Of a stretch of 64,000 nt of DNA, positions 1-64,000 are shown one piece after another. Below the pieces are notes generated by a model. The model was not told the origin of the DNA, searched no databases, and saw only the letters and a list, made by a program, of their open reading frames with translations. The stretch spans positions 10,877 to 74,876 of the forward strand of contig QQNF01000004.1 of assembly GCA_003402705.1 (NCBI GenBank), in the 5' to 3' direction. Position numbers and translations under genes: made by a program. Source of the stretch: Verrucomicrobiota bacterium (GTDB lineage: Bacteria > Verrucomicrobiota > Verrucomicrobiia > Verrucomicrobiales > V1-33). The first letter of the stretch is position 1; each line of letters starts with the position of its first letter.

Positions 1-8876: not shown

Positions 8877-11219
8877 TTACTTGGCAGCGAAGCGCTTCTC
8901 GATCGCGCTGAGGCGGGCCTCCAATTCGGCATTCTTGGCCTTCAGTTCGTTGATCTCCTCATCCTTCTGCCGCGTGATCTCCTGGGTCGCGGGGAAGTCG
9001 ATCAGCAGATCAGACCCGCGCTTCGATTGGAGTGCCGCTTTTCCGTCACCAGTTTTCGCCTTCGGGGTGGCTGACTGCCGGGCTTGCGCCGCGAACTTGC
9101 TTTCCAAATCTGCCACCTTCTTCTGGAGCTGGTCCACCTTGGCGCTTTCGCTTTTTAGTTTACTGTCGAGTTCTTGAATCGCTCCGATTCCGGTGGTGAA
9201 GAGTCGGTCATAATCAACACTGAGGAAGTCGTCCACGCGCCGCCCGTAAACAAAGGCCTTCGTGACCGCCTTCTCGGAAGCCACCACGAAGACCGTCGGC
9301 GACAAAACCTCGAGCACCTTGGTTTCCATCATCGTCTCATCGACATAGACCCTCACCCAGTCACCTGCCGCCAGTGCGTGCGGCTTGGCAACCGTCACGC
9401 TAAGGCGTTTTTTCTCAGCATTGTAGAGGTTCTTCACCGCGCGCTGGTAGACATCCGGGAGGAAATTTCGTGAGGTGCTGACCGCTTCCGGGATGACTTT
9501 GCCGACTTCCTGGGCGATGAAGCCTTTACGCACCGCAGTGCCAGCGTGTGCGCTGTCCTTGAGGCGGTAGTCGGTCACTTGCAACCTGTTGATCAGGTCC
9601 AAGTCGCCGCGGGTGGATGATCTGGCGACGATATCCTTGATGCGGTGATCTGACGTGGCCACAAAAGCACTTCCGGCAACTGCACCTTCGGCATAGATGG
9701 TCAAGGGCCAGGTACTATTACCACCATTATATGCTCCATTGGCGGTATATGAATCCGGGTTCCCATTTTGCGGACCACTGCTACTATTGGAGGAACTAGC
9801 GGTCGTATTAGGATTCCAATTCCAGCTACTGGATCCGGCTACGTGCAGCGGGCTCCCCGGGTTAATCGTGCCAATTCCGAGATAACCATTCGAGGCGATG
9901 CGCATTCTTTCATAGCCTGTTTGCCGGAAGATTATCGGCTCATTCGCATCGTCGTAAGTCTCGATGTGGAGGGCGCCATTGTTGTCATCTCCGATGCCGT
10001 AAATCCTCCAAGCATCGTTAGCTGCCATGGTTCCTCCGACCCCACTATCGTCGCCATTTCCGGTGGTAGTGGTGAACCACAGCCCGCCATCCTGGATCGA
10101 TAACTTCCGGGTGGGATTGCTGGTACCGATACCAATATTTCCATCACCAGTAATTCTCATCCGCTCGGCTCCATTGGTGCGGAACTGGACCACCCCATCT
10201 GCGGTGGAATACATCCCGCCGCCTCCGTTGAAAGTATAACCGGGTGCGATCACGTTGCTGCTGGCGTTCAGACCGCCTGCGATATCCAGCTTGTAGGCTG
10301 GACTGCTGGTGCCGATGCCTACATTGCCGTTGCCCTTGATGCGCATGGTTTCGTTGAACGAAGTCGACCTGCCGTAGCCGAAGGCGATGTCGGACCCGGC
10401 AACGTCCGAATGGATCTGCAGGAGACCGGGTTGGATACCGAAGCCGTAGTGGCTACCCAAGTTTGCATAGAGCGAGATCTTGTCGCCCAAAGATGAGGCG
10501 AAATTCAGCGGAAACCCGGGATTCGCCTCGCCGATGCCGACATTGCCGCTGCCGCGATAGACGCTGGAGCCCACGGGAGACCACAAGCCGATGCTGTTGA
10601 AATCAAGCTTCCCGGCGGTGATGGTGTTGTCCGCGATGTCGTTGGCGACGATGCTCGAGTCCGCAATCCGGTTGCTGTCCACGGCACCGGAGGCGATCTT
10701 GGAGTTGGTGACTTGGCCATCTCCCATCATCGCGGTGCTCACGGCTCCGGCAGCCACGTTCTCAGCCACCTTGGCCCGCAGGGCGAAGGCTCCACTGACC
10801 ATCTGCTGGCGGGGGGAAATCTCCAGATCGGCAGCGGCGGTGCCGTCATCCACAGTCACGCCGAGATAGAGGGTCTCGTAGCTGCCGGAGTTGATGATGT
10901 CGCTTAGGGTTTTAAACGGAGTATTGGCCGGAGCGCTCGGGCCGGGCCTGTTGGAGACACCGGTGCCGTTCCCGATCAGCACGCTGAATTCGCCGCCGGA
11001 AATAGTCACCGTCTGCTTTTCCGCATAGAGGGCGGAGCCGTCGCTGGGGACCTTGTAGAGCTGGAAGATAACCGTGCGGTTCACCGGGCTGGTATTGCCG
11101 ATCAGGACTCCGGCGGCATCGGTCACGCGGCCCTGGTAGCTCATCAGGGTGGGCGTGGATTGGGCATGGAGCAGTGGAGCGGCGAGCAGGAGGAAGAGAC
11201 AGCCGAGATTCAGTTTCAT
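8877..11219 (-). CDS. Cassette gene C2: secreted tail-fibre-domain protein with C-terminal S74-type intramolecular chaperone domain (780 aa)
   Basis: Signal peptide MKLNLGCLFLLLAAPLLHA|QS. N-terminal YQGRVTDAAG...PVNRTVIFQLY...GEFSVLIGNG module shared with C1. Repeated N(V/I)GIGT..P..KL motifs. ATSDHRIKDIV...GFIAQEV...DYDRLFTTGIGAIQEL, then a heptad-like helix to the C-terminus. Confidence 0.85.
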   Translation of the reverse strand: MKLNLGCLFLLLAAPLLHAQSTPTLMSYQGRVTDAAGVLIGNTSPVNRTVIFQLYKVPSDGSALYAEKQTVTISGGEFSVLIGNGTGVSNRPGPSAPANTPFKTLSDIINSGSYETLYLGVTVDDGTAAADLEISPRQQMVSGAFALRAKVAENVAAGAVSTAMMGDGQVTNSKIASGAVDSNRIADSSIVANDIADNTITAGKLDFNSIGLWSPVGSSVYRGSGNVGIGEANPGFPLNFASSLGDKISLYANLGSHYGFGIQPGLLQIHSDVAGSDIAFGYGRSTSFNETMRIKGNGNVGIGTSSPAYKLDIAGGLNASSNVIAPGYTFNGGGGMYSTADGVVQFRTNGAERMRITGDGNIGIGTSNPTRKLSIQDGGLWFTTTTGNGDDSGVGGTMAANDAWRIYGIGDDNNGALHIETYDDANEPIIFRQTGYERMRIASNGYLGIGTINPGSPLHVAGSSSWNWNPNTTASSSNSSSGPQNGNPDSYTANGAYNGGNSTWPLTIYAEGAVAGSAFVATSDHRIKDIVARSSTRGDLDLINRLQVTDYRLKDSAHAGTAVRKGFIAQEVGKVIPEAVSTSRNFLPDVYQRAVKNLYNAEKKRLSVTVAKPHALAAGDWVRVYVDETMMETKVLEVLSPTVFVVASEKAVTKAFVYGRRVDDFLSVDYDRLFTTGIGAIQELDSKLKSESAKVDQLQKKVADLESKFAAQARQSATPKAKTGDGKAALQSKRGSDLLIDFPATQEITRQKDEEINELKAKNAELEARLSAIEKRFAAK
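8880..9653 (-). other. Peptidase-S74-like intramolecular chaperone / auto-cleavage domain of C2
   Basis: S-D-x-R-x-K signature (SDHRIK; Ser codon at 9651-9653 minus). Downstream GFIAQEV and AIQEL motifs plus a terminal coiled-coil-like helix, as in endosialidase/tail-spike chaperone domains (family recalled from memory, not searched). Carries a ~80-aa insert (NFLPDVYQ...VYGRRVDDF). Confidence 0.65.
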
Positions 11220-11268
11220 GGATTCTGGGAGCGGGCGTTTGTTTTTTGAAATTAGAGGAAAGGGCGGA

Positions 11269-12951
11269 TCAGGGATTGGGAACTGTCAGATCGATGGCGG
11301 CGATCTCCGAGACGCGTTGCATGCGGAAGGTCCCACCCACCTTCAGGGCCCGCTTGTGCAGGCCGGAGATGGATTCAAGATAGGTTCCCCCGAACACGGT
11401 GGACCCCCACCCGGCCACGTATTTGCCGTCCGGCGGGGTGGATGTGAAGGTGAACACGCATTTGCGGTTGATGGTGAAACTTTCCTTCCCGTCGGCCAGT
11501 GCCCGACCTTTGGCGTCGAGGTTGTCGTGATCCGGGTGGTAGGTGTGGACAAAGGGATTGGTCGGATCGTTGAAGGGGATCCGTATGGTCCATGAAAGGG
11601 TGGAGCCGGTGGCAATGGAGCCGCTGCCGGTGATGGAGTTGATGGACGTCGGCATTTGGCAGGCGAAGTAGCGGACCGGTTTCAGGTCCGATGCCGAGAA
11701 TCCGAGGACGCGGGACTCGCTGATGCAGATCCCCAGCGGGTTCCCGGGGGTTGACAGCTTCCCGACAAACGCCTGGGACAGCAGCCGGGCTGTTCCGCCG
11801 GAATCCACATGAGCCAGGAAGAGCAGTGGAAACGCCTGGCTCGTGGAGGAGCCGCCGCCGGGCACGGTGCTGTTCACCCTGCTCACTTTGGTGTCCAACA
11901 GCCACAGGCCGGCTGGCGAGCCGGTCTGGCCACTGACCGGCAGGCTGACATCAGACAGTCCCGCGGAATCGGTGACGCGCAGGATGGAGGCGTAGAAGGC
12001 ATCCGCAGCCCCGGTCATCTGGCTGCGGTCGATACCGAAGTCGAGCGTTGTGCGCCCCGAGGCGGCAATGGTGACGGTGAAACTGCCACCCATGGGCGTT
12101 TCGGTGTAGGAATTCGCAGCGGGATCGAAGATCCGCCGGGTCAGCGCCACGCCTCCGGACACCGGTGGCTGGCTCCCGGGCGCGGACTCGGATGCGCCTA
12201 ACGCCACCGTAAGTGTCAGGCTGCTGGTCGAGCGGTTGGTGATGCCGACGCTCATCGCCGTCTGCGTCCGCCCGAAAGCAAGTCCCGCGGAGCTGGCGAC
12301 CTCGTATTCCACCGGAGCGGTGAAGTTGCTGATGGTGGCGACGTTGAACCAGTAGGCCTTGTTCGGGTCCATGGACTCGGAGCCCGGGGCCACGAGCATC
12401 GGATTGCCGGCACCAAGCTCGCCGCCGATGTATTTGTAGATCCGGGACGGCGTGGAAAGCACCGTGGTGCTGGCGGAGGGATAGGAAGCGAAATACCTGC
12501 TCATCTTCGGCGCGCTCGTCGCAGCGGATGGAAAGCCGAGGAAATTCCCCCCGGAAATCAGCCAGGTCGCCAAAGGCGGCTGTACTAACTGCTTGATCGG
12601 CACCGTGACCGCACCGGAGCATCGGATCAGATAGGCGGAATTTCCCACCATCCGAGAGAGCCCCGTCTCGGTGCCATCACGCTTCCAGATCGTCCACTCT
12701 TCGCTGTTGGCCGTGGGGGCGGAGGGAGTCTGGGTGAAGGCGGTCCGGTCAGGATTCGGGTTCCATCGCCACACTTCGGTGACGTCGGTGCTGCCGGAGA
12801 ACAAGCTGGAAACCGTCGTGTAGGACGCATCGCCAGACAGCCAGACGCCATTCCAACCGGCGGCTAGGGAATAGTTTTTGGTGACCCATTGGGCGTGGGC
12901 TCCGCCTGCGAGGAACAGTAAGGCGAGCAGAATCCTGGTCAGGTGTTTCAT
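11269..12951 (-). CDS. Cassette gene B2: secreted protein (560 aa), family unknown
   Basis: Signal peptide MKHLTRILLALLFLAGGAHA|QW. Collinear with B1 (24770..26422). Shared FNDPTNPFVH(T/Q)YHPDHDN block. Start overlaps the A2 stop by ATGA (12948-12951). Confidence 0.9.
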   Translation of the reverse strand: MKHLTRILLALLFLAGGAHAQWVTKNYSLAAGWNGVWLSGDASYTTVSSLFSGSTDVTEVWRWNPNPDRTAFTQTPSAPTANSEEWTIWKRDGTETGLSRMVGNSAYLIRCSGAVTVPIKQLVQPPLATWLISGGNFLGFPSAATSAPKMSRYFASYPSASTTVLSTPSRIYKYIGGELGAGNPMLVAPGSESMDPNKAYWFNVATISNFTAPVEYEVASSAGLAFGRTQTAMSVGITNRSTSSLTLTVALGASESAPGSQPPVSGGVALTRRIFDPAANSYTETPMGGSFTVTIAASGRTTLDFGIDRSQMTGAADAFYASILRVTDSAGLSDVSLPVSGQTGSPAGLWLLDTKVSRVNSTVPGGGSSTSQAFPLLFLAHVDSGGTARLLSQAFVGKLSTPGNPLGICISESRVLGFSASDLKPVRYFACQMPTSINSITGSGSIATGSTLSWTIRIPFNDPTNPFVHTYHPDHDNLDAKGRALADGKESFTINRKCVFTFTSTPPDGKYVAGWGSTVFGGTYLESISGLHKRALKVGGTFRMQRVSEIAAIDLTVPNP

Positions 12952-13799
12952 CGGATTTTGAGGCGGTAGTAAGTGGTAGCGCCGACGCCCTTGGCGTAGA
13001 GGCTGGTGATGCCGGTGTTGGTGGCCACGAGCGAATCCTGAAATCCCGCCGGAGCCGCCCCGGCCGGATCAGCGGTGGAGAACGTGATCGGAGCCCATGT
13101 TTTGAGGTCCGTGGAGGACTCGATGGTGTAGGATTTCCCATAGAGCGCGAACATCTCCATGCGGACGTTTTCCCCGACCTTTTCCTTGATCGCGAGGTTG
13201 ATGGTGGATGTCGCATCCGCGGCGTAAGTCCCGGCGATGTATTCGGTGCCGTTGCTCAGGCCATCCTTGTCGAGATCGCCGTTACGATCCAGCAGCGAAA
13301 GATCCCAACCGTCCGGGCCGGGCAGATAACCGCCTTGATAGAGCTGCGACTCCTCCCATGCGTCGGGAAGACCGTCGCGGTCCGAATCCACTCCCAGCGT
13401 GAGGTCCAGGCGGGTGCGGGATGCGGCGGAGCCCACTGTCGGCGTGCGCGCGCTGATCTCGATCGGATAGTAGTCCGTGCCGCCGACGTTGATCCTCAGC
13501 GTAAAGGCGGAGGCGGTCGAGACGACCAGAGAGCTGTAGTTGTTCGTCAGGCTCCGGCCCATGTCGATCCGCATGCGGAGCTGGTAGTTGTAATCCGCGC
13601 CACTGCCGGTCGTCAGTGCCTCACGCATTTTTTCCACGCCCCCTTGATACATCACCACCGAGGAGCCCTCCGCAGGCAGAAGCACGCCATATTCATCGCG
13701 CACGTCGCCGTAAACCGTGTAGTAAGGTGCCGGTGGGAAGGCCTGCGACATTGAAGCGGCCAGCAACAGCAGAGGCAGGGGTTTTAGGATGGATTTCAT
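12948..13799 (-). CDS. Cassette gene A2: secreted protein (283 aa) with Ca-binding-type Asp repeats and a C-terminal beta-sandwich
   Basis: Track ORF 12948..13868 trimmed to ATG 13797-13799, giving MKSILKPLPLLLLAASMSQA|FPPAPYYTVYGDVRDEYG. DSDRDGLPDAWE and DLDKDGLSNGTEY resemble thrombospondin-type-3 D-x-D-x-D-G repeats. C-terminal YTIESSTDLKTW...YYRLKIR. Confidence 0.85.
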   Translation of the reverse strand: MKSILKPLPLLLLAASMSQAFPPAPYYTVYGDVRDEYGVLLPAEGSSVVMYQGGVEKMREALTTGSGADYNYQLRMRIDMGRSLTNNYSSLVVSTASAFTLRINVGGTDYYPIEISARTPTVGSAASRTRLDLTLGVDSDRDGLPDAWEESQLYQGGYLPGPDGWDLSLLDRNGDLDKDGLSNGTEYIAGTYAADATSTINLAIKEKVGENVRMEMFALYGKSYTIESSTDLKTWAPITFSTADPAGAAPAGFQDSLVATNTGITSLYAKGVGATTYYRLKIR

Positions 13800-13968
13800 T
13801 GCGCCTGGTGGTGAAGTGAAGTGCCGAAGCGAGACGTGTTGTAGGAATAATGTCATACTTCGGTGCATCCTGCATCTGGGTTTTGCCCTGAATATGACCA
13901 GGGGTCACCCCTATGGCGGCGCGGAGCGCGCGCATCCGGTTTGCGGGCAGTAGAATCCTCCGTCTTCA

Positions 13969-16900
13969 TCAGTTCCCTGAGTTCGAATAGGTGCGGAGGA
14001 AGAGTTGGATGTCATTCACGCTCTTGGCGAAGTTGTCCATGCCCAGCTGCTCGTCCTTGAGCAGCGTGATGGCAGGAATAACAATCTTCCACTGGCTGTT
14101 CCAGACGCTGCGGCCGATCAGGCGGGCGTTGGTGAAGGCGATCGGCAGCTCGCCCTCCAGATAGGGGTCGGGAGCATTCGCCACCATCCGGAAGGCCTGG
14201 TGCTTGCGGATCACCCACGGCCGTTCCGCGAAGGTGTCATTCGGGCCGAAGAACTGCGTGGTGTTGAAATCACTGGCTCCCAGGTTGTAGGGCAGCGGCA
14301 GGGCCTGATCGACCACCTGCCAGCTGCGGATCTCCCCGGTGTCGCCCAGCGGCGTGCGCATGAAATCATTGCCGCAGGGAATCAGATAGGCATACGGCGT
14401 CGCACTGAGGGCTCCGTCCGCGGTGGATTCGCCATCGACCATTCCGATATAGCCGGGCAGGGCCAGTCCGACGGCAGCAATCTTGGTGGCGAAGTTGCTC
14501 TGGCTGTAGGCATGGTCTCCGGCGGCGAGATCAAGGCCGAAGAAATTCTTGCCGTCCTCCACGGTGGTGCTGAAGGGAATGATGAAGCCAGGAATCGCGC
14601 TGCCATCGGCTTTCTTCAGTCCCCGGCAATAGGCGGCCACCTGCGGGTCGGACAGGACGTTAGGCACGATGTGCTGCTCCAGCGTCTGCTGCCAGTCCTT
14701 GTCCTCAGCGTCCGTCTCGCCTTCAACATGGGGCAGGATACGGAACAATTCCTGACGCAGCGAGAACAGCGTATTGTAGTGATCCGGATTGTTGATCCCG
14801 AGACGCCCTTCGGCGACCGCAAAGTCCGCGTTGAGCTGGGCCATGGTTCCGGCCAGCCCGGCATCGCCGAGGGTGCTGGTGGTGGCCCGCGGCACGCCGC
14901 CAGTGAGATCCCCGAGCGAGCGGGAGGCGACGAGGCGGTTGATCACCGCTTGTCCCTGCGGGGTGCCGAGCAGCCCGGTTTCATAGTCGTAGCTCTTGGC
15001 CGCCAGGTAGCTGTAGCGCCCCGCGACGTCGAACAAGGTGCGGTATTCCACTAACGCCTCGTTGCGGAAGGTGCGGAAGGTCAGGTCCTTGGTGCGATAG
15101 CCATTGATCACCGCGGCGGCGCGCCGACGCATGGACTCCCGCCGCAGCCGGATCGTCTCCCCGGCCACCCGCAGGTTCTGGATTTTTTGCGTGGCGGTAG
15201 CGTAGGCTGTGGCCAGCTCGGTGAAGCGGGTATGCATCCCGATCAACTCGCGGTAGGTCTGCTCGAACTCATACGCAGCCTGCAGTTCGTCCTGGGTGAA
15301 GCCGAGGCTCATCAGGGTGTTTTCCTTGATGAGTTCCAAGCCTCCGCCCAAAGTCACTTGGAGCAGGCGTGCGGAAGTGTTCGCAGACAATGCGGCACCC
15401 AGCAAAGTTGCTTTGCCGGCTCCCGCCGCGATACGAATCCCGCCCCGGCCAACGGAGGTCACGTCGTTGGCCAAACCAACCGATCTGGGTAGCAATTCCG
15501 CAGCGTCATCGCCAATATTAGAGGTGATGTCCGCAGCCACTGCGGCAGCCTCGCCTAAAGATTCCAGAACCGCCACAGCTGTATTATTTACCACGAGAGC
15601 GGTTCCAATGACCGCCGTCGTCGTTTGCTGGCCTACATGCATAGTGACCAAGCCCTCGAACACCTCCTCTTCCCGATCGAACCGCGCCTTCAAGTTGTCC
15701 AAGTCGTCTTTCGCCGCCAGCAGGGCGAGTTGGGCGAGTTGTGCTTCAACCAGGGCGTCCTGCAGGGCACCGGTGTAGGGCCGCTTGCCTAGCGCGGTGT
15801 CCTTGCCGACCACATCGGCAAACTGCGCCCACTGGTTCGGCGTCACCTGGAAGGTTCTTGTCACGGTATCAAGGATTCCGTCACCGTTCTTATCTCCCCC
15901 TTCATAACTCGTGAAGATGTCGTCAATGGCCCCGCCCGTAAACGTCTGATACTGCACCGCTTGGCGGTAGGTCACGGTGACCGGTTTGGCGGTGTCGATC
16001 CAGTTGAGCGGGCGGTCGATGATGTACCAGCGGTCAAAGTCCGGATCCGCATAACCCTGCGGATAAATTTTCCCTGGCCCGATATCACCGGCGTAGGGGC
16101 TGCCGAAGATGTCCAGAAGCTCCTGCTTATAGGCGGATTCCTCACTCCGAATGGCGCTCTGCTCGTCGCTGACCTGATTCTCCTGGTTCCGCAGCAGACG
16201 GGTCATGGTGGCGGCCTGGTTGAACGAGCCGGCGGCATTGTTCAGCGCTTGCAAGGCCCGCACCGAGACCTGCTCGTAGTGGCTCTTGCCGACCACCGTC
16301 GGATCCGCCAGTTCCTGGCCGAGCGAGTTGTTCCAATACGGGTCGAGGTCGAAGGCGATCGCCCCCGGGGCGAGGCCCAGCGGATTGAGGCGGTCATTGG
16401 CGGAGTCCATGGTCGTCTGGTAGCTGAGCGCCAGGGTGGGCAGCTCGTTGAGTTCCGGCACCGTGGTGCGGTCCACAATCTGCACGCCGCTGTGATTGGG
16501 ATTGTTATCCACATCCGGCAGCATCGCATTGCCAGCGATCCAGTGGAAAAAGGCACCCTGGGTCGAGCGGCTGGCGGTTTCATCGAGGCCCTGATGACGC
16601 ACCACCGTGGTGCGGGAATTGACCTTGCCATCGCGGAACTGCGACCAACCGGCATTCGGATCGTCCTTGTAGTTCTGGCGATGGACCAGACTGAGCACCT
16701 GCTGGGCGGTGCGGCCGACGTTGGCGGCGGCAGCGGCGAATTTCCGCTCATCCTTGTAGTCCACCGACACCGGCACGCCGAGCACCGTCACCGTCTCCGC
16801 GCTGGGAGTCCAGGTGAAATAGGGGTGGGTGAGCAGCTTGTAGTAACCCTTGAGCGCGGTTAGGTAGTGGCCGTAGGCATCGCCATGGCCTTGCGGGAAC

Positions 16901-19900
16901 ATCCGGTAGGCATCGGCGGCGTCCACGATGCCATTGGCAGTGCTCGAGCCGGACTTTTCAGTGATGTTGTAGTTCACGGCGTAGAGCGCCTCCCCGCTGT
17001 TGATGCCGCGGGTGTAGTTCCACCACAGGCGATTGTAAGCGGGGGCCCCCGCCGTGCCCTGGGCATTGAAGTCGTCCCGGCCGCGCAGCAGGGCGAGTTC
17101 CTCATCGAGCGAGTTGGCCACCTGGCCCTCGAAGGCGAAGCGGCTGGTGTTGACCTCGGTCACGCTGTCCTTGTCGTCGACAGAGATCGTTGGATTGGCA
17201 GCATCCGCGTAGGCCTCGTTGCCGAGAATGGTGTAAAGGTCGTTGAGATACCCGGCGGCGAGGATCAGCGCGTTGTTGGTACTCGCGGTGCCGATGCCGG
17301 AGTTGATCGTGAAGCCCTTGCCTCGGTTGAGCACGGTCTCGTAAATCTCGATCAGCCCGGCGTCGTTGATGTTCTCCATGTTGAGGGCAATGTCGCCCTC
17401 CCAGCGGGTGCCGGCCTGGGTCAGCATCGAGACATCCGTGTTGATTGAGTTGCTGTAGAGGTCCGTCATCCGCTGGTTGAACGGCGTGATCTTGGCAAGC
17501 ACGCGCTTGATCCAGCCTTCAACGGGGGACGAGCGAGTCCAGTTCGACCACGCCCCTGCGGGCGTGGTGCCCTGGGCCTTGAGCCGATAGCTCACGGTGA
17601 AATTGACATCTCCCATCAGCACCGCGGGATTGCTGATGACCGCGCTCGGGTCCGCCCCCACCAGGATCGAACCGCCGAGGCTGTAGACCTCAGGATTACC
17701 GGGGGGTTTGGGATCAATCCAGTCGGAGATCGGGGTGCTGTTGTCCAGCGGCAGAATCGGTGCCTGGCCGCTGCTGTCATTGAAGCCATAGCGGTAGCGG
17801 AACTCGAAGTTCTCCGGCTGGCCACCGTAGTCACCGCTGTGGCGCACAGTGACCTTTTCATCGAGCGGGTTGGACGAGAGCAGCACCTTGAGGTCGCCAG
17901 GGTAAAGGTCAGGCACCACCTTGATGATCTGCATTTGCACCGGATCGCCCGGATCCGTGAAGGCCTTGCCGTTGCCGAACACCAGCGTCACATAACCGGT
18001 GCCGGAACCGGTGGAACTCAGCGCATACCCAGCCACCGCCGTGTCCGGATCGGTGATGTCGGAGCGCCCCTTCACCGGGATCGACTGATTCAGCGCGGCG
18101 GCCGCCACATAGGTTCCCGGCACCGTGGTGCTTTCACGGAAAGTCTCCAAGGTGGTGGCAAGCCCGGCGATGGCGGCAACCCAGGCACTCTTGTCGGTTG
18201 AGGCATTCGGGAGGAGTTTCTCGAGATCCTCCACATCCTGATTGCTGAGCTGGTTGAGATTGAAATAATCAAGGGTCGCTTTTTCCTCTACAAACTGGCC
18301 GATGAGCACCAGTTCTTTCTGGACGGCATCGTAGTAGAAGCGGTTCTGCAGGTTGGGCGGGAGGCCCTGGAAGTAGGTTTTGCCAGCGTAGTCGCTCGTC
18401 CGGATCCCCGGGGGCAGCTTGGGCATGGCCGACTTTTTCGCACGGATCGGATCGTGCAAGGCCACCGACGAGGCATTCAACTTCATCGCCATCGATTGCT
18501 GATAAACGATCTGGGCGCTGGTTTGGCCGAGCACTTGAGGCAGGCCATCCATCTGTTTGCCCAGGGTTTGCGCCATCTTCAGCTCCGGAACCACTGTTTG
18601 CTGCGCCACGGGCAGGGACGGATCATCCGGCCACTTGGGCTGATAGGTTAGGGTGACGGAAGAATTCCTGCCATCGAGGACGTCCGCGATGAAGGGCTGG
18701 ATGCTGCCCGCCGCGGGCTGCGCGTTCAGGGCAAAGAATGGAAAATCGAAGTCCGCCCGGTTAGTGTAATAAAACTTCATGCCGAAGGACACCGGTGCAT
18801 CGATTCTCACTTCTGGCGCGGCAGCGTAGCCACTGCCCCTGGTGGTGACCGTGATCGAAGTCACCCCAAAACCGTCGATGTTTCCAGTGGCCGTGGGTGC
18901 GGTGCCGGCGACCAACTCGGTGCCGCCAGAGAAAGTCAGGGTCGGTACCGTGGTGTATCCCGTGCCGTTGTTGGTCATCTGAATACCGGTGACGAAACCA
19001 CTGGTGAGCACCGCCGTGGCTGCGGCACCCGTGCCGCCGCCGCCGCTGATGGCGACAGTGGGTGCCACGGAATAAGTCTTCGTGCCGGAATTGATGGTAA
19101 AGCTGGCGGAGGTGAGTCCGCCAAGGACGGCGGTAGCCGTGGCACGCGTTCCGCCGACGGGCGCAGCCACGGTCACGACGGGCGGGGTCGTATAGCCACT
19201 GCCGTTGGCGGTGACCGCGATCGAAGTCACACAAAAATTGTTATTGTTGCCACTGGCGGTGGGTGCGGTGCCGGCGGCCAGTTGGGTACCGAGGGTGAAG
19301 GCAAGGGACGGTGTCGTGGTATAGCCCGTGCCGTTGTTGACCATCTGAATGCCGGTGACGAGACCGCCGCTGAGAACCGCCGTGGCGGTGGCACCCGTGC
19401 CGCCGCCACCGCTGATCGTGACGGTAGGAGCCACGGAATAAGTTCTGGTGCCAGAATTGATGGTAAAGCTGGCGGAGGTGAGTCCGTCCGCTGTGGCCGC
19501 TGCGGCGGCGCTGGTTTTGGCGTGGGCGCCGCGGAACAAATGATGCGTTCCCTTGCGATCCACGAAAGTGAATTTGTCATAGGCCGTGATGAATGCCGCG
19601 GGAGCTGCGTTGTTTGGGAGCAATGGCAAAGTATCCTTGGCGAGTGGCACTTCTTCATTGCGCACCGACTTGTTAACATCGTCCCGCTTTGGCAGCGGCA
19701 GAAGTGCCAGCGGCATGGGTGGGGTGATCGGCGTGCCGGCGATTTTATTGTAAACCAGCGGATAAGTCTCGGTCGCGCGGACCACCTTGGCCACGCGCAT
19801 CGCCGGACGCTTGTCCGCGGCATCGTTGTATTGCAGCAGGACGAAGGGCTCGGAACTAGTGGCGAGGTTCAGGTCATCGCGCAGAGCAAAGACATTGCCA

Positions 19901-27443: not shown

Positions 27444-27500
27444 TCGACGAACAGGTCAGAATCGTCGACGAACAGGTCAGAATCGTCGACGAACAGGTCA
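27444..27500 (-). promoter_or_regulatory. Three direct repeats at 21-bp spacing: candidate LytTR response-regulator binding sites upstream of the cassette array
   Basis: + strand tcgacgaacaggtca starts at 27444, 27465 and 27486; the first two units are identical over 21 nt. In the direction of transcription each unit reads TGACCTGTTCGTCGA. The core TGTTCGTC resembles the AlgR core CCGTTCGTC (from memory), and 21-bp phasing matches paired LytTR sites (9-bp sites with ~12-bp spacers). The repeats lie 144 bp after the LytTR gene stop and 108 bp before ATG 27336. Confidence 0.55.
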
Positions 27501-27645
27501 CAAAGCCGGAATTCCTCGAAAATCCACGGCTCCCCGCGCGGGAATCTCGTGGGATGGATTTACTGGAGAACCCATCCATTTCCCGAACCGCTGGCTGACT
27601 GCTTGAGGTGCTTGGGTAACCCGGGGCCCGCAGAGCGCGGCGACG

Positions 27646-28440
27646 TTAGAAGGAACCCCTGAGGCGACGGAACTCGATGCGACTCAGCGTCAGCGGCTCC
27701 GCAATGTCGATAAAAAACACCTGGGTTTTCTCGCGGTCGAGCCGGGACACCTGCTGGATCTGCTGGCAGTTGATCAGCAGCCTGCGACTGATCCGGGAAA
27801 AGAGCCCCACCGGCAATCTGGCCTCCCAATGGGAAAGCGTGCTCTTGATCAGGACCGGCTTGCCACCAGCCGCAAGGATGCGCGTGTAATCGCCTTGGCT
27901 CTGGGCGGCGGCGATGCGGCCGGCTTCGACAAAACGCAGATTGCCGCCCTCTTGCAGCGGGACAAGGTCCGCCGCCTCCAGTGGCGTTTCAGGAACCAGA
28001 TGCGGCACCAGGGTAGGACTTGCCGCAACGCCCGCGCCTCGCTGGGAGACTGCCCGCTTGAGACGCTCCACCGTCTGCGCGAGCCGCTCCGGGTGCACCG
28101 GCTTGGTCAGGTAATCAAGGGCATGCACATCGAAAGCCCTTTGCGCATAACGGTCGAAGGCGGTGACAAACACCACCGCCGGAACCGGATCCATGCCCTC
28201 AAGGAGCGGCAGCAGGTCGAACCCATTGTCCGGCGGCATTTGCACATCGAGAAAAATGATCTCCGGCCGGGTCACGGCCACCAGTTCCGCAGCCGACTGC
28301 ACGTTGTCAGCCTCGCCCACGATGACAATTTCCGGATGCCGCTCCAGGCGCTCGCGCAGATGCTGCCGCAGCAACGACTCGTCATCCACCAGAATCGCAC
28401 GGATGGCCCTGGGTGAGATCGTGGCACCGGCGGCGTTCAT
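27646..28440 (-). CDS. LytTR-family two-component response regulator (264 aa)
   Basis: Receiver domain (ILVDDESLLRQHL...IIFLDVQMPPDNGFDLL...VVFVTAFDRYA). C-terminal LytTR-type DNA-binding domain (LRFVEAGRIAAAQSQGDYTRILAAGGKPVLIKSTLSHWEARLP...FSRISRRLLIN). ATGA overlap with the kinase stop. Confidence 0.9.
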   Translation of the reverse strand: MNAAGATISPRAIRAILVDDESLLRQHLRERLERHPEIVIVGEADNVQSAAELVAVTRPEIIFLDVQMPPDNGFDLLPLLEGMDPVPAVVFVTAFDRYAQRAFDVHALDYLTKPVHPERLAQTVERLKRAVSQRGAGVAASPTLVPHLVPETPLEAADLVPLQEGGNLRFVEAGRIAAAQSQGDYTRILAAGGKPVLIKSTLSHWEARLPVGLFSRISRRLLINCQQIQQVSRLDREKTQVFFIDIAEPLTLSRIEFRRLRGSF

Positions 28441-29546
28441 GCGGTTCCGGAACAGGGTAGCGAGACCTGCGCTCTGACCACAGTCGCCGTGTAATCCAGC
28501 GTCAGCTCTGCCTGATCCCCATAGACGAGATGCAGGCGTTTCCTGAGATTAGCGATGCCGAGCCCGGTGGACCCCGATCCGTGCGGCTCCACCCAGCGGC
28601 CGGTGTTCTCCACCATCAGAAGCAGTCTCCCCTCCAATAGCCGCGCCTCAATGGCGATGCGCAGCGGAGGAGGGCTGGTCTTCTGGCCGTATTTGAGAGC
28701 GTTTTCCAGCAGCGGCTGGATCAAGGCCGTTGGTACCAGCGCGGCGCAGGCCTCTTCGCTCACCTCAAGGCGGGTCTCCAGCTTTTCTTGAAAGCGGATC
28801 TTCTCCACCAGCAGATAGTCTTCCAGCGCGGCGACTTCCTGGCCGAGCGGGTGTTGAAACTGATCCTCGGACTCCTGGGCCAGCGAGAAGCGCAGGTAGT
28901 CGGCTAAGGACTGGGTCACCTTGGAAACCATGGCCTCATTCTTCCGCACGGCCATGATGGTGGCCAAGGCATTGAAGAGGAAATGGGGATTCACCTGAGA
29001 GCGGAGCAGCCTTAGCTCGGACTGATGGAACTCCCGCTCGATCTCGGCATGGCGCTTGATGGACTTGATGCCAAAATAGAGCAGCATCCAAATCATGAAA
29101 ATGGCCACCCTGATGAAAAATATCGCAATCCTGGTCTGCCGCGGGACACCGGGGAGTCCGAAGGCGAGAACCATGCGGTCGACCCCCATCAATTCCACAT
29201 AGGAGAGCAGCAGCGAGACGAGGAAAGTCAGAGGAACCAAGAGCCAATGCTTCCCGAAGCGGGCCAATGCCCAGGAGCAGCAGGGCCTCAGCGCCAGCGT
29301 GATCAGGAAACCGTTCACGGGACGCATGATTCCATAACAGAGAATGGACGGATCCGTGATCGAACCAGTCACCCAGAACAGCACAGGGACGAGCGTCATC
29401 AGCCCCCAACCGGCGATCTGCAGCGGCCAGAACGAAAAGAACCCCGAAAGCCACGGGCCCCGTCCCAGCACACTGCCCGGCGGGCCCTTAATCCCATCCC
29501 GCGGCCTCGCCCGCCTTAATACGACTTCCTCGAGTGATGTTCGCAT
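28437..29546 (-). CDS. LytS/YehU-type sensor histidine kinase (369 aa)
   Basis: Hydrophobic N-terminal half with several predicted TM helices. His_kinase motif LRSQVNPHFLFNALATI. HATPase region LIQPLLENALKYG...GLGIANLRKRL. The exact start is uncertain. Confidence 0.85.
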   Translation of the reverse strand: MRTSLEEVVLRRARPRDGIKGPPGSVLGRGPWLSGFFSFWPLQIAGWGLMTLVPVLFWVTGSITDPSILCYGIMRPVNGFLITLALRPCCSWALARFGKHWLLVPLTFLVSLLLSYVELMGVDRMVLAFGLPGVPRQTRIAIFFIRVAIFMIWMLLYFGIKSIKRHAEIEREFHQSELRLLRSQVNPHFLFNALATIMAVRKNEAMVSKVTQSLADYLRFSLAQESEDQFQHPLGQEVAALEDYLLVEKIRFQEKLETRLEVSEEACAALVPTALIQPLLENALKYGQKTSPPPLRIAIEARLLEGRLLLMVENTGRWVEPHGSGSTGLGIANLRKRLHLVYGDQAELTLDYTATVVRAQVSLPCSGTA

Positions 29547-29586
29547 GCCTCATGGAATGGTTAAGGCTGCGTCACGACATAGATGG

Positions 29587-29766
29587 TTATTGATTGCCCT
29601 TGGAAAATAGGCCTCTGACCCGCTTCAATGCGCGCAGTTGCTCCTTCAGACGGGCATTTTCCCCCTCAAACGCCTCAACCCTCTCCACCCGCTGCAATAG
29701 CTGCTTCCCCAGCGCCACCAGTTCCTCGACGGAACAGGAGTCCAAATAATTGAAGTCGACAGCCAT
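29587..29766 (-). CDS. Small coiled-coil ORF (59 aa); possible remnant of an IS66-family transposase leucine-zipper N-terminus
   Basis: Below the track cutoff. MAVDFNYLDSCSVEELVALGKQLLQRVERVEAFEGENARLKEQLRALKRVRGLFSKGNQ*. The ...ENARLKEQL...LF..K pattern recalls the IS66 TnpC N-terminal region (memory only). No transposase body follows. Confidence 0.3.
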   Translation of the reverse strand: MAVDFNYLDSCSVEELVALGKQLLQRVERVEAFEGENARLKEQLRALKRVRGLFSKGNQ

Positions 29767-30057
29767 GCGCCCAGAATACTTAAAAATTCCGGAAAATCTT
29801 TCAGCCGCTAATCAATTACCATAGATGCTCTAAATAAACACCTCTTGAAATTACTGCTATAAACCGGCAATCACAGCACACCACTCAGGGCGTCTCCCAT
29901 CTCCCCTCAGCGCCACCCTTAACTCGCATCCGCCTCCCGGCACATGCTTCGAACCCGCCACCGCCCCGCAGGGACGACCGGCCCACCAACCCCTCTCCGC
30001 ACCCGCTCAACCTCCACCGCTGCTAATTTTCACTTCTCACTCCCCACTTTCCCAAAC

Positions 30058-30134
<77 letters not shown>

Positions 30135-30240
30135 ATTCTCCAGCTCCCGATCGGAAGCTCACCATAAAGATGCCGGATTCCCCCGTCGTGTCAAACCGGG
30201 AATGCCTTGATTCAGGTCCCCGCTTGCTTCCCAAAGGCCC

Positions 30241-31392
30241 TCAAAGCCCGTGATGGAACCTCGGCGTCCGCGGCGTGATCCCCGTGAACAAATGCCACGG
30301 AATCGTCCGCGCCCACCCCGCCAGCTCCCCCGCCGCAATCTCCTCGTCCCCACTCCGCCCCAGCAGCACCACTTCGTCCCCCCGCCGCACCGCATCGCCA
30401 AGCTCCGTCACATCCGCCATCAATTGATCCATCGTCACCCGACCCAGCACCGCGCACCGCTGCCCCCCAATCAGCACCTGCGCCCCGTTCCCCGACGCAT
30501 GCCTCGGATAACCATCCCCATACCCTGCCGTCACCGTCGCCACCCGCGTCGGCCGGCTCGTCACATGCGTCCGCCCGTAACTCACCCCATGCCCCGCCGG
30601 AAGCTCCCGCACCAATCCCACCCGCGCACTCCACCGCATCACCGGCCGCACTAACCGATCAAACTCCGGAATCGGCGACACCCCGTACAGCAGCAGCCCC
30701 GACCGCACCATCTCGCCCGCCGGATGCGCACAAACCCCCAGGCCCGCACTGTTCGCCAGATGCACCCGGAACGCCCCATGCGCCTTCTGCCAACCACTCA
30801 CCGCCGCCCGGAATTCCGCCGCCTGCCGCCGCGTGAACACCTCATCCTCATCCGCCGACGGAAAATGACTGCTCACCGAATCCAGCTCCAGCGAACGCAT
30901 CCCCCGCACCAGCCCGATCAACTCGCCCGCCTCCACCGGCAGCGACCCGATCCGCCCCATCCCCGTGTCCACCACCACATGCACCCGCTGCACCCTCCCC
31001 TGCCCCGCCGCCTCCGCCGCAAACGCCCGCACCTCCTCCGCACTCGAAACCGCCGGGATCCACCCCGCCGCCACAATCCCCGCCACTTCCTCCGGCAGCG
31101 ACGGACTCAACAGATACACCGACCGCCCCGCCCCGCTCGCCGTCCGCGTTACCCGCGAAACCACCGCCGCTTCGTCAGGACACGCCACCGCAAACGCCCC
31201 CACCTCCCCGTCCAGCGCCCGCGCCACCCCTTCAAGCCCATGCCCGTACGCGTCCGCCTTCACCACCGCCATCACCAGCTCCGGCCCGCCCCCCGCCAAC
31301 TGCCCCACCGCCCGCGCATTGTCACGCAACGCCGCAGCATCAATGTCCGCGCGGCATCGCACACCCGAAGATTTCCCTGGTTCATCACTCAC
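30241..31392 (-). CDS. alr: Alanine racemase
   Basis: PLP-lysine motif AVVKADAYGHG, plus ...VDTGMGRIG... and ...SHFPSADE... The track ORF runs to 31467, but its Gly/Arg-rich head looks non-native. GTG at 31390-31392 or 31360-31362 is the more likely start (uncertain). Confidence 0.85.
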   Translation of the reverse strand: MSDEPGKSSGVRCRADIDAAALRDNARAVGQLAGGGPELVMAVVKADAYGHGLEGVARALDGEVGAFAVACPDEAAVVSRVTRTASGAGRSVYLLSPSLPEEVAGIVAAGWIPAVSSAEEVRAFAAEAAGQGRVQRVHVVVDTGMGRIGSLPVEAGELIGLVRGMRSLELDSVSSHFPSADEDEVFTRRQAAEFRAAVSGWQKAHGAFRVHLANSAGLGVCAHPAGEMVRSGLLLYGVSPIPEFDRLVRPVMRWSARVGLVRELPAGHGVSYGRTHVTSRPTRVATVTAGYGDGYPRHASGNGAQVLIGGQRCAVLGRVTMDQLMADVTELGDAVRRGDEVVLLGRSGDEEIAAGELAGWARTIPWHLFTGITPRTPRFHHGL

Positions 31393-31509
31393 AACCCCGC
31401 ACCCTGACACACCGCCGCACCCGCGCAACCGGACCCCTCTTCCCGCCCCGCACCCGCCCCGCCGCAAACGGGCGCTTGTCGCCCCTCCACCCGCTGTCTA
31501 AGAACACCC

Positions 31510-32322
31510 ATGATTCACTTCTGGAAAATGAACGGGGCCGGCAACGACTTCGTCATCCTCGACAACCGGGACGGCCGCCTCTCCCTCAGCGGCGCGCAGA
31601 TCGCCGCCCTGTGCGACCGCCACCGCGGCGTCGGCGCAGACGGTCTCCTCGCCGTCGAACCCGCTCAATCCAGTGCCGACTTCCGCATGCGATACTACAA
31701 CGCCGACGGCGGCGAAGCCGAAATGTGCGGCAACGGTGCCCGCTGCTTCGCCCGCTTCGCCAACTTCCTCAGCAACTGGTCCCTCGACTCCGTCTCCTTC
31801 GAAACCCCCGCAGGCATCATCAGCGCCACCTTCCACGGCGATCAGGTCCGCCTCCGCATGAGCGAACCCCACGACTGGCGCCCAGCCCAGTCCCTCCACG
31901 TCGCCGACACCTCCCTCTCCGTCCATTTCGTCAACACCGGGGTCCCCCACGCCGTCGTCCTCACCGACGATCTCGCTAACGTCCCCGTCCGCTCATGGGG
32001 CGCAGGCCTCCGCTACCACGACGCCTTCTCACCCAAAGGCACCAACGCCAATTTCGCCTCCGTCCTCTCCCAGGACACCATCGCCATCCGCACCTACGAA
32101 CGCGGCGTCGAAGACGAAACCCTCGCCTGCGGCACCGGCATGGTCGCCTCCGCCCTCATCCACGCCTCCCTCTCCGGAGCCCCCTCCCCCGTCAAAGTCC
32201 TCGTCAAAGGCGGCGACACTCTCGAGGTCGGCTTCACCCGCGACGGCGACTCGTTCCGCGATGTCACCCTAACCGGCCCAGCCGTCATCGTCTTCGCAGG
32301 CGATATCGCCACTCCCGCCTGA
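31510..32322 (+). CDS. dapF: Diaminopimelate epimerase
   Basis: MIHFWKMNGAGNDFVILDNRDG...RYYNADGGEAEMCGNGARCFARF...ACGTG. Confidence 0.93.
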   Translation: MIHFWKMNGAGNDFVILDNRDGRLSLSGAQIAALCDRHRGVGADGLLAVEPAQSSADFRMRYYNADGGEAEMCGNGARCFARFANFLSNWSLDSVSFETPAGIISATFHGDQVRLRMSEPHDWRPAQSLHVADTSLSVHFVNTGVPHAVVLTDDLANVPVRSWGAGLRYHDAFSPKGTNANFASVLSQDTIAIRTYERGVEDETLACGTGMVASALIHASLSGAPSPVKVLVKGGDTLEVGFTRDGDSFRDVTLTGPAVIVFAGDIATPA

Positions 32323-32368
32323 TCCCCCACCTCATCCTTCTCCCCTTCCCTCCCCTAACTCTCCCCCC

Positions 32369-33250
32369 ATGTACCGCGGCACCTTCACAGCTCTCGTCAC
32401 CCCGTTCACCGCCGATAACAAGGTCGACGAACTAGCCTTCCGCAAACTCATCGACTTCCAGTTCGACAACGGCGTCACCGGCATCGTCCCAGTCGGCACC
32501 ACCGGTGAATCCCCCACCCTCTCCCACGAGGAACACCAGCACGTCATCGCCCTCGCCGCCAGATTCGCCGACGGCCGCGGCCCCGTCATCGGCGGCACCG
32601 GCAGCAACAGCACCGACGAAGCCATCGAACTCACCAAAGCCGCTGAAGCCGCCGGCTGCGAAGCCGTCCTCCAGGTCTGCCCCTACTACAACAAACCTTC
32701 CCAGGAAGGCCTCTTCCAGCACTTCAAAGCCGTCGCCGACGCCACCTCCTGCCGCATCATCCTCTACAGCATCCCCGGCCGCAGCGGCATCGAAATCGGC
32801 ATCGACACCACCGCCCGTCTCGCCGCCGCCTGCCCTAACATCGTCTCCATGAAGGAAGCCGGCGGCAGCGTCGAACGCGTCAATCAGCTCGTCGCCTCCT
32901 GCCCGGATTCCTTCACCACCCTCAGCGGCGACGACTCCCTCACGCTCTCCTTCATGGCCGTCGGAGCCATGGGCGTCATCAGCGTCGCCTCCAATGTCAT
33001 CCCCCGCCAGATGAGCGATCTCGTCAACGCCGCCCTCCAGGACGACTACAAGGCCGCCCGCGCCATCCACCGCAGGTACTACCCGCTCTTCAGCGCGTTC
33101 CTCAAACTGGACACCAACCCGGTCCCCGTCAAAACCGCTCTCAAACACATGGGCTTCACTAACGGCAATCTCCGCCTCCCCATGGTCTCCATGCCCGCAC
33201 CCAAAGACGCAGAACTCAAAGCCGCCCTCGCCGCCGTCGGCGTCATCTGA
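32369..33250 (+). CDS. dapA: 4-hydroxy-tetrahydrodipicolinate synthase
   Basis: FTALVTPFTADNKVDELAFRKLIDFQFDNGVTGIVPVGTTGESPTLSHEEH...YNKPSQEG. Confidence 0.93.
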   Translation: MYRGTFTALVTPFTADNKVDELAFRKLIDFQFDNGVTGIVPVGTTGESPTLSHEEHQHVIALAARFADGRGPVIGGTGSNSTDEAIELTKAAEAAGCEAVLQVCPYYNKPSQEGLFQHFKAVADATSCRIILYSIPGRSGIEIGIDTTARLAAACPNIVSMKEAGGSVERVNQLVASCPDSFTTLSGDDSLTLSFMAVGAMGVISVASNVIPRQMSDLVNAALQDDYKAARAIHRRYYPLFSAFLKLDTNPVPVKTALKHMGFTNGNLRLPMVSMPAPKDAELKAALAAVGVI

Positions 33251-33292
33251 CCTCACAAGGTCTCTCCTAACTACCCGCCACCCATTCTCCCC

Positions 33293-34078
33293 ATGAGCCG
33301 ATCCGACGGAAGACTCCCCGACCAGCTGCGCCCCATCCGCTTCATCCCCCACATCGCCCCCGCAGCCATGGGCAGTGTCCTCTGCTGCTTCGGCAACACC
33401 CACGTCATCTGCACCGTCTCCATCGAAGACAAGGTCCCCCGCTGGATGAAGGAACAGAACGTCCAGGGCGGCTGGCTCACCGCTGAGTATTCCATGCTCC
33501 CGGCCTCCACCCGCGACCGCAAAGCCCGCGACATCAGCAAAGGTAAACTCGATGGCCGCAGCCAGGAGATCCAGCGCCTCATCGGCCGCGCCCTCCGCGC
33601 CGTCGTCGACCTATCCATCCTCGGCCAGCGCACCGTCTGGGTCGATTGCGATGTCCTTCAAGCCGACGGCGGCACCCGCACCGCCTCCATCACCGGTGCC
33701 TGCGTCGCCTGCGCCATCGCTTTCAACCGTCTCGTCGAAGAAAAGAAGCTCTTCCGCTCGCCCCTCACAAAACTCGTCGCCGCCGTCAGCGCCGGCATCT
33801 TCAAAAACGAAGCCCTCCTCGACCTCAACTACGTCGAAGACCGCGACGCCGCCGTCGACGCTAACTTCGTCATCACCGAATCCGGCGAATTCGTCGAGAT
33901 CCAAAGCGCCGGCGAAGAAACCACCTTCTCCCCTGACCAGCTCGCCAGTCTCCTCGCCCTCGGCCAGAAAGGCATCGCCGAACTCATCGCCCTCCAGCAG
34001 GCCGCCATCCGCTCCACCCAGTCCGAAGCCACCACCGATCAGGTCTCCGCCCTGGCCGACTTCTTCGCACGCCGCTGA
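33293..34078 (+). CDS. rph: Ribonuclease PH
   Basis: RSDGRLPDQLRPIRF...GWLTAEYSMLPASTRDR...DCDVLQADGGTRTASITGA. Confidence 0.92.
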   Translation: MSRSDGRLPDQLRPIRFIPHIAPAAMGSVLCCFGNTHVICTVSIEDKVPRWMKEQNVQGGWLTAEYSMLPASTRDRKARDISKGKLDGRSQEIQRLIGRALRAVVDLSILGQRTVWVDCDVLQADGGTRTASITGACVACAIAFNRLVEEKKLFRSPLTKLVAAVSAGIFKNEALLDLNYVEDRDAAVDANFVITESGEFVEIQSAGEETTFSPDQLASLLALGQKGIAELIALQQAAIRSTQSEATTDQVSALADFFARR

Positions 34079-34088
34079 CCTCCCACCC

Positions 34089-34469
34089 ATGAAACGCCTC
34101 CTGCTCCCTCTGCTGCTGTCACTCTCAGCCGCAGCCGGCGATCAACCTCAGTGGGGCACCGCATGGTCGCGCAACATGGTCTCCCCGGAAACCGGACTGC
34201 CCGCAAAAATCGACTTCCCCTCCAGCACCGGCATCCTCTGGAAGGTCCCCCTCGGCTCAGAAACCCACTCCTCTCCCGTCGTCTCAGACGGCATTCTCTT
34301 CATCGGAAACCGCAAAGGCGGCTTCCTCATCCTCGCCGCCGACCGCGCCGCACCCCGCATCCTCAGCGAATCCCACGCCGGTGCCCCCATCAGCGCCACC
34401 GCCTGCGCCGCTCAGCACCGTCTCTACATCGCCACCATGAACACGCTCTTCTGCGCCGGTACACCCTGA
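34089..34469 (+). CDS. Small secreted protein (126 aa) with PQQ/beta-propeller-like blade fragments
   Basis: ATG 34089 gives MKRLLLPLLLSLSAAAG... Contains ...GSETHSSPVVSDGILFIGN... Third codon positions are C/A-rich, as in the other genuine + strand genes here. Much shorter than a full propeller. Confidence 0.55.
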   Translation: MKRLLLPLLLSLSAAAGDQPQWGTAWSRNMVSPETGLPAKIDFPSSTGILWKVPLGSETHSSPVVSDGILFIGNRKGGFLILAADRAAPRILSESHAGAPISATACAAQHRLYIATMNTLFCAGTP

Positions 34470-34528
34470 CAAATCCTCAGGACTCACCCCCGGAACGGCC
34501 CACCCCGCAGAATTCTAACACCTTCCAC

Positions 34529-35551
34529 TCAGAGCAGCTCCGCAATCTGCACCGCGTTCAGCGCCGCTCCCTTCAGCAGCTGGTCTCCCACCACCCAGAA
34601 CGCCAACCCGTTCTCCAGCGCACAATCCTTACGCAACCGCCCCACCGCACAGTTGTCCCGACCCGCAATGTCCAATGCCAGCGGATACTCACGCTTCGCA
34701 GGATCATCAATCACATCCAGCCCAGGCGCTCCCGCCAGCACTTCCCGCGCCGCCGCCACACTCACCGGCCGCTCAAACTCCGCACTGATCGCAATGCTGT
34801 GCGCCCGGAACACCGGCACCCGCACACACGTCACCGACGCCCGGAACCCGGGATGATGCATGATCTTCCTCCCCTCGTTCTCCATCTTCATCTCCTCCTT
34901 CGTATACCCGTCCTCCTGAAAACTATCCACGTGCGGGATCGCATTGAACGCAATCTGATGCGGATACACATGCGGAGCCGTCCCCAGCTTCGCCGCATCC
35001 CACGCCCGATTCTCCCCAGCCCACTCCCGCGTCTGCGCCGCCAGTTCCTCAATCGCCTGCGCCCCAGTCCCAGATACCGCCTGATAACTGCTCGCAAAAA
35101 TCCGCGACACCCCGAACGCCCGATGCAGCGGATACAGCGCCATCAGCGAAATCGCCGTCGTGCAGTTCGGATTCGCAATGATCCCGCGGTGCCCAGCCAC
35201 ATCCCCAGGATTGATCTCAGGCACCACCAGCGGCACCCCAGCATCCATCCGGAACGCCGACGAATTGTCCACCACCACCGCACCCGCACGCACCGCATGC
35301 GGCGCAAAATCCCGCGAAATCCCCCCGCCCGCACTGAACAACGCAATCTCCACCCCCGCAAAACTCTCCGGCGTCAGCTCCCGGATCGTCACTTCCTCAC
35401 CCCGAAACATCATCTTCTTCCCGGCACTCCGCGCACTCGCCAGCAATGTCAGCCGACTCACCGGAAAATTCCGGCGCTCCAGACAACGCAGCATTTCAAC
35501 ACCCACCGCTCCGGTGGCTCCCACAATGGCTAGATGACGTGGCTCAGACAT
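34529..35551 (-). CDS. asd: Aspartate-semialdehyde dehydrogenase
   Basis: MSEPRHLAIVGATGAVG...IIANPNCTTI-type motif (IIANPNCTTAISL)...SSYQAVSGTG. Start trimmed from 35605 to ATG 35549-35551 because the longer version would run through a terminator hairpin. Confidence 0.92.
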   Translation of the reverse strand: MSEPRHLAIVGATGAVGVEMLRCLERRNFPVSRLTLLASARSAGKKMMFRGEEVTIRELTPESFAGVEIALFSAGGGISRDFAPHAVRAGAVVVDNSSAFRMDAGVPLVVPEINPGDVAGHRGIIANPNCTTAISLMALYPLHRAFGVSRIFASSYQAVSGTGAQAIEELAAQTREWAGENRAWDAAKLGTAPHVYPHQIAFNAIPHVDSFQEDGYTKEEMKMENEGRKIMHHPGFRASVTCVRVPVFRAHSIAISAEFERPVSVAAAREVLAGAPGLDVIDDPAKREYPLALDIAGRDNCAVGRLRKDCALENGLAFWVVGDQLLKGAALNAVQIAELL

Positions 35552-35602
35552 GACTGTTAGTCGGTTTCTCAAGGTTGCTCGCCCGCAGGCTCCTCCCGCA
35601 GG

Positions 35603-35643
35603 CAAAAAACAACCTCCTGCTCCCTTCGCCGGGAGTCAGGAGG
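35603..35643 (-). terminator. Rho-independent terminator after the 69-aa gene
   Basis: Minus strand reads CCTCCTGACTCCC-GGCGAA-GGGAGCAGGAGG (12-bp stem with one bulge), followed by TTGTTTTTT. Confidence 0.6.
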
Positions 35644-35667
35644 CTGGCGAAGGTCTCGTCGGATGGA

Positions 35668-35877
35668 TTACTTGGGATCCTTGCGCTTGAGCATAGGCAG
35701 CCCAGTGCGCTCGTTCTCAATCACCTTGTATCCGTCCGGAAGCTTGTCCATAACCCCTTCCTTCTCCTCACCGGCGAAGAAATACAGGTTCGTCGTGCCT
35801 CCGTCCGCACGCTTCTGCGCACGAAGATGGAGAAAATAGGTCTTGCCGGATTTTTTGCTGACAACTGAATAAGCCAT
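35668..35877 (-). CDS. Small conserved-looking hypothetical protein (69 aa)
   Basis: MAYSVVSKKSGKTYFLHLRAQKR...YFFAGEEKEG...LPMLKRKDPK. Clean ORF with unskewed, ribosomal-gene-like codon usage, next to rpmB. Confidence 0.6.
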   Translation of the reverse strand: MAYSVVSKKSGKTYFLHLRAQKRADGGTTNLYFFAGEEKEGVMDKLPDGYKVIENERTGLPMLKRKDPK

Positions 35878-35918
35878 GATGTTTTCCTGAGTTGGGGGTT
35901 CCTCTTTACGATCGCAAG

Positions 35919-36182
35919 TCAGATCAGTCCAGCGCCCTTGAGAACAGAAAATGCTCCGTTCTTGGTCACCGTCTTCAACGCCCGCGCACTTAGCTTCACT
36001 CGCACGAATTGCTTTAACTCCGGAACCCAGATGCGCTTGTCACGCAGATTCGGAGAAAAGGTGCGGTTCACCTTCTTCACGTGGTTGAGACCAATCCCAC
36101 CAGACTTCTTGGACTTTCCACTGTGGTGAATGCGACGGCCGCGAAACTTGCGGACTCCTGTGATCTGGCAGACTTTGGCCAT
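35919..36182 (-). CDS. rpmB: 50S ribosomal protein L28
   Basis: MAKVCQITGVRKFRGRRIHHSGKSKKSGGIGLNHVKKVNRTFSPNLRDKRIWVPELKQFVRVKLSARALKTV. Confidence 0.9.
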   Translation of the reverse strand: MAKVCQITGVRKFRGRRIHHSGKSKKSGGIGLNHVKKVNRTFSPNLRDKRIWVPELKQFVRVKLSARALKTVTKNGAFSVLKGAGLI

Positions 36183-36260
36183 AAAATGAAATTCTGGTAA
36201 TTGGGTTCGAACGGTGAAGGGCCCGCTGGTTTAACACGAAAACCCGCCCGGTCAAGAGAT

Positions 36261-38447
36261 TCATTCATTCTCCGGGTTTTTCCCTCCCGCACCCCCCAAT
36301 CGACCCAGCAACCCGCTCCACCGCCGCTGCCCCCCTCCCCGCCCCACCGCCAGCGCCGCCGCCTTCGCATCCCCCACCAGCACCACCAGCTTCCTCCCTC
36401 GCGTGATCGCCGTGTACAGCAGGTTCCTCTGCAGCATCACAAAATGCTGCATCGACACCGGCACCACCACCGCCGGAAACTCGCTCCCCTGACTCTTGTG
36501 AATCGTGATCGCCCACGCCAGCCGCAACTCATCCAGATCCCCCGCCTCATACCCCACCAGCCTCCCATCCTCATACCTCACCTCCATCCGCAGCGGCTCC
36601 GCCGTCATCCCCACCACCCTCCCAATGTCCCCGTTGAACACTTCCTTCTCATAATTGTTCCGCGTCTGAATCACTTTGTCCCCCACCCGGAACCGCAACC
36701 CGAACCGGTCCAGTTCCGCCTTCATCTCATGCGCCGGATTCAACGCATCCTGCAGCTCCATGTTCAGCGCCGCCGTCCCCAGTGACCCCCGGTTCATCGG
36801 CGTCAGCACCTGAATCCCCTCCACCGCCTCCAGCCCGAACGCCGCCGGAATCCGCTCCCTCAGCAGATGCACCAGCGTCCCCTTGATCTCCTCAGGCGTC
36901 CCCCGCTCGATAAAATGAAAATCACACCCGGGCGGCGCAGGCCTCACCGTCTCCGGCATCCTCCCCGCATTCACCGCATGCGCCGCCGTAATGATCCGGC
37001 TCTCCGCCGCCTGACGGAATATCTCCGTCAGCCGCACCACCCGCACCACCCCGCTCCCGATCACATCCGCCAGCACCTGACCAGGCCCCACCGACGGCAG
37101 TTGATCCACGTCCCCCACCAGAATCAGCCGCGCCTGCTCCGGCAGCGCCCGCAGCCAGTGCATCATCAGGCTCACATCCACCATCGAACACTCGTCCAGC
37201 ACAAACACATCCCCCTTCAGCGGATGCTCCCGGTTCTTCTGAAACCCGCTCCCAGGCTGGTACTCCAGCAGACGATGCATCGTCATCGCCTCATACCCGG
37301 TACTCTCACTCAACCGCCGCGCCGCCCGCCCCGTCGGAGCCGCCGCCACAATCCTCTTGTCCCGCGACGCAAAAATCCGCAGCACCGCATCCAGTATCGT
37401 CGTCTTCCCCGTCCCCGGGCCCCCCGTAATCACCAGCACCCGCTCCGCCAAGGCCGCCCTCACCGCCGCCGCCTGCCCCTCCGCCAGCGTCCGCCCGGTC
37501 TCCTCCCTAACCTTCGCCAGCGCCGCCTCCGGCTCAATCACCGCCCCGCCCACCCGCGCCGCCGCCATCCGCCGGAACCACTCCGCCACTTCCCGCTCCG
37601 CCCTAGCCAAGTGTCCCGGAAAAACCAGCAGCGTCCCATCCACCACCTCCCTCACCACTTCCGCCTCCCCAGCCATCCGCTCCAGCGCCGCACTCAGCCG
37701 CTCCGGCCCGCACCCTAGCAAGTCCACCGCACGCGTCACCAGCTCCTCCTCCGGCAGCGCACAATGCCCCTCATCCCCCGCCGCCAGCAGCAGATGAAAC
37801 AACCCCGCCCTCATCCGCTCCGGCGCATCCACAGGCATCCCCATCCGCACCGCAATCGCATCCGCCGTCCGAAAACCAATCCCCGCAATGTCATCCGCCA
37901 GCTGCCACGGATTCGCCTCCACCCGCTCAATCGCCTGCTCCCCATACGCACGGAAAATCTTCACCGCCTTCGCCGTGCTGATCCCATTCGCATGCAGAAA
38001 TACCATGATCCTCCGAATCGACTTCTGCTTCTCCCACGACGCCTTGATCTCACGCCGCCGCTTGCTCCCCACCCCAGGCACTTCCTCCAATCGCGCACTC
38101 TGGCTCTCGATCACCTCGAAGATCTCCTCTCCAAACTTCGCCACTAGCTTCTTCGCATACACCGGCCCGATCCCCTCAACCAACCCGCTCCCCAGATACC
38201 GCTCAATCCCCTCCCGCGACGACGGGGCCTTCGTCTCAAGCTGCTCCGCCTTGAACTGCCTCCCGTACTCCGCCACACTCACCCACTCGCCCCGCGCCAC
38301 AATCTCCTCCCCAGCCGTCACCGCAGGCACCCGCCCAGTCACCGTCACCGGCTCGGCACGACCCCGGATCTTCACCTTCAGCACCGAATAACCAGTGTCC
38401 TCCGTGTGAAACGTGACGCGCTCAACCGTGCCGCTCAGCGATTCCAT
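36261..38447 (-). CDS. recD2: RecD2-type SF1B ATP-dependent DNA helicase
   Basis: Walker A VITGGPGTGKTT, plus LILVGDVDQLPSVGPG and a C-terminal AITIHKSQGSEF. Start is taken at MESLSGTVERVTF (38445-38447); the track ORF starts at 38474. Confidence 0.88.
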   Translation of the reverse strand: MESLSGTVERVTFHTEDTGYSVLKVKIRGRAEPVTVTGRVPAVTAGEEIVARGEWVSVAEYGRQFKAEQLETKAPSSREGIERYLGSGLVEGIGPVYAKKLVAKFGEEIFEVIESQSARLEEVPGVGSKRRREIKASWEKQKSIRRIMVFLHANGISTAKAVKIFRAYGEQAIERVEANPWQLADDIAGIGFRTADAIAVRMGMPVDAPERMRAGLFHLLLAAGDEGHCALPEEELVTRAVDLLGCGPERLSAALERMAGEAEVVREVVDGTLLVFPGHLARAEREVAEWFRRMAAARVGGAVIEPEAALAKVREETGRTLAEGQAAAVRAALAERVLVITGGPGTGKTTILDAVLRIFASRDKRIVAAAPTGRAARRLSESTGYEAMTMHRLLEYQPGSGFQKNREHPLKGDVFVLDECSMVDVSLMMHWLRALPEQARLILVGDVDQLPSVGPGQVLADVIGSGVVRVVRLTEIFRQAAESRIITAAHAVNAGRMPETVRPAPPGCDFHFIERGTPEEIKGTLVHLLRERIPAAFGLEAVEGIQVLTPMNRGSLGTAALNMELQDALNPAHEMKAELDRFGLRFRVGDKVIQTRNNYEKEVFNGDIGRVVGMTAEPLRMEVRYEDGRLVGYEAGDLDELRLAWAITIHKSQGSEFPAVVVPVSMQHFVMLQRNLLYTAITRGRKLVVLVGDAKAAALAVGRGGGQRRWSGLLGRLGGAGGKNPENE

Positions 38448-38688
38448 CCCCCTACCAAAGCCCCGCCACGCCACCGGGAAAGCGGGAACCTTTCCCCATC
38501 ATCGAACGTTGACTTCCCCATCGCAGTCAGATGAACTCGCAGCCATGGCCGCTCCCATCTCCCCCAGATCCCGTCTCGGCGACCTCGTCATCATCGTCTG
38601 CGGCACCTTCACAGACAAAAACGGCCAGGTCTTCCCATGGATGCAACCTCGGTCCTGAGCCCTCCCCATCCCCACCCCACCACATCTC

Positions 38689-39666
38689 GTGAATCCATCC
38701 CGCAAGGCGGTCTTCTTCGGCGAATTCGCCCGCCTCTCCGGAGCCGGCATTCCCGTCGACAAAGGCCTCAAACTCCTCCTCCGCCACGCCCCCAACGCCC
38801 CCCTCCGCGACGCCCTCAAAGGCATGGACGCAGCCCTCAGAAACGGCTCCACCATCGCCGAAGCCATGGCCCCAGCCCTCTCCCCACTCGAAACCGGCGT
38901 CATCCGCGCCGCAGAAAACGGCGGCCAGATCGCCGCTGGCTTCGCCCATCTCGAAAAGTGGTACTCCAGCCAGGCCAAAGCCCGCGACGCCGCCCTCCAC
39001 GCCCTCGCCTACCCGCTCCTCATCGCCCACGCCGCCGCCATCATCCCAGCCGTCGTCGGCGGCATCACCTCCGGCTCCGGCATCCTCCAGCCGCTCCTCC
39101 TCAACCTCGGCGGGCTCTGGTTCATCCTCGTCTCCCTCTACGCCCTCTCACGTTTCATCCTCGGAGCCGCCCGCAGAATCCCCGCTCTCGACGCCTTCAT
39201 CAGCGCCGTCCCATGGCTCGGCCCCGCATGGCGCAACAGCGGCCTCGCCCGCTGGGCCGCCGTCATGCACTTCCACATCATGTCAGGCCAGCTCCTCTCC
39301 GGCGCCTTCGCCGAAGCAGGCACCGCCTCCCAGCGACCCAGACTCAACGCCGCCAGTCAGCGGCTCTCCGCCCTCACCCTATCAGGCCAGCCAGCCGGCC
39401 CAGCCATGATCCACGAACCCGCCTTCCCCGAAGCCGTCGCCCTCCACTTCGCCTCCGCTGAAGAAGCCGGCATGCTCGACACCGAATGCGCCGGCCTCGC
39501 CGACCGCGCCCTCCACGACGCCACCGTCTCCATGCAGCGCGCCGGGGAATGGCTCCCCCGCATCATCTACATCGCCGCCATGATCTTCGCCGCATGGCAG
39601 GTCCTCAACATGGGCCGCGGGGTCTTCCAGCAGCAGCAGGACTTCCTCCGCGACATCGGGTTCTAG
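38689..39666 (+). CDS. Type II secretion system F (GspF/PilC) family membrane protein, isolated
   Basis: FFGEFARLSGAGIPVDKGLKLLL...STIAEAM...LSPLETGVIRAAENGGQI and a second similar half. No GspE/GspD neighbours. Confidence 0.7.
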   Translation: MNPSRKAVFFGEFARLSGAGIPVDKGLKLLLRHAPNAPLRDALKGMDAALRNGSTIAEAMAPALSPLETGVIRAAENGGQIAAGFAHLEKWYSSQAKARDAALHALAYPLLIAHAAAIIPAVVGGITSGSGILQPLLLNLGGLWFILVSLYALSRFILGAARRIPALDAFISAVPWLGPAWRNSGLARWAAVMHFHIMSGQLLSGAFAEAGTASQRPRLNAASQRLSALTLSGQPAGPAMIHEPAFPEAVALHFASAEEAGMLDTECAGLADRALHDATVSMQRAGEWLPRIIYIAAMIFAAWQVLNMGRGVFQQQQDFLRDIGF

Positions 39667-39676
39667 TCCAAGCTCC

Positions 39677-40453
39677 TCAGCGCAGCTGCCCGCGGTTCCA
39701 CGCCACGCAGTCCGCATACGCCACCCCCGTCCCGCCAAACAGGTCGAGCGCACTCCCGATCGTCACATCCACGCGCCCGCCACTCAGCACCGCCGCCGTC
39801 TCCAGATCCGCCAAACTCCGCGCCCCGCCCGCGTACGTCACCGGGCAACCCTCCCACTCCCCCAGAAACGCCAGCAGTTCCTCGTCCATCCCCGCACACT
39901 TCCCCTCCACATCCGCCGCATGGATCAGAAATTCCGCGCAATCCGCCGCCAGCATTCCTAGCACTTCTTTCGTCACCGGCAGGCTCGTCCGCGTCTGCCA
40001 CCGGTTCATGTACACCGCCCATCCACCCTCAGCCTCCCGGCGGCACGACAGATCAATCACCAGGCGCTCCGCCCCCACCTCCCGCCTCAACGCCGCCAGC
40101 CGCTCCGGCAGAAACTCCCCCCCCGCCGAAAACAGCCGCGACGTCACAATCACATGCGACGCCCCAGCCTCAATCCACTCCGCCGCATTCCCCTCCGTGA
40201 TCCCGCCACCCACCTGCAACCCCCCCGGCCACACCCGCAGCGCCTCCCGCGCCGCCCCCTCGTTCCCCGACCCCAGCATGATCACATGCCCGCCCATCAG
40301 CCGGTCCCGACGATAAAGCGCCGCAAACTCCCGGGCCGGCCGGTCACTCACAAAATTCGTCTGCGGCCCCTCCCCGCCATCCCGCAGCGTCCCGCCGACA
40401 ATCTGCTTCACTCGGCCTTCGTGAAGATCAATGCAGGGGCGAAATCGGGTCAT
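39677..40453 (-). CDS. hisA: ProFAR isomerase HisA (eukaryote/His6-like type)
   Basis: MTRFRPCIDLHEGRVKQIVGGTL...GGLQVGGGI...HVIVTS...TYAGG. Confidence 0.85.
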   Translation of the reverse strand: MTRFRPCIDLHEGRVKQIVGGTLRDGGEGPQTNFVSDRPAREFAALYRRDRLMGGHVIMLGSGNEGAAREALRVWPGGLQVGGGITEGNAAEWIEAGASHVIVTSRLFSAGGEFLPERLAALRREVGAERLVIDLSCRREAEGGWAVYMNRWQTRTSLPVTKEVLGMLAADCAEFLIHAADVEGKCAGMDEELLAFLGEWEGCPVTYAGGARSLADLETAAVLSGGRVDVTIGSALDLFGGTGVAYADCVAWNRGQLR

Positions 40454-40509
40454 CCCTCAGCAATCACACCCATCCCACTCCCCGCAACCAACTTCTCCCT
40501 CCCCTCCCG

Positions 40510-41115
40510 TCACGGCTTCTCCTCCGGACCAGCCGCCGCCTTCGCCAGCTCCTTCGCTCGCTCCTGGCTCGCCGCTCCCAATCGGCTCATCGGCACCTTG
40601 AACACCCGCCCCTCCGCCGTCCGAATCACCACCGCATCCCCACTCATCCGCACAAACCGCGCCTTCACCGTCTTCCCATCCCCACTCACCCAGTCCTCCA
40701 CCGGCATCTCCACCGCCGCCGGCCGCGCCGCCAACCCGGACTTCGCCACCCCTCCCCCACCAGCCTTCCCAGCCTCCAGCATCGCCCCCTCCTCAATCCA
40801 CTCCCGCATCAGCTTGATCTCCTTCGGCGATACCCGCGGCCCGTTCGGCGGCATCTGATTGTCCCCAGTCATCGTCATCACCTCAAACAACCGGCTCCGC
40901 GACACATCCCCAGGCACCACCACACCCCTCGGATCAATGTCATTCCCAAACCGCTTCAGATTGTCAAAAACATACCCAGCCTTCTCCTTCTTCGCCTTCT
41001 CACTGTGACACTCGTAACAGTGCTTCTCCAGAATCGGCCGGATGTCCCGCCGGAAATCAGCTCCCCGCACCATCGCCGCCGGAACCATCATCAGAAAAAT
41101 CACGCGCTGCATCAT
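40510..41115 (-). CDS. Secreted c-type cytochrome-domain protein (PSCyt1-like) with C-terminal SHD1-like domain
   Basis: Start trimmed to MMQRVIFLMMVPAAMVRG. FRRDIRPILEKHCYECHS (CxxCH)...MPP...WIEEGA. C-terminal WVSGDGKTVKARFVRMSGDAVVIRTAEGRVFKVPMSRL. Confidence 0.75.
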   Translation of the reverse strand: MMQRVIFLMMVPAAMVRGADFRRDIRPILEKHCYECHSEKAKKEKAGYVFDNLKRFGNDIDPRGVVVPGDVSRSRLFEVMTMTGDNQMPPNGPRVSPKEIKLMREWIEEGAMLEAGKAGGGGVAKSGLAARPAAVEMPVEDWVSGDGKTVKARFVRMSGDAVVIRTAEGRVFKVPMSRLGAASQERAKELAKAAAGPEEKP

Positions 41116-41307
41116 GCCCACTTCTACACTCACTCCTCCCGCCGCGCCACTCGCTTTCCACCCCCAATCCACTCTCGCCTCCATCCTCTAGGGAAATCCC
41201 CGGGTCCCTATAGTCTCACCACCTAATCAAAATTGTAGCAAAATCCATGCCGAACCTTCCTGCTTGCAAGCACCAGCGCGCCCGTTTAACGCGGGAAACT
41301 CACTGAA

Positions 41308-41619
41308 ATGGAAGACGTTCCCTACCCATACATCGTCGCCGGAATCGAAGCTTTACTCATGGCAGTCCTCGCATGGGCCGGCACCAAGGCCTTCTTCTTG
41401 GGCCTCCGCACCACCGGAATCCTCATCGCCTGCGGCGCCACTCTCTCCCTCGCAGGAGCCGCCGGCACCTTCCTGATCCCCGCACAGCCAGCCTCAGATT
41501 CCAGCAACGCCACCCTCCTGACCTTCTCCGCCGCAGGCCACTTCCTCCTCGCCGCAGGCATCCTCCGACTCGTCCTCGTCATCGGCAGCCGCGAGGGCTC
41601 CTCGGAAACCCCGTCCTGA
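41308..41619 (+). CDS. Small membrane protein (103 aa), hypothetical
   Basis: Three hydrophobic segments. C/A-rich third codon positions are typical of genuine + strand genes in this region. Confidence 0.6.
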   Translation: MEDVPYPYIVAGIEALLMAVLAWAGTKAFFLGLRTTGILIACGATLSLAGAAGTFLIPAQPASDSSNATLLTFSAAGHFLLAAGILRLVLVIGSREGSSETPS

Positions 41620-41622
41620 CCG

Positions 41623-42336
41623 TCACCCCGCGCTCCCCAGCAGCTCCTCCACCAGCGCAGGCACCACCACCGTCGCCAATCCCGTCCGGCGCTCCCCGAA
41701 AAGCTCGCTCGCCGACGTCTCCGCCACGTTGCACTCCACCGTGCGCGCCCCGACCCGCCGCGCCATGTCCACAAACCCAGCCGCCGGATACACACTCCCC
41801 GACGTGCCCACACTCACAAATATCCCGCACCGTCCCAGCGCCCCAAGGATCTCATCCATGTGATACGGCATCTCCCCGAACCACACAATGTCCGGCCGCA
41901 CCACCCCCACCCTCCCGCAATAAACACACGCATCCCCAGTCCCAAGATCCCCCGCCCACTCCCACACCCCATCACACCCCTCGCACCGCACTTTCCTCAA
42001 CTCCCCGTGCATGTGCACCAGCCGCTCGCTCCCCGCCCGCTCATGCAGGTCGTCCACATTCTGCGTCACCAGCAGAAACCGCCCGCGCCACTCCCGCTCC
42101 AATCGCACCAGCGCCTCATGCGCCGCATTCGGCTCCACCCGCTCCAGCCCAGCTCGCCGCAGATTGTAAAACCGATGCACCAATCCCGGATCCCGCCGAA
42201 ACCCCTCAGGACTCGCCACGTCCTCAAACCGGTGCCCCTCCCACAACCCGTCCGCCCCCCGAAACGTCGCAACCCCGGACTCCGCAGAAATCCCCGCCCC
42301 AGTCAGTATCACCATCTCTAACGCGCTCTCACTCAT
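41623..42336 (-). CDS. cobB: NAD-dependent protein deacylase (Sir2/CobB family)
   Basis: Start trimmed to MSESALEMVILTGAGISAESGVATFRGADGLWE. QNVDDLHERAG. Zn-ribbon CEGC...CVYCG. Confidence 0.88.
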   Translation of the reverse strand: MSESALEMVILTGAGISAESGVATFRGADGLWEGHRFEDVASPEGFRRDPGLVHRFYNLRRAGLERVEPNAAHEALVRLEREWRGRFLLVTQNVDDLHERAGSERLVHMHGELRKVRCEGCDGVWEWAGDLGTGDACVYCGRVGVVRPDIVWFGEMPYHMDEILGALGRCGIFVSVGTSGSVYPAAGFVDMARRVGARTVECNVAETSASELFGERRTGLATVVVPALVEELLGSAG

Positions 42337-42382
42337 CCCCACCCCTCCCACACCAAGCCACCCCACGCCACCGCCTTCTCCA

Positions 42383-43117
42383 TCAGATGTTCGACCCCAG
42401 AAACGTGTGAATCCCGCACTCCGTCTTCTCAAATCCCTCCCACCGCCCCGCACGCTCCCCCTCACCTCCACTCAGCTTCGTGCACGGCCAGCACCCAATG
42501 CTCCGATACCCCCGATCGTGCAGCGCATTGTACGGAATGCCCCGCTCCCGGATGTACTCCCACACCGCTTCCCGACTCCACGCCGCCATCGGATTCAACT
42601 TCAAGATGTGCTGCTCCCTCAGCTTGTCGAACAAGTACAACTCCAGAATCCCCGTCCGCTCCCGCGTCTCACTCTGATTCCGCCTCAACCCCGTAATCCA
42701 CACGTCAATCCCAGCCAGATGCCGCTGCAGCGGCAGCACCTTCCTCAACGTGCAGCACGTGTCAGGATTCGTCTCCCACAAATCCCCTCCATACTCCACA
42801 CGCTGCTCCGCCACCGTCTGCTCAGGCCTCAATTGCTGAATCTCTATCCCGAAAAAATCCTCCAGCCGATCCCTCAACTCATACGTCTCCGGAAACAATA
42901 TCCCAGTATCCACCGTGAATACCGGAAAATTCAGCCCCATGCGCCTCGCATGGTCAATGATCACCAGCCCGCTCCCCTGATAACTCGTCCCAATCTGCGC
43001 CCGCCTCCCAAACCGCTCCCACGTCCACCCCAACACCTCCTCCAACCCCTTCCCCTCAAACCCCTCCGCCACCTCCCTCACATCCAGATCAGCGTGGTCC
43101 TGCAGTTGAAATGCCAT
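42383..43117 (-). CDS. cysH: Phosphoadenylyl-sulfate (PAPS/APS) reductase
   Basis: Start trimmed to MAFQLQDHADL. ...VFTVDTGILFPETYEL...CCTLRKVLPL...GYRSIGCWPCT...ECGIH. Confidence 0.88.
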   Translation of the reverse strand: MAFQLQDHADLDVREVAEGFEGKGLEEVLGWTWERFGRRAQIGTSYQGSGLVIIDHARRMGLNFPVFTVDTGILFPETYELRDRLEDFFGIEIQQLRPEQTVAEQRVEYGGDLWETNPDTCCTLRKVLPLQRHLAGIDVWITGLRRNQSETRERTGILELYLFDKLREQHILKLNPMAAWSREAVWEYIRERGIPYNALHDRGYRSIGCWPCTKLSGGEGERAGRWEGFEKTECGIHTFLGSNI

Positions 43118-43279
43118 CAGTTCAGTAATTAAATTCCCTATTTCCGATCCGATTAGTCGAGAATTGACCCCTGTCAAGCGCCTCCCTCCCTCCCCACCCA
43201 CCCTTTTCCCCAGAAAAACCTCTTGCAGCTGCCCCATATCCGATTCTACTCAACCTCCCGGATCGTCCCGGAACCTCCT

Positions 43280-43354
43280 GCCTCGCTAGCTCAATGGTAG
43301 AGCAGTTGACTCTTAATCAATTTGTTTCAGGTTCAAGTCCTGAGCGAGGTACCA
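43280..43354 (+). tRNA. tRNA-Lys (anticodon CTT)
   Basis: Hand-folded: GCCTCGC TA GCTC AATGGTA GAGC A GTTGA CTCTTAA TCAAT TTGTT TCAGG TTCAAGT CCTGA GCGAGGT A CCA, 75 nt, with a G1-U72 wobble. Confidence 0.9.
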
Positions 43355-43531
43355 ATCTCACGAGCGCCCTCGCGCTCCTCCCACTGCTCTCGCGGATCCC
43401 GTAATCGGCCGTCGGCTCCCCCGCCCCTCCCCCGCCCCAAAAGGCGCCCCTCAGATCCAACCGCGATCACGCCTTGCCGTCCTCCTCCTCCACGGCATCG
43501 TCCCCTCTCCTTCCTCCCGCTCGCCCCAGCC

Positions 43532-44119
43532 ATGTTCTCCGAACACCTCGCCCGCTCCGCCGCCACCATCGCCGCCCTCCATTCCTTGGAAGCAGACGTC
43601 GACCGCGCCGCCTCCATCATCGCCGCCTCCCTCCAGTCAGGCGGCAAAATCCTCTCCTGCGGCAACGGCGGCAGCGCCGCAGAAAGCGCCCACTTCGCCA
43701 CCGAACTCCTCTGCCGCCTCGACGGCGACCGCCCCTCCCTCGCCGCCCTCAACCTCTCCGCCGACGGCAGCTTCCTCACCGCCACCGCCAACGACTACCA
43801 GTTCAACGAAATCTTCGCCCGCCAGATCGACGGCCTCGGCCGCCCCGGCGATGTCCTCGTCGCCATCACCACCAGCGGCCATTCCCCCAATGTCCTCGCC
43901 GCCCTCTCCAGAGCCAGATCCCGCGGCCTCCTAACCATCGCACTCCTCGGCCGCGACGGAGGCCTCGCCGCCCCGCTCTCCGACGTCCCCCTCATCGTTC
44001 CCTCCCACTCCACCGCCCACATCCAGGAAGCCCACCTCGTCCTCATCCACATCCTCTGCGCCAGAATCGAACAGCTCATCTTCGGCTCCTCCCCTCAGAA
44101 ATCCACCCAGTCCACCTGA
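43532..44119 (+). CDS. gmhA: SIS-domain phosphoheptose isomerase (GmhA/DiaA family)
   Basis: Start trimmed to MFSEHLARS. ...GGKILSCGNGGSAAESAHFATELLCRL...VLVAITTSGHSPNV. Confidence 0.85.
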   Translation: MFSEHLARSAATIAALHSLEADVDRAASIIAASLQSGGKILSCGNGGSAAESAHFATELLCRLDGDRPSLAALNLSADGSFLTATANDYQFNEIFARQIDGLGRPGDVLVAITTSGHSPNVLAALSRARSRGLLTIALLGRDGGLAAPLSDVPLIVPSHSTAHIQEAHLVLIHILCARIEQLIFGSSPQKSTQST

Positions 44120-44176
44120 CGGTCTCTGCAATCCGGCCCTTGCCTTCACCCCATTTCACTCCTCTTATCCGCCTCC

Positions 44177-45058
44177 ATGAGCGTTCTCGTCGATAAAAAC
44201 ACCCGTCTCCTTGTCCAGGGCATCACCGGCAACTCCGGAGCCTTCCACGCCCGCGGGTGCCGCGACTACGGCACCAACGTCGTCGCCGGCGTCACCCCAG
44301 GCAAAGGCGGCCAGTTCTTCGACGACTCCATCCCCATCTTCGACACCGTCTCCGAAGCCCGCGAAGCCACCGGCTGCAACGCCACCATGATCTTCGTCCC
44401 CCCTCCCTTCGCCGCAGACGGTATCCTCGAAGCCGCCGACGCAGGCATCGAACTCATCGTCTGCATCACCGAAGGCATCCCCGTCAATGACATGATGCGC
44501 GTCAAACACGCCATGGCCAACTCCAAGAGCGTCCTCATCGGCCCCAATTGCCCAGGCATCATCACCCCAGGCGCTGCCAAAATCGGCATCATGCCAGGCT
44601 ACATCCACAAAGAAGGCCGCATCGGCGTCGTCAGCCGCTCCGGTACCCTCACCTACGAAGCCGTCTGGCAGCTCAGCAGCCGCGGCCTCGGCCAATCCAC
44701 CTGCATCGGCATCGGCGGCGACCCCATCAACGGGCTCTCCCACACCGATTGCGCCAGACTCTTCAACGACGACCCCAACACCGACGCCTTCATCCTCATC
44801 GGCGAAATCGGCGGCACCGGCGAAGAAGAAGCCGCCGAATGGATCAAGGCCAACTGCAAAAAACCCGTCGCCGCCTTCATCGCCGGAGCCACCGCTCCTC
44901 CCGGCCGCCGCATGGGCCACGCCGGAGCCATCATCTCCGGCGGCAAAGGCACCGCCGAAGCCAAACAAGCCGCCCTCCGCGACGCAGGCATCCTCGTCGC
45001 CGACTCCCCAGCCGACATGGGAGCCATGCTCGTCAAAGCCATCGAAGCCAAACGCTGA
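44177..45058 (+). CDS. sucD: Succinate--CoA ligase subunit alpha
   Basis: [45 protein letters not shown]...[10 protein letters not shown]...[14 protein letters not shown]. Confidence 0.93.
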
Positions 45059-45093
45059 CCCTACCCACTCAGCCAATCCCCACTCTCCCCAAA

Positions 45094-45127
45094 GTGCCCG
45101 GCGACTCACTCGCCGGGCACTTTTTTT
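45094..45127 (+). terminator. Rho-independent terminator of sucD
   Basis: GTGCCCGGCG-actcact-CGCCGGGCAC (perfect 10-bp stem) followed by TTTTTTT. Confidence 0.85.
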
Positions 45128-45154
45128 GCCCCGCCACTCTTCCCGCCACCCCTT

Positions 45155-45645
45155 CCCCAAGAGGCCTGTCCAATTGCACACCAGTGCACACCACACTCCC
45201 CCAAGAGGCCTGTCCAATTGCACACCAGTGTCCCCGCCCCCCAAGAGGCCTGTCTAATTGTTCCCCACGGCAGAGCAGAAGTGCCCTCCCGCCTCTTACC
45301 TCCGCACCAGCACCCCCTCTCACACCCCGCACCTCCCCCCTTCCCCAAGAGGTCTGTCCAGCCCGAAGAGGTCTGTCTAATTGCAGAGAGTGGAACCGGC
45401 GTCCCGCCGCTTACCTCCCAACCAGCACCCCGTCTCCCACGCAGCACTCCCGCCGCACCAACGTCACCCGCATCGCACCCGCCGACTTGTCTCATCTTTG
45501 CGCCATTCACCTCCGACCTGTGTCCCAACGGGACACCTTATCCCAGCCCAGAGCACCGCTCTGGGTACCCCACCGCCCGAGCCCGGCGTTCTGTAGGAAC
45601 GCCGCATACCCTTGCATCCCTTGCCCGAAGAGGTCTGTCCAATTG
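45155..45645. repeat. Cluster of six copies of a ~22-bp motif CCC(C/G)AAGAGG(C/T)CTGTC(C/T)AATTG in a ~650-bp non-coding stretch
   Basis: Copies at 45155-45176, 45199-45220, 45239-45260, 45344-45360 (3'-truncated), 45362-45383 and 45624-45645. Copies 3 and 5 are each followed ~35-40 nt later by a second shared block, cgcc(t/g)cttacctcc(g/c)(c/a)accagcacccc. Confidence 0.85.
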
Positions 45646-45781
45646 CGCTCGCACCTTTTTCCCGCTCTCCGGTCCGGTCAATGGCTCTTTCAACGGCCAT
45701 CACCCCAAAAGCAGAATCCCAGGCAGCCGAGGCTGTGTCGGCGTCTAGAAAAAAAAGGATGCAAGTGAACTCGTGGGCGGA

Positions 45782-46531
45782 TCAGGCGACACTCGCGTGT
45801 TTTTTGCGCACACGCTCCTCTGGAGCCTCCGTCCACATGAAAAGGGCTTTCACACCATCCAGCAGGCCCATCTCTTGATGCTGCTCCTCCTCGATCTCGA
45901 TGGCAGCCTCGTCGAGCTCCCGCTTGTGTTGCCCCTCGTCGATGTCTCCCACGATTGGCGGTGCTGCTGCCGCACCCAAAGCAGTGATCGCCATGGCATC
46001 TGTGGGTACATTTTGCGGAGTGTGTGAAGCCCAGGACTGCAGACGAATGTGCAGCCCCTGAATGCCGGCTTGCACCGCCTTGCGATGGGACTCGATGGTG
46101 AGCACGAGCTTCTTCCAATCGCCCGCTGCTGCTTCATCGACCCCCTGCGCCTGTGCACTCAAACCCCTCAGCGCGATAGCCAGCTTCGCCTCCTCGCGTT
46201 GAAGTTCATCCCACGCCGCCTGCGCCGCCTGGGGTTGGCTCGTCTCCACCGCCTCATGCATTCCCGCCACCAGCCGTTGAATGCGCCGCAAAACGGCCGT
46301 CACATGGTCCCAATGGTGCTGGCAGCCCGTGTCCCCGTCCGCAGGTGATCCACGCACATTCGCCAGTTCATGGGATTCATCCAAAGTAGTGCTCAGTTCC
46401 TCTTCGAACTCGATCCATCGGGCGCAATCGGCACGCAGACCGGCTTCGAGACTGGAAACGATGGGAAAGGAAAGCGTAAGCGGAGTCGTCATGGCACCAC
46501 AAGCATCCCCATCAGCCTCCATTCCGACCAT
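45782..46531 (-). CDS. Hypothetical helical protein (249 aa)
   Basis: Clean ORF with no recognisable motifs. Its codon usage lacks the G/T third-position bias of the other minus-strand genes in the 30-64 kb region. Confidence 0.55.
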   Translation of the reverse strand: MVGMEADGDACGAMTTPLTLSFPIVSSLEAGLRADCARWIEFEEELSTTLDESHELANVRGSPADGDTGCQHHWDHVTAVLRRIQRLVAGMHEAVETSQPQAAQAAWDELQREEAKLAIALRGLSAQAQGVDEAAAGDWKKLVLTIESHRKAVQAGIQGLHIRLQSWASHTPQNVPTDAMAITALGAAAAPPIVGDIDEGQHKRELDEAAIEIEEEQHQEMGLLDGVKALFMWTEAPEERVRKKHASVA

Positions 46532-46554
46532 GGGGTGAAGTGCTACTCATTCAG

Positions 46555-46576
46555 CCCCAAGAGGTCTGTCCAATTG
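46555..46576. repeat. Seventh copy of the AAGAGGTCTGTCCAATTG motif, ~90 bp upstream of the tgt start
   Basis: ccccaagaggtctgtccaattg, followed by ttcc(a)..cacggcag as after copy 3. A degenerate eighth copy (agaggtctgtctc, then ctaattgtcgc twice) lies at 48774-48840. Confidence 0.8.
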
Positions 46577-46668
46577 TTCCATGCACGGCAGCCTCATCGC
46601 CGATGCCGCCATGCGCGATCCGCTTTTCCCTAGATTGCCGCGGAATCCGTGCCAGAGAAAGCGGCCAC

Positions 46669-48738
46669 ATGGTTCCCTCCCGCTTGGATTTCCGGCTTGA
46701 AGCAGTGGCGGACGGCTCCCGGGCGCGGGCGGCCGTCTTCCGGACGCTGCACAACGAGGTGCGCACGCCCCTCTTCATGCCCGTGGGCACGCAGGCGACG
46801 GTGAAGGCGCAGCTGCCGGAAGCGCTCGAAGAATCGGGCTCCCAGATCCTCCTTGCCAATACCTATCACCTTCTCCTGCGCCCGGGCCCGGAAGTCTTCG
46901 AGCGCATGGGCGGCATCCACCGTTTCATGAAATGGAACCGTTCCGTCCTCACCGATTCCGGCGGCTTCCAGATCTTCTCCCTGCCTCACTCCCGCTCCAT
47001 GAGCGAGGAAGGCGCCATCTTTCAGAGCTACGTCGATGGCAGAACGATCCTGCTCAGCCCGGAGCGCTCCATCCTAACCCAGCGCAGCATCGGCAGCGAC
47101 ATCATGATGGTGCTCGATCAGTGCATCTCGTCCACAGCCGACCGCCGCAGCGCGCGCGCCGCCCTCGGCATCACTCAGCGCTGGGCGGAGCGCAGTCTGG
47201 CTGCGCGCGGCGACTCGCCCCAATCCCTGTTCGCCATCGTGCAGGGCGCACTCCACCAGGACCTCCGCAAGGAAAGCGCCGAGGGCCTGACTCCCCTTCC
47301 CTTTGACGGTTTTGCAATTGGCGGCCTCGCTGTCGGCGAGGCTAAAGCAGAGCGCGAGGATACCTGCGAATTCACCGCCGCACTCCTTCCCTCGGAAAAA
47401 CCCCGCTATCTCATGGGCGTCGGCACCCCGCTGGATGTGCTGGAAGCAGTGCACCGAGGCGTGGACATGTTCGACTGCATCATTCCCACTCAGGTCGCCA
47501 AACGCGGCACGCTGTTCACATCCCGCGGCATCGTCCAGCTGCGCCGCGGTGTCTATAAATTCCAGGACTCTCCCGCCGACCCGGCCTGCGCCTGCCCGGT
47601 CTGCTCCAAGTACAGCCGCGCCTACCTGCACCATCTCACCAAGACTCAGGAGACTCTCGGCTGGCAGCTGATGGGCCAGCACAATATCTGGTTTTATCAT
47701 CGGATGATGGACGAAATCCGGGCCGCCATTCTGTCTGGCACCTTTCTCGCATACTACCATGCAAGGCGCAGGATCCTCGCTGTGGAAGACATGGATTTCC
47801 CCACCTCCGACGCCGCACGCCCGGCTCCGCCCCGCCCGCTGGTGCTGGGAGAATACGAAGTCCACACCGCTTCAGAAGGGTTTTCCAGCATCCGGAACAC
47901 CACTTCCGGCGAGATCATGCACTCGTGCACTTCTCCCATCATAGAGGCCCAATCGCTTTATGTGGATCAGTCACGGCTCGCCGAACGCGCCCGCCTCGTC
48001 CCCGGCGAATCGCCAGAAACGGCTGCCCCGCTCATCATTTGGGACGTTGGCCTCGGGGCCGCCGCCAACGCCATGGCCGCCATTCTAGCCTACGAGGCCG
48101 CCGCAGATACCGGCCCCGTGCGCGGCTTGCAGATCATCAGTTTCGAAAACGATCTCGATCCCCTCCGCCTCGCCCTGCGACACAAGAAACGGTTCCCCTA
48201 CCTCGAGCACGGCGCTGCCGACGCTCTCGCGATCAGGGGCGCATGGCATTCCCGCCGTTTCCCCCGCCTTTCATGGCACCTTGTCCATGGGGATTTCAAG
48301 GAAACGCTGACGCAGGTCGATGCCCTCCCGGACTTCATCTTCTACGACATGTGGTCCGGCCGCACCCAGAGCGACGCATGGAACATCGCCGCTTTCCAGC
48401 AACTCTTCGACGCCTGCCACGCGAAACCCTGCGCCCTGTTCACCTACACCACTTCCACCGCCGCTCGCGTCGCCATGCTGGCCAGCGGATGGCACCTCGC
48501 CCGGGGCGTCGGCACCGGACCGAAAAGCGAAACCACCATCGCGCTCACCCCCTCCGCCGCAAACGCATCATGGGACCTCCTCGACCAGTCATGGCTGGCT
48601 CGCTGGGAACGTTCCCACGTCCAGTTCCCCGACGATCTGCCTCCAGCCTCGCAGGAAGCCTTCGCCCGCCGCATCAGGGAACACCCGCAGTTCGCCCCCG
48701 ATCCGGTCGCCAATCCACCGGACCGTCAGCCCGCCTGA
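46669..48738 (+). CDS. tgt: Queuine tRNA-ribosyltransferase fused to a C-terminal MnmC-N-terminal-like (Methyltransf_30/DUF752-type) domain (689 aa)
   Basis: Start trimmed to MVPSRLDFRLEAV...RTPLFMPVGT. Tgt motifs LTDSGGFQ, GLAVGE, YLMGVGTP and Zn site CACPVCSKYSRAYLHHL. C-terminal ~290 aa: IWDVGLGAAANAMA...ISFENDLDPL...VHGDF...DFIFYDMWS..QSDAWN...LFTYTTSTAARVAMLASGWHLARGVGTGPKSETT, which parallels the MnmC methyltransferase-domain pattern (from memory). Confidence 0.8.
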   Translation: MVPSRLDFRLEAVADGSRARAAVFRTLHNEVRTPLFMPVGTQATVKAQLPEALEESGSQILLANTYHLLLRPGPEVFERMGGIHRFMKWNRSVLTDSGGFQIFSLPHSRSMSEEGAIFQSYVDGRTILLSPERSILTQRSIGSDIMMVLDQCISSTADRRSARAALGITQRWAERSLAARGDSPQSLFAIVQGALHQDLRKESAEGLTPLPFDGFAIGGLAVGEAKAEREDTCEFTAALLPSEKPRYLMGVGTPLDVLEAVHRGVDMFDCIIPTQVAKRGTLFTSRGIVQLRRGVYKFQDSPADPACACPVCSKYSRAYLHHLTKTQETLGWQLMGQHNIWFYHRMMDEIRAAILSGTFLAYYHARRRILAVEDMDFPTSDAARPAPPRPLVLGEYEVHTASEGFSSIRNTTSGEIMHSCTSPIIEAQSLYVDQSRLAERARLVPGESPETAAPLIIWDVGLGAAANAMAAILAYEAAADTGPVRGLQIISFENDLDPLRLALRHKKRFPYLEHGAADALAIRGAWHSRRFPRLSWHLVHGDFKETLTQVDALPDFIFYDMWSGRTQSDAWNIAAFQQLFDACHAKPCALFTYTTSTAARVAMLASGWHLARGVGTGPKSETTIALTPSAANASWDLLDQSWLARWERSHVQFPDDLPPASQEAFARRIREHPQFAPDPVANPPDRQPA

Positions 48739-48921
48739 ACCCCAGCGATGTGATAGCAGGCAACGCGCTGCATAGAGGTCTGTCTCAGGGGTCAATTCTA
48801 ATTGTCGCGGAGGGAATCCCTAATTGTCGCCGGACAGTCTGTCTCATTTCCCGCCCATCTTCGGCAACGCGCCCCGCTCCAAGCCACCCCCCCCACAACC
48901 AATCCCCAGCAAACGGCTCGC

Positions 48922-50073
48922 TCATTTGCCCTCCATCGGTCTCCCCGAACCCATCGCAATCTCCATCAGCCCACCGTGAATCTCCTGCCACGATCTCGTG
49001 AGATCCAGCGAAAGCGCCCGAATGCGATGGCCGTGAGTCACAAACTCGACCGCAAAGTCCCGGTCGGTGCGCGGGTACAGTAGCACACCCTCCGCGCGTT
49101 CCCACCCCTGCTGGCACGACTGCTGCCGCAGCTAGGTGAACAACTGATAAAAATTCGCCGCCGGAAGCTTCGCCTGACCATATGCCCCGATCTTCAGTGC
49201 CTTCGCATAAAACTTCGTGTCGATGATAATCGCCCGCCCTGGCCCCCGGAGACACACATCCGTCTCCATCCCCGGAACCAACTCCACCGCATCATTATTC
49301 GGATCCTGCATTTGCCATTTCACTCTCGATGCACTCACACACCACTCCGCGGGCAACTCATGCTCATAGAACTTTCTCACGAAGCTCTCGAAAAGCCCCG
49401 GCAGGCCATCCCGAACGAAATCACGGAACCGGCGTGCACCGCCACCCTCATCCGGAAGCCAGTGCTCATGAACAAACTCGCAGATGTGCAGCAGAAACGC
49501 ATAAATCCGATTGTTCCGGTGCAGCTGCACACGCCGGAAATCCTCCGCACGCAGCACCACACGGCGAACCGGTTCAAGCCAGCGGAGCAAATCGTGCAAT
49601 TCCGCCCGCATCCCCGCTTCCAGCTCCTCAGCCGCCCGAAGGCGCTCCAGCGTCGCCTTCAGAATCCGGTTCGGAAGCGTGTCATATTCCAGTTCCTCCC
49701 ACTCACACGCCGCGCAACCCCGCCGAATCAAATCGCGCCGCACCGTCGCAGTCGTGAGCAACTTGCCCCTCACTCCGGGAATCTCCTCCTCTCGCGGAAG
49801 ATAACCCCGATCCAAACCCCGCCTCAGCAGGCGGCGAGTCCCGTTCGCCAGCACCCTCGCAAACAGTCCCGCAAGATCCGTTGAACCCAGCGCATCCACA
49901 TCCGCCAGCGTCTCCGCCTCGGACAGCGCATCCCACGCATAGCACAATAGGTAGTAGATGTTTGCTATCGGAATCGCGCTTCCTCCCGAACCCGCCAAGC
50001 CGGCCCCAGAAGCATGAACGCCCTCCGCTTCCGCAGATGAAGTCGTCTCAAGTTGAGCGGAAGCATTCATCAT
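48922..50073 (-). pseudogene. mcrC: McrC-like restriction subunit interrupted by an in-frame TAG
   Basis: Track ORF 49132..50073 ends ...IIDTKFYAKAL...ANFYQLFT*(TAG, 49132-49134). The same frame continues LRQQSCQQGWERAEGVLLYPRTDRDFAVEFVTHGHRIRALSLDLTRSWQEIHGGLMEIAMGSGRPMEGK* to TGA 48922-48924, keeping G/T-rich third positions. Confidence 0.75.
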
Positions 50074-50083
50074 CCCGACTTGC

Positions 50084-51695
50084 TCAATCCCCCAGCAAAT
50101 CCGCCACCAGCTTTCTCACCCGATCGCCGGAATCAAAATACTCCTCAAGCAGCGGCTGAATTTCTCCGGCTATCACCTCACGATACCACAATTCGTCAGG
50201 TCGATCACCTTCCTGCGGACAAAAGAAACTGTGCCCGACCCGGAATCCCGGCCCCAGGTCCCTCTCCTTCTCGATCACGGCATTCAACTCACCAACATTC
50301 CGGCGAATCCGCGCTATCAGTGCCTCGGACGCGCCACGCTTCTTCATCCATCCCGCAAACTCAGGCGAATCCACCGCCGGCTCCACCGTCACAAACGCAA
50401 AACGCCGCCGCAGCGCATAATCCACCATCGCCAGCGACCGGTCCGCTGTATTCATCGTCCCGATGAAATACAGATTCTTCGGCAGGAAAAACTTCTCCTC
50501 CGGACCCTCGGAATACGTCAGCGGGATCGCATGCTCCGGCCCGCGCTTGTCGGACTCAATCAGCATCAGCAATTCCCCGAAAATCTTCGCAAGATTGCCC
50601 CGGTTGATCTCATCAATAATGAAAAACCAGTCCCGGCTAGGATCGTTCCTCGCCAGCCGCGCAAACTGATGCAGCACCCCATCCCGGCGCTCCAACCCCG
50701 TACGGCTCGGCCTGAACCCCTGCACGAAATCCTCATAACCATAGCTCGGATGAAACTGCACCGTCGCCACCCGCCGCTCATCCCGCTCACCCATCAACGC
50801 AAACGCCAGACGCCGAGCCACAAACGTTTTCCCAACCCCTGGCGGCCCCTGCAGGATCAATGCCTTCTTCCGCCGCAGACGCGCTAGCACCCCATCCAGC
50901 GCCTCCACAGACATGAACAAATCCGATAGCGCATCCGCTCTCGTAAACGGAACCGCTCCAGCCCCCCCCCTCATTCAACCCCGTCGATATCGGATCATCG
51001 CCACCCTCAAGCCCTTCCTCCACCCCGCTCTCGAGATATGCATCCCATGAGAACTGAGGAAAATCACTTCCCGCTTTCGACTCCACCGCATCGAGCCAGG
51101 CAGCGTAGCCCGCCCCCGTCCGGCTCGACAGGACAACTCCACGCTGTCTGAAATATGCCTCCGTGTGCTTGTCACCCGGTAGAAATCCCCTCGGCTCGAC
51201 CCAGAATAAACTCGTCGTCAGCTTCGCAAACCCCATCTGCCGGATCCCCAGCGCCTGATCAAAAAGCCCCCAGTCAAACGACTTCCACGACGCCCCAATC
51301 GCCGCCTTCGCCACACGCCACAGCAACCCGACATCACCCTCTCCCCGGCCCTCTCGATAACCAAAAGACCAGCTGTTCTGCGCGTTCGCCAGCGGAATCC
51401 CGTCGAAATCATCCGGCACTGCCGACGACAGATTCCAAGCCTCCTTGATCTTCGCCAGCATTGCCTGCCGACCACTCACGGAACTCGTCCGGTTGAAACT
51501 GGCAAAGAACGTAAACGGATCAATCTCCTCCAGCGCAATGCGGGTCCCCTCCGCATCCCGGTCATTCAGAAGAATCACCTTCATCCCTTCCGACCTCATC
51601 TCCCTCAACAGCTCCAGCAGTTCTTCCTGACGCGATTCAAACGCCAGCACCTTGCGGGCAATCTCGGAATAGATGGGAATCCACGTGAAGCTCAT
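50084..51695 (-). pseudogene. mcrB: McrB-like AAA+ GTPase restriction subunit split by a frame switch at a G9 (minus) homopolymer
   Basis: The N-terminal domain (MSFTWIPIYSEIARKVL...) is in the frame of track ORF 50787..51755. The AAA+ part (LILQGPPGVGKTF...FFIIDEINRGNLAKIFGELL...FIGTMNTADRSLAMVDYALRRRFAF) is in the frame of 50084..50974. The frames meet at c9 on + (50962-50970). Third-position G/T bias switches frame exactly there. Removing one G fuses them into a ~536-aa protein. Confidence 0.75.
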
Positions 51696-51871
51696 GACAC
51701 AAATACTCGTTTCTCGGAATATTGCCAGACCACTCCTGCCAACCCCCACCCGCAACAGCAGATCTCAACATCACCTCGGTCGGCCACGACGTCGTCTCAC
51801 AGCCGTTCAGCAGCTTCCCCACAAGCCCCCGCCCCCCGGCACTCACCGGAAGGCGGGGCCGCCTCAACGCC

Positions 51872-52354
51872 TCAAGGCTTCGCCGCCTTCGCCTTCGCCG
51901 CAGGCTTCTCCTTCTCCTTCTCAGGCTCGCACTTGCACAACCACTCCGGTTCCTTGCAGCCATCGCACGTCGCCGTGTTGTATTCCATCCGAGCCGTAAT
52001 CGGCTTGCCTTCCGGACCACTCCGGAATTGCAGAATCAGCCACGCCCCTTCTCTCACCACCGGCATCGAGAACCCCGTCGCCGCTTTCGCCACTTCCAGC
52101 TTCACCGGCTTCGCGCGATCGCCCGTCGACGCCGTCAGCGTCTGCGCCGCCACCGCCACCGGCTTCATGTCCTTGTCGAACAGCGCAATGTGGAACTTGC
52201 CCTCCTTCACAGTGACTTCGCCGTGCATCGTCTCGTCCTTGCTGAACTCAAGCAGCCGCCCCCCGTTAGGGCCGCGCTCGACCCCTTCGTGCGCCTTCAG
52301 CACCGCCGCTCCGCTCAGGAACGCCAGAGTCATGGATATCAGTTTCATATTCAT
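51872..52354 (-). CDS. Small secreted protein (160 aa) with a C-terminal Cys cluster, last gene of the metal-efflux operon
   Basis: Signal peptide MNMKLISMTLAFLSGAAVLKA. C-terminal CDGCKEPEWLCKCEPEKEKEKP. Lies 55 bp downstream of the RND pump gene on the same strand. Confidence 0.65.
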   Translation of the reverse strand: MNMKLISMTLAFLSGAAVLKAHEGVERGPNGGRLLEFSKDETMHGEVTVKEGKFHIALFDKDMKPVAVAAQTLTASTGDRAKPVKLEVAKAATGFSMPVVREGAWLILQFRSGPEGKPITARMEYNTATCDGCKEPEWLCKCEPEKEKEKPAAKAKAAKP

Positions 52355-52409
52355 AGGTTTGTTATGGGTTGTTGTTGTCTAGGCTAAGAAAAATCACATT
52401 TCGGCCCGA

Positions 52410-55400
52410 TCATCCCGCCGCAGCCGTCGGACCGGAAACCGCCGCCAGCGCCGCCCGCCGGCCGAACATCCAGAAGACTGCAGGCGTCACCATCAGATCC
52501 AGCAGCGTCGAACTCACCAGTCCGCCCGCCATCACCACCGCCACCGGATGCAGAATCTCTTTCCCCGGCTCGCCCGCAGACAGCACCAGCGGCACCAGCG
52601 CAATCCCCGCGCTCAGCGCCGTCATCAGCACCGGCACTAGCCGCTCCAGCGTCCCCCGCACAATCATCGCCCGGCTGAATCCCTCGCCCTCGTGCCGCAT
52701 CAGATGCAGATAATGACTGATCATCATGATCCCGTTGCGCGCTGCCACCCCGCCCACCGCAATGAATCCCACCACCGTCGCAATGCTGATGTTGTCAATC
52801 ATCCGCCACGTCAGCGCCAGCCCGCCAATCAGCGCTAGCGGTATATTCAGCAGCACCTGCATCGCCAGTGAAACACTCCGGAAATACCCGCTCAGCAGCA
52901 CCGCCACCACCACCAGCACCAGCCCGAACGACCACGCAATCCGCCGCGCCGCCGCCTCCCGCGCCTGAAACTCTCCCTCAAACCGCAACCCATACCCCTC
53001 CGGCAGCTTCACCCTCTCCCGCACCAGCGACTCCCACCGCCCAACCAGCGAACCAAGATCCCGCGACGACGTGTTCGCCCCGATCACAATCCTCCGCTGC
53101 GCATTCTCACGGTTGATCACGCTCGGCCCCGACGCCTCCCGCACCGACGCCAGCAACCTCAGCGGCACCCGCCCTTCCGGCGTCTCAATCAGCAGTCCGC
53201 CCAGTTTGTCAGGATCACTCCGCCACGCCTCCGGCAACCGCAGCACCAGATCCACACTCCGCTGCCCGTCCCGCAGTTCCGCCATCAACTGCCCCCCCAG
53301 CAGCACCGACACCTGCCCGCTAACCTCCCCAGGCGTCACCCCGTAAACCTTCGCCCGTTCCCGATCGACCGAAATGCGCACCTGCGGAATCGGCACCTGC
53401 GCCTCCAGACTAACATCCGTCAACCCCGGCACCTGCGCCGCCAGATCACGCACCTCCACACCCTTCGCCCGCAGCACCTCCAGATCCGGCCCGAAAATCT
53501 TCACCGCAATCTTCGCCGACACCCCGCTCAGCATGTGACTCAACCGGTGCCCGATCGGTTGCCCCACATTCACCACCGTCCCCGGAATCCCTCCCAGCGT
53601 CTTCCGGATCTCCGCAAACACCACCTCCCTCGCACGCCCACCCTCTGTAAACTCTACATCGAACTCATTCACACTCACCGGCATCACGTGATCATCCCGC
53701 TCGGCCCGCCCCGCCCGCCGCCCCACCGATCGCACCTCCGGAATACTATGCAGCAGCCGCACCCCCACTTCCCCAGTCTCGTTAGTCTGCGCCAGCGACG
53801 TCCCCGGCGCTCCCACTAGCGAGATCGTCGCACTCCCTTCATTGAACGACGGCAGAAACTCCTTCCCCATCCCCGGATAAAGCATCAGCGCACCCACCAG
53901 CAGCACGCCCGCCAGCGCTAACACCAGCGCCGGAACTCCCAGCGCCGCTCGCAGAAACGTATGCTCCACCAACCACTTCATCCCCCGCACCACCATCCCG
54001 TCACCGTGCCCCCCGCCACCCGCCCGCGGGCGCAGCAGCAGCGAACAAAGCACCGGAATCACCGTCAGACTAACCACAAACGACGCCGCCATGCTCGTGA
54101 TCGTCGCCACCGCAATCGGCGTGAACAACCTCCCTTCCAGTCCCTCCAGCCCCAGCAGCGGAAGAAACACCAGCACCACCAGCACCGTCGCATACAGAAT
54201 CGAATGCCGCACCTCCCCCGATGCCGCCGCAATCACATCGCGCACCGATCGCCGCTCCGCCGCCACCGCATTCTCCCGCAATCGCCGCCACACATTCTCC
54301 ACATCCACAATCGCATCGTCCACCACCATCCCCATCGCCACCGCCAGCCCGCCCAGCGTCATCGAATTCACACTCACTCCCGCCACCCGGAAGACTAGCA
54401 ATGTAACCGCAAACGACAGCGGTATCGCCGTCAGCGTGATCACCGTCGTCCTCACATTCAGCAGAAACAGAAACAGCACCAGCGCCACCATGATCGCCCC
54501 GTCGCGAATCGCCTCGCGCAGATTCCCCACCGCATGCCCGATGAAATCCCCCTGCCGGAACAGCACTTCCGGACGAACCCCCGCAGGCAGCGTCGCCCGA
54601 ATCTCCTCCAGCGCCTCCTCGATCGCCTTCGTCAGCCTCAATGTGTCAGCCCCCGGAGCCTTGTCTATGCTCAGAATCACTCCCATCGTCCCGTTCACAC
54701 TCGCATCGCCCCGCATCACCCCCACTCCCTCCCGCACCGCCGCCACATCGCTCACCAATACCGTCTGCGCCCCCTTCTTCCTAACCACCGTCGACCCGAT
54801 GTCCTCGAGCTTCACCGTCAAATTCAAATGCCGCACCATGATCTCCCGCGGCCCCGCCTGAAGATACCCGCTCGTCGCACTCCCCGACGCCCCGCTCACC
54901 GCCCGCTCCAACTCCTCCACCCCCACCCCGAACGCCGCCATCCGCTGCGGATCCGGCTGCACTTCAATCTGCCTCACCCCCCCGCCAATCGTCAGCACCT
55001 CAGCCACCCCGCTGATGCTCTGCAACCGCCGCCGGATCGTCCAGTCCGCCAGCGTCCGCAACGCCACCGGCGGCACCGATCCATCCTCGCTCCGCAATCC
55101 CACCAGCAGAATCTCCCCCATCAGCGAGGAAATCGGTGTCATCCCCGACTTCACTCCCGCCGGCAGCGCCCGCACCGCCGGCCCTAACCGCTCCTGCACC
55201 ATCTGCCGCGCCCGGTGAATGTCCGTCCCCCACGCAAACTCCGCAAACACCAGCGACAACCCCACGTCCGAATTCGACCGCAACCGGTCCAGCCCGCCAA
55301 TCCCCTGTAATGCCGCCTCGATCGGCTGCGTGATCACCGTCTCCGTTTCCTCAGGTGCCAGCCCCGGCGCTTCTGTCAGGATCGTCACCGTCGGCTTCGT

Positions 55401-55559
55401 CATGTCCGGCAGCACTTCCACCGGCAATTCCGTCAGCGTCCGGGCCCCCGCCAGCACCACCAGCAGTGCCCCCATCAGCACCGCCGCCCGATGCCGCAGC
55501 GAAAAACCAATCAACCGGTTCAGCAACCCGCCCGGCGCTCCTTCTCCGCTCCCGCTCAC
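52410..55559 (-). CDS. Heavy-metal-efflux RND permease (CusA/CzcA family)
   Basis: LLNRLIGFSLRHR...PDMTKPTVTILTEAPGLAPEE...GMVVDDAIVDVENV. 12-TM RND architecture. Start is taken at the GTG overlapping the adaptor stop (GTGA, 55556-55559) rather than the track ATG at 55652. Confidence 0.88.
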   Translation of the reverse strand: MSGSGEGAPGGLLNRLIGFSLRHRAAVLMGALLVVLAGARTLTELPVEVLPDMTKPTVTILTEAPGLAPEETETVITQPIEAALQGIGGLDRLRSNSDVGLSLVFAEFAWGTDIHRARQMVQERLGPAVRALPAGVKSGMTPISSLMGEILLVGLRSEDGSVPPVALRTLADWTIRRRLQSISGVAEVLTIGGGVRQIEVQPDPQRMAAFGVGVEELERAVSGASGSATSGYLQAGPREIMVRHLNLTVKLEDIGSTVVRKKGAQTVLVSDVAAVREGVGVMRGDASVNGTMGVILSIDKAPGADTLRLTKAIEEALEEIRATLPAGVRPEVLFRQGDFIGHAVGNLREAIRDGAIMVALVLFLFLLNVRTTVITLTAIPLSFAVTLLVFRVAGVSVNSMTLGGLAVAMGMVVDDAIVDVENVWRRLRENAVAAERRSVRDVIAAASGEVRHSILYATVLVVLVFLPLLGLEGLEGRLFTPIAVATITSMAASFVVSLTVIPVLCSLLLRPRAGGGGHGDGMVVRGMKWLVEHTFLRAALGVPALVLALAGVLLVGALMLYPGMGKEFLPSFNEGSATISLVGAPGTSLAQTNETGEVGVRLLHSIPEVRSVGRRAGRAERDDHVMPVSVNEFDVEFTEGGRAREVVFAEIRKTLGGIPGTVVNVGQPIGHRLSHMLSGVSAKIAVKIFGPDLEVLRAKGVEVRDLAAQVPGLTDVSLEAQVPIPQVRISVDRERAKVYGVTPGEVSGQVSVLLGGQLMAELRDGQRSVDLVLRLPEAWRSDPDKLGGLLIETPEGRVPLRLLASVREASGPSVINRENAQRRIVIGANTSSRDLGSLVGRWESLVRERVKLPEGYGLRFEGEFQAREAAARRIAWSFGLVLVVVAVLLSGYFRSVSLAMQVLLNIPLALIGGLALTWRMIDNISIATVVGFIAVGGVAARNGIMMISHYLHLMRHEGEGFSRAMIVRGTLERLVPVLMTALSAGIALVPLVLSAGEPGKEILHPVAVVMAGGLVSSTLLDLMVTPAVFWMFGRRAALAAVSGPTAAAG

Positions 55560-56668
55560 TGCGGCCCTCCCTTCCGCCGCAGACTCACCACCGCCAGCAG
55601 CATCAGCAGCACGCCACTCGTCCCCGCAAAGAACACCGCCAGCGGATTCCACACGCCTCCGCCACCGCCCTCACGCCCCTCCTCCTTTCTCTCCGCCGCC
55701 GCAATCTGCTCCTTCGTCATCTCCGACCCATCCTCATTGTGAGGATGCCCGTGCGCCGCATCCATCGCCTCCCGCAGACTCACACTGCTCGTCGCCGACG
55801 CCAGATTCCACGCCCCGCGCGTCACCACTTCATCCCCAGGAAACAACCCGCTCGCCACTTCCACAAACCCGTCGTTCATCGCCCCCGTCTCAATCCCCGT
55901 CTTCAGAAACGCATGCTCCAGCTCGTAATCCTTCACCATCACAAACCGCCGCCCGCCATCACCCAGCACCGCCGCCCGCGGCACCGCCATCACCCCCTCT
56001 CTCTTCCCGGTCACAATCGTGAACTCCGCCCTCATCCCCGGCCGCAGCAGTTTGTCAGGATTCGCCACGTGAAACGCCGCCTCCAGCGTCCCGTCACCCG
56101 CATCCGCCTCCGTCGCAAGGTGCGCCAGCGTCGCCTCGAAAACCTTGTCAGGGCACGCCGCCACCCGGATCCGCGCACTCTGCCCCACCCGCAGCGCCCC
56201 CGCCAGATGCTGCGGCACCTGCGCCGCCGCCTCCACCACCTCCAGATTCACAATCTCCACCAGCACGTCGTCCGGCGTCACCGGCTGCCCGGGCGCAATC
56301 TTCACTGTCGCCACCGTGCCCGCCATCGGCGCAGGCAGCATCACCGTCGGCGGCGGATCTCCCGGCTGTCGGCTCTCAATCCACGCCACTTCATCCCCCT
56401 CCGCAATCTCCTGATGCGGAATCACCAGCACCGAAAACGCCCGGCCCGCAATCCGACTGCTCACCACCGCTCGCTTCCCCGGCAGCACCTCGATTTCTCC
56501 TAGCGCAAACACCGTCTCCTCAAACGCCGTCTCCTCCGCCTCCGCCGTCTCCAGCTTCAGCAAGGCCGCCTCCGCCTCCTTCAGCCGCACCATGTTCTGA
56601 AACCGCCCGCTGTCTTCCGCAGCAACCGCCAGACTCGCCGTCAGTAGATAAATCAGAATCTCTTTCAT
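55556..56668 (-). CDS. RND efflux periplasmic adaptor (MFP/CusB-like)
   Basis: Signal/anchor MKEILIYLLTASLAVAA, and a barrel-sandwich/lipoyl-like region (...APMAGTVATVKIAPGQPVTPDDVLVEIVNLE...). Sits between the OMF and RND genes with 4-nt overlaps on both sides. Confidence 0.82.
   Translation of the reverse strand: MKEILIYLLTASLAVAAEDSGRFQNMVRLKEAEAALLKLETAEAEETAFEETVFALGEIEVLPGKRAVVSSRIAGRAFSVLVIPHQEIAEGDEVAWIESRQPGDPPPTVMLPAPMAGTVATVKIAPGQPVTPDDVLVEIVNLEVVEAAAQVPQHLAGALRVGQSARIRVAACPDKVFEATLAHLATEADAGDGTLEAAFHVANPDKLLRPGMRAEFTIVTGKREGVMAVPRAAVLGDGGRRFVMVKDYELEHAFLKTGIETGAMNDGFVEVASGLFPGDEVVTRGAWNLASATSSVSLREAMDAAHGHPHNEDGSEMTKEQIAAAERKEEGREGGGGGVWNPLAVFFAGTSGVLLMLLAVVSLRRKGGPQ

Positions 56669-64000: not shown

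Follow-up and report, generated by a model that had tools for sequence, protein, structure and literature searches.

A predicted LytTR-type operator of 21-bp-phased direct repeats in front of a cassette array for giant secreted proteins in a freshwater verrucomicrobium

LytTR operators consist of imperfect 9-bp direct repeats with the consensus [TA][AC][CA]GTTN[AG][TG], which are 12 to 13 bp apart and located just upstream of the −35 site (PMC5600425). In a survey of LytTR systems, the spacers were 12 bp long, in a minority 11 or 13 bp, and the repeats mostly ended 10 bp upstream of the −35 site (PMC6193735). The reported distances between repeat and −35 site range from 4 to 11 bp, most often 10 bp (PMC5600425, PMC6193735). 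Positive autoregulation is a typical layout of these systems, and published LytTR operators diverge, too, from the family consensus (PMC6193735). Operators with three repeats are known from RcoM1 and CoxC (PMC11347149). The sites of AlgR, which have the core CCGTTCGTC, are typically dispersed single sites, often far up- or downstream of the start, and not direct repeats with a 12-bp spacing (PMC4064291). Searches of the literature turned up no study of LytTR systems in Verrucomicrobia.

A stretch of 64,000 nucleotides of contig QQNF01000004.1 from a Verrucomicrobiota bacterium, in the following called the “window,” contains a LytTR response regulator gene and, next to it, a tract of direct repeats. 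The original prediction for this stretch had proposed that the repeats are LytTR-type sites tying a kinase/regulator pair to an array of gene cassettes, and it is supported by the conservation of the repeats, their co-occurrence with one regulator clade, their phasing, the distance to the −35 site, and the gene order. Its statements that LytTR regulators bind to 9-bp direct repeats about 12 bp apart and that CCGTTCGTC is the AlgR core agree with the publications cited above (PMC5600425 and PMC6193735 for the former, PMC4064291 for the latter). With a probability of about 0.8, these repeats serve as the operator for the LytTR response regulator encoded next to them; they would work like a classic operator of the AgrA/ComE/HdrR type, and the promoter of the first cassette gene, which they precede, would depend on activation. 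Very probably, this is a new, uncharacterized example of a well-known operator class in an unstudied group of freshwater Verrucomicrobia.

The likeness to the operators of AgrA (P2/P3), ComE, PlnC/D, VirR, FsrA, and HdrR/BrsR comprises the LytTR regulator, a GTT/CTT-containing 9-mer, the 12-bp spacer, the position 10 bp upstream of a weak −35 site, and, in some relatives, copies preceding the operon of the regulator itself. In contrast to these operators, the present one is found in a Gram-negative freshwater verrucomicrobium and has giant secreted or surface proteins as its targets instead of bacteriocins, toxins, or competence genes; no peptide pheromone gene was recognized. The conserved unit is also longer, about 13 to 16 nt (TGNCNNNTTCNNC), and its copy number varies from one to three among the relatives.

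Regulator, repeats, and promoter

All genes from position 29546 down to position 1 of the window are on the minus strand, starting with a gene for a sensor histidine kinase of the LytS/YehU/AlgZ type (28437..29546, minus strand; 369 aa; Pfam His_kinase PF06580, E = 4.9e-21). It overlaps by 4 nt, as in an operon, with the gene for the response regulator (27646..28440, minus strand; 264 aa), which possesses a receiver domain (Response_reg PF00072, E = 7e-23) and a LytTR domain (PF04397, E = 4e-12). The closest curated families of the regulator are BtsR (141 bits, cutoff 246) and LytR (NCBIfam), both below the cutoff, and the receiver residues D19, D20, D65, and K113 are invariant among 12 orthologs. 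Many orthologs with 60 to 90% identity are found in freshwater Verrucomicrobiaceae, Akkermansiaceae, and Luteolibacter metagenome-assembled genomes (MAGs).

The predicted target, A1 (26419..27336, minus strand), is the first cassette gene and encodes a secreted protein of 305 aa. Homologs from the related loci L004, L005, and L013 align from residue 1, so the ATG at position 27336 is the real start of A1 and the gap between the regulator gene and A1 is 309 bp long. ORF domains and homolog alignment thus show that the regulator stop at 27646, the ATG at 27336, and the gap length had been given correctly.

The tract in this gap, at positions 27444 to 27500, is a perfect 21-bp tandem repeat with 2.7 copies (TRF: period 21, 2.7 copies, 100% matches, score 114). 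On the minus strand, from 27500 to 27444, it reads TGACCTGTTCGTCGACGATTC / TGACCTGTTCGTCGACGATTC / TGACCTGTTCGTCGA, followed by TAAAAG. The distal unit 1 (27480..27500, minus strand) is composed of TGACCTGTTCGTCGAC and the spacer GATTC and has a matrix score of 25.9, the middle unit 2 (27459..27479, minus strand) is the same, including the spacer, and the proximal unit 3 (27443..27458, minus strand) is TGACCTGTTCGTCGAT. Exactly three copies of the 15-mer without mismatch occur in the window, and every other copy has at least two mismatches; together with the TRF result, this confirmed three repeats at an exact 21-bp spacing. The spacers CGATTC are identical within the tract, too, which indicates a true tandem duplication of a 21-bp unit and not merely three similar cores. 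For the 36-nt self-matches at a lag of 21, the chance expectation is about 2.5e-16, and no other perfect tandem repeat with a period of 10 to 40 and at least 2.5 copies exists in the 64 kb. TRF also reported a repeat with a 44-bp unit at 45155 to 45260 (2.5 copies, score 163), in a region with a skewed GC content of the strands, and one with an 18/36-bp unit at 23296 to 23381 (4.5/2.2 copies), inside the fiber-like gene C1.

A position-weight matrix was built from 15 distinct half-sites. Scanning the window with this matrix yielded no second paired site (“module”), the gaps at 401 to 463 and 13869 to 13968 included, which agrees with the earlier view that the motif is missing from the other inter-cassette gaps. 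The kinase-regulator operon of the window is also not preceded by a module, according to the same scan.

When read in the LytTR register, the unit is CCNGTTCGT plus a 12-bp spacer, and the 9-mer CCTGTTCGT of the proximal unit ends 10 nt before the hexamer TTGTCT (27431..27436, minus strand), a predicted −35 element. This 9-mer agrees with the LytTR consensus [TA][AC][CA]GTTN[AG][TG] at 6 of the 8 specified positions (GTT, position 2, and positions 8 and 9) and differs at positions 1 and 3. The TTG of the candidate −35 hexamer is conserved in 16/16, 15/16, and 15/16 modules (columns 223 to 225 of the module alignment A2), and the distance of the ATTG just downstream of the proximal repeat is free of indels in the 16 aligned modules. 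A TA dinucleotide is conserved 16 to 17 nt past the TTG (columns 246 and 247; 15/16 and 13/16), which fits a promoter of the form TTGnnn-N16/17-TAnnnn. In the window, the corresponding candidate for a weak −10 hexamer is TACGCG (27408..27413, minus strand), 17 nt after the −35 hexamer; it is poor, and its assignment is tentative. A generic sigma-70 scan found no consensus promoter between 27200 and 27800, an outcome that is compatible with dependence on an activator without counting as evidence for it.

A further conserved box, GAGGAATTCCGGCTTTG (27501..27517, minus strand), adjoins the distal repeat on its upstream side. Its family consensus GRAATYCCGGCCTCG is present in most modules (columns 119 to 137 of alignment A2, with A126 in 15/15, C130 in 16/16, and G132 in 15/16) and is not a degenerate repeat unit. 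The box could be an extra protein contact, a UP-like element, or the site of a second factor.

Downstream, 106 nt separate the proximal repeat from the start of A1. The distance from the proximal repeat to the ATG is 85 to 125 nt in 16 of the 18 module entries not associated with a kinase gene, and it is 241 to 331 nt in front of kinase genes. The first approximately 10 codons past the module (ATGAGCCTyGyyTTGAATTCCCATCC, MSLxLNSHPS; window 27307 to 27336) are conserved in L005, L006, L009, L012, and L013, even where the rest of the downstream protein differs, as in L006 and L009 compared to the A-type proteins. Promoter, leader, and N-terminal codons therefore seem to travel together as a unit; another possibility is that the conserved start stretch represents a leader element or a short ORF upstream.

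In the proposed mechanism, the membrane-bound kinase of the PF06580 type would sense a signal and phosphorylate the regulator, presumably at D65. The LytTR domains of the regulator would bind to the direct repeats [A/C]CCNGTTCGT, as judged from family knowledge and conservation. A period of 21 bp corresponds to two helical turns, so that the repeats face the same side of the DNA. The proximal site, 10 bp upstream of the −35-like TTG, has the usual position from which a LytTR activator should recruit RNA polymerase. Transcription may then proceed into A1-B1-C1-D1 and possibly also into the following cassettes. The third in-phase copy, which in this reading arose by slipped-strand duplication of exactly one 21-bp unit, would provide one more predicted binding site while the promoter distance stays unchanged.

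Conservation of the module and its association with the regulator clade

Orthologous DNA was read at 20 loci (L001 to L014, L201, and L203 to L207), with regulators that were 60 to 90% identical. The motif TGMCCNGTTCGTCGAC occurred as direct repeats in 18 of them, nearly always in two copies 21 bp apart, and L011 and L204 had no module in the locus DNA covered. The spacing of the paired modules was 21 bp throughout, except for a module common to L201 and L203 with 20 bp. The unit has the consensus TG[A/C]CCNGTTCGTCGAC. What survives of it in L012 to L014, the most distant loci with regulators of 60 to 64% identity, is TG.C...TTC..C, positions that are invariant in both half-sites of the alignment of 16 modules. 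Across these 16 modules, the 37-column double repeat has a mean of 1.63 bits per column, compared to 0.89 in the upstream flank and 0.72 in the downstream flank, and the repeats are the best-conserved intergenic DNA at these loci. The motif given in the original prediction was real, but the conserved unit of about 13 to 16 nt is longer than the core stated there; similarly, the expected conservation in orthologous loci was found in 18/20 of them for the motif but with two copies, not the triplet, as the conserved state. Conserved are 16 of the 21 positions of the unit, including the GATTC spacer, a value that may partly reflect a short divergence time because most orthologs are fairly close. 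Real evolutionary depth comes only from L012 to L015.

The controls were 741 kb of DNA around 66 other LytTR regulators, which are at most 49% identical. The only paired hit was on one Chthoniobacterales contig that is represented by two overlapping loci, L015 and L019. Thus, the motif is associated with the regulator clade in 18/20 orthologous versus 2/66 control loci (Fisher p = 2e-14). The Chthoniobacterales contig encodes two LytTR regulators, 47 to 48% identical to that of the window. Its related repeat, CCCGATTCGTCA / CCCAGTTCGTCA (L015, 5850 to 5890), also 21 bp apart, is located between a kinase-regulator operon and a gene for a 185-aa secreted protein. This 21-bp-phased repeat suggests that the TTCGTC-type specificity is older than the Verrucomicrobiaceae clade. 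Metagenome contigs were scanned for the regulon with the pattern GTTCGTCGAC-N11-GTTCGTCGAC, which was too unspecific: nearly all of the 120 matches were unrelated coding repeats on high-GC soil contigs, and true modules were found only in L166 and L180.

The order regulator, repeats, A, and B is kept in L004, L005, L012, L013, and L014, down to 60% regulator identity. The module of other relatives precedes a PATR protein or a giant protein of >3200 aa with cadherin, FG-GAP, and TIG domains. It stays with the target gene in L201 and L203, where a Transposase_31 gene has been inserted behind the regulator gene, and also in L002, where about 190 bp separate the module from the regulator gene. In four loci, L001, L002, L180, and L205, a module also precedes a kinase-regulator operon. 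L001 has one module before and one after a second kinase-regulator pair, in L002 and L205, one module precedes the kinase-regulator operon and another the target gene, and the module of L180 is in front of the kinase gene. Modules at these sites correspond to the positive-autoregulation layout typical of LytTR systems. Between module and kinase gene in L001 and L002, nothing conserved was found that resembles a small pheromone-like ORF. The tolerance to insertions, the second modules, and the conserved order point to a regulated promoter rather than a passenger sequence. Of the properties expected for a LytTR operator, a LytTR regulator at the locus, at least two phased repeats, the distance to a predicted −35 site, and the co-occurrence with the regulator were found, and the agreement with the family consensus was partial.

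The core of the repeats had been called “AlgR-like.” The AlgZ/FimS-AlgR system of Pseudomonas aeruginosa is similar in having a PF06580 kinase and a regulator with receiver and LytTR domains; moreover, GTTCGTC is identical, and CTGTTCGTC of the window matches the AlgR core at 8 of 9 positions. These shared bases are real but a resemblance only. The position of the second C of AlgR is occupied by A, T, or G in the orthologs but in no case by C, the conserved CC is shifted by one base relative to that of AlgR, and the repeats are tightly phased and abut the −35 site, unlike the dispersed sites of AlgR. Considering this variable position, the phased arrangement, and the best match of the regulator to BtsR below the cutoff, the site was not filed as an AlgR site.

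Copy number and rival readings of the repeats

As judged from the relatives, two repeats are the ancestral and prevalent state, and the third copy in the window is a recent slippage duplication, with one of units 1 and 2 as the extra copy. The complete identity of both units, with the spacer included, points to a very recent event. Three copies are also present in L009, where a different unit was duplicated, so that this event was independent of that in the window, and a single copy forms the module upstream of the kinase gene in L205. With one, two, or three identical head-to-tail units among the relatives, the tract is a variable simple tandem repeat, a description that is compatible with the operator reading. 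Direct repeats of 15 to 16 nt, 21 bp apart, are a substrate for slippage, which accounts for the perfect identity in the window, and the duplication leaves the helical phase and the distance between proximal site and promoter unchanged.

The most serious alternative may be that the third copy, and the third copy only, is a selectively neutral product of slippage, with two ancestral functional repeats and “three repeats” as an accident of the strain. Its chances are somewhat below even. The recent origin of the copy, the natural slippage substrate, and the distribution among the relatives, nearly all of which have two repeats, argue for neutrality. The exact helical phase and the preserved distance to the −35 site speak against it, as do the two independent gains, which could point to selection, and the functional triple-repeat LytTR operators that exist elsewhere (PMC11347149), although these points are not decisive. 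RcoM1 of Paraburkholderia and CoxC of Afipia have three evenly phased direct repeats with 12- to 13-bp spacers, as in the window, and theirs are bound by LytTR domains (PMC11347149). Both are, however, one-component CO sensors that combine a PAS or MHYT domain with LytTR, their repeat has the sequence TTCNNGCA or TTNNNGCN, and none of the three copies is dispensable (PMC11347149). The CoxC operator overlaps the −35 site and represses (PMC11347149), whereas the repeats described here are upstream of the −35 site, and the third one is a strain-level duplication of a two-repeat operator. A bolder and rather doubtful extension of the operator reading would be that the whole module, comprising the box, the repeats, the −35 and −10 sites, the leader, and the first approximately 10 codons (MSLxLNSHPS), is a portable, slippage-prone “gain knob.” Such an element would have been recombined in front of many giant surface protein genes of freshwater Verrucomicrobiaceae, namely, those of the A-B-C-D cassettes, the PATR proteins, and the cadherin-repeat giant of >3200 aa, and its one to three repeats would tune or heritably switch the two-component drive of each adhesin set.

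Other readings concern the tract as a whole. The module may be a true cis-regulatory element for another factor, for instance, a dimeric helix-turn-helix protein on TCGTCGACGA, with the adjacency to the LytTR regulator being a coincidence. Indeed, TCGTCGACGA forms a perfect 10-bp palindrome in units 1 and 2, and an additional conserved box is located just upstream. The palindrome is, however, missing in the proximal unit and in all units of L012 to L014, where the direct repeat and its 21-bp phase persist, which argues for a protein that binds to direct repeats. Moreover, the motif tracks the regulator clade in 18/20 loci and precedes kinase-regulator operons, and the related repeat on the Chthoniobacterales contig is located beside a regulator that is only 48% identical. 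Another factor is, therefore, an unlikely explanation. Even less can be said for a random tandem duplication in intergenic DNA without any function, a most improbable origin: the repeat is short, tandem, and perfect, as such a duplication would be, but its two-copy version is conserved in sequence, spacing, and position while the flanks have diverged, and it is found at more than one promoter per locus. A coding origin, in which the tract would encode repeats of seven residues in an A1 protein extended at its N terminus or belong to an 87-aa ORF on the opposite strand, was considered because the ORFs 26419 to 27579 (minus strand) and 27335 to 27598 (plus strand) are both open across the repeat, a metagenome annotation calls a gene for 87 aa at the corresponding site of a contig with 99% identity, and the 21-bp unit is a multiple of 3. 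Among the 17 module instances, none of the frames stays consistently open through the repeats, the frame connecting them with the downstream gene is closed or varies from locus to locus, the downstream proteins align from the ATG at 27336, and the same module precedes unrelated genes. Since the frame is not conserved, this reading has next to no probability and was rejected. The operator reading is preferred over all of these.

A leader RNA or riboswitch in the 309-bp gap was also considered and rejected, with no Rfam family and a fold z of −1.2. As a further observation, the spurious long ORFs on both strands over the operator illustrate that an automatic annotation can mask a regulatory region.

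The cassette array and its surroundings

The array consists of four-gene cassettes, of which two are complete and a third is represented by its start, with paralogs that are 34 to 48% identical. Downstream of A1, cassette 1 continues on the minus strand with B1 (24770 to 26422), the fiber-like C1 (22932 to about 24713), and D1 (13969 to 22755; 2928 aa); all three are ORFs with a paralog in cassette 2, and C1 has a weak Bdello_MAT_N match. B1, C1, and D1 (13969..26422) may be co-transcribed with A1. Cassette 2, assigned by paralogy with cassette 1, contains A2 (12948 to 13868), B2 (11269 to 12951), C2 (8877 to 11219), and D2 (464 to 8932; 2822 aa), all on the minus strand. The start of the third cassette, A3 (1 to 400, minus strand), was recognized from the ORF list and by paralogy. 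Neither cassette 2 nor A3 has a repeat module of its own, as no paired site was found by the matrix scan. The gaps between the cassettes are short, about 100 bp (13869 to 13968) and 63 bp (401 to 463). Promoter and terminator scans of the region from 1 to 30300 gave counts at or below the expectation from shuffled sequences and neither support nor refute a single long transcript. The proposal that the whole 27-kb array may depend on this one promoter draws its support only from the lack of a second module in the window, the short gaps, and the number of predicted terminators, which is no higher than in shuffled sequences.

All cassette products have N termini that resemble signal peptides. The A family has at least 1298 homologs, all of them annotated as “hypothetical” and without a Pfam domain, and an AlphaFold model of A1 based on 21 sequences was too poor for a fold search, with a mean pLDDT of 45. 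For D1, D2, and the B proteins, neither Pfam nor NCBIfam gave a match. A weak match to the N-domain of the “mosaic adhesive trimer” fiber proteins of Bdellovibrio was obtained with the C proteins, and C2 contains a Peptidase_S74 chaperone domain. In the partial A3 (1 to 400), the mature part is almost identical in protein sequence to that of A1 (26900 to 27200), compared to only 48% for A2, which suggests a recent gene conversion or duplication between the first and the third cassette.

The predicted promoter-operator provides a testable regulatory link for a large uncharacterized gene set in abundant, mostly uncultured freshwater Verrucomicrobia, with secreted proteins of 2800 to 2900 aa, fiber-like trimers, and an unannotated 300-aa family with more than 1000 homologs. 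In the form of two copies of TGMCCNGTTCGTCGAC with a 21-bp period, 10 bp from the −35 site, it can be used for regulon scans in MAGs and for the design of EMSA probes and reporters. It may also help to read lake metatranscriptomes for the conditions that induce these surface proteins. The LytTR promoter design, known mostly from Firmicutes and Proteobacteria, would be extended to another phylum, with no new principle involved.

The surroundings of the array show additional peculiarities. Within 29500 to 30200, the GC skew breaks abruptly at a tRNA-Pro(CGG) gene (30058 to 30134, minus strand). Over the kinase/regulator genes and the cassettes, it is about +0.05. In the 34 kb that follow, where ordinary housekeeping genes (AcrB, RecD2, alanine racemase, TGT) are found on both strands, it is −0.3 to −0.47. 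The skew is extreme, and its boundary suggests an island, or a segment that was inverted or acquired, as the nature of the 30-kb cassette region beside the tRNA gene. An AT-rich stretch between the tRNA-Pro and kinase genes (29590 to 29900, minus strand) contains a 58-aa coiled-coil ORF (29764 to 29590), which is possibly the remnant of a mobile element. In the relatives, Transposase_31 genes recurrently adjoin the regulator gene (L201, L203, L204, and L206).

What the first reader, a model, noticed from the sequence alone, without database searches (positions are those of the whole stretch)
45128..45700. Dense array of a 22-bp motif (CCCC/GAAGAGGYCTGTCYAATTG) in a non-coding gap, with further copies at 46555 and 48774
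Six copies lie within ~500 bp directly after the sucD terminator, some as parts of a longer ~60-80-bp unit with a second conserved block (...cttacctcc.accagcacccc). A seventh lies ~90 bp upstream of tgt, and a degenerate eighth between the convergent tgt and mcrC ends. Spacing is irregular and there are no cas genes, so this is not CRISPR. The motif contains the palindrome CAATTG. Candidate roles are operator array, REP/MITE-like element family, or recombination sites.
Basis: seen in the sequence. Interest (0 to 1): 0.55.

Follow-up and report, generated by a model that had tools for sequence, protein, structure and literature searches.

The report
Strand-locked mosaic repeat arrays in Verrucomicrobiaceae
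The 22-bp motif is real and is the conserved punctuation mark of a lineage-specific family of non-coding mosaic repeat arrays, where DNA modules and whole genes are gained, lost and swapped; it is not an operator, a CRISPR array or a palindromic REP element.

Summary
The window holds six perfect copies of AAGAGGYCTGTCYAATTG (0.07 expected by chance), one truncated copy and one degenerate copy, all on the + strand.

The motif (M) is the only conserved part of a dispersed repeat family. I found 313 copies in 54 loci, all from a narrow clade of freshwater Verrucomicrobiaceae, as singletons or same-strand runs of up to 14 with irregular spacing.

- M does not fold.
- M shows no orientation or position preference relative to genes.
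- No transposase or integrase recurs next to it.
- This clade has an extreme GC skew (about 0.35), and M lies on the C-rich strand 269 times against 5.

Related genomes differ at these arrays by gain, loss and replacement of whole M-bounded modules, with breakpoints at M. One 280-bp composite unit lies after sucD here but after tgt in a sister genome. Genes bracketed by M are compositionally young or relocated. The site after tgt is polymorphic within the species.

Best reading: M is a recombination joint of a non-autonomous mosaic element, closest in logic to Neisseria NIME (dRS3/RS) arrays. The recombinase is unknown, and passive slippage remains a serious rival. I rate it a new variant of a known kind, of moderate interest.

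The parts
45091..45123 (+). sucD intrinsic terminator hairpin followed by a T run. This is context only: the array starts 36 nt after it.
   Evidence: I1: 14-nt arms, 100% complementary, 5-nt loop; sequence
45159..45176 (+). M copy 1 (AAGAGGCCTGTCCAATTG), head of a 44-bp unit
   Evidence: 34.6 bits; TRF period 44, 2.5 copies, 45155-45260
45203..45220 (+). M copy 2, head of a 40-bp unit
45243..45260 (+). M copy 3 (TAATTG variant), followed by block B
45272..45339 (+).
   Evidence: D3: 68 nt, 76% to the second copy. Related copies follow M in L007, L018, L022, L035 and L049.
45347..45365 (+). Truncated M plus 7 nt (AAGAGGTCTGTC CAGCCCG). This 19-bp segment is present in 3 of 8 strain-level contigs.
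   Evidence: presence/absence polymorphism in alignment A7
45366..45645 (+). Composite unit: M copy 4 (45366-45383), block B (45387-45454), a degenerate internal M-like stretch (about 45484-45500), triple-hairpin module H3, and M copy 5 (45628-45645)
   Evidence: 87% identical over 301 nt to L022 2157-2454, which lies downstream of tgt in a sister genome. It is absent from that genome's own sucD gap.
45520..45604 (.). H3 module: three perfect hairpins at 45520-45536, 45546-45566 and 45584-45604
   Evidence: DNA fold z = -4.9 on the + strand, -3.3 on the - strand. Copies in L022, L038, L002 and L049. Sub-threshold Rfam hit to Acido-Lenti-1, 24.1 bits against a gathering score of 37.
45782..46531 (-). 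ORF249, a gene of unknown function bracketed by M copies. Interpreted as relocated cargo.
   Evidence: No Pfam or NCBIfam hit. Weak skew and GC3 0.65. Homologues at 55-76% identity sit directly after a MacB-type ABC/FtsX pair in genomes without M.
46559..46576 (+). M copy 6, solo, 93 nt upstream of tgt. L007 and L049 carry M + ~142-200-bp cassette + M at the same point.
48774..48846 (+). Degenerate, split M remnants: AGAGGTCTGTCTCA (48774-48787), CTAATTGTCGC twice (48798-48808 and 48820-48830), GTCTGTCTCA (48837-48846). Junction of a within-species polymorphism.
   Evidence: L110 is 100% identical up to 48787 and then switches to the composite M unit. L022 has a 1045-bp insert at the same point.

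Best explanation
The array at 45.1-45.7 kb and its outliers at 46559 and 48774 are one locus of a lineage-specific family of non-autonomous intergenic mosaic repeats.

**What the family looks like**
- It is defined by an asymmetric, non-folding core of about 21 bp (M): C[C/G]AAGAGG[T/C]CTGTC[C/T]AATTG[C]. The left 12 bp are nearly invariant.
- M punctuates variable spacer modules of 7-300 bp. These fall into several recurrent families, including block B and the triple-hairpin H3 module.

**How it most likely works**
- M acts as a recombination joint. Modules bounded by M, from a few bases up to whole genes, are duplicated, deleted, exchanged and occasionally moved between M sites.
- Intergenic gaps that contain M therefore become hypervariable and accumulate foreign or relocated genes. 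Examples here are ORF249, and the McrBC / composite-unit / small-membrane-ORF alternatives downstream of tgt.

**Shown**
- Family membership and the sharp boundaries of M.
- No relation to the orientation of neighbouring genes.
- Near-absolute placement on the C-rich strand.
- Breakpoints at M.
- Local duplication and slippage.
- Young composition of the genes bracketed by M.

**Inferred**
- Inter-site movement and module replacement are catalysed by a trans-acting site-specific recombinase or transposase that recognises M. It is not encoded next to the arrays.
- The strand lock reflects either a single-strand or replication-coupled step, or a C-rich target preference.
- M arrays have no dedicated role in regulating sucD, tgt or ORF249.
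For: **Family and anatomy**
- 35 of the 52 genome loci with an exact M come from 5 Verrucomicrobi* MAGs. The other 17 are single chance hits. 18 of the 50 metagenome loci belong to the lineage.
- In total there are 313 copies in 54 loci (397.5 kb), in runs of 1-14. Spacing is 19-317 bp with a median of 65 and no mod-3 periodicity.
- One MAG carries at least 69 copies at 13 loci.
- Information content falls from 1.2-2.0 bits inside M to below 0.3 bits within about 3 nt on either side.

**Dynamics**
- The sucD gap has 2, 4 and 5-6 copies in three genomes whose flanking genes are about 95% identical. The indel edges lie on M.
- Upstream of tgt, the window has flank-M-flank where L007 and L049 have flank-M-cassette-M-flank.
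- The composite unit 45366-45645 sits downstream of tgt in C1_MAG_00061.
- Between L010 and L060, and between L051 and L100, internal blocks are replaced while the flanks are 100% identical.
- A 19-bp M-headed indel is polymorphic among 8 contigs with identical SucD.
- Duplicated units within an array are 96-99% identical. Units at different loci are 78-88% identical.

**Constraint on M**
- In collinear orthologous alignments, M columns are 94.8% identical and other array columns 90.0% (p = 2e-5).
- M has more G than C, although it sits on a strand with only about 20% G.

**Strand**
- In 46 loci with |skew| of 0.2 or more, 269 copies lie on the C-rich strand and 5 on the G-rich strand.

**Cargo**
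- Genes with M on both sides have a median aligned skew of 0.08 against 0.37 for other genes (p = 3e-5), and a median GC3 of 0.68 against 0.78.
- At one locus, three genomes have either a single M, or arrays plus ORF146, or arrays plus a different 210-aa ORF flanked directly by M.
- ORF249 has a different, conserved context in relatives that lack M.
- The tgt-downstream site switches content exactly after AGAGGTCTGTCTCA in a conspecific contig.
Against: - No recombinase or transposase was found. Among 150 non-redundant neighbouring proteins, no such family recurs, and the adjacent ORFs give none.
- No M split by an insertion element was seen.
- No orthologous empty site (no M at all) was observed, so first arrival at a site was never caught. 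Every locus was fetched because it contains M, which limits this test.
- Most detectable recent events are local duplications or deletions between direct M copies. Slippage or unequal crossover explains these without any enzyme.
- Within the species the array is 98% identical, and point mutations do hit M copies.
- Some cargo boundaries are not at M. The L106 junction lies inside mcrC, and the left edge of ORF146 lies about 105 bp after an M.
- Gene maps of the fetched loci are my own rough ORF calls.
- Copies and loci are not independent events. There are about 28 independent sites, with 2-3 exceptions to the strand rule.
Confidence: 0.55

Rival explanations
1. Passive repeat DNA. M arrays are leftovers of old duplications that now change only by replication slippage, unequal crossover and RecA-type gene conversion between short direct repeats. 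M stays recognisable because only intact copies keep being amplified (molecular drive). The strand lock arises because exchange between C-rich intergenic tracts keeps C-rich strand aligned with C-rich strand. No dedicated enzyme and no function are involved.
For: - The 19-bp indel between two 12-nt direct repeats.
- Tandem unit duplicates at 96-99% identity, but only 78-88% between loci.
- No cognate enzyme was found.
- Point mutations occur in M within the species.
Against: - The core has sharp boundaries and is shared by unrelated modules at 28 or more sites and across genomes.
- M evolves about half as fast as adjacent array DNA.
- M is G-rich against a strong mutational bias.
- Non-homologous blocks are replaced wholesale between flanks that are 100% identical.
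- A 280-bp unit has relocated between two M sites 3.4 kb apart.
- M is present inside compositionally neutral, recently acquired DNA (L036, L020, L043).
Confidence: 0.22
2. M is the binding site of a chromosome-level, polarity-sensitive factor: a replication-fork barrier, a translocase-guiding signal or a recombination hotspot in the manner of Ter, KOPS or Chi. Under this reading it is kept in one orientation relative to replication by selection, and the arrays are amplified sites.
For: - 269 copies against 5 on one strand of a genome with strand-wide skew that is independent of gene orientation.
- M is asymmetric and does not fold.
- M evolves more slowly than its flanks.
Against: - Copies are clustered in hypervariable arrays rather than spread along the chromosome.
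- Apart from the eight copies at 45.1-48.8 kb, the rest of the 64-kb window has none.
- Copy number at a site ranges from 1 to 14 between close genomes, which is hard to reconcile with a dosage-sensitive chromosomal signal.
- M also occurs, sometimes in the opposite orientation, in low-skew islands.
- Inverted head-to-head pairs exist.
- Whether the C-rich strand is the lagging strand could not be established, because gene-strand bias is absent (45% of coding sequence on the G-rich strand).
Confidence: 0.1
3. M is a cis-regulatory element: an operator array, a promoter or a 5'-UTR motif controlling neighbouring genes such as tgt.
For: Single copies lie 60-270 bp upstream of co-oriented genes at several sites: tgt here, L020, L036, and both directions between the divergent genes of L038 and L046.
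Against: - The downstream gene is co-oriented in 25 runs and opposite in 23. By gap type the runs split into divergent 12, convergent 8 and tandem 22.
- The largest array here lies between two convergent 3' ends.
- Neighbouring genes are functionally unrelated.
- No sigma-70-like site overlaps M.
- The GG-to-GC spacing is one base too long for a sigma-54 site (read from the sequence against the textbook consensus), and the final C is only 66% conserved.
- Copy number upstream of tgt differs between close genomes.
Confidence: 0.05
4. The arrays are transcribed, and M is an RNA motif: a protein or ribosome sponge with a Shine-Dalgarno-like AAGAGG, or a processing site of a repeat-spacer RNA.
For: - M contains AAGAGG.
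- The arrays lie on an unstructured C-rich strand.
- The H3 module has three stable hairpins and a weak Acido-Lenti-1-like hit.
Against: - No Rfam family reaches its gathering score.
- The Acido-Lenti-1 hit scores 24 bits against 37, lies on the opposite strand to M, and is repeated only by the ortholog.
- The long unit has no global structure (z = -0.5 and +0.3).
- The arrays have no consistent relation to transcription units and no promoter-like site.
- Spacer lengths of 7-300 nt, with spacers related to each other, do not fit guide arrays.
Confidence: 0.05

Closest known systems
Neisserial intergenic mosaic elements (NIME: 20-bp dRS3 repeats separating RS elements), as described in PMC1797815
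   Same: - A conserved repeat of about 20 bp punctuates more than one family of variable spacer elements. RS elements are 19-214 bp; the spacing here is 19-317 bp.
- The elements form long intergenic arrays.
- Syntenic arrays differ in repeat number and length between strains.
- Other small repeats are embedded in the arrays.
- The arrays are associated with variable flanking or embedded genes.
- The short repeat was proposed to be a recombinase site.
   Different: - dRS3 is an inverted repeat (ATTCCC-N8-GGGAAT). M is asymmetric and does not fold.
- M arrays are locked to one DNA strand.
- The sequence and the phylum are unrelated.
- For dRS3 a phage-encoded recombinase that integrates into it is known. 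For M, none has been found.
REP / BIME clusters with RAYT transposases (PMC3733652, PMC2817692)
   Same: Short, high-copy, strictly extragenic repeats that cluster. They are sometimes reiterated head-to-tail together with flanking DNA, and are mobilised in trans.
   Different: - REPs are 20-40-nt stem-loops with a GTAG or CGTC tag, usually in alternating orientation.
- M has no stem-loop and no such tag.
- M is almost always in direct orientation.
Integron cassette arrays and CALINs (attC clusters without an integrase); comparison from general knowledge
   Same: - Same-orientation arrays of a recombination site separated by variable cassettes.
- Array content differs between close strains.
- The arrays include toxin-antitoxin and unknown small genes as cargo.
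- The strand of the site matters.
   Different: - attC sites are 55-140-bp imperfect palindromes recognised as folded single strands, and sit at one locus next to intI/attI.
- M is 21 bp and unstructured, and occurs at 13 or more loci per genome with no integrase nearby.
- Most cassettes here are tiny and non-coding.
- Cargo genes are in either orientation.
CRISPR arrays
   Same: Direct repeats separated by variable spacers. Arrays differ between strains.
   Different: - The repeat is shorter (18-21 bp).
- Spacing is irregular (19-317 bp).
- Spacers are related to each other and share the host's strand composition.
- There are dozens of loci.
- No cas genes are present among the neighbours.

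Membership tests
CRISPR array | Repeats of about 23-50 bp at regular spacing, with unique spacers of uniform length | tested here: not met
   - The core is 18-21 bp.
- Start-to-start spacing is 44, 40, 104, 19, 262 and 931 bp in the window, and 19-317 bp family-wide.
- Spacers recur within and between arrays.
CRISPR array | Adjacent cas genes | tested here: not met
   The flanking ORFs are sucD, an unknown 249-aa ORF, tgt-mnmC2 and McrBC. No cas family appears among the 25 families listed for 150 neighbour proteins (142 matched in all).
REP / BIME | Imperfect palindrome forming a stem-loop | tested here: not met
   DNA folds of M with 15-nt flanks on both strands give z-scores from -1.45 to +1.25. 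The PWM shows no complementary conserved columns.
REP / BIME | Conserved GTAG or CGTC tetranucleotide tag at one end; alternating orientation in clusters | tested here: not met
   There is no such tag in or next to M. Runs are same-strand, with a few head-to-head pairs only in L038, L046, L036 and L043.
REP / BIME | Cognate RAYT (Y1 transposase) gene in the genome | not testable with these tools
   Only 8-kb fragments of MAGs were available. No such family is among the 25 listed for the 150 neighbour proteins.
MITE | Terminal inverted repeats and target-site duplication delimiting a unit of 50-500 bp | tested here: not met
   - Units in the window have M at one end only.
- No inverted M occurs anywhere in the 64-kb window.
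- Inverted head-to-head M pairs 19-65 bp apart exist at a minority of sites.
- A genuine, unrelated MITE with 21-bp terminal inverted repeats was seen in L036 for comparison.
Integron attC / cassette array | attC: a 55-140-bp imperfect palindrome with R''/L''...L'/R' boxes (RYYYAAC ... GTTRRRY) | tested here: not met
   M is 21 bp and does not fold. No paired inverse core site is seen in the PWM flanks.
Integron attC / cassette array | intI integrase with attI and Pc at the head of a single array | tested here: not met
   Arrays occur at 13 or more loci per genome. Neighbours show no recurrent integrase.
NIME (dRS3/RS) arrays | A conserved repeat of about 20 bp separating variable spacer elements of many families, in intergenic arrays that differ between strains | tested here: met
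   definition taken from PMC1797815
NIME (dRS3/RS) arrays | The short repeat is the dRS3 inverted repeat ATTCCC-N8-GGGAAT of Neisseria | tested here: not met
   M is AAGAGGYCTGTCYAATTG. It is asymmetric and restricted to Verrucomicrobiaceae. The array therefore works like a NIME but is not a member.
NIME (dRS3/RS) arrays | The short repeat is the integration target of a phage or IS-encoded recombinase | not testable with these tools
   No split M or inserted element was seen in 397 kb. The viral-contig scan gave one chance hit.
Operator / promoter array | Fixed orientation and distance relative to regulated genes; functionally coherent regulon | tested here: not met
   The downstream gene is co-oriented in 25 runs and opposite in 23, and all intergenic classes are used. 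Neighbour functions are heterogeneous. There is no sigma-70-like site at M.
Simple tandem repeat / VNTR (MIRU-like) | Head-to-tail copies with a constant period | tested here: inconclusive
   TRF finds only the first 2.5 units (period 44, 45155-45260). The rest of the array and the family as a whole have irregular spacing. Local tandem duplication does contribute.
Transposon ends with multiple transposase-binding sites (Tn7 / Mu type) | A few direct sites at each end, in inverted orientation at the other end, with transposition genes between them | tested here: not met
   Up to 14 direct copies occur with no inverted partner array and no transposition genes between or beside the arrays.

The most novel reading that the evidence does not exclude
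M is the crossover site of an unrecognised, multi-locus cassette-exchange system.

- An asymmetric 21-bp site is recognised in one strand orientation by a trans-acting recombinase. Candidates to test are an IS110-type, bridge-RNA-guided enzyme (M has an invariant CT centre flanked by 7 + 4 conserved bases) or a single-strand HUH enzyme coupled to replication.
- The system would capture, duplicate and swap both non-coding modules and genes at dozens of intergenic sites. Examples of such genes are the McrBC defence module, toxin-antitoxin pairs and ORF249.
- Functionally it would be a dispersed integron, built on a site unrelated to attC.

The IS110 and HUH suggestions rest on recalled properties of those families. 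They were not tested here.
Probability: 0.2. Interest if true: 0.8.

Novelty: new variant of a known kind. Interest (0 to 1): 0.5.

Why it matters
- **A second mosaic-array system.** If M is a recombination joint, this clade of freshwater Verrucomicrobiaceae carries a second, independently evolved example of the NIME-type mosaic array. The function of NIME arrays is still unresolved after 25 years. This example has two features that make the question tractable. The site is asymmetric, so the direction of any reaction can be read. The host's extreme strand composition acts as a clock that dates inserted DNA.
- **Practical consequences.** The arrays explain why assemblies of these genomes break: many arrays sit at contig ends. 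They also mark the places where strain-specific genes, including defence genes, should be sought.
- **If the passive explanation is right.** The family is then an ordinary, lineage-specific junk repeat.

Tried and rejected
- **Sigma-54 or sigma-70 promoter.** The GG-to-GC spacing is one base too long, the final C is only 66% conserved, the scan found no sigma-70-like site at M, and there is no bias relative to gene orientation.
- **Small ORFs started by AAGAGG-N9-TTG.** Spacing shows no mod-3 pattern (85/73/73). Variants end in TTA, TCA or CTG. Pfam finds nothing for the ORFs that overlap the array.
- **REP-like hairpin.** The folds are not significant.
- **Structured RNA.** No Rfam family reaches its gathering score. 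A weak Acido-Lenti-1 hit falls on part of H3 only. The long unit has no global structure.
- **Cognate enzyme next to the arrays.** Pfam on adjacent ORFs and on 150 non-redundant neighbour proteins found no recurrent transposase or integrase.
- **An insertion element splitting M.** None was found in 397 kb.
- **Phage or plasmid origin.** One chance hit in viral contigs. No blastn match in phages or plasmids.
- **Literature search for the motif string.** Only unrelated primer sequences were returned.
- **Leading versus lagging strand from gene-strand bias.** No bias exists (45% of coding sequence on the G-rich strand), so which strand is which remains unsettled.
- **Orthologous empty sites.** None was found, but the test is weak because every locus was fetched for containing M.
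- **Tn3-like ends and a 5-bp TCTCA duplication at the 1045-bp indel.** The ends are not inverted repeats.
Full report
**1. Observation**

The motif is real. AAGAGGYCTGTCYAATTG occurs six times exactly, at 45159, 45203, 45243, 45366, 45628 and 46559, all on the + strand. Shuffles give 0.07 matches. A search with the 5' part adds a truncated copy at 45347 and a degenerate copy near 48773.

A weight matrix built from 307 copies found elsewhere scores the six full copies at 34-39 bits and the two partial ones at 13.1 and 11.1 bits. It finds nothing else on either strand of the 64-kb window.

The array begins 36 nt after the sucD terminator hairpin at 45091-45123. It lies between the convergent 3' ends of sucD and an unknown 249-codon ORF at 45782-46531 on the minus strand. 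The copy at 46559 ends 93 nt before the ATG of a tgt-mnmC2 fusion gene. The degenerate copy lies between tgt and mcrC.

**2. Anatomy of the motif**

The alignment used 210 copies with up to 3 mismatches from 279 kb of related DNA. It shows a core C[C/G]AAGAGG[T/C]CTGTC[C/T]AATTG[C] with very sharp edges. Information content is 1.2-2.0 bits inside and falls below 0.3 bits within about three bases on either side.

The left half, AAGAGGYCTGTC, is the most invariant part. The right half drifts by lineage: CAATTG, TCATTG, or CATCTG in L012. CAATTG is TAATTG in 38% of copies, so the palindrome is incidental. M does not form a hairpin on either strand, with z-scores between -1.45 and +1.25.

**3. Distribution**

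An exact-pattern scan of one genome per species returned 52 loci. Of these, 35 come from five Verrucomicrobi* MAGs (C1_MAG_00061, D1_MAG_00053, D1_MAG_00066, RE-27jun17-61 and an East River bin) and often carry several copies. The other 17 are single chance hits in unrelated taxa.

A metagenome scan added 18 loci of the same lineage from freshwater samples. The scan of viral contigs gave one chance hit. Plasmid and phage collections gave nothing.

In total I counted 313 copies in 54 lineage loci (397.5 kb). They occur as 30 singletons and as same-strand runs of up to 14. Start-to-start spacing is 19-317 bp with a median of 65 and no three-base periodicity. One MAG carries at least 69 copies at 13 loci. 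Many arrays sit at contig ends, as expected for repeats that break assemblies.

The six copies that fall deep inside a long GC3-supported ORF call lie in over-extended 5' ends or in a doubtful antisense ORF call, not in convincing coding sequence.

**4. Not a gene-linked signal**

Using my own rough ORF maps, the gene downstream of a run is co-oriented in 25 cases and opposite in 23. Runs lie in divergent (12), convergent (8) and tandem (22) gaps. Among 150 non-redundant neighbouring proteins, ordinary housekeeping families dominate the listed Pfam matches and none is a transposase or integrase. No sigma-70-like site coincides with M. This argues against operators, promoters, 5' UTR elements and terminators.

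**5. Strand lock**

This lineage has an extraordinary strand asymmetry. GC skew is 0.25-0.49 in absolute value over most loci and over window 29.5-64 kb, for genes on either strand.

In the 46 loci with |skew| of 0.2 or more (arrays masked), 269 M copies lie on the C-rich strand and 5 on the G-rich strand. Allowing for orthology, this is about 28 independent sites against 2-3 exceptions. The exceptions lie in compositionally neutral DNA: L020, L036 and L043, and L023 and L058.

The C-richness of the array spacers is therefore simply the genome's asymmetry. M itself has more G than C and so stands against that bias. I could not establish which strand is leading, because coding sequence is split 45:55 between the strands.

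**6. Dynamics**

*The sucD gap.* The window, L007 and L049 are about 95% identical in sucD and ORF249. The gap between those genes carries five full copies plus one truncated copy in the window, two copies in L007 and four in L049. The edges of every large indel lie on an M copy.

*Upstream of tgt.* The window has flank-M-flank, where the other two genomes have flank-M-cassette-M-flank.

*A unit in two places.* The composite unit 45366-45645 consists of M, block B, the triple-hairpin module H3 and a second M. It is 87% identical over 301 nt to L022 2157-2454. That position is downstream of tgt in C1_MAG_00061, orthologous to window 48787. The same genome's own sucD gap lacks the unit.

*Block replacement.* In two pairs of contigs whose flanks are 100% identical, L010 with L060 and L051 with L100, non-homologous internal blocks are replaced. 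The switch points lie at M.

*Copy-number range at one locus.* One orthologous site has 1, 2-3, 6 or 8 copies in different genomes.

*Within the species.* Eight contigs encoding an identical SucD have arrays that are 98% identical. Their only indel is the 19-bp AAGAGGTCTGTCCAGCCCG, present in 3 of the 8. Point mutations also hit M copies.

*Age of duplicates.* Duplicated units within an array reach 96-99% identity, while units at different loci are 78-88% identical. Local duplication and deletion therefore dominates recent change, and movement between sites is rarer or older.

*Constraint on M.* In collinear orthologous alignments, M columns are 94.8% identical and other array columns 90.0% (p = 2e-5). 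There is an ascertainment caveat, because M was defined by similarity to the consensus.

**7. Cargo**

*Composition.* Genes with M on both sides are compositionally atypical. Their median skew, aligned to the locus background, is 0.08 against 0.37 (p = 3e-5; 5 genes against 71). Their median GC3 is 0.68 against 0.78.

*One locus, three states.* Between the same two conserved genes:
- L061 has a single M.
- L014 and L033 have arrays plus a 146-aa ORF that ends 11 bp before an M.
- L025 has arrays plus a different 210-aa ORF flanked directly by M on both sides.

*ORF249 in the window.* ORF249 is bracketed by M at 45628 and 46559 and has GC3 0.65 and weak skew. It belongs to a small family found only in Verrucomicrobiota (25 clusters, no Pfam domain). 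In every more distant relative examined (55-76% identity) with upstream sequence (four of the five genomes), the homologue sits directly after a MacB-type ABC/FtsX gene pair. The fifth, the 55% relative, follows an OsmC-family gene instead. Those genomes have neither M nor the extreme skew. ORF249 is thus a relocated gene.

*Downstream of tgt.* This site is polymorphic among contigs with identical SucD:
- Most contigs carry McrBC, as in the window.
- L110 is 100% identical up to 48787 (AGAGGTCTGTCTCA) and then switches to the composite M unit seen in L022.
- L106 replaces mcrCB from window 49170 onwards with a low-GC small membrane ORF followed by three M copies.
- L022 carries a 1045-bp insert at the same M-like half-site, flanked by a 5-bp TCTCA repeat.

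**8. Other modules and RNA**

H3 (45520-45604) folds into three perfect hairpins, with z = -4.9. It recurs in L022, L038, L002 and L049 with changes in the loops.

Part of H3, on the strand opposite M, gives a sub-threshold Rfam match to Acido-Lenti-1: 24.1 bits against a gathering score of 37. Only the ortholog repeats this match. I regard it as weak.

The long unit has no global RNA structure. No Rfam family other than tRNA reaches its gathering score in the window.

**9. Mechanism**

The best-supported reading is that M is a recombination joint of a non-autonomous mosaic repeat family.

The following are shown:
- Breakpoints lie at M.
- Modules are gained, lost and replaced.
- Slippage occurs between M copies.
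- One unit sits at different M sites in sister genomes.
- Young or relocated genes lie between M copies.
- Content is polymorphic within the species at an M half-site.

It is inferred that a trans-acting enzyme recognises M. Three observations support this: the sharply bounded conserved core shared by unrelated modules, block replacement between identical flanks, and the presence of M in recently acquired DNA.

The strand lock can be explained in two ways. One is a single-strand or replication-coupled step. The other is a preference for C-rich targets: position -2 is C in 80% of copies, and CCCC is about 30-fold commoner than GGGG on that strand. I could not separate these two.

The main rival is purely passive slippage and gene conversion with molecular drive (confidence 0.22). 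Lesser rivals are a polar chromosomal binding site (0.10), a regulatory element (0.05) and an RNA motif (0.05).

**10. Comparison with known systems**

The closest analogue is the neisserial intergenic mosaic element. There, 20-bp dRS3 repeats separate RS elements of 19-214 bp from many families. The arrays differ between strains, and the short repeat is proposed to be a recombinase site; a phage recombinase is known to integrate into it (PMC1797815).

M arrays share that architecture and behaviour but are not members of the family. M is asymmetric, unrelated in sequence, found in a different phylum and locked to one strand.

They also fail the defining tests for REP/BIME (no stem-loop, no tag), MITEs (no terminal inverted repeats), integron attC arrays (no palindromic site, no integrase, many loci) and CRISPR (irregular spacing, related spacers, no cas genes).

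**11. Verdict**

The finding is a real feature and a new variant of a known kind. Interest is moderate at 0.5. The family itself is an ordinary class of object. Three things are unusual and testable: the 269:5 strand lock in a genome with extreme skew, the asymmetric site, and the link to variable cargo.

The caveats are these. The evidence comes from MAG and metagenome fragments that were fetched because they contain M. The gene maps of those fragments are my own rough calls. No enzyme has been identified.

Noticed in passing
window 1-64000 (switch at about 28500-30200); also loci L002-L103: Extreme strand asymmetry.
- GC skew is -0.25 to -0.49 across 29.5-64 kb for genes on either strand. 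It is about +0.05 across 0-29.5 kb.
- The switch lies next to a tRNA gene (30061-30134, minus strand).
- The same skew of about 0.35 in absolute value is seen in all lineage loci.
- It is absent from relatives that lack the motif (L112-L117).
- There is no gene-strand bias relative to the skew.
   Followed up: partly
window 1-29546: The neutral-skew block looks like a compositional island.
- It holds two giant ORFs (467-8932 and 13972-22707; about 2800-2900 aa). The first has no Pfam hit; the second was not scanned.
- It also holds a protein with a Peptidase_S74 (tail-fibre chaperone) domain, a LytTR response regulator and a histidine kinase.
- There are internal long repeats: 1-300 against 26880-27179 at 90%, and 3145-3444 against 16704-17003 at 72%.
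   Followed up: partly
window 46670-48738: tgt is fused in one 689-aa ORF to a C-terminal MnmC2-like SAM-dependent methyltransferase domain (Methyltransf_30 / NF033855). This joins two tRNA wobble-base modification activities in one protein. The fusion is conserved in the related contigs.
   Followed up: no
window 48922-50974; L106 7206-8093; L110 6296-6382; L022 2131-3174: The McrBC restriction module is strain-variable among contigs with identical SucD. L106 replaces it with a low-GC small membrane ORF plus three motif copies. L110 and L022 carry a composite repeat unit, and in L022 also a MotA/ExbB-like gene fragment, at the tgt-proximal junction.
   Followed up: partly
window 45782-46531 (minus strand); L112-L117: The ORF249 family (25 clusters, Verrucomicrobiota only, acidic and helical, no Pfam or NCBIfam domain) is the gene immediately downstream of a MacB-type ABC transporter pair in more distant relatives. 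This suggests a function linked to that exporter.
   Followed up: partly
window 45521-45565 (minus strand): A sub-threshold Rfam match to Acido-Lenti-1 RNA (RF01687; 24.1 bits against a gathering score of 37; E = 0.0014-0.0077) covers two of the three hairpins of the H3 module. Only the orthologous copy in L049 repeats it.
   Followed up: yes
L036 reverse strand, about 3120-2930 and 1190-1085: An unrelated, classical MITE of about 190 bp with 21-bp terminal inverted repeats (CCGTCTTACAGATGGTGTCTT ... AAGACACCATCTGTAAGACGG). One full and one partial copy lie between genes of a neutral-skew island.
   Followed up: no
L014 3450-5050; L025 1-700; L029; L024; L044: - A second short recurring motif, CCCCATTCCCCTGCCA, occurs inside many spacer modules.
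- A recurring small hairpin with a CCC-AAC-GGG centre has stems that differ between copies (GTGTCCCAACGGGACAC, CAATCCCAACGGGATTG).
   Followed up: no
window 23293-23382: Four to five tandem 18-bp units (CCTGC.G.GATG.TGGTT) lie inside or next to a small ORF (23110-23496) in the neutral-skew block.
   Followed up: no
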